From contig OZ316896.1 in assembly GCA_973895155.1 (NCBI GenBank), positions 8,019,539-8,083,538 on the forward strand: 64,000 nucleotides of DNA. The letters are read 5' to 3'. The position numbers and the translations under genes were made by a program. This stretch comes from Marsupella aquatica. Lineage: Eukaryota; Plantae; Marchantiophyta. The notes beneath the pieces were generated by a model that saw only the letters and a list, made by a program, of their open reading frames with translations, was not told the DNA's origin and did no database searches. Of the stretch, positions 1-64,000 are shown one piece after another; positions within the stretch are counted from its first letter, which is position 1; the number at the start of each line of letters is the position of its first letter.

Positions 1-10192: not shown

Positions 10193-13100
10193 ATGGATCC
10201 TACCAGAACTTCAAAGCGGAAAAGAGACTCATCTAAAGCTGCTTCTCGTAAGAAAGCCAAGACAAAAATGACTCCCGCGGAGACATCCATACTTGCATAT
10301 CGAGGAAAGTCAATCAGAGAGAGAACAACGGAGACAAAGAGTATCCATCTCTTTGATTCGATTGAGATATCCAATTTTGGAATAGTCGTTTGCAATGGGG
10401 CTGTCCGTCTTGTGGTGGCAAAAAATGATAAAGCTACAATTTTGGAGAGATCACAAATTCTTGGATGTTTCTTTGAGAAGAACATGAAAGTTAAAGAGTG
10501 TACAGAGAGATTGGTTCTGCTAGTCAGCGACGACCAGCAGGAGGACAAAATAAGTATTTGTTTGGATCAAACGCAATATGTAACCTTCAATCAGCCCAGA
10601 ATCAATGATCTTCTAGGTGCAAGGCACGCCTTGGAAAAAGTTACTAGTGTGGGATATCCTTCCAATCCAGAGGGATCAACGGGAGATTTGATTTGTCAAT
10701 ACATTATTGACATACTTGAGTTCTAGAGAGTTCCTTTCAACCAGGGATTTCGCTTGGGAAAGCCCCCCCAGTGACCAAGGTTGAAGTATACTCGGCGGAG
10801 AATCTTCCAAAAGTAATTACCTCAGCGAATGTCGGGGCTTTGTTCGATTCTTTCCTCAAAGAATATAGTGTTGTGAATATATTTAACAGCAAGTCATTTT
10901 TTGTTGAGACATCATGTTGTCATCTTGCACCGGACCACATCAAGTGCCGAGAGTGGAATCAGGATTACATAGATAGGCTAAAGAATTCACTCCTCTCTCA
11001 TTCGGCTATAAAGTTTGAAAAGCAATGCTGCTTTTTAGTCCTTGTGAAGTGGGTTCAGTCGGAGGCCGACAGAGATCCCGACTACAATGGGACGCCCTAT
11101 GATTCGGCGCCAACGGAGGAGGACATTATGACCAATCATTTTTGGATACTCAGAGGCCAGCACACAATAATGGCGTACAAATTGCTGAAAGAGGATGACA
11201 AAGTCAGCCAAGTTGTACGAGACGCATGCGGTACTATAGAAGCTGTAATGTTTTGGGCAACGCTCAACAACGACAATAATGTTCATTTGATGGGACTATC
11301 GAAGGCTCTGAACCACTATCATCAAACATCAATGGAAGAATGACAGTTTCTCACCATTATACGACAGTGTCGTAATATCTGGAACTCATTTGGGTGGCCT
11401 GGATCACATTATCGTCATCCAAATTGGAAGGTATATAAATAACCCTCTTCGATCACATTATCGTTTAAAATTTTGTCACACGAACGGTCGCGTCAATCTT
11501 AGAATTTTTCTCACGTGAACGGTCGCGTCAATCTTAGAATTGTCATGTTTCCATTGTTTTTCAGGTATTTATGAGAGCTACGAGTTTTGTTTGTCCATGG
11601 GCTCAAATGGGGAAGAACAAAATGATGAAATTTGGAGAATTGGCTCCGTTTCTCTTTACAATGGAGGATGAAACATTCAAGAAGTGGATGGAGGTCTACA
11701 AACTATCAAGGACAAGAGAGCTTGTAATTTACAATGGAATTTTATAGAGGGACGCCGTCAAAATTGCGGATGATCCTTGTGCTTATCATCTTCTGAAGAA
11801 GATGTTCTGTTCTTGTCAAGGGTGCTCGGACTTGGGTCTTCGAAAGGCAGCGGAATATATGTTGAGCGGAAGATTGTCTATACTAAAAAACCGAAGCATC
11901 AAAGTAAAATCTGGGAAGGCGAGGAAGTCCTCTAAGGCTCCAGTGTTGTCAACGACCAGCATGAGTTTGGAGCAATTATGTATAAAGACGAAGACAAAAG
12001 TTGAGTTTGAGATTTTATTATCAACGAGGATACATCCACCCGGACGAAGCTGAAAAGTCTGACAGATTCAGCGCGGAAATTGTGGGTCAAAGGAATGATT
12101 GATCGCTTTAAGCTTGACAAGATGGTGCTGAAGTAGTTGAGAGATGCGCTGAGTGGTTATCTAAAGAAGTGCTTAATGTAAATATTAGTAATGATAATTT
12201 GTTAAAAGAGATCAACCCGATATTCTATAGGTTGGTGGAAGGAATACAGAAATCAGTTGATAGTCAAGGAAACCAACTAGTGCGGCCAGTCGGTGAGAGG
12301 CTAAAATTGCGATCCCTGCAGGATATACAAAATACTGGGTTTACAGACTGTATCATACGTGAAGACAAGAACCTTGCAAGCTTGATTTATTTTGATTCCT
12401 CATCAATGGGAGATTTGCGTCCGCCAAATTGCTCATTCTATGAGGGGTTATTTTGTGCTACTAGCGAGATAGGGGCAAAACCACACCATGTGGTTATTAT
12501 TGTAGCCTCTCCCGTTGAGTCTTATGTAATCAAACAGGAATTAGGGAAGTACACACACTACGTTGCTGTCGATAGCCATTATATTCAGAAGCGGCCGAAG
12601 GAGAAGAAGCTTATTGTAACCTACACTTTTCACAGCTTGGCCTTCAGCACAATGGGCGATCCACAAGCCCGCAAGTTCCAATTGGTCTCCAAATATCAGA
12701 TTGAGAAGATAGCCAATTTTGAAGAGAGCGGCGAGTACACGACACCTTCCCCAGAAAAGATACTTCCATTCTTTGAAAGTATTGTTAGTCAATTCGTCCA
12801 ATGTGGGGAATGGGCTATATGCTTCGGCGAGGGAACGAACTTGATCTAGTGCTTAATGGTAAGTTTTGAGATTTATATTTTGGGGTTTCAATTTTAAGAT
12901 TATTTAGATTTTTATATTCTCAATTAATATTGTGAACTAATTTCGGCTTTTTTTACAGGATGCTAGATCCAATGTAAAATATTATTGCCCTGTGGCAACG
13001 CATAGGGAGTTGTCTTGTTTCTTGCAACACACCACGACGACAATTGATACAACGCTGTCATTGATTGACCCAGTATGGGCTAGTATAGAAAAATGTATAG

Positions 13101-14941
13101 ATAAATTAATGAAGTACCGTCCCTCCGTAACTGCTCTCAGAGCTGATGTTTTGGATATCCTCCACAAACAACATATCCCTGATAATATTTTTAATCAATT
13201 ATTGCAAGAGTATGCCCTCTCTGAAGATTCCGATCAATTGTACATTCGACCAACGGAGTACCCTCGTGGGCCAATCCAAGGTAGGTTACTTTTGAACCCT
13301 CTTACTTTTTCTTGCGTCACGCGAACATGCGCATGGACATTCTTAACATTTCTTTTCACATGAATATGCGCGTGAGTCATTCTTATCTAATGATCTGATT
13401 TTATTCAGATCAAGCCGACTGCGGCTTCAATATTGAGGATGCAGGGAGCAATGGTGATGCGGATGGTGAGGGGTGATGGAAGGTGACGCGGAAGGTGACG
13501 CGGATGGGGATGTCAATGACCAAGATCCAGAGTGGATGACCGATACGTAGAACGACGTCGGAGATTCCAACAATAGCGAGGAAGAGAGTGACGGAGAGGA
13601 GATGAAGGACGCTGAGGACGCTGATGAAGAGGACGAGGAGATGGAGGGTTCTGATGTCCTCGACATGAGGCGGACCGAGAGGAGGCGGCCCGGCAGAGGA
13701 GGCCAGAGAGGAGTTGGCCCGGCAGGAGGAGGCCCGGAAGGAGGCGGCCGGCAAGAGGAGCTTCAAAAGAAGGAAGCGGCCCGGCAGGAGGAGGCCCGAC
13801 AAGAGGCGGCCCAGCAAGAGGAGCTTCAAAAGAAGGAGGCGACCCGACAGGAGGAGGCCCGGTAGGAGGCGGCCCAACAAGAGGCGGCCCGACAAGAGGC
13901 GGCCTGGCAAGAGGAGCTTCAAAAGAAGGAGGCTAAGAAGAAAAAGGCGGCAGCTAGAAAAGCAACTGCCGCAAAGAAGAAGGAAAAGCCAACGCTGAGA
14001 AAGCCCAGGCTGAGAAAGCCCAGGCTGAGAAAGTGGAGGCGGAGAAAGCCCAGGCTGAGAAAGCCCAGGCTGAGAAAGCCCAGGCTGAGAAAGCGGAGGC
14101 TACAAGAGTCCTTTTAGTGATAGAGGCAAATAGGGCCAAGGCGGAGAGTGTGGCGGCTGAGAGGCTGCTAGCCGAGAGGATGGCGGACGAGATCGAACAG
14201 ACCGCAAGACCGGAGAGGGTAGGCGGAGAAGGTGGAGGCAACGAGGAAGGAGGCCGAGAGGGCCAAGGATCTTTCGCTTATTCCTGAGGCAAACATCTAC
14301 CAAAAATAAAGCTGAATTTGAAGAAGCCTTCTTCACCCTCAGTTGCAGTTAAGAAGACAATATTAGACTATTTTCTTCGCCCGGAGTTTGAATTTAACGA
14401 TCCACCCTTAAGTACGGTCTCATTGGATGATTGGAATAAATATTCACCGAAGCAGCTCCATGTCCAGGCTGTCCTTGCTTTGCAATATTGGAAGGGTCTT
14501 TTGATTACCGAGGAGAAGACTACCACTGCATCCAGAATGGAGACAATCATCAATAATGTCCACTTTTTCAAGAATCGAGTGCAAGACTTGGGAACGTCTT
14601 TGGCACCAGACTCGGCTCAAGTCGTTAAGAGACTAACAGATGACTTGACTTGACTGGGTTCGTGGTCTCGACCCCGATATACTGCAGAGGTCACTCGCGC
14701 AGAAATTGTGGCACCGAATATTTTGGAATTGGATTCCCAGATTGTGGAATATTTAAATCAAATGCCACAACCATTTGAAGGTCTTCCCGCCTCATCGCTC
14801 CAACCTTCGCAAACTGGTCCGGTGGAGCGATCACTACGGTCTCGAGGAGGGCTGAAGGATGTTGTTGCAAAGGAGGCACCCAAGAGATCAGCTGCGAAAA
14901 GGCCGGATCCACCCAATCCAAAGGTCATTCGCAAGCTATAA
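10193..14941 (+). pseudogene. Multi-exon gene: ParB/Srx-like domain, degenerate amino-MTase-like domain, acidic and coiled-coil repeat tail
   Basis: ParB-like FWILRGQHTIMAY in 10771-11343; MTase-like remnants LIYFDSS and FESIVSQFVQCGEWAICFGEGT in 12169-12849; GT-AG introns 11431-11564, 12859-12958 and 13281-13408; several stops and frameshifts. Confidence 0.6.
13680..14100 (+). repeat. Coding 15-bp minisatellites (EAARQ and AEKAQ pentapeptide repeats)
   Basis: Repeated gaggcggcccggcag and gctgagaaagcccag units. Confidence 0.85.
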
Positions 14942-15119
14942 GCTTAAAGTTTATATTATAGCCATCATTATTTTATTATTGATTTATTATTATTTCTGTT
15001 TTTTGAGGTAGAACCCTTAGGCTACAACCTCAGTACGTTATTTGAAGGCGTACTGAAATCTCTATTTTTTGCAGTTTTTTGAAAATTTGGCTAGTCAAAT
15101 AGATCAATGCCTTGATCCT

Positions 15120-18100
15120 TGTGACGCCGCCGGTACGGCGGTTAATGAGTGATTCAGTCTAACTGCGCTCGGCACGCGCGTTAGGTGGGTCTTAGGCCGC
15201 TATTATTAGCATAACGACAGTATTTAGGTAATCATTAGGGGTAGGACATCATTAGGCAATAAGGGGGACTTCAGGTTTGGGCTGGCGGCGGGTCGCTATT
15301 TGCACACTCGGGTTACGAGCGTGGAAGGGCCCATCCCTCGGGTCCGTATAACAAACTTAAGGAAGCGGCCACTGACGCACGCTGACTCAGACCGGCGGAG
15401 TGGCCGGTACACCACAAGCGTGAGCGGTTCAGCCTATGGGCGTCAAGGAGACGTCGGGGATCGACAAGCCCTCAAAGTATAAAAGGGGAGCCAACCCTTT
15501 GTAGTGCACCAATCCATCAGTCCGCGCGCCAGCTTCGACCCTAGCTCTCCCGTTCTCTCTAGGTCGCCACTACTATCTCCTCTGAATGTCGCACACGATC
15601 CTCTCCAGCTCAGCCATTCGATTCTGGATGCAGTTCCTATCTACCGGAAGGCACTTGGTCGATTCATTGAAACACGCCAACCCGCGCCGATACGAAATCG
15701 AACGCGAATACGAGAGAGCCATCCGCCTAGCAGGACGATACCACTACGTCCTTAACTTTGACTACCCATCTCAGAGCGAGCTTTATCGACCAGCAGAGGT
15801 ATCTGGGTACTTCTTCAACGGAGACAAATATATCGGGTTCTGGGAAGCATTGCTTCGGCTTCCGGACGAGGTCTTCAACATCCCGGGTACAATCGACCTG
15901 CAGTGACATCACTTTGACCACATCCCTGCCCGGGTTCGGGCTGTCATTAACGGCGAGTCCAGTACCAACCGTTCGACAAGGGCGTCCGCACTCGCTTCGG
16001 AGAACTTCTACCAGCACCTGCAGAGCTTCATGGGAACTCGGCCATCAACCAACATGACCAACTTAGCCGTGCCCGTACCCGTACCCGTGCCCATGCAACC
16101 CCAGCCTCAACCTTAGGCTCAGCTTCAGCTTCAGCCTCAGCCGCAGCCTAGCCAAACCCCACCACCTATCACCCAGCCAGCATAGGTACGCTCCGTCATC
16201 AACGCTGTGGATCTTAGCGATGACGACGAGGCTACCCCACCCTTGACCAGGCGGCCCAGAGGAACAAGCGCTCGGGGGGCCGACACTATATCGTCCCCAC
16301 CCCCTGCTCTGACCCCAGGAGCGGCCCCAACAGACAACATGGTGACCGTGGCTGCCCCGGGCCCGTTACCAACGGTAGTGGCCCTCCCCAGGCCCGATCG
16401 GGAGGATGGGGAAGTATCACCTTCCCCGAGTCAGTCACGGGGAAAGAAGAGGAAGGAATCCGCCACTGCATCCGGGTTACCATTGGCCACGGTAGCCGTA
16501 GCCAAGGTGACGATGCACCGCATGGGGGAAAACGTTCACAGCAACATCCTCCATCCCAAGCATGCGGTGTACCTGAAGACTCAGGGATTTGAGCACCTCG
16601 CCTCTCTCCCCTGGAACACTTGCAGGTACTACGGGGAGGACATGACAGAATTCGTCAAGAATTATGACGACGTATGTCAACAGACTCGGCTGCGGGGAAG
16701 GAATATGTCCCTCATAGAAGAACGGCTCAAGATGATCTTCGGGTTACCCGAAGGTGACCATCGAGTCAAATCACGGGCTCCCGGGGGCAAGGGAGCCAAG
16801 TACCAATCTTCAAGTTTTCCCCCAGATGGAGCAGTGGACAACGGGTTCGTGATGAAAACCTGCCTCATCCCCGAGATAGCTGAGCGACTGGAGTTCCAGA
16901 GGTACGCCCTCCACATGATGGAACCCCGGGGGGAGATCTCCACCGCCCAGGTTATCCAGGTCGAGAACTATCGACCTAGGAGGTGGGCGTCGTACTTCAC
17001 TAAGAAATTCCATGAAGAGATGGAGCGGCGAAGGAAGACGCGTACATTGGCGGGAAGGCGTATTTCGCTAGCCACATCGAAATCATTCTTGAGTGGTACG
17101 CCCGGTTTGATCGACGAACCCTTCCCCGCATCAACGTTACAAAGCTGGTCCCAGCTAGGTGGGTTTTTCCGGCATTGGAGAGATGGCCCCAACCCGAGGC
17201 CCAAAGTCCAGTGGACACGCCAGCTTCACCCACCCCACCTCCACAAATAGCTGTAATCGTAACCGAGGAGGCGTCGGAGGGGTCGGTCATCGCAACCGTT
17301 GATGCGACCCAACTAGCCGGGCTAAGTACAAAAGTTGGTACGGCAGAGGTCTTACCCGAACCCGGGTCTCCCAAGGACCCACTGATGGCAATTCCAAAGA
17401 ACCGGACATTGCTGCAGGAGGACACTCCAGCCCCTTCCAACGTTATGTCCCCAGGGCTGGACGTCATTGCCCCGGCCCCTGGGCGTGTTGACGTCTGCCC
17501 GTGCCCAAATCCGGATAGGCACAACTTGGACCACCCAGAACTCTTCGTACAGGGTACGTTTCTGAACGGGCTTCTGGGAGATTTCTCTCATCAAATTGCC
17601 CGGGATACCGGGGAGTTCATGGCCCGGAAGGTAGCCTGTTTCTTCAATCAGGAGTTGGTTGCCGTAGTAAAGGCAGGTCGGGCCCAGTCGGAGGCCCTTC
17701 AGAGGATAGAGCAGTACCGGGTGGAGTCCGTGTACCTAAAGAACGAAGTGGCGGCTCAAGAGGCTGAGCTTCTGCAACTACGACCCAAGGTTGTAGCCGC
17801 CGATGAGTTGTTAGCAAAGGCGCACGCTCTTACCGCCCTAGCCGAACAGGCCAAAGCTAGAAACGAGGCCGAGATTACACGACTCTGGACCCAGATTGAC
17901 AGTTTGAAGAAACAAGTTGTCACCTGGCAGAAAGACCTGGAGGAGGCCGAGGAGCGAGCCCAGCGGGACACGGCGGAGATAGCCACGCTGCAGGCCAAGA
18001 TAGTGCGGCTCCAAACCGAGGCCGAGAAGCAGGATCAGCTGGCGGCTAAACTTACGAGCGATGCCCAGCAGCTGAAGGAGGCATGTCAGGAGGCAGTAGA

Positions 18101-18150
18101 GGAGACGGACGCGGCGAGGTGAGAGAACGAATCTCTGCTGGACCAGGTCA
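15120..18150 (+). mobile_element. 3'-truncated copy of the 4-kb protein-coding LTR (same family as 49281-53258)
   Basis: Starts TGTGACGCCGCCGG and is colinear with 49281-~52280; similarity ends at about 18150. Confidence 0.9.
15586..18122 (+). pseudogene. LTR-internal gene: unknown N-terminal domain, plant retrotransposon accessory domain (Transposase_32-like), coiled coil
   Basis: ORFs 15586 and 16207 are in frame across stops; frameshift near 17030 into the frame of 17175-18122; GFEHLASLPW...EFVKNYD...LRGR...IFGLP; TATAAAA at 15478. Confidence 0.65.
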
Positions 18151-18523
18151 ATTCCAGAACCCATTTTTGCCAAGGATGGCCGACTCCTTCCGCGCCGGCC
18201 CGCGTGAAAAACTTGTGGACGTCTTGGACGGTGTCAGGGGAATCTTTAGTTCTTGGGAAGCACCGAGCTCTTGTTTTTCCTATCTTGGAAGAAACCTTTC
18301 CAAAATACGTCCTTTCTCACCTCACATTACCCTTGCGATCCCCTTTGTCGATCAATTTCTCTCACCGTTATCCTCTAAAATATCTCTCACAGCCTTTGTC
18401 CCACTCTACGATGAGCGGCTTCCTCACACTAAGCCTCGAATCGGCCTATCCTCTTTCCACATAACTTACTTCCCAAGTCAAGTCATAGATTGCAATTTCC
18501 AACGAATCCTACAATTAGACAAG

Positions 18524-18769
18524 TCAATTATAGAAAACAAAGACTATGATCTTAAGATTTACCATAGATGATATAATCACAGGCTCTGGCATCCTAAGTA
18601 TAACATTGTATCTTTCATCTCCATACTTTCTAACTAAAACATCTCTACAATCAACCTTCTTACGGCATACCACTCTAATGTCAATAGATGAAGGAAAATC
18701 AGACATATTATTAGGAAGCCTATTCAAATCTAACTTCGGTACATTTAAGGATTGTCTATTAAAATCCAT
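18524..18769 (-). CDS. Small ORF2 (81 aa), homolog of 47984-48193
   Basis: DLNR.P...DIRVVCRKKV...LVRKYGDERYNVIL aligns with DLNKPP...DIRFVTRPKV...IVRRYGEKSYDVVL. Confidence 0.7.
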   Translation of the reverse strand: MDFNRQSLNVPKLDLNRLPNNMSDFPSSIDIRVVCRKKVDCRDVLVRKYGDERYNVILRMPEPVIISSMVNLKIIVFVFYN

Positions 18770-19012
18770 CTAATATAAAATAAAAATAGTTACATTCCAT
18801 TCATTTCCATAAACAACAATCGGGTATACAAATGGTGCATCGCTATTCATAACTATTTCCATTAACTCAAACCCAAAATGATAAAAAAGATGCATTCTCA
18901 TGGTATGCTTGCTAAGACAATGAATTCTAATTAAGAAAGGATTGACAAATGGCACAGCAGGTGGGGGATAAACTCTAGGTACTCCATTTATCATATTATT
19001 CATTACAAGCAC
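18770..19012 (-). CDS. Small ORF1 (about 75-80 aa), homolog of 48195-48428
   Basis: NPFLIRIH.L.K..M..H+..HFG...NS..P.VYP.VVY...W..TIFILY is conserved in both copies. Confidence 0.75.
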   Translation of the reverse strand: MLVMNNMINGVPRVYPPPAVPFVNPFLIRIHCLSKHTMRMHLFYHFGFELMEIVMNSDAPFVYPIVVYGNEWNVTIFILY

Positions 19013-19315
19013 ACTAAATTGATCTCAAGACTAATAAACATAAAACATAAAATAGTTCTAAGGCTAACAATCAAGTTAGTACCCAAGCATGGAGGTAAAT
19101 AATAAACAAGACATGTGCACAAGGAGGGAAGAGTTCCTTACAGTGTTGCGAGTCCAACACGATAGATCAAACAATGCAAATGCGGAGAGTGTGCTCCTCT
19201 TCACTTTATTTATAGTGCCCCTTTGTGTTTTCCAAGAGGGCATGGATCGATGCCTTGACCCTTGGATGGAAGCCAAGTGGCAAGCATCAAGCACCTATAA
19301 GTGTGCTAGTACTAT

Positions 19316-19560
19316 TCATAGTTGGTGGAACTACTGTGCGTAGTTGGTGGAATTATTACGCGTAATTGGTGGAACTACTATGCGTAATTGGTGCAACTAC
19401 TATGCGTAGTTGGTGAAACTACTATGCGTAATTGGTGCAACTACTATGCGTAGTTGGTGAAACTATTATGCGTAATTGGTGCAACTACTATGCGTAGTTG
19501 GTGGAATTACTATGCATCTAGTTTGTAAAACTACTATGCGTAAATGGTGGAACTACTGTG
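19316..19560. repeat. 22-bp tandem repeat, about 11 copies
   Basis: aactactatgcgta(g/a)ttggtg(g/c/a) units. Confidence 0.9.
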
Positions 19561-20270
19561 TACCATTGTAGAATGTACACACTACATATAGAATGTAACA
19601 TATATGCTCTAATAGTACTACTATGAAGCTTTTAAGTAAAACTCTCTTCACATAAACTCAAATAACACAATATGGATTCTAGCCTTCTAAAAGGAATCCC
19701 CACGACAACGGCCTCCACGTAGGGACGTCCGGGACGTCCACCCCGCCACGACCTAATCTGACATTCGTGCCGGCCTGAGCCTTTTTCTCCGTTTTTCTTT
19801 GAGGGACGTCCATGGCGGCCGGCAATAGGGCGCAAGCTTTGATCCTCAGTGCTCACTCGTTAGACCACCATTCAAGCTCGTTTCAATTGCTATAGTAGCG
19901 CAACTGCCTAGAGAATGTTCACCCCGATTCTGAAATGCCATTGATGAGACGTTGAGGAGTATTGGGTCATCAATGCTCTCTGATTTCTTGGAATTGAAAA
20001 AATTCCAATTTTGAGAGCTTTGCCTGATTAGAGCTCCTTCATTTCTATCTCTTTCCAGTTCATTTCTTCTCCCACAGCAGCAGCTACCTTAGATCCCTGA
20101 GATTTCATTCCTGAGTCTCAATGCTTAACCATTTTTAGGAGGAGAGCTCTCGAGCCTTCTCAGATTTTTTGAGCTATGGCCACCAGGAGCTTACCAATTA
20201 GTAAGGCCATTAGGGTGACCTACCACCAGGTCCTAAGGCTTACTTTAGACTCCTTAGTAACCTGGTAGAG

Positions 20271-22037
20271 ATGGGTTTGAGTTCCTTACTTTTTCTTCCT
20301 TGGGATATGGTGCATGGGTCCATCATTGCCAATTTTCTTTGTCCACCCCGAGCTGGCGCTTTCCGGAGTTCTACTAGAGGTTCAGCTGATGTGTGTACCG
20401 CCGCCGTTGTTTCTGAGGTGTACCAGTTGAGCCAAGAGGGACAGAGACTGATCTCTGTTGGGAAGGACTTGACTGTCCCCTACTTTAGAGGTACCAGGGA
20501 CCGGAGGTCTGGTTGGAAGATTGATCAGTGCAGGAACCGGGAGTTAGCTCATCTACTCCGATTCCTTGTACCTATCTTTCATCCGACCAAACCCACCAGG
20601 GCTATGGTTTACTTGACCAGCTCTATCATCGTTTCATGGACCGGCAAGAGGAGGATCAACTGGGCCCTAGCTCTTTCGAAGGTGATCGACAAGCAGGTGG
20701 CTGTCCTGTCTACTACCGGTGACATATCTGACACCCTACTTGGCGCACATTTACTTTTTGAGAGGCTGCTTGTTACTAGTGGAGCTGAGCGATTGGAGGA
20801 GGAGAGCGAAACACTTTGAGCTCCCTCAGCCAGAGTTAGCGAGAGAGTTGACTCCACCGCCTACGACATCTTCGAGACCCCCTCTAGTGGAGCAGATGTC
20901 AGCACCGGATCTACCAGGGATGACTTCTCCCTCTTTTGTTGCTTCCACTTCTTCCTCGTCATGGACTGATTTTGTTGGTGATGCTGAGCGACTAGCTAGT
21001 GTGGCTGGTTTCAACCAGCATTTGGTAGATGAGGCCACTAGACTCTTGAGTTGTACTCCTCTGTAGTTACTTGACTGTATTCGTGCTTTGCTTTCCGAGT
21101 CTCGTACCGCCCCACCCCCTCATGTTTCACCCCTTGCACCTTCACCACAGCCTGATCACCCTATGGATGTGGATGAGCTGGAGGTACCTATCGCTGATCT
21201 TTCACTCCCCCCTCCATCCTCACCTACACCCCCTCTACCTGATGCCATTCCTTCCCCTATTCTCAATTCCCCTATCCCTCCTACATTTACACCTGAACAT
21301 CCTTCATCTCCTACCCCTGAGCCTTTACCCCCTTCACCAGTACCCCTCCAGATCCATTTTCCTCCATTGAGGATACCACCCTATTACCCCTTGATGACTC
21401 ATTTCCCTCTCCTACCAGGGAAGGAAATGAACCCATCCATGAGCCTATTCCCGAGACTGAGCCTGAGCCTAAGATTGTAGAGCCTCCCAGTGTACCATTG
21501 CTAGCTCGTACTCTTTTGATGTCTCAGCCTCCTATTGTCTCTTCTTTTGCCGACATTGAGCCTCTTTTTGTCTTTCCCGCCCAGTTTGATAGGATGATTA
21601 CGTCACTCATCGACGCACGCACTCCTCTTGCACCTCCTTTACCTCCACTTATGTTTGGTCGTGAGTCTTTCCCTTTTCCACACACCTCTGACATGGTTCC
21701 GATTTCTCATGGTATTCTGTGGCTACCTATCAACAAGCTGAGATTACCCACGATTGAGACTCCTGACCTTTGGAGTTGGGTTTATCATTGTAGAAAGGTC
21801 ATAGCACCTTTCCCTCTTCCAGCTCCAGACATTCCATGGCCATCGGATTACTTTGTTTGGATCAGACCGGATGGACATCCTATCCGAAAGACCAGTGAGC
21901 CCCGTTTGATTCGTTACCGTGAGGACCTTTTTCGTCGACAGTATTTGAAGGGACAGAGGACCAAAGGGAAGATAGCCCTTGGTTATGTAGCTTGCCTCCC
22001 TCTACTTGTAGTCGACCCTCCTCCTATTACAGTATGA
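20271..22037 (+). pseudogene. Retrotransposon accessory gene (Transposase_32-like domain plus Pro-rich region), disrupted
   Basis: GLSSLLFLPW...GWKIDQCRN..L..LL.FLVPIFHP.KP...INWA...TYLTPYLAHIY resembles the 16207/50342 proteins; frameshifts and stops. Confidence 0.55.
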
Positions 22038-22255
22038 GATTAGTATTTTATGTATAGACTTTTACTTAGCTTTGACTATTTGACTATCCCTTAGTCAAAG
22101 TTGACTTTTACTTTACTTAGTTTAGACTTAGGAAATGAAGAGGCATGTCTCTTCATTCTCCTTAGCCTGTGGGCGATCTCATGTACTTATTGTAATACCA
22201 GTCTCATTTTGAGACAGTGTGGATAGTTATTTGCATCTCCTCATCTTGGAGTTTT

Positions 22256-22676
22256 TGTTGGGTATTTACTCTTACGTCTAGGTTAGGTATGACGTGGTTG
22301 GTACAACAACGTGGGTTGGTACAACTACGTGGTTAGGTACAACTACGTGATTAGGTACAACTATGTGGTTAGGTACAACTACGTGATTAGGTACAACTAT
22401 GTGGTTAGGTACAACTAAGTTGCACACTATATCATAAGAGGCATGTGTGCTTGGAGAGGTAGAACCAAGGCTCATTGTTATGGAGCCACTTGAGAGATAG
22501 GGAGAGCTTACACTGTGGAGACTCGGTATAGCCGACGGGCTTAGAGTTCAATAAAGCTCTCTTGTGTGTTCCCGTGGACGTAGCCTCAAGGAGGTGAACC
22601 ACGTATCTCTTGTGTCGACTATTGTGCGTTGGATGGTTCATGGGCTTGCCGTTGCGTTCGTCGTCTATGCTCAACA
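22256..22676 (+). mobile_element. Solo LTR (421 bp, copia-like) with 5-bp TSD GTTTT
   Basis: TGTTG...CAACA termini; GTTTT at 22251-22255 and 22677-22681; AATAAA and CCCGTGGACGTAG...AACCACGT near the 3' end; internal 18-bp tandem repeat at 22294-22417. Confidence 0.9.
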
Positions 22677-25600
22677 GTTTTGTCCCTTGTACGTGTAATG
22701 CAATTTTGCAAGGAAGATTTGCATACCTTGGAATTTGATTACTTGTGCTAGGAGTCTACCCCTCCTTCGTATGGTAATGCATGTTGCAATTACCGTAAGA
22801 AGTAAAACCCATAAAAATACAATTTGTGGAATGTATTAGAAGATCCGTTGGTTGGTGCCTAATCCAAACTACAACATATGTTGTCCATTTCTGTATTTAC
22901 ATGAAGGACTTATCTTTGGAAGATAAGTATTACATGTAATCAAGAAATAGAAATCTATATGTTAAGAAGTAGCGACATTCTTAATTCATGGATTTGAAGT
23001 ACCATTGTGGTATACTGAATGTGCATTAGTTTTCCTTTGGAATTGCGCATCGCTGAAAAAGGAAACATGTTGCCGGCATTTTAATGACACACTACTATAC
23101 ACACAATCTGAAACTTATCTTGGGTTTTGTGAGCTTAGACACTTCTTAAACTTAGATTTATGATAGAAACCTAGAGAGCAGTTATAGCAAGGTTATGTTT
23201 GACTTATCAACGTCTCAAATAATGCCATAGCTCTTTCTTAAGACATGGTGACGGAGGGGCATCACCACCGAGACTGGAAACAGGAAAATAGGATTTCTGT
23301 TAACAGGAAAATAGGAACTGTTACCAGTAAATATATGAAGTTTTTGGCCCTTTTTGATGGAAAGGTAAGACTTGATCGGGTTCCTTGCAACAACAAAATT
23401 CACATGCTGTCTCTGTAACTGAATTACTTGTCCACCATATATGCGTAAACCATAGAGTGGGTCCCACCATACACAGGCTACTGAGGCGAGGCACACTCCA
23501 AAAATACCAATCTTAAAATATCATCAGAATCGGTAAGGTACTATGTAATAGCGCTAGGCGCTAACAAAAAAACCAAGGGGTTTGAGATGAGACCAAATGG
23601 ATTGAACGGTGTTCATAAATAAATAATTAAGTACACTTCAATGAAGTGTGACCTGGAAGGCGAAGATTTATATCCCACGAGAAGAACTCAAATATAGGAA
23701 AGTTCACAAACGGAGATTCCAATCGCAAAGATAAGTACTGGAAAGCATTCAGACCATAATCAAACAAGATTCACTCAGAAAGGGACAAACTGAAGCTAGC
23801 GCCCGGCGCTAGCCATATGTTATAACAAAATGTGTATTGAAAATGACTATCTGATTTGGTATCATTGAAAAGATGTGAAAAGTTCCAATGCGACAAATCA
23901 GTTTGGAGCCGTTGAACGTTACTAAATGTCTAGTCTATAAGTCCAGAGAATTCTGCCTAGCTAGAATGAGCCTCACCTCACCTATAGTCAAAATTGGCTG
24001 ACTAGCCAAAGTTGAATCCACCACATCTAGTTGTAGGACGTTGGTATACACCCAATAGAGATGCTTGCACGGCATGAAGGGCCTGCCATGAGAATGGCGA
24101 CAATAGAAGTCCTCACAAGAACAACATGGGAAAATGCAAATCTGTACCCAATAAGTGTTTGCTGTGCAAAGTCTCTCTTGGGTTTGGATCTGAAATTGTT
24201 TGCCCCAAGAGTTCCCGACAGAAACATCAAATTGTTGAACGAGGGTCATCAACTCCTTGTTTGCGGATTCAATTCTTTTGTTGTGCCCTTGCAAAAGATT
24301 TGAACGTGGGATTGTATTTTTACCATTCCTGCTCCGAAGGCGGATATTTGGCTCAAGGAGATTGATTTTCTTCGAGAAAAGGTTCACATTGATTCGCAAG
24401 TCAAAAGGAGATGGAGCAGCCTAACGTCCGGCCTTTGGATTGATAGCAATCCCTTGCTGAGTCAGGAATTGGACCTCAGCCTCGGAAAGATTAGTTCCTT
24501 TCAAAACGGGCAGGCTATGAGGAAATGGGGGAAGATTCACCACATTACGATGGGGCCGGCTCTTATAGCATGCACTATTGGGACAAAACCAAATCATCTT
24601 AGGGTGTGGTTCTCCCCTGAACACGCGATATCCTTTGACAACAATGCCAATACACCATCCGTTGATGGGTAACCAACCTTTTTAAGGCGATTGCGACAGT
24701 CATCTCGATCCAATTTTCCACCAAGAGATCCATTACACTGAGGCCCTGCACCATGTCTTGTCACTCTTCGTAGGTGCCACGCCCCTGGTCGCACATCAGT
24801 CTCCAACACAGCTGAGTCATGGACAACCTTTTGGAGGTTGGGAGGTGCACTTTGCAGGGCTGCAGACGACCTTGTTGACCTCCTCCAGGGCGGAGTACTC
24901 CAATGACTGCCTTCTTCAATTTCACTTTCTGACAGGTCCACAACGCCAATGTCATGGTGAACAGGACCCAATGCAACGGGGGAGAATGTAGTCTTGTTTA
25001 AGTTTTTCCTTTTCATGCCTCGAGTATTTGGTGATGTTACAAGAATAGTGTCATGTCGATGGGAGTCTTGTGCCGAGATGTTCCCAGAGGCTTGACCTTT
25101 CCTCTTCATAGACTTTGTGGTAACATCCCATTGAGAGGGCCACTCCTTTCCAGGTCGAATTCAGCCGCACCGGAAAGAAGCATATTGGAAGCATCTTGGA
25201 AAAGTTTTGAAGAACCTGCCTGGTCTGCCGAACGGAATGCCAATTCCCAAATTGTAGGTTCGGTTCCTCGGTTAAGACCTCTCTTATACGCCGTATACGC
25301 AGCAACTTGTGAAAGAGCCCTATTTTGATCCATCTCACATGCTTCAAATAGACCAGCCTTTTTCTTAGTTTGCCAAGACTTCATTATGGAATGTGCCACC
25401 TCTGAAGTAGTACAATTAGGAATCATAGCGCTTTCCTCTACGCTTTTGTTCTACATAAAACATTTGGAGCATATGACTTAGTCATTGCATTCAATAAAGA
25501 AACATTTGAACCAAATCATTTTGTAAGGTTTTCGGGTTTAATTAATGCCAGCGCCTGGCGCTACCACCATTCACACTAGAATATAGACAAATATGAGTAA

Positions 25601-28600
25601 CAAGTGGTTAATAAAACTAGCGCCGGACGCTAGTATAAAAAATTGGGCAAATATTGGAGTGGAACTAGGACACAAAAGTCAGTGGAAATAATGATAGCGC
25701 CAAGCGCTAGTATGACTTTGTTTGATTCCTTCTTTTAAAATGTTGATTTCGAGTGTTTACTTGTTTATGGATGTTGAAACTCACGAAACGAATGAAATTT
25801 CCCCATTGACGCCATCGGACCACCCACCACGCAAGCCAACCTTGGAGCATCCGAAGCTTTCCTAGAACACAATTCCCTGATCTCCACCACACGTCAATTT
25901 CCCTGGAAATTCTGTAGGCTCCAAGAAATATTGACGCGTTCCTTAAAGAGTCCCACATCTTCCGGTGCTCTTCTCATTTTTCTTCCAATACTCCTTTAAT
26001 TGAATGACGATGAAACGATTGATAGAAGTGAAATGCATCCGATCGCTCCTTTTCCGGGTTAGGATGTCCACCAAAAAACACATTCCAAACAACATTCCAT
26101 CCAGCTTGAGCATTGTCAGCCATGAATCCATGGATTACTACGTTGTCTAACCCATTTTCATGGCAAACCTCAATCATCAATTTCCAGGCTTTTTCTAACG
26201 ACTCAGAATCTTCAGCTTTCAACTCACATGTGAAAATTGTGCAAAGAGCATGGTAATTGTGATCATAAACGTGAGTGCTAAAAGTTATCCAATCCTTGGT
26301 CATTCTCCTCATCACATCAAAACTAACCCACACGCCTTCTAGTCGACCTCCAGGTTGCATTTGGCGCAACAAATCAACTCCAGATCCATGCCCTTTTACC
26401 ATCATTTTGAAAATATGTGGCCTCTCCTCCTTACAGCCTTGACCTGGGAGCATGTAACGTTGTAGAAAGGGAAAGTTTATGCATTTTTGCATTTCCACAA
26501 GAAACTCTAACTCACCTTTACCTTTTTGGTCTTGCCGAACACTCCAAAAAAGAGATGCAAACTTTTGAGGGGTCGAAACAACCATTAACGACTCCCAAAT
26601 TTCTCTTTCCTCCAATTCTCCGATGTCATTGTTGGACACACAGAGAGCCTTCCTTAAAGATCCAGTTATGGCATTCTTCATACCCGATGGTGTGGCACAC
26701 AGTGTAGCTTCATGTTGCTTCTTTATGAACTCATGAGCAATCTTTTCTGCACCTCGAGAAAAAACTTTACGACTGGGATGCGCATGAGTTCCAACATGCA
26801 CAGCAAGACGCGATATATGTTTACATGTATCCGCGTCGAGAAGTAATTGCGGGTACATATAAAAAAGCATTGTTGAACAAGCTTCAGTACAAAAGGGCAA
26901 TTGTTGGCAGTAGTGACAAACTACCCCACCCTCCTCAATAATCTTTCCCACGGTATGTGGCCCTGCAAGTTTGGGTGTCCCATCCCAAGATTTTGAATTT
27001 CTTCTTTTCTTCCGCAACAGATAATCACATTTCTGATTTCGACATTCGAGTGCACCGGTACACGTCACTTCACCAAATTCCCAAAAAAATTTAGGTTGGA
27101 CATTCGCAGAAGTTGGAAATATCCGTGTCCAGAAGTAGCAGTCTTTAGGCTGGTCCATGTCACGGAGCCTCAAACCTTTTGATAGCAGACCTTCTACGGG
27201 AGGCAATTCAAACACAACATTTCCATTGTATTTACTTGGTAGACAATTCACCTGCTCATGCCTGAAATCACTTGTTCAGATGAACCACGATAGTTCACTA
27301 TGGCCAGTTGATTTGAGAATGGCATCCATCGCACTTCGGCGGTACACAACACCCCCCGAAACATTTGGCTCGGAAGGAGAGTGACCTTCTATCTTGATAG
27401 AAGGCCCTGGATTGGCCGATGTCTGCAAATCTACGGCAACCTCCTCCTCATCACTCTCGGAAAGGTCAATGAATGGAACTGGATGTACTTCATTCAGAAC
27501 AGAATGTTGTCTGTCACACCATTGTAGGTAGTGTTAGAGTGTATCATACTATCTAGATCCATATGTTTGGTATGTGTGCTATATATGAGCCGATAAGGTT
27601 CCGTCAGGTTTGTGTGAGAGGGTACTTCTCACTTGTGAGGCATTGAAAGGTCATCTTTCAATGTTGAGCCTTGGAGAGAGAGGAGCTTGAGTGTGGCTAT
27701 GGTGGCTGTGAGCTCCGCTTGTGTAACGTGGATTCCTCGAGTAGTGCAAGGTGCGTTGGCTTGACATACGTGTGTGATCGGATCGGTGCGGGATCAAGGG
27801 GGTATTGTTGACCGGGATCGTTGTGCCGATTGTAGCGAGATTACATTGAAAGATCAGGCATCGGACTCTGCTGTTGTTGGACAGAGTTTCAATTTTCAGT
27901 TTGATTGTGTTCGACAATGGTTCGTGGTATCTCGGATCGTGCATCGTATTGCTTGATTGGATCGCCGGTATGTGGATCCAAGTTGAGATTGTGTGAGTTT
28001 CATTCTTGAGCGGATCTGGAGTGGAGGTTCGCCAGATCTGTAGCCTGTCTGTGGCTCTAAGCGTTTGTGTACCGATTGGCTGCAACTAGATCGAGTGTTG
28101 TGCTCTATGAATGTTCGATCTGCTGATTTGCGATCAGATAGTGTGTTGTTGTCGCCCGCATGTGAAGGGATCGATCCGACAAATGTGAAGGGATTGGATC
28201 TGTAGCCGAAGACCAATGCACTCCGCACATTGAACCTGCGTTTCTCAGAAGGGAATGACTATTGCATGTTGCCGAATCTGGCTCCAATGGTTTCACAAAG
28301 GGACGCGGCGCTAAGTGTAACCGAGACAGCTGTCGAGTAGGAGCGACAACCACATTTTTGTGAAGGAAATGACTGTTACATGTTGCTGATTTGGCGGTGC
28401 GGACTGTACGTGTTGGCGCTGATCCGAAGCGACCGTCATGCACCAATCCGGAAGCAGCCACCCGCCAGGAACATTGATGCATTTTGTGAAGGTGAAGTTT
28501 GAATGTCGCCAAATCTGAAAGTCGGTCTGGCGCAGCGTTTGAACAGACGTCGATGCTGTCACGACGGATTGCACGCTGCCACGCCGCTACTGTGCATTTT

Positions 28601-29387
28601 GCGAAGGGAAACAGAGGGCGTAGTGGGCGTGAAGGGCCCACTCTTTGGCTCATCTCGGCGCTTGGAGGCTTCGAGGTAACTCGTGGTTACTCGGGACGTG
28701 AGGGCGGAGCAGGCGGGCCAGCTTGCTGGTACATGAAGAGTAGTTTGCAAGCTGCTGATTTTGGAGCGGCCAATTTGGTGCATAAGTACAAGTGAGAGGT
28801 CACCCATCCCAAAGCTATTCCTTCCCCATGCGCTTAACTATGTGGTTCTTAAGTGCTCTTGTGTACACACACTCCTTTCCACTTTGATGTTAATGGAATG
28901 AGCACTTAGGCATTTTATACACATACTAGTTTGTTTAGATTGTCATTTTGGGGCAAATCATAAGCTCCCTTAAGGTTTTTGATGCTTCTGAATCCATCTA
29001 GATGCATGGATTGAACCAATTGAGCATGGATCCTTAACTACGACATTGAACATTGAGAGGCCTATTATGAAGGCCCCACATTGAACATTATAAACATTGT
29101 TTGATTGATGTATGATAACTATTGATGTGGAGAGTTATTGTGGATCTCTTCTTGTTGATTGGATTCTCTCCACATATGCGCCATGTTTATGCGCCATGTT
29201 AGTTTGGCGTGGGCGCTTGATTCTATAGGAGTGATCCGGGTTTGCAACCAGACATTCTAGTTGTGCTACATATTTCTCTCCTGGTGATGTTGGAGTGATG
29301 CCCAACACACCATGGTGAGTGCTTGTGTTGCTGACAGGGACAGATTGCCCTTAGGGTTAGCATATAGATTAGGTTAGGTTGGTCACC

Positions 29388-31753
29388 ATGGATTCTTCTA
29401 GTGCTGCTGGGTTATCCAAAGGACGACGGACCGGTTTCACTCGGAGTGGGGCATAGTTTCGGCCAGCGGCATTGGTAGCAGTCAGTAGTGCAACTTTAGA
29501 CAGTGATTCCGACGAGGACTCAGTCACCAGTTCTCCTCGTCATCAGGTGGTTGCACCTTTATTGTGGGATATGGAAGAGATGTACGGGGCTACAAAGGGC
29601 CCACGACGATACTCTGGTGCAGTTGGCACGATTGATCTGGATGACTTCATCCAGGAGTTTGATACGTGGTGCGATATGCAGACATTGCGTAACGCCACGT
29701 TGTTTACCCCTTTCATGGCATGGAAGGGATTATTTCAGCATTTGGAGGGGCCACCCATGGATGACTACCATGAGTTTCGGAAGGCTCATTTGGTTGAGAT
29801 TGAGGCATGGAGGCAGCATTGTTCGCCTAAGTACGTGTCCATCACCTATGGCACTAGTGCGGCTGCCCAACCCATTGCCACAGCCGCTGCTTCTTCTAGC
29901 AGCACTAGCCAGAGTGGCACACCATCCACCAGCAGCACTCCAGCAGCATCCACCACTACTCCTGCCGGTGTGATTGTGACAGGAACTGGAGTTGCACCAG
30001 CATTTAACCCTGTGGTGGAATTCTTTGAGGTACTGAAGCAGAACTATCAGGGTGTGAGAACTGATAAGTTGAAGGGTCTCTAGGAGTTCCAGCGCAAGAC
30101 TGGAGAGAGTCTACGTGAGGCATACACTTGTATGCGCAGATTGATCACTGTCACCAAGGGAGTGACAGAGGCTTAGGCAGTCCAGTTTTGGTATGCAATT
30201 CTAGACAGAGAATTGCAACGCAGAGTGAGAGATGTCACTTTGCTTAGGGATGCAGATCCCACATTAGCAGTTGTTTTTACCCTTTCTGAGTGCATTGAGC
30301 TCAATATGGTGAATGAGAAGGTGGTGACTTCCGGATTTGCCAAGGAAGCACCAAAAGCTGCATCTACATCCACACCACAGCCTACTGCACGAGAGTCTAC
30401 CAGCCAGAGATCTGTGCCTTCTTATGGTGGACAGCAGTCAAGATATTGGACCTGTGGTGGGGATCATGCACAGAGAGATTGTCCAGATCATAGAGGATCA
30501 GGGGGAGCATCAGCGCCTGATCAGTGATAGTGTGATCACTGTGGAGCTCCTGGACACACCAAGGATAGGTGTTTCTCACTCCACCCTAAGTTACGGAGGG
30601 GAGGATCCCGTACACATGATCAAGGAAGAGGAGGAGGAGGTAGAGGTGGTGGACGTGGTCGTGGCCTGCCACATGCAGGGAGACAGGGAGGTGATGCTGC
30701 CCCTACTGTAACCATAGATCCAAAGGATGCTAAGATTGCTCAATTGGAGCAATAGCTAACTGCCATGGCTAGTTCCCAGGTGAGACCTACTTCTGGTGAT
30801 GGGGCATCTACATCCTATGGACCTTCCACATCCCATGGTCCTTCCACATCTTATGGAGCTGATGGAGACCTTGCCACCATGGGATTCATGTGCGGCACTG
30901 CACATATTGATGCATTAGCAGCGTTGACACGTGGGGCGCCAAAGCTCTTGAGCCCCGAGGAGCAATAGTGGAGTTAGATCCACAAAGGGGGGATGCACGT
31001 TGGCAGACAAAGCTTCCTCAGTCTTTTACATTGTCAAAGACAATTCAGACTGCCTCTATGAATCCGGTTCGGACAAACCCTGATGTGGGTAAGTCGGCAA
31101 AATCAGGTAGTGATGCAGCAGGGATGACAGGTACCCTGCTAGGGGCGGCTACTGCCATGGTACACACCCCATTATTTTCAGCGACAGACATGCTGAACTT
31201 GGGAGTTGGTCCTGCAGAAGTGTTCAGATTGGCAGCTACACTCTGTGAGGACACTCCAGTGGTTGCTTCCCATGCAGAAGCAGCTTGCAGTGTTGAAGTA
31301 GTGAAGACCATGCCACCTACTGCTACTAGTGAGACATGGCATGCAGCAGCAGCGAGGTTGGTGGATTTACCAGCACGCCCTGCATTTGAGAGGACTAGGT
31401 TTAAACCTAGTGTTGTATCATTGGATAATCGGAGTGGTATCTTCCGATTAGTTGGGCCTTATGGAGTAGTATACTAGCCAGAGAGGGTGTTATTGGATAC
31501 TGGTGCTCAACCCTTGATGTTGGGAAAGTTTGCCATACGTGGATTGGGATTGCGTCCAGAGGATTTGGAGGATTGTCCCTTTCCCATTCAGACTTCATTG
31601 GGGGGACCTACACCTACACAGCACATTACCAGGAGACCTCTTGATTTGAGGATTCAAGAAGGTCATACCATAGATAGCTCACAGATACAAGCGCGAGCTA
31701 TTCTGACTAAGGCAGAGTCATATGATGTGTTGGTGGGATGTACAGTGCTCTAG
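29388..31753 (+). pseudogene. Gag (two zinc knuckles) and aspartic protease
   Basis: YSGAVGTIDLDDFIQEF; YWTCGGDHAQRDC and CDHCGAPGHTKDRC (about 30444-30572); VLLDTGAQPL at 31487; many in-frame stops. Confidence 0.85.
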
Positions 31754-32073
31754 CCCATGGAATTTATTCTTGATTTTTGGGAGGAATCAGTGTCATATAG
31801 ACCTGATTGACAGTCAAGAGATGCTCGTTGAGCAAATTGCCAATGAGATTTAGTGGACCTATGGGAGGCCCTAAATCCACACCATTGTCTTTGGCAGCAT
31901 TCAGTGGTCTAATTGTTGGACCTGATGATTTGATTGAGGGTAATGCGCATGCAGCAGATGTTCCACCATTGGAGGAGTCTCATGAGGAGCACATCATGCG
32001 AGGATTACCTGTTGGTAGTGTTGTGTCACCAGTGTGGGGCACTGCACATGCCTTGCCATAGGCAGCAGCACGA

Positions 32074-33072
32074 TTGGTACATGATGCATGGCGTCATGCT
32101 TTTACACCACAGTCAGGAGCAGAGCAGTATCTTGCAGATGGACCTGTGACTCTTTCACCATTGGATACCACTCCTATTGCTTGGCAATATCCACAAGAGG
32201 GTATTTGTTTGTTGGATCTTTTTGGTGGGATTAGCATTGGATTGGCTGCTATCACTGGATTGGCTGCACGGAGGGTCTCATTGCGACATGTGGCTATGTT
32301 GGTGGATAGATATCCACAGTTGCTGCCAATGGATGCTGTTCGTGGTTATCAGCATGCACTACCTGCTGATATTTCATTGCTGGGGGCGGATCATCTACAT
32401 CATGTTGGCCCCATTGATTTGGTGATTGCTGGTTGGCCATGTCAGGGCCAATCTAGAGCTGGCGTTGGGCATGGACTTCATGATCCACGCTCTGCATTGT
32501 TTTGGGAGATGTTACGGGTGCTGCGTCATCTCCAGCTACATCAGACACAGCCTCCAACATACATTTTGGAGAATGTGCCATTGTTAGGTGATGATCGTAG
32601 TCGGATTGTTGCCAGTGTTTACCAGGTGAGGTCTTGGATTGGACCTGCTGTGTTATTGGATGCTGCACGTGTGGGTTCTCGTGCACATCGTCCATGCTTG
32701 TGGTGGACTAATTTTGATCCCATGTGAGGTGCTGAAGCGCGCATTTGACAGTATTCCACGCTCACCAGCCTTAGTGGTGGATGATATTTTGGATCCAGAG
32801 CGTCGTGCACAGGGTGTGACCCACCTTGATCGTCCTCCATTGGCAATGGTCAATGCAGTTGGGCGCCCACGTTGTGCATTACCCACTCTTGTAAGCCACT
32901 CTACTTCATATGCATTCAGAGCAGGTGGCCCTGGACTTGTGTGGGACACAGCTCTCCAGCAGTTAGTGGAACCTACTGCTGATGAGAGAGAGCGTGCTAT
33001 GGGATTTTTGACTGGCACCACTGCTGTTGCCTCTGTGTCAGAGGGTTTGCGGCGCCAGGTTCTTGGTCAAGC
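32074..33072 (+). pseudogene. DNMT3-like C5-cytosine DNA methyltransferase domain within pol
   Basis: Motif I LLDLFGGISIG, IV IAGWPCQ, VI ILENV, VIII SRAHRPCLWWTN, IX-X ERERAMGF...RRQVLGQA; frameshift near 32720. Confidence 0.9.
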
Positions 33073-33166
33073 TGGACAGATTGTTGAGCAAGAAGGGATT
33101 GCTCAATCTACTGCTAAATAGCAATCATCGGCTATCTCTTCTACCCTACAAAGAGATATTAGGGAT

Positions 33167-34275
33167 TTGGTGGAGAGTTGGAAACCACAGCTTGGCCCTA
33201 AGTTGACAGGGGAGGAGAGACGTCGCATGCATCGATTCCTGAAGAGTTACTGGAATTGTTTTGCATTTAGCATGAAGGATTTGGGGACATTAAAGGGTCC
33301 TGGTATTCAGATTGAATTGGCTAGTGATGCGCCAATCTTTCGTAGGCCATACCATTACAGTGACATGGAGAGAGCTCTGATTCAAAGCAGAACTCAAGAT
33401 TTGTTGGAGGCTAGATTGGTGGAGATTTCATATGGGGAGTATGCATCTGCCACAGTGATGCCAGCCAAGAAGGATGTGCATGGCAATTACAGAGATAGGC
33501 GCATGTGTGGTGATTACAGACCCATTAATCGCCAGACAAAATCTGATAGATATGCCATGCCCACACCTGAGGAGATCTTTGATGCTGTGGGGTATGCAAA
33601 GGTTTTCAGTTCATTGGATCTGAGGGCAGGGTACCATCAGCTTCCAATTAGGCATGCTGACAGGTCCAAGACAGCATTCTGGGGGATTGATTCTTATGGC
33701 AAAAATTGTTTGTATCAGTGGTTATTCTTACCATTTGGGTTGAAGAATGCACCAACTGAGTTCCAGAGAGTCATGGATCGAATCCTTGCAGGTTTGGATT
33801 TTGTCAGATGTTATATTGATGATATTTTGGTCTATTCTTCTACTGTGGAAGAACATCAGTAGCACTTGCAGACTGTGTTAGAGAGATTGAGAGCACATGG
33901 GTTGAAGCTCCATCCTAGCAAGTGTAAGTTCTTCCAAGACCAGATTGAGTATTTGGGCCACACTATATACCCAGGGGAATTGGGTGTACAGCAGACTAAA
34001 GTGGAGGCCATTACACAGATTCCTTGTCCTATTGATGTGAGTAGAGTTCGTGCATTCTTGGGATTGGCGAGCTATTACAGGAGGTATGTTAAAGGATTTA
34101 GCCAGCTTGCTAAACCTTGACCATACTCACTAAGTTGGATCAGGAATGGATTTGGGGTGATGACCAGGAGCATGCCTTTAAGGAGTTGAAGCAAAGGTTG
34201 GCATCATCCCCTATTTTGAGAAGACCCATTTCAGCTACACACTGATTGGAGTGGAGTAGGACTTGGAGCAGTGTT
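33167..34275 (+). pseudogene. Gypsy reverse transcriptase and start of RNase H
   Basis: RMCGDYRPIN, FSSLDLRAGYHQ, LPFGLKNAP, YIDD, VRAFLGLASYYRRYV. Confidence 0.95.
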
Positions 34276-34649
34276 GGGGTACACAACATCATCAGTTATT
34301 AGTGGCTGATAACTGACATCAGTTGCTGATATCAGTTATCTCAAAAATTTTAGAATCTCAGTTGAGGAGTTGAGAAGGGCCTTCGAACTTCCGCTCATCT
34401 CAGCTGGGCAGCCGAGGTTGATTCAATCTCGGCTGACCTCGGCGAGATGGGCGTACGGACCAAAAATAAAATAAAAAATAAAAAAACCAAAAAAATTTCC
34501 CGAAAAAAAAACATTTTGAAAAAAAAAAATTGAAATTTTTTTCCCCATCTCAGCTGGCCTCGCCGAGATGGGGCGTACGGACCGAAAAAAAACGTGGAAA
34601 AAAAAAACCAAAAATTTTCCCAAAAAAAAATTTGAAACAAAAATTTTTG
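34276..34649. other. Foreign A-tract-rich fragment replacing most of the RNase H (probable truncated MITE-like insertion)
   Basis: Abrupt loss of pol similarity; starts GGGGTACACAAC; duplicated CATCTCAGCTGG...CGAGATGGGCGTACGGACC. Confidence 0.55.
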
Positions 34650-36050
34650 GATTCTATTGTTGGCAGTGTTGATGCCAAAGAACGTGACAGGGTTCTACAG
34701 AGAGCCAAGAGGTTTCGATGGGAGGGAAACCATCTTTTGAGAGTACTGCATGATGGTAGGGTGTTGGTGGTACCAAAACCATCACAACGAGTACATTTGG
34801 TGCAACATGCACACGAGGAGTTGGGGCACTTTGGTGTGAAGCGCACTTATAGCTTGCTACAGGCACAGTATTGGTGGCGTGGTATGCACACTCATGTCCA
34901 ACAGTTGATAGCTAAGTGTGTGGTATGTGATAGAGTGAGGGCATCATTTAATGCTCCCACTCCCCAGTTGCATCCGTTGCCGATCATGGGTTTGGGATAT
35001 CGTTGGAGTTTGGATTTTGCTGGTCCATTATCTCTCACCCAACGTCATAATCGGTATGTTTTGGTCATGGTGGAGCACTTCTCCAAGTGGATTGAGCTAG
35101 TGGCGTTGCCCGATAAAGCTAGTGGAGGAGTTGCTGCTACATTTTTGGATCGTGTACTTAGTCATTTTGGAGCACCAGCTGAGGTGTTGACTGATCAGGG
35201 AACTGAGTTCCGTGGAGAGTTTGAGATTTTGTGTGAACAAGCTCTGATTGATCATCGTACTACCTCTTGTGATCATCTTGAGGCAGATGGATTAGCTGAG
35301 AGAGTTGTGCAAACTGTGAAGAGAGGATTGCGTAAGTATGGCTTGCAGGTTGGTCATTTGGGAGATTGGGATCTCCAGCTATCTTGGTTAGCTATGGGCT
35401 ACCGTTTCAGTCGGCAAGCATCACTTGCATCCTTCTCACCTTACTTTTTGCTCTATGGTAGAGAGCCAGATTTGCCAGCAGCTATTCATCGTCATGCTGC
35501 ACCAGTTGTGAACTTGGATGATCCTGATGTTTGAGTCAAGGTGTGTTCAGAGAGAGCACGGGTATTTCAGAGAGTGATGCCCATGGCTTTTGACAACCTT
35601 GCCATTGCCCAACATTGTGATACTTTGAGGTATGCCACTATTCGTGGAGGAGGTTACCGTGCAAGCATTCGACGATTTCATCCTGGTGATTATGTTTATT
35701 TACAGCAGACAGCACCCACGACACTTGATGTGACCGCAGGCCAGACAATCTTACGTGTGCGTGAAGTGTTGCCTTCTGGTGTCCTGATGTTGGAGGGAAG
35801 CGATGGTATGGTTTGGAAGGATCATGTGCGCAACTGTGCACCATGTCACCTTCCCAACATTGATGGTACAGTAGATCCAAGCTTGGCACATGTTCGTGCT
35901 GGCTTGAAATGTATGTTGTGTGGATCTGCTCAGGGAGCAGCTACTATGTTGATTTGTGATAAGTGTTCTAGAGGATGGCACATGTCATGTTTGACACCAC
36001 CATTGCAGGTGATTCCTAGTGGATCATGGTTGTGTCCTCAGTGTCGGTGA
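34650..36050 (+). pseudogene. Integrase (HHCC, DDE) with C-terminal PHD finger
   Basis: HEELGH...CVVC, WSLDFAGP, LTDQGTEF, GLAERVV; PHD CMLC...ICDKC...WHMSC...WLCPQC; one stop at 35532-35534. Confidence 0.93.
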
Positions 36051-37771
36051 AGCCAACTAGTTATCATTTGTGTTCTCTTGGCAGATATGGATTGCAGGTA
36101 GGTGATCGATGGGGCTCACTTGCACCCGGCCTCCTGATCTTCACACCTAAAAAGGTGTATATCAACCTTGTAGAACTCATGGCTAGCTAGAGTTAGGGGA
36201 CCTTACTCCCAGCTAGGGGGATGATTGTGGGTTTTGGATATGTGTGGACATGAGTTCCACTTGTATTTCATTCTCTTGTGTTTGTGATGTGGCAGTGTGA
36301 CTATGTTTGGATGTATGTGACAAGCGATGTATGTTGTGTAGCGATGTGTATGCGCACGACAGCTGTCACACCATTCTAGGTAGTGTTAGAGTGTATCGTA
36401 CTATCTAGATCCATATGTTTGATATGTATGCTATGTGAGCCGATAAGGTTTCGTCAGGTTTGTGTGAGATGGTACTTCTCACTTGTGAGGCATTGAAAGG
36501 TCATCTTTCAATGTTGAGCCTTGGAGAGAGAGGAGCTTGAGTGTGGCTATGGTGGCTGTGAGCTCCGCTTGTGTAACGTGGATTCCTTGAGTAGTGCAAG
36601 GTGTGTTGGCTTGACATACGTGTGTGATCGGATTGGTGCGGGATTGAGGGGGTATTGTTGACCAGGATCGTTGTGCCGATTGTAGCGAGATTATTGTGGG
36701 TTTTGGACATGTGTGGACATGAGTTCCACTTGTATTCCATTCTCTTGTGTTTGTGATGTGGCAGTGTGACTATGTTTGGATGTATGTGACAAGCGATGTA
36801 TGTTGTGTTGCGATGTGTATGTGCACGACATGTCGGATATTGATAATATATCTCTTTCCAGCGTTGAGGTGCCAAAATCTGACTCCATCATCGATATCAA
36901 ACAGTGCGTCATCTGTCTCCTCTCCAGATGCATGGTCAGGTTTGATGGAATGGATGTCGTTGATGGCAACGTCAAATCTTCCACAAAGATAGTTCTCACT
37001 AACCTGTTTGTACGTGTCGGATGAACCTACAGGGATGCTTACAATCTCCCCAGTATCAGGACGAAGAAGCACGACTGAATTAGACATTGCGGGAGAATGA
37101 TATTAATTTGATAAACAAAGGAACTGAGAAAATAGGAGAACATTACTCCACTTAAGTTAAGTAAACTCATTCCGAACCTCAGAAGATTATGGTTTGTAAA
37201 CGACAAAACGAGTACTAGTCGTTAGATGCAGATACATAAATGTAGTTTGTTGTTTTGCCAACGACACTACTTACCGGTAACGTGTAAAAAATGTGATCAG
37301 ATAATTATTAGCGCCCGACGCTACCATAAAGAAGTACTCGGGTTTCAACTTAGAAACCAGACTGAATGTGCTAGCGCTAGGCGCTATCATTAGCAGACTG
37401 CCAAGTCAGAGCAAAATATTTTATTGATTTTGATGTAATTGCTGAAAAAATCAATAAACGTTTTATTTTGTTTTGGAATCGGTACTTCTTGGGAAAATAC
37501 AAGGGGTATACATAGCTAGCGTCCGATGCTGACATAATCTCCTCTATGTCATTGTCATGTATGAGAGAATTTTTAATGGTTTTTGATACTAGCGTCGGGC
37601 GCTAGTATCGATGGAGATGACTTTGGTTTGCCCAACGGTTACATCTAACGGTAACATGTATGAACGAATTCCTTACTTTATGTTGTTTTCTGTTGGATTG
37701 TTTAACGATACACTCCCGTTCATCGCTGCATCCACAAATGACTTGAAAATAGACGTTAATTCTACTCATCA

Positions 37772-40700
37772 CATAGTGACGGACCAAACGAGAAGTGTGG
37801 TCACACTTCTCATTTTGCCCATGGCGCAAAAAAATTCTAAGGCAAAAACGTATTGGATATGAAATTGGTATTCCCTCTAAAAACCCAAATTTTAGATTTT
37901 AAAAACGAGAAAAAACAATTTGAATTTGAAGTTGGGATACGGCGTATCCCATTTTGGATCCCACCGCGGTTTTCCAAAAAGAAAATACAACAAACGCAGT
38001 AAAAGGGGCAAGGTCATTTTACTCATCAAGAATATTCCTAGAAAATTCTTTTTAACGGTAACTTTTAACTGACTGCGATGAAACTACAGATAGAAATTGA
38101 CCACGGTCGGGGGCAAACTATAAATAGGAGAGCCATGATCAAATATTTCCGCTCATTTCTTCTCGCTCCCGCATCCTCTTGCTCCCCCGAGAATCCACAC
38201 TCTCTATGCAAATTCGTATCCCCCCGAATCAAACTAGAATCTGAACAAGTGAGAATGATATATCTTTTTGGAAATGATGAGGACGAATCCCAAATGGGAT
38301 ATGGCGTATCCCATTTGCGATTCAATCTTCAAAAATCCAGTTGGGTATCATAAACGTGAAAAAATGAGGTTGGATCAACCTCTAAATATGAAGCATTTAG
38401 GTGCGAAATGCAAGAAATTCAAGGTTGAATGCAAAATGGGATACCGCGTATCCCATTTCGGATTCAACCGATGAATCACACGCATTTTAGAATCAAAAGA
38501 TAGAAAATTCAATGTTGAATGCAAAGTGGGATACCAAGTATCCCATTTGGTATTCAACCTCTGAATATCTCACGTTAGGTCTCAAAAGCAGAGGTTGAAT
38601 GTGAAGTGGGATACTGGGTATCTCACAATAAACACAGTGATGAACCAAATGAGGAGTGGGAATGCACAAGCCATAAGTTTAGGAGTTGAATACGAAATGG
38701 GATACCACGTATCCTACTTTGGATTCAATCCAAGGATATGAGGCTTTTGGAATGCACAAGCCATAAATTGAGAAATTCAATCCAAAACTAGTGAATACCG
38801 GGTCATTCTTAGCTTTGAGCCCCTAAGCTTTCAATTTTTTTTTCAAAGTCAAATCCAAAGACCCTATCTAGCTGCCTGAGAATCTTGAAATGATCCAAAT
38901 TCATACTTAACATCTTCATCACTAGTTGTGACAAGAATTGATATGAAAACAATGAAAGATGGACTAAGATATGATCAGATTAAGTTGTGGGGTGAAATTA
39001 TAAAATTACAAAAACTTAAGTTTGTACCCTCTCACGCTTCGGAAGCCATATCTTTATCGGTATTTATCCAAATTCCTTATAATTGATACCGTTAGAAAGA
39101 AGAGCTTGAGACTTTTCAGCCTCTTTACTCGGCGCTGCAAAAATAGAAAAGAAAAAATTTGAGATCAGGCAAAATCTCGCAAAAAAATCAGATTGCATTT
39201 GTAAAAAAATCACAAATGATCAAAATTTCAAGAGGAATACCAAGTGGGATACCAAGTATCCCATGTAGTATTCAAACATGTTATTTCACAAATCTAGACG
39301 GAAAAAATCATAAAACCTTGTATGAATACCAGGTGAACATGTTGTTTTATCCCATTTGGTATAAGAATATGTTATTTTACAAATCAAGAACTTTACAAAG
39401 AGTGATAAGAATTTTACAAAGACCAAATGAAATCCAATTTGGTATTCAAATGTGAAAATGGATGAGTGACTTGTGACCGAGGGCCAATCCGGGACTTTGA
39501 ATCTGAGGTGGGATCCACAAACCCACTTGGTATTTGCCTCCATTTTTAGGTAGGTCTGTTGATTGGTTCTACATATTTTGAAAGAGTAAAAAATGGATGT
39601 GATTGGGGTTGTGCTGAGCAAGGAAAAATCCAAAATTGTTTTGGAGTTGAATCAACAAATGGGACTCATGGATCCGTGTCGGTATGGATCCATGTCGGTA
39701 TGGATCTGTGTCGGTATTCAAACCTCAATATTGAGGTGCAAGGTGTGGCAAGGGCAAATTTTGGCGGGTGAATACCAAATGGGATCCGTGGATCCGTGTT
39801 GGTATTCAAACCTCAATATCAAGGTGCAAGGTGCGACAAGGGCAAATTTTGGCAGGCGAATACCAAATGGGATATTTTTGGACTTGTTCAGAAAACTCAT
39901 CCTTGGTTTTGAGTGGGTTATTTTTGGACTTGTTCAGAAAAATGGGATACGTGGATCCCTATTGGCATTCCCTGATTGGTCCGTACGAGGGTTTTTTATA
40001 GTGAGAGTCTATCTTTTCAAGGAATGCTGAAATCTAAATTGTAGATTTTTTAGGAAGTCGTCGTGGATCCCAGTTGGTCTTCAACTAGAATATCAAGGTA
40101 TGTGGTGTGAAAAGTTCAAACTGTAGAGGTTGAATACTAGATGGGATCCATGGATCCCATCTGGTATTCATCCTCCTGTTTTCCCGATGAGTTTTTGGAC
40201 TTGCAAAAACAAATGGGATCCATGGATCTCAGTTGGTATTCATGTCGAAAGATCTCCTGATGCAAAGTTGCAGGTGGAAAACATTGAGGTTGAATACGAG
40301 AGTGGATACTTGGATCCTGTCTCGTATTCATCATGCGTTATGGGCTAAAATATTTCCGAAGATGTCGTCGGGTTAACTTAACTAACTGTATGGGTTGACT
40401 GTAGTCTGCGGTCAGTTTTTCGCAGTTTTTGGTTTTACTGCAGTTAAAAATTCAAATATTTTAAACCCGAGGTTAAGTGGAAGCGTCAAGAGAATGATTT
40501 GGTGCGGTTTTTGTTCACGTTCAACGGTTGAATCCGAAATGGGATACGCCGTATCCCATTTTCAGTTTGCCATTTTGATTGCAAAAATGAAATCTTGTGT
40601 TTTCCTAGTTTTGTTTGACGCTCGGATTTAGCTTTTAGAAGGATCACGTGAAAAACATTGTTTTTCTAGGTTTTGGAATTTGCTCTTTTTTTAGATGACG

Positions 40701-40904
40701 TGTCTCGGAATTTTGGAATGTAACAATTCTTTGTTTTAGTGTCGACAGTATCTCGATTTGAAATCCGATGTTGGATGCAATTTTGGATTCATCCTCAAAA
40801 TAGCGTTTTTGATCTTAATTTTGGTGATTTTTTGCCATTTTTTGCAAAATCAAAAACACACTTCTCGTTTGGTGGTCATACTTCTCGTTTGGTCCGTCAC
40901 TGTG
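37772..40904. mobile_element. Non-coding 3.1-kb TIR element with CA(C/T)AGTG termini and many long internal palindromes
   Basis: CATAGTGACGGACCAAACGAGAAGT at 37772 is the inverse of ACTTCTCGTTTGGTCCGTCACTGTG ending at 40904; internal degenerate TIR at 38633; no clean TSD. Confidence 0.8.
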
Positions 40905-41063
40905 TTTCATTTCAAATAGTCCCTGCCACCTGTCTTTGTTTGGATTGGTCAGTGAGATTCTTTCAATCCTTCTCGTTCTCCGTCACATGATGTCAACAGC
41001 ACTATGATGGAAAAGTTTTAAAGGTTTTATGTAGTTCTTTGTATATGGTAATTTGTTCGGAGC

Positions 41064-42602
41064 GTGAGGGTAGAGACTGGCTCTGTGTCGTACAGAGACC
41101 TTCATGTATTGACATGCTCCACAATGCAACCTTCAAGCGCCCCAAGCTCTCCAAGAGGGTATACCACAGTTCCAAAGGAAGATCACGGTCATTGCGAGTC
41201 TACACAATCTTCGTTCTCTGGGGCATTTTACTCGCATCAAGTTACAAGGTCAAGCAAAGCAATCACTTCCTTCAACGCAACACTACCACTCCAGAAGTCC
41301 AGACGGGTCCAAATGGACACGGATAGCATGACCGATTACGTGCTGGGAGAGGGCAACGAGGTTGGATTAGGGATGGATGAAGTCATCTCGCGACACATAA
41401 TGTCATGTGGAAAAGATTTCCGGGGAAACGAGAAGGAATCGCCCAGGATTCCGCTTTGTCGGTTGATCCACATGGAGGTAGTGCGGACGCTTCAGAAGGA
41501 GAGTGTGTCAATTGAGAAATTGAAAGACTCGTTCTGAAGTAGTGGGTACAATCCAAGGATTGGAATGCGGTTTTTTGTGCAACCGACCAATTCTGATGGT
41601 GTGGAGCAAATATGCACTGAGGAGATCAGGGAGACTTGGGATGCTATTTGGGTTGCTGAGAACGAGAAATTTAAGTTAGAATGCGCGACAGATCCAACTT
41701 TTACGATCTTGAAAGACAAAATGTTCTCAGTCTTTGACGGGAATCACCAACTTTACTCGTGGACTATGGTCACAAAGGAAAATCCAGACAATGTCAAGTA
41801 TCATCCCAGAGTTCTTTGCACCATTTTCAAGGGTGATAAAGCTTCACAAATTCAGATTGAGGCGGCTATGCACACAGTCAACCAGTAAGTAATTCGGCCC
41901 AAACTTGTAATTAAACATTTCTGCAATCCATTGTTGTTAAATAAATACTAAAGAGAGTATTTGTTTTTATGCTAGCGCCTGACGCTACTAATTTCAAACA
42001 TGGCCTATTGCAGGTTAGGGCAGGCCGTTGTTGAACCGTCGTGGATCTTTGACGCAGACAGAATCTGAAGGATTCTCTCTCACAATCTAGAGTACTATAA
42101 GTCAATAATTGACAGCGCCAATTATGCAAAGTTTGAGTATATAAAACAGAAGACTCGAAAACATTCTTGGTACACACGGAAAATGCCTCTAGAAGCTCTT
42201 GTTTATATTTTGTGCGAAAACAAAATCAAAGCTTACACTAACCAGTTCAAGATGGACATGGCATTGGCAGCAAGTCAAGGCAATCCTTGGTCGACTGATG
42301 AGGTCGCAAAGTGGCAGTCACTCATGTTGAAAGAGGCCACCAAAGACTGGTCTACGAAAACATCCAAAATCACTCCTCTTCTTAGTCCTGAGTTTGAAGA
42401 TTTTCTAGGTACTTGTGCAGAGATGTACGTATTGACGGAGAAGAACAAGCGAGAGAAAAAACCCGATTCGGTTGTTTGTACTATGGACCGTGCTAGACTA
42501 TTCACAGCAGTTTCTGCTCTTGATCCAAAATTGAGATGCACTTTGCTTGTTGCTCACTGTACTCCAGAGTTGAGAAAACAATTCTTCCACCCTGCCAGTG
42601 TG
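41064..42602 (+). pseudogene. ParB/Srx-like domain gene of element B, truncated by the LTR at 42603
   Basis: IPLCRLIHMEVVRTLQ...IEKLKDSF*SSGY...MFSVFDGNHQLYSW (ParB-like DGNHR box); intron 41885-42013. Confidence 0.65.
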
Positions 42603-45600
42603 TGTGGTGCGTCCCATGGCTCCCTAAACCCAAGAAACCCCCCAGCTCAAGCCGATTCCCGCAGGTTTCGCGCTTGGCGAGGCCGTTTCTGCGGCTTAGC
42701 GGCATGGGACGCTGCTAACCTTCTACTACTACTATTAACATTTTACACACATATACTGGACAGATCCTTCATCGGGTCATGAGATACGTAGCCGGCCTAA
42801 TCTAGACCTTCCCTCGTCTTCCCCTCCGTCTTGTTAGGTATGTTTGGATTCCGCCGCCGGAATGATCCCCAATAGGCTTGGTTAAGCCGCTAAGACCTCT
42901 CTCAGCTTGACACATCCAACTCTCACTCCCCTGCTTACTTTCCTTCCTTCTAGTTGATGTGGGCACTCTTCACACAAGTTAATGCGACACACAAATAGCA
43001 AAATGACTCCTTCTGACTGAGTCATACCATGCACTTGCCATACAAACAGTACATCTCATACACAAGCTCTGCGAACTAAGCCGTGAGGCCAACTCTATTC
43101 AGCTCTTAGGCATGAGGAAACATGAATATACACAAGGGTCACTGTATGACTAACCGAGAGCTTCTCTTACTACTTGATCCCAGCCCGGCTGGTGCAAACT
43201 AAAAACTTGCTAAAGAAGAGGCCCTTAGCTCCCCGCTGCCCAGGTACTTATCCTGGTAGTGGATCCGCCTAATTCTTTGCAGCGTAAGCCTAATCTACCT
43301 AACAGTAATCTACTTGCCCAGATCTACCTATGTACAGCAAGGCAGGAGCACAAGTGTTGCTCCTACCAGTGGAACCGCAATCCCACTAAGCTAAGTGTCA
43401 GGGCCGCCCCTGGTCCTGATCCTAATCCTAAACTTGGAGATCAGCGCCTGCCCTGCCCACTCACGCCTCCTCCCTCCACGTCCGCCCTTCCTAAAAGGAA
43501 CGGCGCCCTTGCACCGTCACGACACCGGTGGTGGATCCTCAATGGACGCCCCCAACGCTTCCTCCTCAGCCACTGCCGTAGGTTCGTTCTTTGACAGATT
43601 ACCTGCCCTTGACTGAGTCAACTCTCCATCGGCCTGACTGGGTCCACAATCGGCGTCGGCATCGGCTCGGGAATCGGTTACGGCCTCAGCCTTGGCAACG
43701 GTCTCCCCGGCCTGCTCAAGAGGCGGATCTGGGATACCAGCCTCATTAATGAGTAGTTCGGCTTGGGCCGCACCATCCCCACCTTTGATGATAGCGGGAT
43801 CTATTGCCGTATTCATGCCGGAGGATGGTGCTGGGTCTACCTCCTTGGTCACCACTGCCTGTGGAGTCGGATTACTCCTTGACCCTGAAGGTTTCCGCTT
43901 CTTCTTCTTTTCTGGTTCGGCAGCTGGTCCCTTCCCCTTCCCACTTACTTCCGGCACTGGTGCAGGTGGCGCGGCTTTTTCTTCGGCCAGTACCACTCCT
44001 GGTAACCTGGTTGCCCCAATTGGAGTTGGGCCTGATGAAGACAAGCACTTAAATACTGCGGCTTGTTTCTTCAGCCGCTCCGTTTGGTTGTCGGCCCGCC
44101 GCTGGAGGTTCTCCATCTTCCTCGTGATTTCCTCCAACTCCTCTTGGGTCTCATCCAGGTCCTTGCACGCCTCCTCTAGTTCCTTCTGGGCTTCCTCCCG
44201 TTCTTTCTTCAAGGTAGCCCTCTCCTCCCGGGTTGCTCTTAGCTCCTTGTGTCGAGCTCTGCAATGATGACAGACTCCATCTGGTTCATCTTGGCGTAAG
44301 TCTGATCGAGCATCTCGTCCTTCTCCCTTAGGTCGGCCTTGAAGCTGGCCGTCAGGGACGCAAGCTCCTGCTGCAGCGCCATAATCCCTTGATAGGATTT
44401 TCCTAACTCGGCCTCCTTCTGCTCAAGGGCTCCGCGGATTTTCTCGAGCTCCCCCTTCAACGCCCATTCCTTTCTTTGGGTCTCCGCCATGGCCCGGCTG
44501 TTGGCTGTTATGTGGGCCTCCTCTGCATTCCTCAGCTCTCGCTTCCACTTCTCCCTCTCTTTGATTGTATCGGCCAACTCTCCCTGCGTCTGAGTCAGTT
44601 TATCCTTGATATTCTGATTATCAGCCTGCCCGGTGTCCAACTGCCCCTTCATGATGTTCAGCTCATGCCGTTTAATCCGCAGTTCATCTTGGGCTTTCTT
44701 GGCCGCCCTTAGATCTTCAATCTCGGCTTCCATCCTCCTAAGCCGCCGAATGACCTCGTCCTTCTTGCTTCTCTCTAAAGCCACCGCTTCTTCTAATTGG
44801 CGCTTCTCCAACTGCTCCCTATGGAAAAAGGGTCCTACCTCCAACTCCTCTCCAAAGATGCCGAGCGCAAGTTCCCCACGCATCTCACCATACTCCATGG
44901 CTCTATTCTTAGCGTAGGTGGAGTAAGTAGAAGTGATTGGCATCGCCCATCACGGCCTCTGCTCCCAAGCCGTCTTGCGGATATCTTCAATCGTGGCTAG
45001 AGGTTTGCTTCCTTTTTCGGCTAGCCGCCTGATGTCCTCCGGCCAATCTCCTCCTGGTAAATCCTTTTCCCTAGCCAGGGCTGCCTCCTCTTCCTGCCTG
45101 ATTTGCTCCTGAAATTCCTGCGCCGTCTGTTTTATGCCGTCAAAGCTCGGGGGAGCAACATCTGGTGGGGGAGACTCAGGGCTACTCTGCTGGTTGGGGT
45201 CCCCTCGTACTACCCTTGGAAGTGTGGGGACAAACCGGCCATAGGTCCTTACTCCTGGAACGTGATGGTCCGACCCATAGCCGGAGTTATCATGGCTGAA
45301 GTCCTCCACTGCCTCCTGCTCTGCTGCTCGGCTGGCTTCTTTGGTGCCGCCGACCTCATTCTTTTTGCCGGGGTGGCTTCATCGTTGACGGCTTCCTTCC
45401 TCTTCATCTCTGCTGCCGTGGAGGTTTCTCCTAGCACCGTTGCCTGGGTCCACCTTTCCGTGCTACCCTTCAATTCCCAGTGTATGTTGTTGTAGTTTTT
45501 GATGGCCTCTCGGATGCTGACGATGCTGTCTTTGCAAAACAGAAGATCGTCGAGCTGATTGGAAGTAGGAGTCCACAAGAACTCGTCCTTGATGAGTTCG

Positions 45601-46137
45601 CCTACTAAGAAAGTCGTCTTCTGCAGCTCCCACAATCGAGCGAGCTCCTGCCGTTCTCGAGCTGCCCTTTCTGATTCCTCGTCCTCGTAAGTCTTGATGT
45701 ACTCAGTTGCCCGTTCGAACAGGCATCCCCAGAAATGTGCCGCTTGATTGACGTTGCTCATACCCTCCTTAGGTCGATCGTCGGTATCTATTCTCTCCCC
45801 GAGTGCTTGCCTAAGCAGCTGACAGTAGTTGGCCTCCCATAGTCGTCTGCCTAGTTCGTGCTCGCAAATGAGCCACCATCTCCTACAAGCGCTCCTTACC
45901 CCTCTCCTCTTCCGGTCCTTCCTCCCGTTGATCCTTCCTAGCCGCCGACGCTTAGCGCGCCCTAACCCTAATCGAGTTTTCACCCCCAGCGTCCTTACCT
46001 CCGGCCTCGGCCCGGGTTCCATGGTCGCCCCTAATTGTTTATATTTTCCTTGTTTTGTCCCTATACTAAGGTGTTTCTAGGGTGCCTTCCTGCTTTACCC
46101 ACTTAACTAGCCGAGTGATTCCTGTCTAGGCATCACA
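42603..46137 (-). mobile_element. 3.5-kb 3' LTR of a Gypsy element, containing a long coiled-coil gene
   Basis: Purine-rich AAGTGGGGAG at the end of the integrase, then TGTGATGC at 46137; ends GCACCACA at 42603 (7/8 inverted match). Confidence 0.7.
43517..46022 (-). pseudogene. LTR-internal coiled-coil protein gene (four ORF segments)
   Basis: ORFs 45249-46022, 44950-45309, 44239-44943 and 43517-44212 abut on the same strand; long E/K/R-rich helical stretches. Confidence 0.65.
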
Positions 46138-47901
46138 TAGCTCCCCACTTAATTGTGAAGCGTCCTCGCGAACAACTTCATCTTCGTCCATATAGTATTT
46201 CTTGAGGTGGTCATAATGGATGCAAACTGGATATACCTCTCCCGTAATGTTGGCCAATTGTACGGAGCCATTGGAGAACATTATGGTTACTCTAAAGGGT
46301 CCTAACCAGCGAGTGTAAAGCTTTCCTGGAAACCTACTATACCTACTGTCATACAGTAACACAAGATCACCGGTGTGAATACTAACTACTTTCAACTTTT
46401 TATCATACTGATGCTTCATGATATTCTGTTTATATTCTACTCTCTCGGCTGAAATCATTCTCGCCTCCTCTAAAGCTTCTAACCTATATTCTCGCTCCTT
46501 TAGGCTCTCCTCCGCTGAGGCTCTTTCCTCAATTGTAACTTGAAATGTCGGTATCTCAAGTTGCATGGGTACCAGGGCTTCTTGTCCAAAGGTTAAGAAG
46601 AAGGGTGTATGACCGGTAGTGGATTTATAGGCTAGATTGTAAGCAAAAACAGCAGCAAACAATTTATCATCCCAATCGAGTTTGTTCTGAGCTACTGTCT
46701 TGTTCAATATCTTTCCTATAATTCCGTTTGCTCGTTCTGTCAACCCATTTGCCTTTGGATGGTAGGGAGTAGTAGGCCTATGTCTAACTAAATACTGCTC
46801 ATTTAAACGACTAATTATATCATTCAGAAAATGGGTTCCTCTATCACTAACTAATTCTAGGGGTGCTCCATACCTGGTGAAGATCTGCTCATACATGAAT
46901 CTAGCCGTAGTAATTGCATCATCCTTCGTGGTCGGTCTGGCCTCTACCCATTTAGTTGCATAATCCGTAGCCAAGATTATGTACTTATTCCGTCGAGGGT
47001 GGGTCAGTGGTTTCAGAGGTCCGATGTAATCAATACCCCACTTCTCGAATGGTGCCAGAGGTAGAATAGGGTGCAGTGGATGTCTGGTGGACGCCCTTGG
47101 TCCTCCCGCTCGCTGACAAGGATCGCATTGTTTGATAAACTGATAGACATCCTTGTGCAAGGTGGGCCACCAGTAACCGGCATTTAATATCTTTTTAGAC
47201 GTGGTTACCGGGGCAAAATGTCCTCCGGCCTCCTCTCCATGCATGGCCCGTAGGACTCGTTTTACCTCTCCCTTTTCCAAACACCTTTGAATCGTGCCGT
47301 TGATTCCATGCTTGTGCAGTATGCCTTTAATGCATTGATACTGTCTGACCTTCCGCACAAAGACTGCGGCTTGTTCTCGGCTTAATCCTGGCTGTAATCT
47401 GGAAGTGCTGAGAAAATGTAAAATCTCAGGGTACCATGTATCAGCTATTTCCACAACGAATAGCTCCTCGTCGGGGAATCGATCATCGATGCAATCCATG
47501 GCAGGTTCACCTGTGATCCTTGAAAAGAAGTTGGCATTGGCGTGTAACTTTCCTGGCTTGATCCTCAGCTCATAGTCAAACTCCTGTAATAGCAAAATCC
47601 ATCTTGCTACTCTGCCTGTAAGGTCCGGCTTATTGACTAGGTACTTCAAACTTTCATGATCGGTATGAAAGATTACCTTGTACCCTAGTAAATAATGCCT
47701 AAACTTTTTACAAGAATAAATGACTCCTAATGCTTCTCTCTTTGTGGTGGAGTAGTTCCGTTCGGCATCGGCAAGCTGACGGCTTGCGAAGTATATGGGA
47801 TGGTCCCTTCCTTTCTCATCCAACTGACTTAGTACTGAGCCGATACAGAAGCCCGAGACATCGACAAAAACATGAAAGTCTTTGTTCCAGTCCGGTATCA
47901 T
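46126..47901 (-). CDS. Gypsy pol fragment (RNase H + integrase), 5' part deleted
   Basis: FHVFVDVSG, NYSTTKREALG, HTDH, H..GGHF..CDPC, WGIDYIGP, VSDRGTHF, NGLTERAN, WLGPF. Confidence 0.93.
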   Translation of the reverse strand: MIPDWNKDFHVFVDVSGFCIGSVLSQLDEKGRDHPIYFASRQLADAERNYSTTKREALGVIYSCKKFRHYLLGYKVIFHTDHESLKYLVNKPDLTGRVARWILLLQEFDYELRIKPGKLHANANFFSRITGEPAMDCIDDRFPDEELFVVEIADTWYPEILHFLSTSRLQPGLSREQAAVFVRKVRQYQCIKGILHKHGINGTIQRCLEKGEVKRVLRAMHGEEAGGHFAPVTTSKKILNAGYWWPTLHKDVYQFIKQCDPCQRAGGPRASTRHPLHPILPLAPFEKWGIDYIGPLKPLTHPRRNKYIILATDYATKWVEARPTTKDDAITTARFMYEQIFTRYGAPLELVSDRGTHFLNDIISRLNEQYLVRHRPTTPYHPKANGLTERANGIIGKILNKTVAQNKLDWDDKLFAAVFAYNLAYKSTTGHTPFFLTFGQEALVPMQLEIPTFQVTIEERASAEESLKEREYRLEALEEARMISAERVEYKQNIMKHQYDKKLKVVSIHTGDLVLLYDSRYSRFPGKLYTRWLGPFRVTIMFSNGSVQLANITGEVYPVCIHYDHLKKYYMDEDEVVREDASQLSGELCDA

Positions 47902-47983
47902 CTATGTCCGGTATCATCGGTGCTATCATGATATGGTTCTTGAGGAAGCACCGGGCCTATGGCTGCTAGTGTCAAGAGAGAAC

Positions 47984-48193
47984 TTAAGTTAAGATCATGA
48001 TTACTATTCTAGACTGGGTAGCAGACACCACAAGGAACGGTTTCGTGGATGAAAGCACAACATCATAACTCTTTTCTCCATACCTACGGACTATTGCCTC
48101 CTTGACAGCTACCTTGGGTCGAGTTACAAAACGAATATCTCCCAACGAGAAAGAAACGGAAGGTTCATTGGAGGGAGGTTTGTTGAGATCCAT
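47984..48193 (-). CDS. Small ORF2 (69 aa)
   Basis: Homolog of 18524-18769. Confidence 0.7.
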   Translation of the reverse strand: MDLNKPPSNEPSVSFSLGDIRFVTRPKVAVKEAIVRRYGEKSYDVVLSSTKPFLVVSATQSRIVIMILT

Positions 48194-48194
48194 C

Positions 48195-48428
48195 TCAATA
48201 CAAGATAAAAATTGTGCAAGCCCAATCCTGCTCGTAAACTACATAAGGGTACACAATTGGCTCTATTGAATTTAACATCGCAGTTGCAAATGCTTCTCCA
48301 AAGTGAAAAGTCATATGCTGATGCATTATCTCTTTTTGGAGTACATGAATTCTAATAAGGAAAGGATTAGGGAGAGGAAGAATAGGTACTGGTCTAGGCA
48401 TTATTGTACTATCAAATATTCCATCCAA
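48195..48428 (-). CDS. Small ORF1 (77 aa)
   Basis: Homolog of 18770-19012. Confidence 0.75.
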   Translation of the reverse strand: MDGIFDSTIMPRPVPILPLPNPFLIRIHVLQKEIMHQHMTFHFGEAFATAMLNSIEPIVYPYVVYEQDWACTIFILY

Positions 48429-48575
48429 CTAATTTTCATTTTAATGACAAGATATAGAATCATTCAACAAAAAGATCATTCATTTCAAACAAATACTATG
48501 CATTGAGTTAACTCTAAGTATATACATGCAGATGTTTATCTTAATAGGTTGATCTTCTTTTGAATGAAAATACTA

Positions 48576-48839
48576 TCTGAAGGTCCAACTCATACAAAAT
48601 ATCCCTGGCCGAGCCAAAGCTCTAAGCAAGAGTGCATGAGTGGGTCTACTTCATAAGGATTTTACCCAAAAAAGGAGCATATGATGTCAAGGCATTATTG
48701 AGCACTTCTCAACTCTTTAGAACTTAATAACCATCTCCTATCAAATGACAACACTTTCTGAAGGTCCAACTCATACAAAATATCCCTGGCCGAGCTGAAG
48801 CTCTAAGCAAGAGTGCATGAGTGGGTCTACTTCATAAGG
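48576..48839. repeat. Direct repeat of about 85 bp, two copies
   Basis: tctgaaggtccaactcatacaaaatatccctggccgagc...ttcataagg at about 48576 and 48757. Confidence 0.85.
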
Positions 48840-49280
48840 GTTATAATCATATAAGAGAGCATCAAGTCCAATGGATTTTTAAGGCTTCACAACTTAGTTG
48901 ATGAAAAATGGGGAGTGAGGGGAGAGAGCCCCTCTCCTCTTTATTTATAGTGCTCACACCTCAAGCACACGGATCAAGCATGGCACACGGATGGAAGCCA
49001 TGTGTCACATATCCAAGGCAAGTAAGTGTGCTAGTACTGTAGTTACGTGAGTGGAGCAACTATAGGCAGTACACTGTAGCATGCACACTGTAGATCGTAC
49101 ACTATAACATGCACACTGTAGATCGTACACTGTAGCATGCATACTATAGATCGTACACTGTAGATTGTACACTATAGCATGCACACTGTAGATCATACAC
49201 TGTAGATCGTACATTGTAGCATGCATACTATAGATCGTACACTGTAGCATGCACACTGTAAGTCTTGCACTGTAGCATGC

Positions 49281-52200
49281 TGTGACGCCGCCGGTACGGC
49301 GGTTAATGAGTGATTCGGTCTAACTGCGCTCGGCACGCGTGTTAGGAGTGTCTTAGACCGCTATTATTAGCATAACGATAGTATTTAGGTAATCATTATG
49401 GGTAGGATATCATTAGGCAATAAGGGGGAATTCAGGTTCGGACTGGCGGCTGGTTGCTATTCGCACACCCGGGTTACGAGCGTGGAGGGGCCCCTCCCTC
49501 GGGTCTGTATAATGAACTTAAGGAAGCGACCACTGACACGTGCTGACTCTGACCGGCGGAGTGGCCGGCACACCACAAGCGTGAGCGGTTCAGCCTATGG
49601 GCGTCGAGAAGACGTCGGGGGATCGACAAGCCCTCAAGGTATAAAAGGGGAGCCAACCCTTTGTAGTGCACCAGTCCATCAGTCCACGCGCCAGCTTCGA
49701 CCCCAGCTCTCTCGTTCGCTCTAAGTCGCCACTACTATCTCCTTTGAATGTCGCACACGATCCTCTCCAGCTCGGCCATTCGATTCTGGACGCGGTTCCT
49801 ATCTACCGGAAGGCACTTGGCCGACTCATTGAAACACGCCAACCCGCGCCGATACGAAATCGAACGCGAGTACGAGTGAGCCATCCGCCTAGCAGGACAA
49901 CACCACTACATCCTTAACTTTGACTACCCGTCTCAGAGTGAGCTTTACCGACCAGCAGAGGTATCCGGGTACTTCTTCAACGGAGAAAAATATATCGGGT
50001 TTTGGGAAGCATTGCTTCGGCTTCCGGACGAGGTCTTCAATATCCCGGGTATGATCGACTTGCAGCGACATCACTTCGACCACATCCCTGCTCAGGTTCG
50101 GGCTATCATCAATAGCAAGTCCAGCACTACCCGATCGTCTGCACTCGCTTTGGAGAACTTCTACCAGCACCTGTAGAGCTTCACAGGAACTCGGCCAGCA
50201 ACCAACATGACCAACTCAGTCGTACCCGTACCCGTACCCGTACAACCTCAGGCTCAGCTTCAGCTTCAGCCTCAGCCGCAGCCTAGCCAAACCCCACCAC
50301 CGATCGCCCAGCCAGCACAAGTATGATCCGTCATCAACGCTGTGGATCTTAGCGATGACGACGAGGCTACCCTACCCTTGACCAGGCGGCCCAGAGGAAC
50401 AAGCGCTCAGGGGGCCGATACCATATCGTCCCCACCCCCTGCTCTGACCCCAGAAGCGGCCCCGGCAGACAACATGGTGACCGTGGCCGACCCGGGCCCG
50501 TTACTAACGGCAGTAGCACTACCCCGGCCCGATCGGGAGGATGGGGAGGTGTCACCTTCCCCAAGCCAGTCACGGGGGAAGAAGAGGAAGGAATCCGCCC
50601 CTATGTCCGGGTTACCCTTGGCCACGGTAGCCATGGCCAAGGTAACGATGCACCGCATGGGGGAAAACGTTCACAAAAACATCCTCCATCCCAAGCATGC
50701 AGTGTACCTGAAAACTCAGGGATTCGAGCACCTCGCCTCCCTCCCCTGGAACACTTGCAGGTACTACGAGGAGGACATGACAGAGTTCGTCAGGAATTAT
50801 GACGACGCGCGTCAACATACTTGGCTACGGGGAAGGAGTATGTCCCTCACGGAAGAACGGCTCAGGATGATCTTCGGGTTACCCGAAGGTGACCATCGAG
50901 TCAAATCACGGGCTCCCGGGGGCAAGGGAGCCAAGTACCAATCTTCAAGTTTTCCCCCAGAGGGAGCAGTGGACAACGGGTTCGTGATGAAAACCTGCCT
51001 CATCCCCGAGATAGCTGAGCGACTGGAGTTCCAGAGGTACGCCCTCCACATGATGGAACCCCGGGGAGAGATCTCCGCCGCCCAGGTTATCCAGGTCGAG
51101 AACTATCGACCTAGGAGGTGGGCGTCGTACTTCGCTAAGAAATTCCATGAAGAGATGGAGCGGCGAAGGAAGACGCGTACATTGGCGGGAAGGCATATTT
51201 CGCTAGCCACATCGAGATCATTCTTGAGTGGTACGCCCGGTTTGATCGACAAACCCTTCCCCGTGTCAACGTTACAAAGCTGGTCCCAGCTAGGTGGGTT
51301 TTCCCGGCCTTGGAGAGACGGCCCCAGCCCGAGGCCCGAAGTCCAGCAGACACGCCAGCTTCACCCACCCCACCTCCACAAGTAGCTGTAGTCGTAACCG
51401 AGGAGGTACCGGATGGGTCGGGTGTCGCAACCGTTGATGCGACCCAACAGGCCGGGCTAAGTACAGAAGTCGGTACGGCGGAGGTCTTACCCGAGCCCGG
51501 TTCTCCCAAAGACCCACCGGTGGCTATTCCGGAGAACCGGACATTGCTACAGGAGGACGCTCCAGCCCCTTCCAACGTTACGTCCCCAGGGCTGGACGTC
51601 ACTACCCCGGCCCCCGCACGTGTGGACGTCTGCCCGTGCCCAACTCCGGACAGGCACAACCTGGACCACCCGGAACTCTTCGTACCGGGTACATTTCTGA
51701 ACGGGCTTCTGGGAGATTTCTCTCATCAAATTGCCCAGGATACTGGGGAGTTCATGGCCCGGAAGGTAGCCTATTTCTTCAATCAGGAGTTGGTTGCCGC
51801 AGTAAAGGCAGGTCGGGCCCAGTCAGAGGCCCTTCAGAGGATAGAGCAGTACCGGGTGGAGTCTGTGTACCTAAAGAACAAAGTTGCGGCTCAAGAGGCT
51901 GAGCTTCGGCAACTACGACCCAAGGTTGCAGCCGCCGATGAGTTGTTAGCAAAGGCGCACGCTCTTACCGCCCTAGCCAAACAGGCCAAAGCTGGGAACA
52001 AAGCCGAGATTACACGACTCTGGAACCAGATTGACAGTTTGAAGAATCAAACTGTCACCTGGCAGAAAGACCTGGAGGAGGCCGAGGAATGGCCCAGCGG
52101 GACATGGCGGAGATAGCCACGCTGCAGGCCGAGGTGGCGCGGCTCCAAACCGAGGCCGAGAAGCAGGACCAGCTGGCGGATAAACTGACAAGTGACGCCC

Positions 52201-53258
52201 AGCAGTTGGAGTAGGCTTGTCAGGAGGCAGCAGAGGAGACGGACACGGCAAGGCGAGAGAACGAATCTCTGCTGGACCAGGTCCAACTCCTCAAAGCGGA
52301 CAATGACAGGCTCTGAAGGCAGCGGGATGGCCGCTCCCATTCAGGTGGCTGTGGCAAGCGTGCCAGGCATTAGCGGCGGAGTAGGAATAGAGTAGGATTA
52401 GGACTAGCTTAGTCAGGCTCTTGGGACAGGCACCTGCCTCAGGTACAGCATCGCTGTCGTGCTGTCCAGCCTGCATAGATTAGGATCTTTTAATAAGACA
52501 CAGCCGTTTCCGGCCTGACTGTCAGCTTAGTTAGGACCGTAGTTAGTGAATCTTCGGCGAGAGGACACCCCGTCCCTCGGCCCTTAGTATTTAGTGCACC
52601 CCCTTGGTAGAGACGGGGGGGTTTTTAGTTGCAAAGTTGGGCGTCCGCGGTATGTGCGGGGAGTCCCGACCTCTGGGAATGAAAGAGTACCAAGGGGAGG
52701 GGGTAGGACTAAGCTCGTCGGGCGAGTGCGGAGCCGGGCTACGTTGTAGTGTGCACCCTTGGCCTTGAACCAGTTCATTCCGGGGCTGTTGGGTCAACTA
52801 AGTGTACGCATATGTTCCCTTTGTAGTAAAATCCTTTCCCATCATTTTCCTTCGTGTAAATCGAGATTGTATGCATGTGCGCGTGTATGTGTGTGGGTTT
52901 CTCGTATATGCAGGCCGAACGCACTACCCGAGACGTGCATAGGGTGCACCCTGCGGGTAAGTGGTTGCGAGCACGGGTTGAGGACCTGTATCATCGAATC
53001 CGGATCGAAGGCGAACAGCTCGAAGGCTTAGAAGCCCTTAAGCCGGGGTCGATCCTGCTATCGACTAAGGTACGTTCCGGCGGCGGAACACAAACCATAC
53101 CTAGGAGGTGTCCGTATTTAGCAGTATGCGTACTTAGCGCTAGTTTACGAGAATAAGGTGCATTACGTGCTTCCCTTCCTGCCCAAACCCTCAGATTTAC
53201 GAGGGATATGCCCGTCTAAGCTGAAGTCTGAGTTAAGGCCGTAGCCGATGACGTGACA
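49281..53258 (+). mobile_element. 3978-bp solo LTR with 5-bp TSD CATGC, containing a long gene
   Basis: TGTGAC...GTGACA ends; CATGC at 49276-49280 and 53259-53263; no gag/pol inside. Confidence 0.88.
49748..52395 (+). pseudogene. LTR-internal gene (paralog of 15586-18122)
   Basis: ATG at 49748 is in frame with 50342-51385; same frameshift as copy 1; TATAAAA at 49640. Confidence 0.65.
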
Positions 53259-53419
53259 CATGCACACTGTAGATCGTACACTGTAGCATGCACACTGTAG
53301 GTTGTGCACTGTAGCATGTACACTATAGACTGCATATAGTGCGAGAATTCAAACTACTATCCTATACTACTAAGCTATACTTAAAAGGAACTTACTAAAC
53401 AAAGAATCCCCACGACAAC

Positions 53420-56400
53420 GTGCGAGCAACCGAGATAATTGGATTGCAAAGTCCAGACTCGGCCCTTTCCCGAATGGTCCGTGGGAATCGTGGTCAACAA
53501 GTGCTCAATTTTCCTGCAGCTCGCGGAGTTGTTGGGACTGCATGTGTGAATAGTTCACCGTTCAGAGTTCCAGATTCTCCAAGTTCTCCAGGGCGGACTG
53601 TGATTGGTTCCAGGCTCCAAGCATCGAGGAGAGGTCTTAGTGGTGTTCAGGTTATGTATAGAGAGCCACGAAGTCCAATTGTGTTTTCAGATGAGTCGAG
53701 TGGATCAGAGGACGAAGATCAGGAAGGAGATAGAGAATCCGATATCATAGCACAAGTTGTGTCTGAATGTTTAGAAGGAGCTGTAGAAGGGAATAGTTTT
53801 AGTCACCTTTTCAGTGCCCCTCTAAATGCGTCGAGGAGATCTGTGGAGGATGGTAGCTCAGCACAGAGTGATGCATCTATTTGTGAGGTACCTGAAGGAG
53901 AGAAAAATGCCAATATTCTCATAGGATTTCAGTCTATAGAGAAGTCAAATGAGCCAAGTAAAAAAGATAGAGATCGAATTACTAGGAAAGACAATGTGAT
54001 AAATGATAAATTGAATAGAAACAAAATGAAAGAAATTTATAAGTATCCATGTTGTGATAATTTTTGTCTGAGGAATTTGGGTCTGCAGGATGTGACGAAA
54101 CAACACACATATTACTATGGGCTATCCTACCAAGAGAAGAACGTACTTCTAAGAGGATGTATGAAGGGTGGGCATGCTGGTGCAAGTGGTTACTCAGTTA
54201 GTGGTAGATCCTTTTGTCGGAGTGGTTTTAAGAAATTATTTTCCCTAGGAAATAATCGTCTCCAAAAAATCTTGAAGAACATGTTTTCTCGGATACAGAT
54301 CGATACATTTTGTAGAGAAAAATCAACCGCACATCTTGGTCTTGTTCAATGGCTGGATGATTTTTTTACCACAAATGTAGAGAGTCTCCCCAACAAGGAT
54401 ATCTTTCATTTACCTAACAATTGGACAAAAACAGAAGTTTTTGACGCCTTCCAGTCTGAAACTCTAATGCGCCAAGAACAAGGCGTGACATATTCATGGT
54501 TTGTTCGCATTTTGAACAAGGAGTTTCCTCGCGTGCGCATCCCCAAAAGGAGTCATTTCTCCACCTGCGCCCCATGTACTGAATTCAAAGCACTTCGTGA
54601 TAAGGCAACACTCGAAGCAGAAAAGAGTAAGTTTCTAAACCCGTGTGTTACTCCCGATAATTTTATCGGGTTGAGTATTCCCATGCTTCTTCTTTGGTAA
54701 TGTGTGTGAATATATCGTTTGAACAGTTTGAATACTTATCCCCGATAATTTTATCGGGTTGAGTATTCCCATGCTTCTTCTTTGGTAATGTGTGAATATA
54801 TTGTTTGAATACTTATCCCGATAAATTTATCGCTGTCACGGTTTAACATTATGGTTATCAAATCAAGTGTTTGAATACTGAACCCGATAAATTTATCGCT
54901 GTCAGACCAGCAAAGTTCTAAACGTTTTGATTATTGTAGGAAAATTCTCAACATTGCTAAACGAGCATCGGAAGGCACAAGCAGTGGAGAGGGAGAAGTT
55001 AGCAAAGCAGCAGAGCAAATGTTACAAGAGTCCGGAGAAATATTTGGGCATCTGTATTGATGGAATGGATCAAAAGAAGATAGAGTTACCTCATTTCATT
55101 CGGTGTCCAAAGAATATGGATGAGAAGTATTTCATCCCTGTACACGTAGTGGGTTGTTTGATCTTCAACAAACAATTGAGTTCAAATGTTTTTTTGAACT
55201 ATCCAAATATTCACAATGATAGCAACCTGACCATCCACGTTATTCAGCATATTCTGAATACCTGGGAAGGTCCGTTCCCTCCAGTGCTTTACCTCCAGCT
55301 TGATAACATTGCTCGGGAAAACAAGAATAAATATTTTATGGCATATTTGAACATGTTGGTGGAGATAGGTGTTTTCCAAAAAATAAAGGTTGGTTTTCTG
55401 TTGGTTGGGCACACCCATGACCAAATTGATCAAATGTTTAGCAAGTTTTCTTCAAAATTGAACAAGCGAAAAGCTTTTTGATTGGACACTCTTTCCGCAA
55501 TCATAGAGGAATCCTACAATCCTACGGCAAAAATATTTTTTGTCCATGAGGTTGCCGATTTCAAAAAATTTGTGTCTGACAAGGATCAAGCAAATGACAA
55601 GGATATGGATGGTCAAGTTCTGTGTACTCTCCACGGCATAAGTGCTCAGAAACAATTTCGGATTACCAGAGTACTCAAAGATGGGAGTGCTCAGTCTGTC
55701 TTCCATGCCAAACATCTTTCCACGACAACAGATTGGGGGGGGGCCCGTGGAATTTGTTTGGTAGTACATTCCTTCATCTGGAATGTGGGTTGCACCACAA
55801 ATGGCATTGAAGTCGGCCACGGGAGCGACAGGAGACAATGATGATCAAGAGAATGATACTGAGGAACAAGACGAGCGGGCGGCGCAAAATCATTTTTCCA
55901 CTCTTCAAAAGTATCGGAGAGCAATTGAAGATGGATTCAATTACTTTGACAACAAAGATCGGCTATGGTGGGGTCGTTTTTTTGACAAACAAAAAGAAGT
56001 GATTCAACACCACCTGAAACCTGCACAATGGAGTTTTGATTGGAGTTGGCCCAAGGTAAACGTACAGAGAGAACCTACGACCAATCCTATGGAAGCAGCA
56101 ATGGAACCTATCTTGGTTGATAAAATAGCGGGTGTGAGGACAGTCATGTATTCCGGAAGTCAGAGAAAAGTCACGGAAATTGGAGACTTCAAGGATCTAG
56201 AGGTGAATACTAAATTTTCAATGATATGTGTAGCAGCCCATCAGGATCCAAAGGGAAGACCATTCTGGATGGCAAAAGTGATTAAGTTTAGAGTTTAGGG
56301 TCTTGCCCAGTGACAAAACACCCGGGCCTGACGGTATGACAGCAGAGGTTTACAGAGCATGTTGGGGTTTTATTGGTTAGGATTTAGTGGATATGATACA

Positions 56401-59383
56401 GGAATTTTGGCTTACGGGTGCCCTCGATGCTGATATTTGTGAAGGAATTGTTAAATTCATACCCAAGAAACCGGACAAACGTTTGTTAAGTGACTGGCGC
56501 CATTGACAATGCTAAATACGATATACAAGCTAATTGCCAAGATCCTTGCCTTGCGATTAAAACCAATCCTACACCTGATAATAAGTCCGCAACAAACTGG
56601 ATTTATCCCTGGACGCCACATCTTAGAAAATATTTCCCTTGCTTGGCTTGCCTGTGATTGGGTTCACAAAAGGAGACGAGAGGCACTGTTTCTGAAATTA
56701 GACTTTGATAAGGCTTTTGACCGTGTGTCGCATGAATATATATGGGAATGTATGCAGTTGTTAGGGATAAGCGGACGTTTCATCTCACTGGTTAGAGCGT
56801 TGTTGGCTCAGGCATCTTCACGTGCCTTGGTGAATGGTTTACTATCTAACATGTTTGAGCTCAAGCGTGGGGTAAGACAGGGCTGCCCTTTATCACCGTT
56901 GCTGTTTGTTATCTTCACGCAGCCACTTATGGATTTTCTTGATGCAGAGCTAGCAGCGGGTAGACTGTGTGGCTTGCAGATCTCGCTTGATCTCACTATT
57001 TGCTACAGGTTGTTTGCGGATGATGTGGGGATGTTTATCCCTGCAACTGAGAATGCTTTTGAGGAAGCAACAACTGCTCTGGACTGTTATGAGAAGGCTA
57101 GCGGTGCTCGACTGAATTTGAAGAAATCAGTTGTGATTCCATTGGCTATGGAGGAGGTCCCTGTTTGGCTGAATAACACGGGCTGCCATATCAGTCAAAG
57201 GGGGGAGATGCAAAAATATCTTGGTGCACCATTTGGGGTGGGCTTGAGCCGGAGCAACTGCACAAATTCTGCCTCGACAAAATTTGTGCCAGGCTTGCTG
57301 TTTGGTCCAACAAGTTGCTTTCCTTTACTGGCCGATCATTACTAGTTAAACAGGTGCTGCTTGCTATTCCGATCTACCATGTTATGTATTGCAAGGCGTC
57401 TGCTGGTCTAGCCAAGAAGCTTATTGCTCTCAGTAGAGAGTTTCTATGGGGATACAATGACTCAGGAGGGAAGAAGGTCCCGTTGGTGGCTTGGGACAGG
57501 ATGGCACTGCCACGAGTGGAGGGGGGATTGGGATTTCGGGATTTCCGCAGCCACTCTGATGCCCTGCTCTCTCAATGGTTCACTAAGGCACTGAACTCGC
57601 CAGAACTGGAATGGTCCAAGATGTTGGCGGCCAATCTGGGATTGTTGGGGTGGATGAACTACAAGGTTATTAGGAGAAATGGATACTCCTTCCAGGACCA
57701 GTTGCTTTTATGTACACCTCGTTCCTTTAGTGGGCTCCCCTACACTACGGGTCTCTGGCGATGCTGGGAGCTAGTGAGAGCCCATCTATCCTTTGAGCCT
57801 GGCCGGGGGGGGCCGCCTGCCCGGTGGAGCATCACTAACACACTCAGATGTATGGTGGGCTTTCATTCTCTTCCTAATTCGGCCATTACGGACATTGCAA
57901 CGATCTGTGGCCGGCTGGGAATGAGATCGATTGGTGATGGTTGGTCGGCGGAGGAAGGATGTTGGAAGGATGTTGGAAGGACCTCCCGCTTAGATGGAGC
58001 AACATGCGTGGATTCTCTGCAGAGCATCAATTGCTTGCACGGAAGTTCTTGGAAAGTATATGGAGCGCTTCACACTGCCGGTCAGAGTACTTCCTGTATG
58101 CCAAACAGTGGAGGTGGACAGATAGACTTGAACCATTGAAGGATTTCAGAATTCAGAACTGCAGAGTGTATGACTTCTTGCGGCCCAAGACCTCAAATCA
58201 CAAACGCCTGAATAGGATCTGGTCTCTTACCCAAGAGGAGAGAGGATGGAATGAGAGCTGGTCCAGACTGTGGAGATCGGATTTACCAACCAGAGGCAAG
58301 ACCTTTATATGGAGGATCATTGTGGGGGGCTTGTTCACTAGGGCCCGTGCACTTAGATTAGAGGTGAGCAATGGTGACTGCAAGTTGTGCAGCAGACGGT
58401 TGGAAACCATCCCTCACCTTTTTTTCCAATGTGCACATGCTGTCTATTGTTGGCGTCTCTGTTTGACCTCGTTGAGTGCGCTGGATATGCCAATTGGACA
58501 AGGGCTGATGGCCCTTTTAGATGCAGCCTGTGGGAGGGAGCCGATCCGAGTGGCGCAACTTTTTGTCTTGCACCAAATTCTCTGGAGGCTCTGGATTGGG
58601 AGAAACACTCACATGTTTCAGACGGGGGGGAGACGTGTGTTTGACCTGGGACTTGTACTGTCAGAGGCAGTGGAAAACTTATTCGCTGCTGGTCGGCGTT
58701 GCCCCCCGGGCAAGAAGTGCACTCGCCTGCTGCGCGCCAAATCATGTATCGATGGGCTTCGCAAGAGCTGGCTTGGCAGCGGGGGGATCAGTTTCACTTC
58801 CGCTGGGTGACTTTGATTTTGCAGTGATGTTTGAACGTTGAGACCAATGGATGTTTGGTTCTGGGGGCACTGATGCCCTCAAGCTGGTTGTGAGTTTGTG
58901 TGGTGTGGGTTTGGGTTGCTGGTAGGTGTCTCCGGGGAGAGTAATTCCTTGCCTTAGGTGGATTTGGGTTGGTTTTTTGAGGTTTGGCCCTCTGTTCTTT
59001 CTTGGCTGCCTCCCGGGAAACCTGGTCTGTTTGTGCGCCCTCCCCGTGGGGCTTTTCACGGCGGAACTGAATTGATTTATTTATGGCTACCATTCCAAGG
59101 AAAAGTGATTGAGATTCTCACAAAAATTAACAACATCCCCGAGCGAATTAAAATCACTTGGTATGCAATGGATTCGGAAGAGGAGTCTGCAATTGAAGGT
59201 AGATATTATCCGGAGAAAGAGGCTTCGTCTAACAAAGTACTGGAGGATGAACTGTCCCTAGCAGAAACTGCAGTTTATGCGTATAATTTTGCGTTATTGG
59301 CAAATAGTACTCTACCTGTACAAACAAGACGAATCATTCAAAATGCAATGATGGACACTGTAGTCGTTGATAGTAGAAGCTAG
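53420..59383 (+). pseudogene. Sola-like (DUF7869-type) DDE transposase with a C-terminal BAH/Tudor-like domain; split by a LINE
   Basis: CCDNFC, FSTCAPC, ICIDGMDQ, LYLQLDNIARENKN, FLLVGHTHDQIDQMFS; in-frame intron 54627-54939; removing the LINE restores PFWMAKVIEILTK...ITWY. Confidence 0.8.
56284..59100 (+). mobile_element. 5'-truncated L1-clade LINE (RT + zf-RVT) with 10-bp TSD AAAAGTGATT
   Basis: KTPGPDG, LKLDFDKAFD, GVRQGCPLSP, LFADD, KYLG, CKLC...ETIPHLFFQC; TSD at 56274-56283 and 59101-59110. Confidence 0.93.
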
Positions 59384-59834
59384 TGTAAAGGTTTTAAGTT
59401 ATAATGGTTATCGTTAAGCTGGTTATCATTCCCATGAGGATGGTCGCAATCGTGAACATCTGGGACTAAGTATGTTGTTCTCCGAAGCTATAATTATATC
59501 TTTTTTTGAATTGATTGTAATGACTAACTAGCTAGAGCGTGGAATGCAAAGTCTGATAATATTATCGACAACTCCATTCCCCAGCTAGAACATCGTGACA
59601 AATAAGGGAGTGGAATAGCTAGAGCGTGGAATGCAAAGTCCGATAAGTCCCCAGCTAGAACACCGTGACAAACAAGGGAGTAGAATGCAATGTCTGATAA
59701 ATTTATTGGGTTCAAACGTAATTGCGATAACTTTATCATACTCCATTCTCCGAATATTGAGAAGTGGGACTGACATAATCTAACATAACCTAAACTAACC
59801 TAACCTAACTATCATACAACCAGATAACAATTTC

Positions 59835-62800
59835 CTAATCCAGTAACATGTCATTGAGATCATCCTCATTAGGCATTCTGGGAGGTTCTTCGGCTTCTTC
59901 TTCATTCTCGACCTTCTTCATGACTTCAACAGTGAAAGTCAAAGTCCCCAATGTTCCCAATTGGCCTCCAATCGGTGATTGAATCTCTAGACCTTCGCCG
60001 CCTTGCCCTTCAATCTGTGCTTCATCATATAAATTCCAGTTTGACTCTAGAGTCATAATCCGATGTCTCACAAAATCAATCTGTGCAGCATTTTTATCGA
60101 CCGCACAACCCTGGCAAGAATTGAGAAGAGCCGCAGCTAACATGGATCCGGTTCCGCAGCAAAGATCCATAACCCAGTCATTTTTCTCCGAGAAATGAGT
60201 AACGAACCAAGCACCCAAACCAACAGGCTTTTGGTACGGGTTCACAACATAGCCCAACGGATCAACAGACTTTTGGTTACACATGGAACCTTGATGATAT
60301 TGATGCGAGACTCATCCGGTTGGAAATTGTACATGTTCATGTTTTGGATGCCTTCCTTGCTGTAGAATCCCATCGACCAGTTTTCAAAACCCCACGCCAA
60401 TCAAGCACCGGCGGGACGCTCATGAATGTTAGTCTTCTCCCAAATTCCAGACTCAACCCCACAGTTGCACACAATCTTGAGCGCAGACATGACCATATTT
60501 TTTTGCTATAATGAATGGATCACAACAAACCTCCACTACTTAGCAGCTGTCATGTTCAAAAAACTTCTCACCATATCTACAACATCCTTTTCTATGAAGG
60601 ACACTTCATCAAACTCCGAACCAGGCGCATTAAAACCATACGGAATGTCGGCAAGAGTGTAAGGTTTTGCCTCCACAAAAGAATCCAAAATTCGAACATC
60701 CCCAACATGGAGATAGTAAGGGAAAGAATCTCCGTCAGCATTTTTCCATATTTGCTCCGCGGCTTCTCGTGCGTCCTTGCCTAGCGCCTAAAGCCGGTTG
60801 TACCGATCAATTGCAGCAAGCACAAAATTCTTGAACACATACGGGATGTCACCGGAGGGAACAATAACCTCCCCCGCCGAATTATATTGCACAGGTAGAA
60901 CAACTTTATTTTTCCGCTTTGACCCAATCTTCAGCTGTAACAAAGGTTGCACAAAATTCCAATCATAATGAAATCGCTTAACGAATACGAAAGCCGTTAA
61001 AAATCTCGGGAATGAAATGAGTTATGCAAAAATGTACTGATGGAATGGCAAGGCCGATAAAAATCTCGTGATGATTTTTGAATGGAACGAGGAATGCAAA
61101 AATCTACTAATGGAATGGCAAGGCCGATAAAAATCTTGGGGAGAGACGGATGCTTACCGCTTCGCTCAACTTCTCTGCCCATGTTCCCAGGACGGAAACA
61201 TCCGTCTCATTTGGAAACATTTCTCTGCACGTTGCCCAGTCGGGCTACCCAGATATCTGCAAGAATAATTTCTTCACCTTGGAAAGTTTTTTCAGCTTTT
61301 CCCCTTCCTTGTGCATTTGATCCAAGGTGATCACTTTCCCAATGACCCTATTCAAGAGCCGCTTAACATGCTCCTTAGTTGACTGTCCTTGAAGACCTCG
61401 AAAAGTATTTAAATTGAGGTCACCTGCAAGTTTATTCATTTTAATCTCTTTCAGCGTTAAAGGTTTAACCTTTCCCTTTGCATTTGTTGTTGCCATGATC
61501 TTTTTGGGTTGTCCCAAGACAGTCCCCTTCTCCCACATCTGGAAAACTTTCTTCTAAAGATCCCAAATTTCACCCATTCGAAAAGCAATCTGGAATGTTG
61601 GGTCATGTTTGGCCATGCTGTCACGAACACCGGGAGTGTATTGCAGCATACATTCCTGACAACAAGCTTCGCAAACATCCTTGTTTGATCCTACATCCAT
61701 TTCAACAAAGATATTGTGGCACGCACAAACTCTATCGATATGAGTCATGTTCTTCCTATACTCCTGGTCATAATTGTGCTGGAAGCCCAACTTCCGGACC
61801 TCCGACTTGGTAAGTCCTGCGTATACCCAAGCTTCCAGCTCACCATAAATCTGCTTCCCATACATTTTATACAACTCGGCCTTTGCCCGAGCACCATGAT
61901 TTCCTCCAATAATTCTATACTTCCATACTCTGGACTTTAGAATGTCCCAATCCTTGATTGTGGGACAATCCTCCGGATCCACACACAGTAGTGGGGTTTT
62001 TCCTTAGAAGAATCTTGATATTCTCCACATGCAATTAATTTGTCCACTAGTCTGATCAAAGTTCACTTCTCTCCAGCTTCATCAAAAATTAAATTGTCGA
62101 CATGCAAGAGGACAGTTGTCCTTTGAACCCTTTGCTGCATCAGCAGACTGAGCTCCGCTTTGATGGCGTCAGTCTCATACATCGAAAGAGCAGTCTCCTC
62201 CTCTTCATCAATCTAGAAAATGCCGTTTGAAATTAGATTATGAAAGAAACAACAAGATTTTTATCGGAATCCTCTTTCGTCAATAGAAAATCAAAGTTTG
62301 GTAGCACTTACCGATCGAACCTCGGCTTGTATATCTGAACGAGGCAAACGCTCATCAAGCAAAGGAGGATCCATATCGATCAGGGCTTCCACTCCTTCTA
62401 GGGCTGTGGATAAACTCCAACCTGTTCTCTTTCTCTTAACGCTAACTCCAGAACCAGATGGCCCCGATCCCTCAGATCCTCTACTCTCGCTTACATTTAT
62501 GTAAGGCGCTTCCAAAACGCCTAAACCTGCACTGGTTGCACGACCTCGACGAATGCCGCTGCCCCTTCTCCCGCCCTCAGAGGGACCAGCAAAATCTTCC
62601 ATGATGTTCCCTCTCCCTCTCCCTTTCCCCCTGCCACTTCCCTTCCCCGAACCACTTTTGGGCTCGTCCAAAGCCGTACCTCCAGCACTTTTTGCCGATG
62701 AAGCTCCACTCCCGTTAGAACCAGGCCTCTTAATAACTATTTTCCGGATGGGTCTGAATTCTTCACCTGTGAGCCTCTTGTACTCTGCGTTCACCCTTGG

Positions 62801-63217
62801 TAGCATGATGAGATCACAATCTTGGACAAACTGGCACACCCAAGCTGGGCCCATAAGATTCATTACTTTTGTTGACCTAACTTCCGCGACAAGCGCGTCT
62901 TCAAGGTAACTCTCAAGGGATTTCTCAAGAAAGTTCTCCATGGTGACAATGACAGAGGTGAATCCCTTGCCTCCACACATTGTCAAGAAACTCAGACCCT
63001 CTTTCAACACTTTTGCCTCTCCCTGGCTAATCAAGTACTCACAGATCGCCACACCAACAACGGGGCCAAACAAGAGAGTAACCTTTGCGGATTTTTGCAT
63101 CTGGACCCAAAGGATAGGAGACTCACAGTCTACCATATCCTTGGATTGTAACCTGGCGTCGCGGAAGTACCACGGTTTCTTGATGAACCCTAAAACCAAA
63201 AACCGGCATGCAAACAT
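59835..63217 (-). pseudogene. Multi-exon gene: ParB/Srx-like domain fused to a beta-class N6-adenine/N4-cytosine DNA methyltransferase
   Basis: YRIIGGNHGARA (61554-61982); LHVGDVRIL, motif IV ADIPYG (60649-60638), YQKPV, motif I VMDLCCGTGSMLAAA, AVDKN; introns 62213-62311 and 60935-61157; stops and frameshifts. Confidence 0.8.
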
Positions 63218-63481
63218 CGATACAATGAACTCAGAAAGTCCTCATTCACGTACAAGCATTAGGTCATTCCACGAGCGATACCAACTCCGATAAAATTATC
63301 GCAAACAAATATGAGCACGATATAAATTGACGGCCGAGATTACATTATCGTATGTGTCAACATCTGAAAATGAGAGCAACACCGATAAAATTATCGCAAA
63401 AGTGGTCCAAACAAAAAGTGAGCCTTCTTTAAATTGACGACCAACTGTACATGTGATAATGTGCCTAATCAATCATCCCAC

Positions 63482-63768
63482 CTCGGGGGGTTGACTATCA
63501 ACAATCTTAGGAACCACGTGCGATCCAAAATATGTATTTTTCATATAAATTAGCTAAATTTTTAAAAAGCGTAGGAAGCAAAAGAAGTTATTATAAACCT
63601 ATATTTGTAGAATATTCTCTAATATATACCTTTTATAAAGTAAAATAGATCATTTGTATTGAAAATAGAGAATATTTTTAGAATATTCCCATAATAAAAT
63701 AGGTGTGTTTATATTAGGCTAGGATCGCACGTGGTACCCCAAAATATACACTAAGTTAACCCCCCGAG
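63482..63768. mobile_element. MITE (287 bp) with 8-bp TSD CATCCCAC
   Basis: TIRs CTCGGGGGGTTGACT / AGTTAACCCCCCGAG plus inner ACCACGTGCGATCC / GGATCGCACGTGGT; TSD at 63474-63481 and 63769-63776; AT-rich core. Confidence 0.88.
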
Positions 63769-64000
63769 CATCCCACCCAAGATCAAACCACGCTACAGCA
63801 AAGCAAGAGATTAGCTTCTTGGGCCATTGGGGTATATGAGTGATCCTATGATCATAGGCCCACAGCCAATGAAAATCTGTGGCACCGGTCTCAGGATTAA
63901 CTACAACTACTGAATAGCGGCGTGACGGAACGTCACAACAGGCATTTGTGCAACACTGACACATCTCACCATTGTCAAGGACATTTGTCCATAAACAAGA

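Follow-up and report, generated by a model that had tools for sequence, protein, structure and literature searches.

Palindromes in the non-coding DNA of a likely Mutator-like transposon from Marsupella aquatica as putative docking sites for its ParB-like protein

Pairs of a transposon-encoded ParB-like protein and palindromes on its own element are a recent proposal, made for algal transposons and dating from no earlier than 2025, and the binding is putative. In red algae, arrays of inverted repeats were described beside the ParB-like gene PAG3 of several transposons (Petroll et al., bioRxiv 10.1101/2025.02.11.637652), and in Ectocarpus a ParB-like plus DNA-methylase gene is reported opposite a Sola1 transposase (PMC12477816). 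As far as these accounts describe them, the elements with PAG3 or ParB-methylase genes are of the Plavaka/EnSpm, Zisupton and Mutator types in red algae, and Sola1-1_Ec32 in Ectocarpus. A second point of reference is VANDAL21, a Mutator-like element with the accessory protein VANC21 (Hosaka et al. 2017, PMC5735166). According to its description, the VANC motif is 9 bp long and non-palindromic, and its copies form arrays that all point the same way and have multiplied through tandem repeats (PMC5735166). Among prokaryotes, the ParB-fold proteins KorB (plasmid RK2), VirB (Shigella plasmid) and BisD (ICEclc) are likewise encoded on mobile elements and use palindromic or inverted-repeat sites. KorB is described as acting from palindromic OB sites (PMC11790492), and VirB, a member of the ParB family, as an anti-silencer for which an inverted repeat is the loading site (PMC10770331); in such accounts, bacterial ParB-family regulators control transcription at a distance, by silencing, anti-silencing or activation.

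The window (the whole 64-kb stretch of DNA that was analysed) holds a unit of two divergent genes, one encoding a transposase-like and one a ParB-like protein, with ten copies of the palindrome TAGCGCC-N-GGCGCTA. We propose, and give this an even chance of being right, that the element's own ParB-like protein docks at the palindromes as a dimer and would thereby act on the element's non-coding DNA. As in the algal systems described so far, a DNA transposon has a gene with a ParB-like N-terminal domain beside its transposase gene (on the opposite strand, as in Ectocarpus), the element bears the inverted repeats proposed as binding sites (ten on the unit, of which one is in the ParB-like intron and four are upstream of the ParB-like gene), and relatives have a putative DNA-modifying domain. 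Going by those descriptions, which are also the basis of the comparison with PAG3, it differs in its plant lineage and in a ParB-like family without a Pfam match; moreover, its palindromes are single and scattered over promoter, introns and 3' flank rather than arrayed in tandem, and the ParB-like copy in the window is without a detected effector domain. In common with VANDAL21 as described, it is a likely Mutator-like element that encodes an accessory protein and has a short motif of its own concentrated in non-coding DNA (there in introns and ahead of the transposase gene), and related elements have altered motifs (PMC5735166). Unlike in VANDAL elements, the flanks of the 15-bp palindromes are unrelated to one another, same-orientation tandem arrays are absent, and the accessory protein has a predicted ParB/Srx fold, VANC being compared by description. 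The resemblance to VANC sites suggested in the earlier note is therefore retained as a functional analogy only, given palindromic single sites and a candidate binder of ParB fold. KorB, VirB and BisD, for their part, are CTP-dependent sliding clamps with a known helix-turn-helix, whereas here a conserved GNHR is found and the N-domain alone was modelled. Our reading would extend the pairing of ParB and palindromes to a Mutator-like family with named relatives in liverworts and ferns, and it points to more than one origin of VANC-type self-recognition modules in plant transposons, in this case via a bacterial DNA-partition fold.

The unit is composed as follows, in window coordinates:

23549-23563, no strand: palindrome copy 1 (TAGCGCTAGGCGCTA, 1 mismatch), in the 3' flank of the transposase-like gene
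23797-23811, no strand: palindrome copy 2 (TAGCGCCCGGCGCTA, perfect), about 125 nt beyond the transposase-like stop codon
23938-24420, minus: open frame of the last transposase-like exon, with SWIM-like CxC-x15-CxH; stop at 23935-23937, exon start not placed
24831-25450, minus: transposase-like exon 2, from tblastx to contig L001 (1396-1980); lower limit approximate
25451-25776, minus: transposase-like intron 1, donor GTGAGT, acceptor ...tgtag, with palindromes 3-5 (25549, 25618, 25695)
25777-27507, minus: second part of transposase-like exon 1, with a zinc-rich region and a DDE-type core (D...D, D(2)H)
27508-36830, plus: nested Gypsy LTR retrotransposon (DNMT, RT, integrase, PHD) within transposase-like exon 1; 0 palindromes
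36831-37087, minus: first part of transposase-like exon 1 (85 codons, ATG at 37087-37085), with the ubiquitin-like N-terminal domain
37088-37765, no strand: left part of the divergent intergenic region, with palindromes 6-9 (37309, 37372, the decayed 37517, 37590)
37766-40906, no strand: nested 3141-bp TIR element, termini CACAKAGTGACGGACCAAACGAGAAGT, TSD TCA/TCAT; 0 palindromes
40907-41123, no strand: right part of the divergent intergenic region, between the TIR element and the ParB-like start
41124-41885, plus: ParB-like exon 1, with the ParB/Srx N-terminal domain; start approximate
41886-42013, plus: ParB-like intron, donor decayed (CAG|TAAGT), acceptor ttgcag, with palindrome copy 10 (41973-41987)
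42014-42599, plus: ParB-like exon 2, helical middle region, in-frame stop at 42066-42068

Searching the whole window for TAGCGCC-N-GGCGCTA (TAGCGCCNGGCGCTA) gave nine matches with at most one mismatch, against 0.09 expected from 100 dinucleotide shuffles (largest count 2); with three mismatches allowed there were still nine, against 0.82 expected. The only match in a gapped exact search (TAGCGCC-N(0-12)-GGCGCTA) is the sole perfect copy, at 23797, and the tenth copy, at 37517 (TAGCGTCCGATGCTG), has decayed to four mismatches. Every start coordinate given for the ten copies in the earlier note proved correct, as did its statement that the nested Gypsy and TIR elements are free of the palindrome. 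Since all 12 mismatches over the ten copies are transitions, mostly C>T or G>A (10 of 12), the pattern fits the decay of a formerly perfect, CpG-bearing site. Counted over both strands of the window, the half-site TAGCGCC is present 12 times (2.62 expected, largest 8). Ten of these lie within motif copies, one in the nested Gypsy element (28307) and one at 60782, so that full sites outside the two-gene unit are absent; the remaining ~57 kb of the window contained none with up to three mismatches. Apart from a weak (G/A)C...G(C/T) extension, the flanks of the ten copies are unrelated, and the palindromes are thus isolated sites that do not stem from a longer repeat. The non-coding ~33% of the unit contains all ten (0.326^10 = 1.4e-5, with exons estimated), distributed over the transposase-like gene (3' flank and intron 1), the ~0.9-kb divergent intergenic region and the ParB-like intron, and they are spaced 63-248 nt apart inside clusters. 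The "divergent promoter" to which four copies had been assigned corresponds to the stretch separating the two start codons.

Both nested insertions are secondary, as contigs free of them were recovered at the joints: position 37765 is joined directly to 40907 in five contigs (three from X1, two from X3) and 27507 to 36831 in three (two from X1, one from X2), these being runs that contain the repeat family. The contigs across 37765 and 40907 unite the two halves of the intergenic region, which also speaks for linkage of the two genes. The ends of the element and its TSD (9-11 bp in Mutator elements) were not found within the window. A comparison of 18156-25000 with 40594-49280 revealed no inverted similarity beyond the motif and no TIRs carrying it. 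Read depth gave no callable left boundary, because 18 to 24 kb is repetitive throughout at similar depth, and a very high-copy repeat starting at ~42600 hides the right end. The window copy is dead and riddled with insertions, and displays the layout only.

The reading frame of transposase-like exon 1 is continuous across the nested Gypsy element, with in-frame stops at 27276-27278 and 25974-25976 in its second part. Exon 2 encodes TTSEVAH, including a probable catalytic E, and is frameshifted near 25130 in the window copy. Intron 1, assigned previously from the sequence, is bounded by a GTGAGT donor and an AG acceptor, and protein homology to L001 is found on both sides. Neither the transposase-like nor the ParB-like ORFs, nor most long relatives, had a match in Pfam or NCBIfam; in particular, Pfam had no match for the transposase-like ORF of the window or six full-length relatives, with PF10551 absent even at lenient thresholds, and PF04434 (SWIM, a zinc finger of many but not all MULE transposases) was not matched by the ORF 23938-24420 on the minus strand at E up to 10. 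PDB sequence searches with single proteins or profiles yielded nothing useful. Structurally, the catalytic part is best matched by the IS256-family transposase of ISCth4 (VIA Z 7.2, 167 residues, rmsd 11.7; Foldseek prob 0.80). Foldseek also gave a weak match to a GCM domain (prob 0.69), and the N-terminus was modelled as a ubiquitin-like/PB1-like fold (DWNN, Z 8.2; a PB1 filament, Z 6.3). PF10551 MULE and SWIM are present in the nearest Atlas clusters (score 0.89), which we regard as a lead only, and the closest named relatives of the family are liverwort and fern proteins. The protein resembles MuDR/MULE and IS256 in the ISCth4 match, the D...D and D(2)H motifs and the C-terminal CxC-x15-CxH, and differs from MuDR/MULE in the missing PF10551/SWIM match, in TIRs and TSD not found in the window and in the presence of an N-terminal ubiquitin-like domain. 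The gene is likely Mutator-like, with IS256/MULE as the best match; this earlier designation has the structural match and the MULE/SWIM Atlas lead on its side, and is without a Pfam match. An ORF of 433 aa at 53399-54697, suspected to be a second transposase copy, turned out to be unrelated to the transposase-like gene.

A relative on an independent metagenome contig (L001, 2078 nt) encodes a transposase 63% identical to that of the window. Mapping of the motif revealed three palindromes on this contig (TAGTGCCGGCGCTA, TAGCGCTGGCGCTA and TAGCGCCGGCGCTA, at 1111, 1195 and 1285) with the same half-sites and a spacer of 0 instead of 1, a pattern that occurred in none of 2000 shuffles of L001. They sit between exon 1 (ending at ~1096) and exon 2 (starting at 1396), i.e., in the homologous intron, which does not align with intron 1 of the window apart from the three palindromes in each. 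This is an unusually clean comparative signal: three palindromes have been kept in an unalignable homologous intron while the spacing of their half-sites changed. In L001 the palindrome reaches 24 bp (ATTGCTAGCGCCGGCGCTAGCAAT), long for the binding site of a host factor. One of its copies lies within a near-perfect inverted repeat of ~60 nt. As L001 comprises only 2078 nt, the motif is so far seen to travel with the transposase gene and not with the ParB gene.

Linkage of the two genes is seen again in a second metagenome sequence (L003/L004, one sequence, 99.9% identical), where a transposase relative on the plus strand and a ParB-like relative on the minus strand are arranged head-to-head. 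The earlier note had assigned the two genes to a single element, a claim to be refuted if they were unlinked in other genomic copies; given this arrangement, the claim withstands that test. L003/L004 is distant from the window (37% identity) and contains no TAGCGCC site. Its sole repeated palindrome-like word, TGGCAAAATATT, is found in three places, one of them a full palindrome, a number too small for a call. Profile scans of viral contigs with both proteins detected no relatives, and literature searches on ParB together with Mutator-like transposons and together with liverwort transposable elements found no description of this family.

For ParB-like exon 1, an AF2 model was obtained with pLDDT >90 over residues 111-270 (by 10-residue blocks), ending at the exon 1 boundary. 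VIA-align superimposed 91 residues on the N-domain of M. xanthus ParB (7o0n_A; rmsd 2.3 A) with Z 8.5, barely higher than its stated background of Z 7-8. Z values of at least 5 were obtained for 43 of 186 chains, and the listed entries are ParB, Noc, KorB, PadC, pNOB8-type ParB, sulfiredoxin, a serine kinase, SbnI and an uncharacterised Pyrococcus protein (1vk1), all but the last belonging to the ParB/Srx superfamily; KorB and its CTP complexes reached Z 7.6. The top rows of Foldseek name the same families, with prob up to 1.00 and E 0.04-0.3. On the level of the fold, albeit from a predicted model, the name "ParB-like" was upheld, and a ParB/Srx N-terminal domain fold of the second gene is supported by the model. 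The matched part is the ParB N-terminal domain alone (chain residues ~38-128) and not the helix-turn-helix that reads parS. In 60 ParB-like relatives, G233, N234, H235 and R236 are at least 90% conserved. We take this G-N-H-R to be the counterpart of the arginine-bearing loop of ParB/Srx proteins (GxxR / DGxHR), DGNHR presumably being nearer the DGxHR type of nucleases and Srx than the GERR type of CTP clamps. No Pfam match, including PF02195 ParB_N, was found for P0018 and P0019 at E up to 10, and PDB sequence searches with a single sequence or profiles gave no ParB match. In the window copy, GNHR is mutated to GNHQ and exon 1 has an in-frame stop at 41535-41537. The ParB-like intron, also proposed earlier, appears as a gap against spliced or intronless Riccia proteins. 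Homology to relatives stops at 42599, from where a very high-copy TGTGTG... repeat follows with a jump in depth. Since a protein search with exon 2 (42069-42599) returned no relative of near length, the gene could not be extended past this point.

The ParB-like protein would bind the palindromes as a dimer, via a DNA-binding part outside the model, as we infer. The main rival binder is the transposase itself, rather unlikely in our view, which could contact the palindromes via its zinc-rich GCM/WRKY-like N-terminal region, with its ubiquitin/PB1-like domain aiding oligomerisation; the sites would then serve transposition (internal or subterminal binding) or transcriptional self-activation. Perfect palindromes of 15-24 bp are more typical of dimeric helix-turn-helix proteins than of WRKY/GCM zinc fingers, which counts against this reading, while the weak GCM match and the N-terminal ubiquitin-like/PB1-like fold are on its side. 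Similarly, the motif of L001 was seen with the transposase gene alone; in the window, however, the sites occupy introns and the central promoter instead of being gathered at recognisable termini, and TIRs carrying the motif were not found in the comparison given above. In favour of binding by the transposase, the AtMu1 transposase is described in a 2026 preprint as activating cognate copies in a sequence-specific manner (10.64898/2026.08.24.746577).

Expression of the element could also depend on host transcription factors binding the sites as a GC-rich enhancer or promoter element, without any binder encoded by the element. Four copies in the divergent promoter region would suit this improbable explanation, and the GGCGC core of the half-site presumably resembles E2F-type sites. 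Nevertheless, full sites are confined to this element in the window and are also present in introns and the 3' flank. Further, L001 keeps the half-sites, with a spacer of 0 in place of 1 and a palindrome lengthened to 24 bp, which is better accounted for by a co-evolving private binder than by a conserved host factor. Finally, the palindromes might have no protein-binding role at all and be structural (hairpin or cruciform) or leftovers of a small repeat unit, which we consider very improbable: although the window copy is dead and one L001 palindrome is part of an inverted repeat of ~60 nt, the ten copies have unrelated flanks, a stable hairpin loop is impossible for a 7+1+7 palindrome, and three copies were kept in an intron of which the rest can no longer be aligned.

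If the element's own ParB-like protein is the binder, its dimer would dock at the palindromes and from there regulate or mark its own element. By one route, the promoter, introns and 3' flank may be kept free of silencing, as by VANC or VirB; by another, DNA modification may be delivered to the element. In a wider and unlikely reading, Mutator-like elements of the land-plant lineage would carry a eukaryotic counterpart of VirB/KorB, a ParB-fold protein that is loaded at private palindromes in promoter, introns and 3' flank, spreads along the element, and shields or re-marks it against 5mC silencing by the host, for example by N6-adenine or N4-cytosine methylation. As part of this reading, the spacers of 0 and 1 suggest that the ParB-like protein and its site co-evolve. 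A methylase part was found nowhere in the window, where the ParB-like gene is cut at 42599. The DNA-modification route is derived from the sub-threshold N6/N4-methylase-like C-terminus of full-length liverwort relatives: the Riccia proteins P0172, P0170 and P0173 gave N6_N4_Mtase matches with E between 5e-5 and 9e-6 (23.7-26.2 bits, below the cut-off of 26.7), with the C-terminal match of P0172 (1207 aa) at E 5e-5 and 23.7 bits. The named Atlas clusters nearest to P0172 are phage proteins combining ParB_N and N6_N4_Mtase (score 0.83), again a lead only.

An earlier note had claimed ten copies of the palindrome TAGCGCC-N-GGCGCTA in the window, a stretch of eukaryotic DNA, and this number was recovered. 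The exact sequence occurs once (at 23797), and searching TAGCGCCNGGCGCTA with mismatches gave nine sites that deviate from it at one position at most, compared to 0.09 expected from 100 dinucleotide shuffles. The tenth site, at 37517, carries four mismatches; raising the tolerance to three mismatches added nothing to the nine in the 64-kb window. All 12 mismatches summed over the ten sites are transitions, 10 of them C>T or G>A, and the sites therefore read as decayed from perfect, CpG-bearing originals in a copy that is dead. Their flanking sequences are unrelated except for a weak (G/A)C...G(C/T) extension, which makes them isolated sites rather than copies of a longer repeat.

All ten palindromes fall within the non-coding 33% of the unit (p about 1.4e-5, using our own exon estimate). 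The transposase-like gene accounts for five of them, with three copies in intron 1 and two in the 3′ flank; four others lie in the divergent intergenic region and the last in the intron of the ParB-like second gene.

Features of the two genes of the unit
23935–23937, minus strand: stop codon of the transposase-like gene, whose last exon carries a CxC-x15-CxH (SWIM-like) pattern
25450 to about 24831, minus strand: transposase-like exon 2, by tblastx to the metagenome locus L001
25776–25451, minus strand: transposase-like intron 1 (donor GTGAGT, acceptor ...tgtag)
37087 (ATG) to 25777, minus strand: transposase-like exon 1, interrupted by a Gypsy element (27508–36830) and resuming in frame at 27507
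near 41124 to 41885, plus strand: second-gene exon 1
between 41885 and 42014, plus strand: second-gene intron of 128 nt, absent in Riccia relatives and rich in stops
42014–42599, plus strand: second-gene exon 2

Outside the unit, no full palindrome was found in the 64 kb; lone half-sites (TAGCGCC) occur at 28307 and 60782. The former is the single half-site in the nested Gypsy element, and the absence of full sites from this and the nested TIR element agrees with what had been noted before.

Searching metagenome contigs with a profile of the transposase yielded nine loci. In L001 (2078 nt, transposase 63% identical), three palindromes (TAGTGCCGGCGCTA, TAGCGCTGGCGCTA and TAGCGCCGGCGCTA at 1111, 1195 and 1285) sit between exon 1, which ends at about 1096, and exon 2, which starts at 1396, i.e., in the same intron that holds three of the window sites. 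This pattern did not occur in 2000 shuffles of L001. Apart from the palindromes, the L001 and window introns are unalignable; the half-sites abut in L001 (spacer 0, compared to 1 in the window), where the palindrome extends to 24 bp. Nothing else speaks as strongly for selection on the motif, and for a geometry that can change between lineages, as the retention of the palindromes in this intron with altered spacing. The analysis shows a genuine motif that is confined to non-coding DNA, specific to the element and conserved. Six further loci are short and without the motif. The middle L001 palindrome lies inside a near-perfect inverted repeat of roughly 60 nt (1165–1230; CGCCTCTCGTTTCACTTTATTGCTAGCGCT / GGCGCTAGCAATAAAGTGAAACGAGAGGCG), which suggests palindrome-centred duplication as a growth route for sites.

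The remaining two loci, L003 and L004, are one sequence from two metagenomes (99.9% identical). A transposase relative (37% identical) is accompanied there by a decayed second-gene relative about 3.8 kb away on the opposite strand (E 2.6e-9), head-to-head as in the window. Transposase and second gene are thus linked, and the earlier assignment of both to one element is borne out by this recurrence. Neither a TAGCGCC site nor a convincingly enriched palindrome of its own was found in this sequence. The repeat family of the unit is present at high depth in four public runs from two organisms. Here, 27507 is joined directly to 36831 in three contigs (two from run X1, one from X2) and 37765 to 40907 in five (three from X1, two from X3); over repeats these contigs reach only a few hundred bases, and no contig covers both genes. 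Since they skip the insertions, both nested elements inserted later, and other copies have an unbroken intergenic region. In the window, the start codons are separated by about 0.9 kb plus the nested 3141-bp TIR element (37766–40906). Read depth showed no boundary at the left end of the unit, and no TIRs of the unit were found between 18156–25000 and 40594–49280, where the only inverted similarity was the motif itself; a TSD was not found either.

Pfam gave no match for either gene. The second-gene family comprises 232 representatives, with full-length members in Riccia sorocarpa and Adiantum; homology to the window gene ends where a very high-copy repeat starts (TGTGTG, at 42600). An AF2 model built with 60 relatives reached pLDDT >90 over residues 111–270 (by 10-residue blocks) and matched ParB, Noc, KorB, PadC, sulfiredoxin, serine kinase, SbnI and one uncharacterised Pyrococcus protein. 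The best match reached Z 8.5 (rmsd 2.3 Å over 91 residues). The matches cover the ParB N-domain alone, and it is for this part that the model shows a ParB fold in the second gene. G-N-H-R is at least 90% conserved in 60 relatives; the window copy has GNHQ instead of GNHR, besides two in-frame stops. In a 1207-aa Riccia member, the C-terminus matches N6_N4_Mtase below threshold (E 5e-5), and phage ParB_N + N6_N4_Mtase proteins make up the named Atlas clusters closest to this protein (score 0.83, a lead only). No such part of the second gene was found anywhere in the window.

The transposase-like gene is damaged as well: exon 1 contains two in-frame stops, exon 2 a frameshift. Among its 16 relatives, one is named, from the liverwort Calypogeia fissa; the nearest Atlas clusters carry PF10551 MULE + SWIM (score 0.89, a lead only). 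The AF2 model (pLDDT 68.7) best matches the IS256-family ISCth4 transposase in its catalytic part (Foldseek prob 0.80; VIA Z 7.2 over 167 residues, with poor rmsd) and weakly a GCM domain (prob 0.69). The D...D spacing and the D(2)H and TTSE motifs fit the Mutator pattern. Thus, the gene is likely, though not proven, to be Mutator-like. Its N-terminus (36831–37087, minus strand; relatives P0003–P0008) is modelled as a beta-grasp domain resembling ubiquitin and PB1 or DWNN (Z 8.2 to DWNN; Z 5.4–6.3 to the PB1-domain entries 6tgn, 4mjs and 1wj6), an unusual module in a DDE transposase that may drive oligomerisation.

Regarding function, we give an even chance to the palindromes being private cis sites of the element: a dimer of its own ParB-like protein would read them and, once bound, would regulate or mark the element's non-coding DNA. 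We infer the identity of the binder, dimeric binding and the downstream consequence. The main rival, binding by the transposase itself, appears rather unlikely; however, the motif in L001 has so far been seen only alongside the transposase gene, and a Mutator transposase activating cognate copies is reported in a 2026 preprint (10.64898/2026.08.24.746577). Host-factor sites are less likely than either reading and we consider them improbable; a purely structural role is more improbable still.

For regulation by the ParB-like protein, the closest published idea is the proposal by Petroll et al. (bioRxiv 10.1101/2025.02.11.637652) for red-algal PAG3, a ParB-like N-terminus with a 2OG oxygenase whose gene adjoins tandem inverted repeats. 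Published work further describes a ParB-like + DNA-methylase gene opposite a Sola1 transposase in Ectocarpus (PMC12477816), ParB-HTH fusions with adenine methylases in chlorophytes and chytrids (Iyer et al., 2016), and mobile-element ParB-family proteins, i.e., KorB (PMC11790492), VirB (PMC10770331) and BisD, that can be long-range regulators, including anti-silencers. The likeness to VANC sites drawn earlier holds for function, VANC/VANDAL being the analogue in plants, but not for the kind of site, which in VANDAL elements (PMC5735166) differs from the palindromes here. Literature searches for ParB with Mutator-like and transposon, and with liverwort and transposable element, returned no description of the second-gene/transposase family. 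The pairing of ParB-like gene and palindromes is a variant of a recently proposed type, and the earlier interpretation is supported.

Several other elements were observed in the window. The nested Gypsy (27508–36830, plus strand; very high depth in sequencing runs) carries a C-5 cytosine DNA methylase domain upstream of its RT (ORF 32062–32724, PF00145, E 4.7e-12) and a PHD finger after the integrase (35535–36047, E 1e-11). Klebsormidium (charophyte) Gypsy elements with captured Dnmt3 are described in PMC5890265, the main text of which does not mention PHD. A 148-nt stretch occurs twice (36214–36361 and 36683–36830), directly flanking the 3′ LTR homology (36363–36693), and is absent from the 5′ LTR (27511–27843); the joint places the end of the insertion at 36830. 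The nested TIR element is non-autonomous and looks CACTA-like, with termini CACAKAGTGACGGACCAAACGAGAAGT, repeated subterminal words CAAACGAGAAGT and a TSD of 3–4 bp (TCA/TCAT). Downstream, on the plus strand, lie what looks like a second DNA-transposon-like gene (53399–55478; DUF7869, PF25273, E 3e-43) and a LINE-type RT with zf-RVT (56494–58807), and an ORF on the minus strand (59838–60311) gave weak SAM-methyltransferase / N6_N4_Mtase signals below cut-off (E 3e-4). This ORF bears no relation to the profiles of the ParB-like family. A direct repeat of ~3 kb (15120–18155 and 49281–52290; copies 91.6% identical, separated by 34 kb, each beginning TGTGACGCC) brackets the whole nested region and could represent the LTRs of one giant element or a repeat that is present twice. 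Finally, an insert of roughly 427 bp (22250–22675) is probably SINE or MITE-like, as it is skipped by five contigs (22249 joined to 22676) and its depth is extremely high in each of the four runs.

Follow-up and report, generated by a model that had tools for sequence, protein, structure and literature searches.

The 64,000-nt stretch of Marsupella aquatica DNA analysed here (the window; contig OZ316896.1) carries a dead, decayed copy of a Gypsy retrotransposon lineage of moss and liverwort type whose end repeats are split, and comparison with its relatives indicates that the DDE integrase of this lineage very probably uses an attachment site inside the long terminal repeat (LTR). The window copy is ordered A1-(gag, protease, DNMT3-like methyltransferase, reverse transcriptase, broken RNase H, DDE integrase, PHD finger)-polypurine tract (PPT)-B1-GC-A2-B2 inside a TGTC target-site duplication (TSD), and its ends and insertion site are as follows:

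25974..37100, minus strand: interrupted host ORF, multi-copy, whose frame runs through the empty site
27508..27511, plus strand: TSD, left copy (TGTC)
27512..27842, plus strand: repeat A1, which starts with TGT, the left integrase end
36224..36361, plus strand: repeat B1, terminating in CGACA
36364..36692, plus strand: repeat A2
36693..36830, plus strand: repeat B2, joined bluntly to the end of A2, its terminal ACA being the right integrase end
36831..36834, plus strand: TSD, right copy (TGTC)

The A...B-GC-A-B layout of the original prediction is real: the A copies (27512-27842/3 and 36364-36692/3) are identical in 317 of 332 columns (95.5%), the B copies (36224-36361 and 36693-36830) in 134 of 138, and self-BLAST returned no B repeat at the 5′ end of the element. 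The GC spacer between B1 and A2 occupies 36362-36363. The boundaries proposed earlier were also upheld, since TGTC stands at both ends, the minus-strand frame is continuous once the element and one TGTC are deleted in silico, and contigs of run X2, which may include the source sample, display the empty site with a single TGTC from both sides. One contig of run X1, which may also include the source sample, covers 27451-27554 with 0 differences. Two coordinates were adjusted: base 27843 more plausibly opens the primer site than closes A1, and the purine tract, correctly placed before B1, ends at 36223 instead of 36221 because most copies have G,C at 36221-36222. The Pfam search of the host ORF gave no match (ToxA_barrel, E 0.002, was below the cut-off and was treated as noise), and "transposase-like" is a label of the original prediction only.

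Between the repeats, the following coding regions were recognized:

29571..30950, plus strand: gag-like region, identified by translation and by tblastn homology to relatives; several stops
31478..31750, plus strand: decayed aspartic protease with a visible LLDTGA motif (Asp_protease_2, E 0.013, below the cut-off)
32158..32724, plus strand: C5 cytosine methyltransferase, DNMT3-like (PF00145, E 4.7e-12)
33260..34117, plus strand: reverse transcriptase with YIDD (RVT_1, E 3.8e-19 and 9.6e-8); one in-frame stop
34123..34652, plus strand: remnant of RNase H, reaching about 34296, plus ~375 bp of foreign origin
34653..35900, plus strand: DDE integrase with an HHCC zinc finger (Integrase_H2C2, E 1e-16; rve, E 7.8e-13)
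35910..36047, plus strand: PHD finger at the integrase C-terminus (PF00628, E 9.8e-12)

The gag-like region, for which the Pfam search returned no match, contains a CCHC knuckle at about 30531-30572. The best solved relatives of the methyltransferase are DNMT3A (E 8e-9), and the solved structure nearest to the integrase, which holds D, D and E motifs and one stop, is Ty3 Gag-Pol (E 4e-18). The foreign piece displaces about 200 codons of the RNase H/linker region (tblastn with P0003 aligned aa 1-57 and then 262-726). This replacement, the methyltransferase, the PHD finger and the self-priming described below had all been overlooked in the original prediction.

Relatives were drawn from 80 metagenome loci (69 distinct) on short-read contigs, the best 80 of 510, and the comparison with other copies proposed alongside the original prediction found the same permuted ends and 4-bp TSDs. 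Among the 69 distinct loci (best 80 of 510), 21 have PPT-B-GC-A-B after the integrase and 15 have PPT-B; the 21 fall into three families whose A and B repeats are unrelated, and paired LTRs occur in none of the 80. Three full-length relatives (L019, L050 and L074) repeat the whole layout, and the TSDs of eight full-length relatives match at 4/4 positions in five and 3/4 in two, the last having a decayed 8-bp duplication. ACA terminates 34/34 3′ ends among those listed, L056 and L078 being omitted because their ends were not fixed. Among the matches listed (24 of 558; 18 of 136), unrelated flanks follow the B end in 48, 25, 49 and 15 contigs from 4/4 runs (agreement 0.36-0.41), and in run X2 varied, unrelated flanks lie ahead of the A start (14 and 5 contigs). 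Sixteen further loci without repeat-library matches were too short, deleted or not readable, and the viral contigs searched yielded no relative and did not show the junction pattern. Judged from these sequences, the split-repeat layout is a family trait that extends across the lineage.

The signals for reverse transcription and the putative integrase site are located as follows:

27653..27664, plus strand: predicted self-primer and transcript 5′ end (ATCTTTCAATGT), positions 142-153 of A
27843..27854, plus strand: primer-binding site of the Tf1 self-priming type (ACATTGAAAGAT)
36215..36223, plus strand: polypurine tract (AGGGGGGCG), adjoining B1; majority sequence in the reads
36358..36367, plus strand: palindrome GACA-GC-TGTC, likely the integrase attachment site inside the LTR; kept in relatives

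The self-primer and the primer site of the window copy are complementary at 12/12 positions, a score equalled by 0/200 control 12-mers. Across 11 5′ ends, the 12-mer after A1 pairs with the site in A at 12/12 positions in four, 11/12 in one, 10/12 in four and 9/12 in two, with a control fraction of ≤0.015 for 9/11, and the primer and site sequences vary between families in a covarying manner. A TATA-like box lies about 31-32 nt upstream of the predicted start in two related families and is absent from the expected position in the window copy; A1 likely houses the promoter, R and U5. In the minimum-energy fold of the window copy primer and site are unpaired, with z-scores that are not significant, and in the centroid fold they pair in part. 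A tRNA-type primer site was dropped, as TGG follows A1 in no 5′ end among those listed, and an ARAGORN scan of the window gave no tRNA gene. Another GACAGCTGTC, located at 28325, lacks conservation in relatives and was set aside, and a 14-nt inverted pair in L067, matched in length by 11/200 shuffles, was not counted as self-priming evidence. With a G-run as purine tract directly before B1 in relatives and the self-priming site directly after A1, the positions of the two signals point to B-GC-A as the likely LTR of reverse transcription, in agreement with the original prediction, and to a cut that the integrase would likely make inside it.

The palindrome formed by B1-GC-A2 is kept at about 50% integrase identity, and all 23 junctions read in register have either GC or one of its deamination products (AC, GT, AT) as spacer (L030, out of register, was excluded). 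GACA-GC-TGTC also follows the integrase in four distant loci (L057, L059, L067 and L077), with a GT version in L004; none of these yielded a second B downstream of the palindrome, so they bear on the palindrome only and not on the layout. The earlier claim that integration occurs at an internal ACA-GC-TGT with loss of the GC is supported by the ACA shared by the listed 3′ ends.

B1 and B2 of one element have private indels and transversions in common from nt 13-16 onward, and the divergence of the A pair approximates that of the B pair in 4/4 elements; B2 is evidently recopied from B1 in every cycle. Reading the junction alignments by eye, we classed 22 A|B joins as 11 blunt, 3 with 1-2 extra bases that are the first bases of the primer site, 3 with short deletions, 1 with an insertion and 4 not readable. 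The junctions look end-joined. In 4/6 copies of one family, position 2 of B2 is A where B1 has G, which hints at an inherited junction, although the A|B join itself creates a methylation-prone CAG.

We lean slightly towards the following account as a whole. The element RNA would prime itself, transcription starting mid-A, and the usual two-jump LTR route would yield a DNA copy with B-GC-A at each end. The two DNA ends would be joined, a two-LTR circle being the most probable product, after which the integrase would cut GACA-GC-TGTC inside one repeat and insert the cut ends. Cutting after CA on each strand would leave GC overhangs of 2 nt, shaped like those of normally processed ends, with the GC lost in repair and the A2|B2 join preserving the former cDNA ends. 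The shorter A...B form would result if both palindromes, or a one-LTR circle, were used; other possible sources of this form are recombination between B1 and B2 and collapse during assembly. A precedent is described for foamy virus, whose integrase cleaves each strand of the LTR-LTR palindrome after CA and so produces 2-nt overhangs (PMC1180852). Here we infer the circle, the transcript end and the cleavage, and we put joining before integration at a little above an even chance.

A two-LTR circle carries two equal palindromes and therefore predicts the mirror form A-B-GC-A-internal-B as often as the observed one, and the mirror form occurs in 0/8 full-length relatives. Equality of the forms was rejected (LR 15.6, p 8e-5; 21 B-A-B and 15 B-only, 5 of the 15 resolved as A...B), with p 0.125 on full-length copies only. 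In the loci compared, the missing mirror form counts against a plain circle model, and the drop of depth to 1-2% immediately past A1 was also counted against the favoured account. Both the end-joined A|B junctions and the frequent A...B form (15/36, not different from half, p 0.41) would be accounted for if linear cDNA were inserted via one internal palindrome with no circle and the chromosomal break then rejoined, by end-joining to give A...B-GC-A-B or by annealing between repeats to give A...B. Right-LTR cuts would then be resolved via the longer A homology and therefore vanish as A...B, which partly accounts for the missing mirror form. We nevertheless judge this route unlikely: it demands double-strand break repair at each insertion, the A homology (290-340 bp) is just 2-3x that of B (95-176 bp), such that a near-total bias may not follow, and perfectly blunt joins make up half of the total.

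Templating as in PAT/Ngaro elements, in which the transcript would enter B2, the A2|B2 join would be inherited via RNA and the B1-GC-A2 junction would only rebuild the ends, could build in the asymmetry and is met by an identical layout (PMC4157794, PMC3783388), by uniform joins in the window's family (no indel near 36690 among the matches listed) and by the B2 position-2 variant common to 4/6 copies. We consider it quite improbable. The private variants that B1 and B2 share from nt 13-16 leave at most about 12 inheritable bases, A2 of L074 has the private 3′ extension of A1, some joins hold extra primer-site bases, and the positions of primer site and purine tract are those required by a normal LTR cycle. 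Split repeats typify tyrosine-recombinase elements, yet a recombinase acting in trans to insert circles at the junction, with the integrase as a passenger, is very hard to credit, for no recombinase was found in 74 six-frame ORFs of at least 70 aa (window element and L075) or among the domains listed for 120 long homologues, the integrase has its D, D and E, and the variable 4-bp duplications, the TG...CA ends and the 2-bp spacer loss fit DDE chemistry. The original prediction named two refuting outcomes, paired LTRs in other copies as the sign of a one-off rearrangement and a misassembly revealed by long reads. That an ordinary LTR element was rearranged once or misassembled has next to no probability and is refuted by the relatives: the window copy is decayed and rearranged in RNase H, but 21 independent loci share its 3′ layout, three of them complete with TSDs and none with paired LTRs, and the X1 junction-spanning contig and the X2 empty site speak against it as well.

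By class, the element has the Ty3/Gypsy domain order (protease, reverse transcriptase, RNase H, integrase; RNase H is truncated here and present in L075), an HHCC and DDE integrase, TG...CA ends with a TSD in the 4-6 bp range, a primer site after the 5′ repeat and a purine tract before the 3′ repeat. Its forms are A...B-GC-A-B or A...B instead of two complete direct terminal LTRs, and it is therefore a structural variant, not a canonical Ty3/Gypsy member; the tree is one of the relatives' integrases (L061 and L046, too short, were dropped). With PAT, TOC and Ngaro it shares A1-B1-A2-B2 split direct repeats and an internal end-to-end junction. It differs from them in its DDE integrase, in having no tyrosine recombinase gene, in its 4-bp TSDs (PAT/Ngaro elements are not known to make an integrase-type target duplication), in a C5 rather than adenine methylase, and in its purine tract and self-priming site.

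The premise of the original prediction that split repeats are foreign to integrase elements is contradicted by the Fig. 4c legend of de Mendoza 2018 (PMC5890265), according to which KnitGypsy-Dnmt3 of Klebsormidium nitens has DIRS-type repeats, A-coding-B-A-B; the split-repeat architecture itself was thus published before. Set against that legend, our lineage shares the repeat order, the Gypsy domains and a DNMT3-type methyltransferase in pol (33/37 loci with at least 3 kb upstream of the integrase), whereas the published passages on KnitGypsy-Dnmt3 give no TSD, junction, priming site, mechanism or land-plant members (PMC5890265). Integrase-PHD proteins of K. nitens, not labelled as KnitGypsy-Dnmt3, are 52-53% identical, and three of them (P0008, P0027 and P0076), not identified as the published copies, grouped with split-repeat loci in one clade of the integrase tree (support 0.90). 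The literature searched offered no mechanism for split-repeat integrase elements.

Tf1/Sushi and Tcn1 likewise have a primer site complementary to a stretch in the 5′ repeat, as excerpts of PMC4600332 and PMC6317226 describe, but combine it with paired LTRs and a chromodomain after the integrase, in contrast to the split repeats, PHD finger and methyltransferase found here. For foamy virus and HIV-1 circles, integrase is described as cleaving both strands of a palindromic CA-NN-TG junction (passages of PMC1180852 and PMC1905944); there the palindrome forms at joined cDNA ends and the cut restores the usual provirus, whereas in the present lineage the LTR itself encodes the palindrome, TG/CA would be missing from the real cDNA ends, and the product is a permuted one. 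Troyka, also an LTR-type element with unusual ends, was rejected as an identity because its described features are 5′-CG..CG-3′ ends, 3-bp TSDs, paired LTRs and occurrence in animals only (PMC12440569, in part). What is new here is the self-priming site covarying across families, the persistence of the palindrome, the apparent recopying of B2 and the A|B junctions that look end-joined.

It is generally assumed that integrases of the retroviral type work on the ends of linear cDNA, and integration of LTR circles has so far been argued mainly via in vitro cleavage and drug-reversal work. The natural insertions described here would record cuts where no cDNA end can be, given the positions of the primer site and the purine tract. 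It is conceivable, at somewhat less than an even chance, that a green-plant clade reaching from algae to mosses and liverworts moved its attachment sites mid-LTR and came to depend on two-LTR circles that arise by end-joining and that a DDE integrase opens at one chosen palindrome; it would then be the first eukaryotic retroelement with circles as normal substrate and a model for the origin of split repeats of PAT/Ngaro type from an ordinary LTR cycle. Element finders that depend on paired LTRs (criteria in part of PMC6317226) would miss this high-copy, methyltransferase-carrying clade in non-seed plants. Intact homologous polyproteins exist, and with these, the defined substrate GACA-GC-TGTC and countable product forms, the question is directly testable; if the internal-cut reading is true, the lineage would serve as a natural test for the integration of joined (circular) retroelement DNA.

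The terminal repeats are split as the original prediction described, with A1 alone at the 5′ end, where no B repeat was found, and B1, the dinucleotide GC, A2 and B2 at the 3′ end:

27512-27842/3, repeat A1, 317/332 columns identical to A2
36224-36361, repeat B1, 134/138 identical to B2
36364-36692/3, repeat A2
36693-36830, repeat B2

TGTC stands on either side, and in silico excision of the element with one TGTC gave an uninterrupted minus-strand frame in the host ORF (25974..37100), confirming the boundaries drawn from the 4-bp target-site duplication (TSD) and the host frame. A contig of public run X1 spans 27451-27554 with 0 differences and contigs of run X2 read across the empty site with one TGTC, which excludes misassembly; since both runs possibly include the source sample, they do not add independent copies of the window insertion.

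The element encodes, in this order, a gag-like region that includes a CCHC knuckle, a protease, a C5 methyltransferase (PF00145, E 4.7e-12; closest solved structure DNMT3A), a reverse transcriptase (RT), an RNase H (RH) remnant, an HHCC/DDE integrase (closest solved structure Ty3) and a PHD finger. No tyrosine recombinase was found in 74 six-frame ORFs of this element and L075, a metagenome locus related by its integrase, as are all L-numbered loci. The named proteins nearest to those of the element belong to liverworts (79-81%), Sphagnum, Klebsormidium (52-53%) and chlorophytes (43-49%); a bryophyte is the probable host. The distant, alga-like L032, L049, L053, L054, L055, L057 and L059 have the methyltransferase placed after RT and ahead of the integrase, not before RT. 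The window copy is dead: stops are numerous in its coding region, and ~375 foreign bases have taken the place of about 200 RH and linker codons; this unrelated insert (34277-34652) contains A/T runs and repeats 103 bp internally. The window also contains:

3988-5241, 19281-19560, 22282-22425 and 49031-49303, tandem arrays of 256, 22, 18 and 14 bp units
15120-18149 and 49281-52283, direct repeat of 3.0 kb with 91.6% identity, each copy starting TGTGAC, long ORFs with no Pfam match
37892-40593, short palindromic repeats clustered downstream of where the host ORF starts
46129-47901, minus strand, second Gypsy RH-integrase
54891-55478, DUF7869 protein (E 3e-43)
56494-58810, non-LTR-type RT (E 4e-29)

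The claim that split repeats are foreign to integrase elements is contradicted by KnitGypsy-Dnmt3 of Klebsormidium nitens, which combines DIRS-type repeats with Gypsy domains according to the Fig. 4c legend of de Mendoza et al. 2018 (PMC5890265). A streptophyte Gypsy-DNMT3 is mentioned in a 2026 preprint, the PAT/Ngaro split-repeat layout appears in passages of PMC4157794, PMC3783388 and PMC7192593, and excerpts covering REM1 and algal Gypsy elements with a PHD finger (PMC9940879, PMC2774666, PMC8557442) contain no element with the layout seen here. Troyka, an animal LTR-type element with unusual termini, differs by its CG..CG ends, 3-bp TSDs and paired LTRs (PMC12440569). In the openly readable full-text literature searched, nothing on this lineage describes an attachment site within the LTR, self-priming, TSDs or the forms of its products; given that scope, an earlier description may exist. 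The architecture has one mention in print, and its mechanism has apparently not been worked out.

Among the best 80 of 510 integrase relatives in the metagenome scan (69 distinct at 98.5% identity), PPT-B-spacer-A-B lies 3′ of the integrase in 21 distinct loci, PPT-B followed by flank in 15 (L028 merged with L002), and B-spacer-A ending at a contig break in 3, the remainder being too short, deleted or of unreadable layout and left unclassified. Paired B-GC-A LTRs were present in no locus examined, which, with the 3′ layout shared by 21 loci, speaks against a one-off rearrangement of an ordinary LTR element. Three relatives are full A...B-GC-A-B elements (L019, L050, L074) and five are full A...B elements (L008, L015, L020, L025, L075). 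TSDs match at 4/4 bases in five of these eight (L019, L050, L015, L025, L075) and at 3/4 in L074 and L008, and L020, which lies within another repeat, has a decayed duplication of 8 bp, not 4 bp. The split-repeat layout is real and a trait of the whole lineage. Among the matches listed (24/558 and 18/136), the B end runs into unrelated sequence in 48, 25, 49 and 15 contigs (agreement 0.36-0.41) of four runs, which come from three studies, and 14 and 5 contigs of X2 run from unrelated sequence into the A start. At 36687-36688, 5 bases before B2, mixed sequence enters in 19, 10 and 6 contigs (agreement 0.5-0.7), probably reflecting subfamilies with different A ends. Right after A1 (27858-27990) summed contig depth drops to ~1-2% of A depth, so most A copies in those runs lack the window's 5′ leader and may belong to solo A-B units or to other subfamilies. 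The contig of L043 is circular and ~9 kb long.

The 12 bases 3′ of A1 and A positions 142-153 are perfectly complementary, which fits Tf1-type self-priming as outlined in PMC4600332 and PMC6317226. Of 11 5′ ends, four match at 12/12 positions, one at 11/12, four at 10/12 (one of these at another site) and two at 9/12, and control 12-mers do equally well in ≤1.5% of cases for 9 of the 11; the paired sequences vary by family (ACATTGAAAGAT, ACTCAAAGAACT, TCTAGAAAAACT). L004 has a further 16-nt pair (2/200 shuffles as good). A TATA-like box lies ~31-32 nt upstream of the predicted self-primer in two families and is absent at that spacing from the window copy. In L008 the two sites pair in the predicted minimum-energy structure, and in the window copy part of this pairing is seen in the centroid fold; neither z-score is significant. 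An extra primer-site copy just upstream of the predicted self-primer (window 27637-27664, L008, L019, L004; absent in the L050/L074 family) would form a hairpin that conceals the primer whenever transcription begins farther upstream. The standard LTR cycle leads from primer site and purine tract to cDNA with a full LTR at each end. With self-priming after A1 and the G-run that precedes B1 in relatives, it would yield [B-GC-A]-internal-[B-GC-A], supporting B-GC-A as the reverse-transcription LTR; such cDNA would end in the B start and the A end, without TG or CA. L004 8545-9040 holds a complete unit of this kind, PPT-B-GT-A-primer site, in a single piece, whether a collapsed assembly, a tandem copy or a one-LTR circle.

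The A|B join appears to be rebuilt rather than inherited, because from nt 13-16 on the two B repeats of an element have in common indels and transversions private to it, the private 3′ extension of L074 A1 recurs in its A2, and A- and B-pair divergences agree in four elements (4.0/2.9, 7.7/6.2, 11.7/11.4 and 10.4/10.5%). Against this, the second base is A in B2 but G in B1 for 4/6 copies of one family. Of 22 joins, 11 were read as blunt, 3 carry 1-2 added bases that repeat the start of the primer site (L030, L039, L056), 3 have short deletions, 1 has an insertion and 4 fall in no class, a spectrum resembling that of end-joined cDNA termini.

The integrated ends are those of the internal ACA-GC-TGT junction with GC lost, as predicted: ACA terminates 34/34 listed 3′ ends, and TGTCA opens the window element and all 8 resolved 5′ ends. 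GACA-GC-TGTC is kept across families with strongly differing A and B and integrases ~50% identical, deviations being nearly all C/G deamination changes. The exact 10-mer also lies 3′ of the integrase in L057, L059, L067 and L077 (43-50% identity), with 13 seen in 868 kb vs ~0.8 expected by chance; the arms of L067, sister to a K. nitens protein in the integrase tree (support 1.0), are altered on both sides (CCCGACA-GC-TGTCGGG). The window copy has a second exact GACAGCTGTC in its 5′ leader (28325-28334), one that relatives do not conserve.

A cut after CA on both strands would leave 2-nt overhangs, like normally processed ends; foamy-virus integrase cuts the circle junction in this way (PMC1180852), and PMC1905944 also describes retroviral cutting of the palindromic two-LTR junction. 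Once cDNA ends were joined, cutting the left palindrome would give exactly the observed A...B-GC-A-B element, and use of both palindromes, or a one-LTR circle, the A...B form, copies of which may alternatively come from later B1 × B2 recombination or assembly collapse. Cutting the right palindrome would give the mirror form A-B-GC-A-internal-B equally often, and this form occurs in 0/8 full-length relatives; combined counts reject equal left and right cutting (p 8e-5, presuming unbiased assembly). Either circles are cut asymmetrically, or integration comes ahead of joining, with repair. The latter, which we hold to be rather improbable, would have linear cDNA inserted at the same internal site without a circle and the break repaired afterwards; right-cut events would end as A...B, accounting in part for the absent mirror form. 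The best reading of these sequences is that the lineage's integrase acts on the palindrome within the LTR.

Follow-up and report, generated by a model that had tools for sequence, protein, structure and literature searches.

The palindromic motif CCGATAA-NN-TTATCGG is real and specific to element C, a decayed, high-copy DNA transposon that lies in the stretch of the Marsupella aquatica genome analysed here (64,000 nucleotides of contig OZ316896.1, positions 8,019,539 to 8,083,538; hereafter the window). Its copies were confined to non-coding parts, namely three introns, the spacer between two convergent genes and the region upstream of the ParB-methylase gene. Judged from sequence, the ParB-HTH/N6_N4 methylase that the element itself encodes may dock on these palindromes as its cognate sites, a reading for which we consider the chances about even. 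Element C spans 10,141 bp, leaving 53,879 bases in the rest of the window, and carries a DUF7869 transposase gene (Pfam PF25273, E 3.3e-43) together with a convergent gene in which a ParB-like/HTH-like domain is fused to a beta-class N6_N4 DNA methylase. The three intron models rest on splice consensus, reading frame and positions conserved in relatives. The features of the element are as follows.

53399..54626, plus strand: transposase first exon, an open frame (ORF), with a GT donor at 54627 in phase 1 read from the sequence; the start codon is provisional.
54627..54939, plus strand: transposase intron, GTAAGT...TTGTAG, with four motif units (motif scan, splice consensus).
54654-54669, 54742-54757, 54818-54833 and 54884-54899: motif units in the transposase intron, in tandem units of 88 and 66 bp.
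54940..56273, plus strand: transposase second exon, DUF7869 (Pfam PF25273, ORFs).
55479-55481 and near 55740-55765: decay of the transposase second exon, an in-frame stop and a frame change, respectively.
56274..59100, plus strand: LINE insertion (RVT_1 and zf-RVT), private to the window copy and outside the element proper (Pfam, contig joins).
10 bp: target duplication of the LINE insertion (repeat D18).
59101..59383, plus strand: last coding part of the transposase, homologous to the convergent ORF of the relative L002.
59384..59834, no strand: motif-bearing spacer between the convergent genes.
59553-59568, 59694-59709 and 59724-59739: motif units in the convergent spacer, with a half unit at 59629-59646.
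59835..60934, minus strand: ParB-methylase third exon, beta-class N6_N4 methylase with DIPYGF and then VMDLCCGTGS; stops and frame shifts in the window copy.
60935..61157, minus strand: ParB-methylase intron B; its three units are one-sided (60994-61009, 61054-61069, 61124-61139), with a 70-bp tandem.
61158..62212, minus strand: ParB-methylase second exon, ParB/Srx-like domain (GGNHGARA) and a helical HTH-like region (frames, fold of the relative P0002).
62063, 61554 and 61245, with a frame shift near 62000: in-frame stops and decay of the ParB-methylase second exon.
62213..62311, minus strand: ParB-methylase intron A, containing a single one-sided unit (62252-62267).
62312..63217, minus strand: ParB-methylase first exon, a conserved N-terminal domain and a Gly/Ser/Arg-rich linker.
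63277..63400, no strand: upstream sequence of the ParB-methylase gene, carrying two units (63287-63302, 63382-63397) in a 95-bp tandem.

The initial annotation had described the motif as a 16-bp palindrome; it is present far above chance but is less exact than that description implies. The perfect sequence, CCGATAANNTTATCGG, was found only twice, at 54654 and 54742, and the first four positions given earlier were one base too low. Allowing up to three mismatches raised the count to 15 for the window (1.92 expected; largest shuffle, 6), with 12 of these falling in 54654-63397, and at up to two mismatches there were 8 in element C (shuffle mean, 0.025) versus none in the other 53,879 bases. The inner core GATAA-NN-TTATC occurred in 8 exact copies, all within element C, and no match was found in the window with any other spacer of 0 to 7 bases between GATAA and TTATC. 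The copies listed earlier at 61054, 61124 and 62253 were not palindromes; each contains a single half-site (CCGATAAAAATCT..). A composite half-site, GAAT-N7-CCGATAA, placed all 12 of its window matches (up to one mismatch) inside element C. The motif unit is a composite of about 38 bp, consisting of a GAAT box, 7 bases, the CCGATAA half-site, a 2-bp centre and the mirror image; the parS-sized 16 bp noted before describes the inner palindrome and not the functional unit. At least one copy is present in each of the three modelled introns (54627-54939, 60935-61157 and 62213-62311), in line with the earlier statement on introns, and local tandem duplication is confirmed, with periods of 88, 66, 87, 70, 70 and 95 bp; the 12 copies counted at that time amount to only about 7 or 8 independent sites. 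The scan for the motif elsewhere, which the same annotation had called for, returned none in the 53.9 kb of the window outside element C.

Contigs of four sequencing runs indicated that element C is multi-copy. The LINE insertion was absent from other copies, with contigs joining 56273 directly to 59101 in X1 (3 contigs), X5 (1) and X6 (2). At positions 59554, 59695 and 59707, every other contig aligned there from four runs reads C, which yields perfect CCGATAA/TTATCGG (contigs covering 59554: 9, 11, 8 and 13 in the four runs); the window copy carries CpG-to-TpG changes where other genomic copies have perfect half-sites. The number of motif units in the transposase intron also differed among genomic copies, as seen from loose contig ends and insertions. 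In the window copy, the ParB-methylase gene has become a pseudogene, interrupted by 5 in-frame stops and by frame shifts; any activity would have to stem from other copies.

Comparison with related loci provided evidence beyond the window. Five loci with the ParB domain shared 48-60% amino-acid identity with the window. Motif arrays were present at four of these, metagenome loci whose ParB-methylase gene is 53-60% identical, and are placed as in the window: upstream, in both conserved introns and downstream. L003 has 20 sites of the form CCGAT-N6-ATCGG, all 20 outside the three exon ORFs (upstream, both introns, downstream), and L001 has 12 sites of the form GCGAGAC-NN-GTCTCGC, a core it shares with L002 (8 sites) and L005 (3 sites); shuffle means for these array cores were 0.01-0.16. 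L004, which is 1,086 bp of coding sequence only, contained no motif. No locus holds the core of another lineage, with two exceptions: the window has its CCGAT ends in common with L003, and L005 contains a single CCGAT-N6-ATCGG match, at chance level. GAAT lay exactly at -19..-16 from the centre in 10/24 half-sites of the window, 11/40 of L003, 22/38 of L001, 12/16 of L002 and 3/6 of L005, versus a total of 5 occurrences at the four neighbouring offsets across all loci. Sequence comparison thus showed that related elements keep the geometry and the positions, with inner cores that are lineage-specific. In an alignment of the ParB/HTH exon (window, L001, L002, L003 and P0002), too shallow with its five sequences, no residue could be tied to the inner core. 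L002 also keeps a transposase tail convergent to the ParB-methylase gene. Named relatives of the ParB-methylase protein are from streptophytes (Chara, Riccia, Adiantum and Ginkgo), only 66 relatives were found among 1.84 billion representatives, and a scan of viral contigs revealed no relative.

The protein encoded opposite the transposase was modelled in its relative P0002, which is 55% identical to the window ORF (pLDDT, 84.1). Both domains of the model aligned with those of ParB, Noc and KorB, including 203 residues with KorB (8qa9_B, a chain of 209; Z, 8.9) and 186 residues with ParB-parS (6t1f_B, a chain of 190; Z, 8.9). The N-terminal domain alone matched M. xanthus ParB (7bnk_B; Z, 11.2) and PadC (6ryk_B; Z, 10.5; rmsd 3.1 over 99 residues). 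These alignments show that the N-terminal ParB/Srx fold is present, as judged on this close relative rather than on the decayed window copy. Support for the helical part was lower: chains comprising only a DNA-binding domain reached Z values of just 4.3-5.9, and Pfam HTH_ParB matched L003 weakly (E 8.6e-4; 19.9 bits, under the cut-off of 22.6). Pfam ParBc (PF02195) was detected neither in window ORFs or relatives' exons at E <=0.01 nor in 22 family members at E <=0.001, and the ParB-domain profile searched against PDB sequences returned one match (E 1.6), nothing useful. The CTP-binding arginine-rich motif of ParB proteins is GERRxRA; the corresponding position reads GGNHGARA here, invariant in the six closest sequences, and the arginine motif is not kept. 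The methylase part was identified by PF01555, which scored 33.6, 33.8 and 31.0 bits in relatives, above the cut-off of 26.7, and 21.2 bits, below it, in the decayed window copy; the domain was also present in 5 of the 22 scanned relatives. In the translations, D-[IV]-P-Y-G-F precedes LCCGTGS, the motif order of the beta class. Marchantia N4-cytosine methylases were considered as members of the same family and ruled out by their TSPPY motifs, and ParB is unmentioned for them. The conserved N-terminal domain of the first exon gave a poor model (3 sequences; pLDDT, 55.7). As a lead only, a feature-based Atlas search placed the ParB exon near fungal DUF3723 clusters.

In the mechanism that we propose, the ParB-like protein would bind as a dimer, its helical DNA-binding part recognising the inner palindrome of 16 bp; the ParB-methylase would accumulate on the arrays and methylate DNA of its own element. 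N6-adenine is the predicted target, given the catalytic motif D-x-P-Y. As a result, the element might be marked, it might be kept open against host silencing, or its own promoter might be regulated, comparable to the action of VANC on VANDAL elements, and divergence of the inner core could keep the address of each lineage private. The putative tie between a parS-like site and the ParB-methylase, which the initial annotation had proposed, is supported in part by the relatives' arrays, the shared geometry and a ParB-like fold that continues into the helical part. Several observations speak against this reading: the site of 38 bp is longer than any parS, and four units sit in the intron of the transposase at a distance of 5-9 kb from the methylase, which makes the transposase an equally placed candidate reader. 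In addition, the window gene is a pseudogene, ParBc matches are lacking throughout the family, the CTP motif is replaced, the DNA-binding domain taken alone gives low Z values, and the units are also able to form hairpins. A more elaborate version is possible but doubtful, in which a phage-derived ParB-HTH/methylase fusion of plant-lineage transposons would read the lineage-specific 16-bp palindrome, methylate at or near the GAAT box at a fixed offset, coat every non-coding part with 6mA and in this way escape or steer silencing; under this version, the CCGATAA, CCGATC.. and GCGAGAC variants would offer ready orthogonal pairs of protein and site with which to target DNA methylation in eukaryotes.

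The transposase might itself bind the motifs as repeats for assembly of the transposition complex or for autoregulation, as TnpA does at its multiple sites in En/Spm-type elements. The transposase's own intron contains four of the best copies, the N-terminal region of the transposase is Cys-rich in the ORF translation, and the transposase gene occurs together with that of the ParB-methylase, so that comparison of the relatives cannot separate the two candidate readers. Large DNA transposons typically have multiple subterminal sites in both direct and inverted orientation. The copies of element C, however, are spread throughout 54654-63397 with the centre included (59553-59739) and do not appear to cluster at its ends; no copy at up to two mismatches precedes the transposase gene (53340-53660), and the arrays of the 5-kb relatives lie both around and within the ParB-methylase gene. 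We consider transposase binding rather unlikely. A role as host transcription factor sites, for example of the GATA type, collected as enhancer or promoter modules, appears very unlikely. The window core does amount to two inverted GATAA sites, and two units lie directly upstream of the ParB-methylase gene, but the majority of copies are in introns and the 3′ intergenic spacer, none occur in the remaining 53.9 kb of the window, and the relatives hold the 38-bp geometry and the GAAT box around cores devoid of GATA (GCGAGAC, CCGATC). The GATA-factor alternative raised in the initial annotation was checked in this way, and the GATA-less cores of the relatives make a host GATA factor unlikely as a general reader.

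The palindromes could also act as nucleic-acid structures, either RNA hairpins in introns or DNA cruciforms (small-RNA precursors, or splicing or termination signals). The 42-nt units folded more stably than shuffles, with means of -9.0 versus -3.6 kcal/mol in the window, -10.3 versus -6.2 in L003, and -16.1 versus shuffles at -7.1 and -9.0 in L001 and L002. Nevertheless, folding is weak in many units (as little as -4.2 kcal/mol), the one-sided units of introns A and B cannot form a hairpin, the L003 unit is symmetric only in its 5-bp ends with a GAAT box that is mostly one-sided, and the strict offset of a 4-bp box suits recognition by a protein better; a structural role is decidedly improbable. 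The least credible explanation, which we regard as barely probable, is that the units derive from a minute palindromic mobile element of MITE-like or introner-like type, independent of element C, copies of which happened to land in its non-coding DNA. A palindromic, multiplied unit restricted to non-coding sequence and common to the introns would fit such an origin. Against it, neither target duplications nor discrete insert boundaries were seen, the units sit inside longer tandem repeats, the motif is missing elsewhere in the window, and lineage-specific versions occupy the same positions in related elements of other organisms; summed contig depth in motif bins, a poor measure, was not above that of the flanking exons.

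Among known systems, docking of the ParB-methylase on its own element has its closest parallels in algal transposons, from which ParB-domain accessory genes with adjoining inverted-repeat arrays are already known. PAG3, a ParB N-terminal domain joined to a 2OG oxygenase, adjoins tandem inverted-repeat arrays in red-algal Plavaka elements (Petroll et al., bioRxiv 10.1101/2025.02.11.637652), and Sola1-1_Ec32 of Ectocarpus encodes a ParB-like plus DNA-methyltransferase protein (Dinatale et al., PMC12477816). In these accounts, it has already been proposed that a ParB-domain accessory protein binds and modifies its own element (10.1101/2025.02.11.637652, PMC12477816). Compared by description, element C resembles both in having a ParB-type gene inside a DNA transposon beside the transposase gene and inverted-repeat arrays that adjoin that gene, and it resembles Sola1-1_Ec32 in having the accessory gene on the strand opposite the transposase. 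Unlike the algal systems as described there, its transposase is of the DUF7869 type, its named protein relatives are from streptophyte plants, and its arrays fill the introns of the gene itself and of the transposase rather than only flanking; the 38-bp geometry, the conserved GAAT box and the lineage-specific cores go unmentioned in the passages of the algal accounts that were consulted.

VANC of the Arabidopsis VANDAL elements (Mutator-like) is an anti-silencing protein that binds target motifs (Hosaka et al. 2017, PMC5735166). VANDAL likewise carries short motifs in intronic, intergenic and terminal non-coding parts, multiplied via tandem repeats and different between related elements (PMC5735166). 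In the same source, VANC is characterised by DUF1985/DUF287 domains and loss of 5mC, without a ParB or methylase domain, and its motif is a non-palindromic 9-mer; VANC binding has been demonstrated, whereas that of the element C protein is predicted (PMC5735166). DUF1985 and DUF287 had no Pfam match in element C ORFs or relatives' exons. By this analogy, VANC is to be viewed as a functional analogue of the element C protein and not as a relative.

Element C shares with the bacterial ParB-parS, Noc-NBS and KorB-OB systems a ParB/Srx fold, probably with the helical domain that follows it (as modelled in P0002), an inner palindrome of 16 bp and sites in promoter regions, and, with KorB and Noc, multiple dispersed sites on one replicon. 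In contrast to the bacterial proteins, that of element C gives no Pfam ParBc match, has lost the arginine motif for CTP binding, carries a methylase domain and has no ParA partner or partition role, and its site has an extra outer box. The same domain combination is found in phage ParB-methyltransferase fusions, known as ParB-Tls loci (Iyer et al. 2016, PMC4738411). Searched against 50,697 phage records (tblastn), the L003 methylase exon gave a weak match (29% over 36% of the query; E 2e-5) and the L003 ParB exon gave none.

In the literature searched, we found no published account of this plant-lineage element, no paper on DUF7869 came up, and searches for ParB together with transposable elements and adenine methyltransferases in plants returned nothing relevant; the supplements of the algal preprint (10.1101/2025.02.11.637652) may hold pertinent element models. 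ParB-methylase and ParB-oxygenase genes of eukaryotic transposons have been described only recently, and the hypothesis that their products bind and modify their own element has hitherto been without a defined site. The element C family offers concrete candidate sites, with three natural specificity variants in one geometry and within a family whose named members are streptophyte, which makes the self-binding hypothesis directly testable. If it is true, the principle established for VANC, a protein with its sites scattered through its own non-coding DNA, would be extended to another protein class and to DNA methylation.

The palindrome is a real feature and is specific to Element C, a decayed DNA transposon. 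The initial annotation had described it as a parS-sized 16-bp sequence, CCGATAA-NN-TTATCGG; the enrichment held up, with 15 matches to CCGATAANNTTATCGG at ≤3 mismatches in the window (whole-window expectation, 1.92), 12 of them within 54654-63397, but the form did not, as the exact 16-mer matches only at 54654 and 54742 and repeat analysis revealed a longer unit of about 38 bp in total. This unit comprises GAATAC or GAATGC, five more bases, CCGATAA, a 2-bp centre and, in many copies, the mirror image. All 12 window matches to GAAT-N7-CCGATAA (≤1 mismatch) lie within Element C, as do all eight exact matches to the inner core GATAA-NN-TTATC, each with a 2-base spacer. At ≤2 mismatches, the 10,141-bp element holds eight copies against a shuffle mean of 0.025, and the other 53,879 bases of the window contain no copy. 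The copies previously listed as palindromes at 61054, 61124 and 62253 retain one half each. The suggested local tandem duplication was borne out by repeat periods of 88, 66, 87, 70, 70 and 95 bp at motif copies; because several copies come from such duplication, there are about seven or eight independent sites.

The window overall is eukaryotic and repeat-rich, with LTR retroelements and one LINE. Element C and its parts are as follows.

Features of Element C
About 53340 to at least 63480: Element C, two convergent genes
+ strand: transposase gene, Pfam DUF7869 (E 3.3e-43)
54627-54939, + strand: sole intron of the transposase gene, GT..AG, phase 1
56274-59100: LINE with RVT_1 and plant-type zf-RVT, flanked by a 10-bp target duplication and splitting the transposase gene
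Minus strand: ParB-methylase gene, three exons, convergent with the transposase gene

The exons of the ParB-methylase gene encode an N-terminal domain without known fold, a ParB-like region and a beta-class N6_N4 methylase in which DIPYGF precedes VMDLCCGTGS. Motif units are present in all three introns, in agreement with the earlier claim, as well as in the 451-bp intergenic spacer and ahead of the ParB-methylase gene on its upstream side; coding sequence holds no unit with ≤1 mismatch. The window copy is dead: the LINE splits the transposase gene, and in-frame stops and frame shifts interrupt each of the two genes. Other copies of Element C are missing the LINE, their contigs connecting 56273 with 59101.

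Several features surround the element. A 14-bp satellite, CATGCACACTGTAG, whose summed contig depth across the runs is very high, occupies 49056-49280 and 53259-53329, flanking the block immediately left of Element C. Two segments 34 kb apart, 15120-18155 and 49281-52290, form a 3-kb direct repeat (91.6% identity); they may represent a single repeat present twice or else the long terminal repeats bounding a very large element. In 32062-36047, an ORF with a Pfam match to C-5 cytosine DNA methylase (E 4.7e-12) is followed immediately downstream, in the same orientation, by ORFs for reverse transcriptase, integrase and a PHD finger, and may belong to a retroelement with its own cytosine methylase. 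At the other side, summed contig depth is about 30 times higher from 63276 on, and 63376-63796 is bypassed by a single contig in each of two runs. The AT-rich segment 63476-63782, between inverted repeats with arms at 63510-63526 and 63722-63738, resembles a MITE.

Multiple copies of the Element C family occur in each of four sequencing runs, which come from two organisms, with copy identities from <90% to >99%. Contigs from the four runs were compared over 59500-59780: position 59554 is C in every one (9, 11, 8 and 13 contigs), and 59695 and 59707 are C in all contigs covering them, and with these bases the motif copies become CCGATAA and a perfect palindrome, CCGATAAATTTATCGG. Each of the three window changes is CpG to TpG, and by this comparison the window's degenerate motif copies are private decay. 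Family copies vary in the letters of the spacer and in how many repeat units the transposase intron holds.

A search of 1.84 billion representatives yielded only 66 relatives of the ParB-like ORF. Because named relatives come from Chara braunii, Riccia sorocarpa, Adiantum nelumboides and Ginkgo biloba, the family appears to belong to streptophyte plants, and the window's organism is presumably a streptophyte too; PF01555 is also present in 5 of the 22 relatives scanned. A metagenome scan recovered five related loci (48-60% identity), four of which carry dense arrays of their own.

Arrays in related metagenome loci
L003: 20 sites, CCGAT-N6-ATCGG, shuffle mean 0.155
L001: 12 sites, GCGAGAC-NN-GTCTCGC, shuffle mean 0.01
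L002: 8 sites, GCGAGAC-NN-GTCTCGC, shuffle mean 0.01
L005: 3 sites, GCGAGAC-NN-GTCTCGC, shuffle mean 0.01

The L003 gene is intact, its two introns match the window gene's in position, and all 20 of its sites lie upstream, in these introns or downstream; judged from its reading frames, L001 looks to have the same arrangement. In L002 the tail of the convergent transposase gene is also present, and the spacer between the genes holds two units. At the sequence level, site geometry is conserved across lineages while the inner core is lineage-specific: GAAT lies exactly at -19..-16 from the centre in 10/24 half-sites in the window, 11/40 in L003, 22/38 in L001, 12/16 in L002 and 3/6 in L005, against just five occurrences at offsets of ±1 or 2 over all loci together. 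When another lineage's core was sought in each locus, none was found apart from two overlaps, namely the CCGAT ends common to the window and L003 and one chance-level CCGAT-N6-ATCGG match in L005.

The three inner cores share the trinucleotide CGA, each with a CpG, and C-to-T changes have removed motif CpGs from the window copy, a possible sign of interplay with host 5mC. Among the proteins, P0006 (Chara braunii, 1825 aa) carries two tandem copies of the ParB-like and methylase module (two matched stretches). The ParB-like exon at L003:1864-2997 is placed beside fungal DUF3723 clusters (feature-based Atlas search, score 0.96), which may point to a fungal counterpart.

A structural model of the related protein P0002 (55% identical to the window ORF; 28-sequence alignment; pLDDT 84.1) resembles ParB, Noc and KorB, with Foldseek E down to 3.2e-6. 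Z reached 11.2 for its N-terminal domain, 8.9 against whole-chain KorB (203/209 chain residues aligned) and likewise 8.9 against ParB-parS (186/190), and 4.3-5.9 for the DNA-binding domain alone. The position of the CTP motif is taken by GGNHGARA. An HTH_ParB match in L003 was below threshold, no ParBc match was found in window ORFs, relatives' exons or family members scanned, and a tblastn search of phage records revealed no closely related protein.

Together with the relatives, these data make it plausible that the palindrome is a site tied to the ParB-methylase. The transposase is an unlikely reader, although the two proteins are inseparable in this role because their genes travel together. 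Reading by a host factor is very doubtful: the GATAA core might suggest a GATA-type protein, and the initial annotation had held that binding by such host factors alone would refute its reading, but relatives' arrays lack a GATA core. The palindromes might instead act as RNA or DNA hairpins, and the units do fold better than shuffles, though unevenly; one-sided units, however, cannot form hairpins, and we regard this role as quite improbable. That the palindrome is a tiny independent mobile element is extremely improbable, as no insert boundaries were seen and the motif is specific to Element C.

The general kind of system is already known from published cases. Red-algal Plavaka elements carry PAG3, a ParB and 2OG oxygenase protein adjoined by tandem arrays of inverted repeats, for which self-binding was proposed (Petroll et al., bioRxiv 10.1101/2025.02.11.637652). 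An Ectocarpus Sola1 element encodes, on the opposite strand to its transposase, a protein combining ParB-like and DNA-methyltransferase parts, and its authors suggest that proteins of this sort may form a new class of accessory proteins (Dinatale et al., PMC12477816). The placement and tandem-repeat evolution of VANC target motifs match those of the Element C motif (Hosaka et al., PMC5735166), and ParB-HTH-fused methylases are listed for chlorophytes and chytrids (Iyer et al., PMC4738411). No description of an element of this type was found in the literature on DUF7869 and on plant ParB-methylase transposons. What is new is a plant-lineage DUF7869 element with arrays inside its genes' introns and a conserved composite geometry with lineage-specific cores.

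The analysis establishes the motif and where it sits, its conservation within the family, a constant geometry with variable cores, the linkage of the genes and the protein fold, whereas the binder, the methylation target and the benefit to the element are inferred. In our reading, a dimer encoded by Element C itself, with the ParB-like/methylase protein as the most likely candidate, would dock on the inner palindrome and then methylate Element C's own DNA, the predicted product being N6-methyladenine because the methylase has a D-x-P-Y motif. The arrays expand through tandem duplication, and their core diverges from lineage to lineage.

Follow-up and report, generated by a model that had tools for sequence, protein, structure and literature searches.

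A decayed accessory gene with a ParB-like module and a methyltransferase domain next to a DUF7869 transposase-like gene in Marsupella aquatica

The segment between positions 59835 and 63217 (minus strand) of the analyzed window, which comprises 64,000 nucleotides of the Marsupella aquatica contig OZ316896.1, probably represents a decayed accessory gene that belonged to a DNA transposon of the DUF7869 type. Its intact relatives of approximately 1,000 residues would combine a ParB-like module, including a helix-turn-helix domain, with a methyltransferase, load on palindromes of their own element and methylate it; for this reading as a whole, we estimate a probability of roughly 0.6.

The complete pseudogene, consisting of an N-terminal domain, the ParB-like module and the methyltransferase, begins at the ATG that comes first in the upstream ORF (63215-63217) and ends with the stop codon at 59835-59837. 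All motifs named in the initial annotation were recovered on the minus strand in the order claimed: RIIGGNHGARAK is located within the ORF piece 61554-62003, GDVR and LADIPYGFNAPG within the piece 60536-60787, and NPYQKP and DLCCGTGS within the piece 59835-60311, while the DIPY segment corresponds to an 83-aa piece in the stop-to-stop ORF list. A second DIPY occurrence (SGDIPYVF, 60788-61021) is not kept in the relatives. In exon 1 (62312-63217), the reading frame of which is intact in the window copy, a conserved N-terminal domain (KKPWYF..., about 170 aa) precedes a linker rich in Gly, Ser and Arg. The exon matched the related metagenome loci L002 and L001 with 29% identity (tblastn, E 8e-25 and 1e-18, respectively), is also contained in alignment A4, and terminates in the donor site CGATCG/GTAAGT. 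For the N-terminal domain, neither a Pfam match at E ≤ 1 nor a meaningful match among PDB sequences was obtained; the ESM Atlas assigned it to PWWP at 0.84, which is under the 0.9 level and serves as a lead only.

Intron 1 (62213-62311, GT..AG, 99 nt) was delimited by splice-site comparison and contains a variant of the palindrome motif at 62252-62267. Exon 2 (61158-62212) harbors the ParB-like module, featuring an N-terminal ParB/Srx fold with the motif GGNHGARAK and a subsequent helix-turn-helix region, as determined by tblastn, profile comparison and the predicted fold of a relative, and shares 75% identity across 286 aa with the relative P0001 (tblastn). Intron 2 (60935-61157, GTAAGC..CAG, 223 nt), likewise placed by splice-site comparison, includes a tandem repeat of 70 nt in which CCGATAAAAATCT occurs twice (61054-61066 and 61124-61136), as well as a less well-matching copy near 60993. 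Exon 3 (59835-60934) encodes a basic KRK stretch and a beta-class N6/N4 methyltransferase (GDVR, ADIPYGFN, NPYQKP and DLCCGTGS), as recognized by tblastn (64-66% identity to the relative P0005), PF01555 and profile comparison. Profiles built from the relatives cover the window copy nearly end to end (positions 2-361 of 362 for the methyltransferase and 7-368 for the ParB exon). Both introns possess canonical GT-AG ends at positions common to L002, and the gene is accordingly predicted to consist of three exons and two introns within a single transcript; in the contigs from three public runs, no intron-sized joints were seen at either predicted intron.

Comparison with the relatives by tblastn also revealed seven in-frame stops, three frameshifts and one two-codon deletion in the window copy. 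Exon 2 is affected by stops at 62063-62065, 61554-61556 and 61245-61247 and by frameshifts near 62035 and at 61985-61991, and exon 3 by stops at 60788-60790, 60536-60538, 60506-60508 and 60401-60403, one frameshift (near 60272) and the two-codon deletion located just before ADIPYG. The earlier description of the gene as intron-containing thus applies to the two GT-AG introns common to L002, whereas the other interruptions represent decay; their interpretation as further introns was ruled out, because they are stops and frameshifts inside exons that are open in relatives. Since all interruptions of the methyltransferase domain are of this kind and fall in an exon without a break in any of the 10 relatives, the window copy is, as judged from its sequence, an inactive pseudogene, which therefore can write no methylation. 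The proposal that this enzyme could deposit 6mA or 4mC consequently does not hold for the dead copy in the window. Among the matches listed, contigs of other copies from public runs carry an open frame at two of the seven stop positions and across the frameshift positions.

Two protein searches yielded 46 relatives of the ParB exon and 10 of the methyltransferase exon, and relatives were located on six metagenome loci (L001 to L006). The search for intact copies was successful, as L002 represents a fully open copy of approximately 1,001 aa with all three exons open (272, 359 and 370 aa) and splice sites in phase 0. Order and strand of the ParB and methyltransferase exons agree in five of the six loci, the sixth one beginning within the methyltransferase exon, and in the relative P0028 one continuous ORF runs across the exon 2/3 junction and joins both parts. 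The fusion suggested by the initial annotation was hence supported as one gene, and the relatives are predicted to encode a single polypeptide with a ParB-like and a methyltransferase domain. The dN/dS values, calculated for L004 versus L005 as the only suitable pair (synonymous sites were saturated in all other pairs, with pN between 0.14 and 0.26), amounted to 0.10 for the methyltransferase exon and 0.06 for the ParB exon; these estimates show purifying selection on both exons. The family is multi-copy, with 231 to 395 contig pieces per run in three public runs originating from two studies.

The partner of the accessory gene is a DUF7869 (PF25273) transposase-like gene located at 53399-59383 on the plus strand (PF25273, E 3.3e-43), and in the window the two genes converge tail-to-tail. 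A LINE at about 56300-58950, with RVT_1 and zf-RVT domains at 56494-58810, splits the DUF7869 gene, the pieces flanking it being contiguous in L006. In four of the six loci, the accessory gene faces the C-terminal part of a convergent DUF7869 gene; the other two loci end about 300-360 nt past the stop codon. The assignment to a transposon is supported in that the accessory gene resides in a transposon-like two-gene unit together with the DUF7869 gene. Plant-type LINE and Ty3 elements are present in the host DNA. Comparison of the DUF7869 piece with PDB sequences gave no match, and no element ends were found within the window. An array of the 14-nt unit CACTGTAG at 53259-53328 resumes at 49072-49275, beyond an inserted block.

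The search against PF02195, which had been recommended as a check of the ParB assignment, returned no match at E ≤ 1 for any of four exon 2 relatives or for the window piece, and the ParB exon matched no PHROG, NCBIfam or Pfam family. The assignment is instead based on an AlphaFold model of L002 exon 2 (37 sequences, pLDDT 80.7), for which Foldseek retrieved nine matches at E ≤ 1e-3, all of them Noc or ParB proteins, with E values between 3.4e-5 (7nfu_B, the best match) and 7.5e-4. Alignments by VIA-align reached Z 11.5 for 7bnk_B (169 aa, model residues 33-313), Z 11.4 for 7bm8_A (rmsd 2.1 across 98 aa), Z 9.6 for KorB (200 aa) and Z 6.2 for the Spo0J-parS complex (model residues 163-315). 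Furthermore, Spo0J was the top hit of the ParB-exon profile among PDB sequences, on its DNA-binding region (E 0.09). The predicted structure thus shows a ParB/Noc/KorB-like fold of the middle exon, comprising the N-terminal and the helix-turn-helix domains. An earlier fold computed from eight sequences (pLDDT 49), whose Foldseek list pointed to ParB, was not relied on. An ESM Atlas assignment of the exon to DUF3723, known from a Starship accessory gene (0.96), was unconfirmed by Pfam. The nucleotide-binding motif of ParB is GERRxRA; the putative counterpart in exon 2 reads GGNHGARAK instead, and CTP-driven clamping therefore need not apply to this family.

The palindrome highlighted in the initial annotation proved to be real: CCGATAANNTTATCGG occurs in eight copies at ≤2 mismatches (two exact, four with one and two with two mismatches), compared to an expectation of 0.18 derived from 100 shuffled sequences, all of which fell short of eight. 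Two palindromes CCGATAAAATTATCGC (63287 and 63382, 95 nt apart) occupy 63287-63397 in the 5' flank of the accessory gene, two degenerate ones (59553 and 59694, two mismatches each) lie at 59553-59709 within tandem repeats of 70-87 nt that belong to the spacer separating the convergent genes, and four (54654, 54742, 54818 and 54884, 66-88 nt apart) are clustered at 54654-54899, where the DUF7869 gene has a non-coding gap; in L006, the matching gap carries one motif copy. In total, 12 copies were counted in L001, eight in L002, six in L003, eight in L004, five in L005 and three in L006, in addition to the eight in the window, with expected values of ≤0.03. The palindromes fall into three lineage-specific sequence classes of 16-20 bp with 3 to 12 copies per locus, and according to the exon coordinates, all of them are non-coding: they occupy the two introns, the flank on the 5' side, the spacer on the 3' side and the gap within the DUF7869 gene. 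Because their position is conserved while their sequence is lineage-specific, they appear to be credible protein-binding sites, in agreement with their proposed role as candidate sites. Palindrome class and protein similarity are discordant: the L002 palindrome shares CCCGAT/ATCGGG with the window, but at the protein level L002 is 61-63% identical to the GAGCGAGAC lineage and only 52% identical to the window lineage.

A more far-reaching version is considered doubtful. It holds that the ParB helix-turn-helix co-evolves with the dispersed palindromes as an addressing system of the parS kind, by which each lineage restricts the 6mA or 4mC that it writes to its own DNA, and that at least three elements of the window, in a plant-like genome, each possess their own palindrome and ParB-like gene. 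Two other palindrome families in the window are without a statistically supported ParB gene, one of them (2252-8173) adjoining a second DUF7869-like gene, where no significant ParB match was obtained. ParB-like motifs in the ORFs 10720-11343 and 41538-41888 and the motif-I-like end of the ORF 12118-12849 were rejected (hhalign probability below 1%, no Pfam match). These two families, together with the palindrome cluster inside the transposase gene, imply that the transposase could be the binder. The palindromes would then be bound by the DUF7869 transposase or a host factor, and the ParB-methyltransferase would act without them, either untargeted or by means of its N-terminal domain. Transposase-bound subterminal repeats are indeed common in large DNA transposons; however, the motifs described here are spread across every non-coding segment and not restricted to the ends. 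Dimeric helix-turn-helix ParB proteins are known to bind 16-bp palindromes, and the predicted model aligns with structures of ParB DNA-binding domains in complex with parS. Furthermore, arrays of inverted repeats adjoining genes with a ParB-like part are reported from a different superfamily of transposons (Petroll et al. 2025, bioRxiv 10.1101/2025.02.11.637652). Binding by the transposase or a host factor is therefore regarded as rather unlikely, although it is the strongest competitor of the preferred reading, namely loading of the ParB-like module on the palindromes.

The methyltransferase half passed the PF01555 search, which had likewise been recommended, in five of five relatives scanned (30.5-36.0 bits, gathering cut-off 26.7), the match spanning only profile positions 144-218 of 221; the last piece of the window copy alone remained under the cut-off (21.2 bits, E 3.2e-4). 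Additional matches were obtained to phrog_67 (E 2.6e-14) and to phrog_498 (E 5e-10, spanning motif IV to motif I), and the best PDB sequence matches were beta-class enzymes, namely M.RsrI, an N4C methyltransferase and CcrM (E 0.04-0.7). The order is that of the beta class, with motif IV (AD[IV]PYGFN) about 150 residues ahead of NPYQKP and motif I (DLCCGTGS). The profile matches and the motif order show the methyltransferase half of the intact relatives to be a predicted PF01555 member of the beta class.

Motif IV of amino-methyltransferases canonically reads (D/N/S)PP(Y/F/W), and this tetrapeptide is replaced by D-I/V-P-Y in 11 of the 12 sequences, while motif I is DLCCGTGS and not FxGxG-like; methyltransferase activity is therefore not assured. 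The non-canonical motifs would suit a protein whose methyltransferase half has no catalytic activity or a substrate other than DNA, and which serves as a ParB-like clamp or bridge on DNA, for example by holding or segregating excised copies. Against this, D[IV]PYGFN, NPYQKP and DLCCGTGS are near-invariant, and D76 and Y79 of motif IV are kept, in 11 of the 12 sequences; the dN/dS value of 0.10 and the best-matching families, PF01555 and DNA-methyltransferase PHROGs of phages, likewise argue for a DNA-modifying enzyme. A silent enzyme thus seems improbable, and the methyltransferase of the intact relatives likely marks the transposon's own DNA.

Matches to phage and plasmid sequences were weak. 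Using the methyltransferase as tblastn query, 137 phage records were retrieved, all with less than 60% identity and at most 44% coverage, the best match (E 2e-5) being weak and spanning 36% of the protein; for the ParB exon, no phage match was found at E ≤ 10. Eleven plasmid records matched motif I only and were weak. A Gordonia phage match, the best of those inspected, proved to be a methyltransferase gene on its own (about 248 codons), with no ParB part. That the gene belongs to the host or derives from a recent bacterial or phage contamination, rather than being transposon cargo, is very improbable: the prokaryotic look of both domains, and nothing further, speaks for it, but the introns are conserved GT-AG introns, the gene is multi-copy and decayed, the DUF7869 gene is constantly linked, and no true relative was found in IMG/VR or in a prokaryote scan covering one genome each of 185,579 species, which gave two marginal stretches, one of which fell by chance on the antisense strand of a MutS2-like gene.

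Under the preferred reading, the helix-turn-helix part of the intact protein would bind the palindromes of the element as a dimer, and this binding, perhaps followed by ParB-like spreading, would confine methylation to the element. The Asp residue in D[IV]PY suggests 6mA, not 4mC, as the product, and the mark may help the element to express its genes or to time its transposition. Equipped with a DNA-modifying enzyme of its own and a sequence-specific loader, a transposon could itself determine its epigenetic state, beyond suffering that imposed by the host, which bears on the origin of 6mA or 4mC in eukaryotes and on the persistence of active giant DNA transposons.

Chromosomal ParB, Noc and KorB bind palindromes of 16 bp (parS, NBS and OB). 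The Marsupella family resembles these systems in the modeled fold of the N-terminal and helix-turn-helix domains (Z 9.0-11.5) and in the clustered 16-20-bp palindromes carried by the elements, but differs from them in GGNHGARAK, which departs from their arginine patch, and in the fusion of the module to an enzyme; neither a ParA partner nor a C-terminal dimerisation domain was identified for the ParB-like module. Eukaryotic N4C methyltransferases of bacterial origin have been described as MpDN4MT1a/b in Marchantia (bioRxiv 10.1101/2021.02.12.428880) and as N4CMT in rotifers (PMC8885841). They share with the present family the PF01555 type and the activity, or proposed activity, on eukaryotic nuclear DNA; by their descriptions, however, they are host genes, and MpDN4MT1 carries TSPPY, whereas the Marsupella family features AD[IV]PY, the ParB module and the transposon context. 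Fusions of the ParB-CTPase fold to an N6_N4 methyltransferase are reported from phages and prophages (PF02195 and PF01555; survey PMC12704722), and, as far as that survey describes them, the arrangement is similar, with ParB first and the beta-class methyltransferase second on a mobile element. In contrast to these fusions, the eukaryotic ParB part fails PF02195 and includes a helix-turn-helix DNA-binding domain, and the family possesses introns, a basic stretch and the extra N-terminal domain; a PF02195 survey at the gathering cut-off would miss a eukaryotic ParB part of the Marsupella type.

The closest parallels originate from algal transposons. In the red-algal Plavaka elements, the accessory protein PAG3 is described as possessing an N-terminal ParB-like domain, and tandem inverted-repeat arrays adjoining its gene are read as self-binding sites (Petroll et al. 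2025, bioRxiv 10.1101/2025.02.11.637652). According to that account, the enzyme fused in PAG3 is a 2OG oxygenase and not a methyltransferase, the N6-adenine methylase resides with SET on the separate protein PAG2, and the transposon superfamily is a different one. The giant Sola1 transposon Sola1-1_Ec32 of Ectocarpus carries an accessory gene with ParB and methyltransferase parts opposite the transposase, the product of which is proposed to bind and modify its own transposon (Dinatale et al. 2025, PMC12477816). By this description, it matches the arrangement in the window and in four of the six loci, with the accessory gene on the strand opposite the transposase; the transposase-like partner in the Marsupella family is known from its PF25273 (DUF7869) match. 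The Marsupella family differs in its three exons, the extra conserved N-terminal domain and the mapped palindrome arrays, the available description of the Ectocarpus element mentioning no arrays. The design is therefore already in print for algae, and the window copy is a dead further example and not a new kind. Beyond the algal cases, the present analysis contributes a well-sampled family with L002 as an open reference copy, structural support that the ParB part includes a DNA-binding domain, and three palindrome classes at conserved non-coding positions, by which binding specificity becomes readily testable.

All motifs named in the initial annotation were recovered on the minus strand and in the order claimed, namely RIIGGNHGARAK in the stop-to-stop piece 61554–62003, GDVR and LADIPYGFNAPG in the piece 60536–60787, and NPYQKP together with DLCCGTGS in the piece 59835–60311. 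The accompanying proposal that the interruptions represent introns was only partly upheld by alignment of relatives to the window. Two introns (62213–62311 and 60935–61157, minus strand) were predicted, both featuring GT..AG borders, phase 0, and the same position as in the fully open reference locus L002, whereas the remaining interruptions are lesions within exons. These comprise in-frame stops at 62063–65, 61554–56, 61245–47, 60788–90, 60536–38, 60506–08, and 60401–03, frame changes near 62035, 61985–61991, and 60272, and a two-codon deletion preceding ADIPYG. Because of these lesions, and because profiles made from relatives span the copy almost end to end, the region 59835–63217 is, judged from its sequence, a full-length pseudogene. 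Among the matches listed, other copies on contigs from public runs were open where two of these stops occur and at those frameshift positions that the matches show. Between 231 and 395 contig pieces were matched per run (three runs, two studies), and the family is therefore multi-copy.

Protein searches with the two largest pieces retrieved, from short public contigs, four relatives of the ParB-like part (67–81% identity) and ten of the methyltransferase part (53–64% identity), the latter all being single unbroken ORFs of 344–398 aa. One scan of metagenome contigs yielded six related loci (L001–L006). The ParB-like and methyltransferase exons occur on the same strand and in the same order in five of the six, and the sequence of L006 begins within the methyltransferase exon. 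The search for intact copies, as advised initially, was successful: all three exons of L002 are open (272 + 359 + 370 = 1,001 aa), and L001 carries a single stop, in exon 2. The suggested fusion of both parts into one protein was corroborated by P0028, a relative represented by a 408-aa ORF on a Logan contig, in which the end of the ParB-like exon passes unbroken into the methyltransferase exon. P0028 thus documents one reading frame over both parts, whether it stems from a spliced transcript or from a copy lacking introns. Comparison of the most similar pair, L004 and L005, gave a dN/dS of 0.10 in the methyltransferase exon and 0.06 in the ParB exon; in the remaining pairs, synonymous sites were saturated, yet pN was only 0.14–0.26. 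By these substitution values, purifying selection acts on both exons.

Exon 3 (59835–60934, minus strand) encodes the methyltransferase domain. In the PF01555 search proposed for it, five out of five relatives scored above the cut-off (30.5–36.0 bits vs. 26.7), with only the C-terminal third of the profile aligned. A match spanning motif IV to motif I was obtained with two phage families, phrog_67 (E 2.6e-14) and phrog_498 (E 5e-10), and the top PDB sequence matches were beta-class enzymes, with weak E-values. AD[IV]PYGFN, NPYQKP, and DLCCGTGS are conserved in 11 of 12 aligned sequences, the motif IV tetrapeptide differing from the canonical DPPY and SPPY. At the sensitivity of the scan, a true methyltransferase relative was found neither in prokaryotes (one genome each from 185,579 species) nor in IMG/VR.

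The middle exon (61158–62212, minus strand) of the relatives was matched by none of the Pfam, PHROG, and NCBIfam models, and the PF02195 search proposed for the ParB part found no match, the family falling below the gathering cut-off. A first predicted fold based on eight sequences was poor (pLDDT 49); a prediction from 37 sequences, obtained in a third protein search, reached a pLDDT of 80.7. At E ≤ 1e-3, Foldseek returned nine matches, each of them Noc or ParB; next came Spo0J, KorB, pNOB8 ParB-N, PadC, and sulfiredoxin. VIA-align superimposed the model on M. xanthus ParB (Z 11.5, model 33–313), the Caulobacter N-terminal domain (Z 11.4, rmsd 2.1, 98 residues), KorB (Z 9.6, 200 residues), and Spo0J in complex with parS (Z 6.2, model 163–315). 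The similarity to ParB, Noc, and KorB takes in the helix-turn-helix domain as well as the N-terminal one. Separately, C173, H174, C192, C193, and H211 (L002 numbering) are invariant in all eight aligned sequences; the set falls within residues 168–212 of L002 exon 2 (window about 61600–61750), where the DNA-binding region has its first helices, and could represent a metal site absent from canonical ParB. For L002 exon 2, the ESM Atlas gave DUF3723 as the nearest entry (score 0.96, 177 shared features), an accessory gene conserved in fungal Starship elements; Pfam did not confirm this placement.

Exon 1 (62312–63217, minus strand; L002 393–1208) aligns as a conserved N-terminal domain of approximately 170 aa with the pattern KKxW[YF]xR...FGPV...LP...Y.R. 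Pfam and PDB sequence searches gave no supported assignment; a resemblance to PWWP clusters in the ESM Atlas (0.84 only) is a lead, and a genuine PWWP would provide the protein with a chromatin reader.

The window consists of eukaryotic repeat DNA with Ty3-like elements and a LINE encoding RVT_1 and zf-RVT. The claimed transposon setting was supported, since the accessory gene is paired convergently with a DUF7869 gene (53399–59383, plus strand; PF25273 E 3.3e-43), tail-to-tail with the pseudogene, and likewise in four of the six loci, the remaining two being too short. The LINE (56300–58950, plus strand; RVT_1 E 4.3e-29, zf-RVT E 2.6e-14) lies inside the DUF7869 gene, whose parts flanking 56.3–58.95 kb are contiguous in L006, indicating that it split the window copy. 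Repeat analysis of the window did not locate the element ends. At 49072–49275 and 53259–53328, parts of one 14-nt tandem repeat (CATGCACACTGTAG type, with 13 exact CACTGTAG cores) stand on either side of a G+C-rich block of ~4 kb, so that the left boundary of the DUF7869 element may be further left than 49 kb. Elsewhere, in a Ty3-like retroelement (32062–36050, plus strand), the reverse transcriptase, integrase, and PHD finger are immediately preceded by a piece of a C5 cytosine DNA methylase (PF00145 E 4.7e-12); retrotransposon-borne DNMTs have been reported from charophytes and dinoflagellates (PMC5890265).

The palindrome CCGATAANNTTATCGG, put forward initially as a loading or target site, has eight window copies with ≤2 mismatches (0.18 expected), clustered at 54654–54899, 59553–59709, and 63287–63397. 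Palindromes of 16–20 bp number 12, 8, 6, 8, 5, and 3 in L001 to L006 and 8 in the window (expected ≤0.03). Their class is GAGCGAGAC-NN-GTCTCGCTC in L001, L003, L004, L005, and L006, CCCGAT-N6-ATCGGG in L002, and CCGATAA-NN-TTATCGG in the window, two of the window copies fitting the L002 pattern too. By exon coordinates, all 50 are non-coding, being located in the 5′ flank, introns 1 and 2, the intergenic spacer, and the DUF7869 gene gap, usually spaced 45–95 nt apart within short tandem repeats. Such a fixed position with a lineage-specific sequence would be expected of a co-evolving protein–site pair, the encoded ParB-like protein and the transposase both being candidate binders. Just past the 5′ flank palindromes, a unit of ~300 nt (63480–63790) resembles a small hairpin or MITE-like insertion, its A+T-rich centre lying between inverted ends, GGAACCACGTGCGATCC and GGATCGCACGTGGTACC, that are 94% complementary.

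Two further palindrome families were detected. The 18-bp family CACGCGAC-NN-GTCGCGTG (2252–8173; five copies at 2252, 2545, 7934, 7984, and 8173, related copies at 4130 and 5153) adjoins a second, divergent DUF7869-like gene (222–1882 and past the left edge, minus strand; phmmer E 7.7e-6, Pfam E 0.0012). Downstream, plus-strand ORFs at 8329–13363, one terminating in FVQCGEWAICFGEGTNL and another (10720–11343) containing the ParB-like word ILRGQHTIMAYK, may constitute a very distant ParB + methyltransferase-like gene (hhalign probability <1%). The third family, TGGGATAC-N3-GTATCCCA (6–7 copies, 37933–40540), lies upstream of ORFs at 41052–42782 (plus strand), where ORF 41538–41888 contains VFDGNHQLYSW and reads ...FSVFDGNHQLYSW...HTVNQ, placed by hhalign in register with GGNHGARAK...QHNIDQ of the ParB exon (probability 0.2%). 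Neither ParB-like word was supported by hhalign or Pfam.

The best reading overall, with a probability of about 0.6, is that intact members are palindrome-bound ParB–methyltransferases marking their own element. They would yield one nuclear protein, whose import signal may be the basic KRKRK stretch with which exon 3 begins; the dimer of its ParB helix-turn-helix would occupy the palindromes, and the methyltransferase would then mark the element. As a rule of thumb, a leading Asp in motif IV makes 6mA more likely than 4mC, and on this basis 6mA would be the likelier product. Counted against this reading is that palindrome class is out of step with overall protein similarity. Binding of the palindromes by the transposase, in whose gene gap they also occur, is considered unlikely. 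The non-canonical motifs and the ParB part matching no sequence model count against the preferred reading as well; that the methyltransferase is silent and the protein solely a ParB-like DNA binder appears improbable, with the methyltransferase exon conserved. A host gene or contaminant is highly improbable for a multi-copy family paired with a DUF7869 gene.

A ParB–methyltransferase proposed to mark its own element has close counterparts. In the 21.5-kb Ectocarpus Sola1 transposon Sola1-1_Ec32, the transposase and a ParB plus methyltransferase accessory gene occupy opposite strands, as the DUF7869 gene and the accessory gene do in the window, and the accessory protein is proposed to bind and modify the DNA of its own element (PMC12477816, Dinatale et al. 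2025). Inverted-repeat tandem arrays adjoining an accessory gene of Plavaka elements, which encodes ParB and a 2OG-oxygenase, led Petroll et al. 2025 (bioRxiv) to the same inference. According to a survey published in 2025 (PMC12704722), ParB + N6_N4 methyltransferase fusions are common in phages and prophages, and sulfiredoxin is the main eukaryotic representative of the ParB-CTPase fold; the survey searched PF02195 at the gathering cut-off, which the present family fails. The accessible part of Iyer et al. 2016 (PMC4738411) lists no such clade in land plants, and our literature search returned no report of the present family in a plant. The design is already known, and the window copy is a new but dead example of it, with a well-sampled family.
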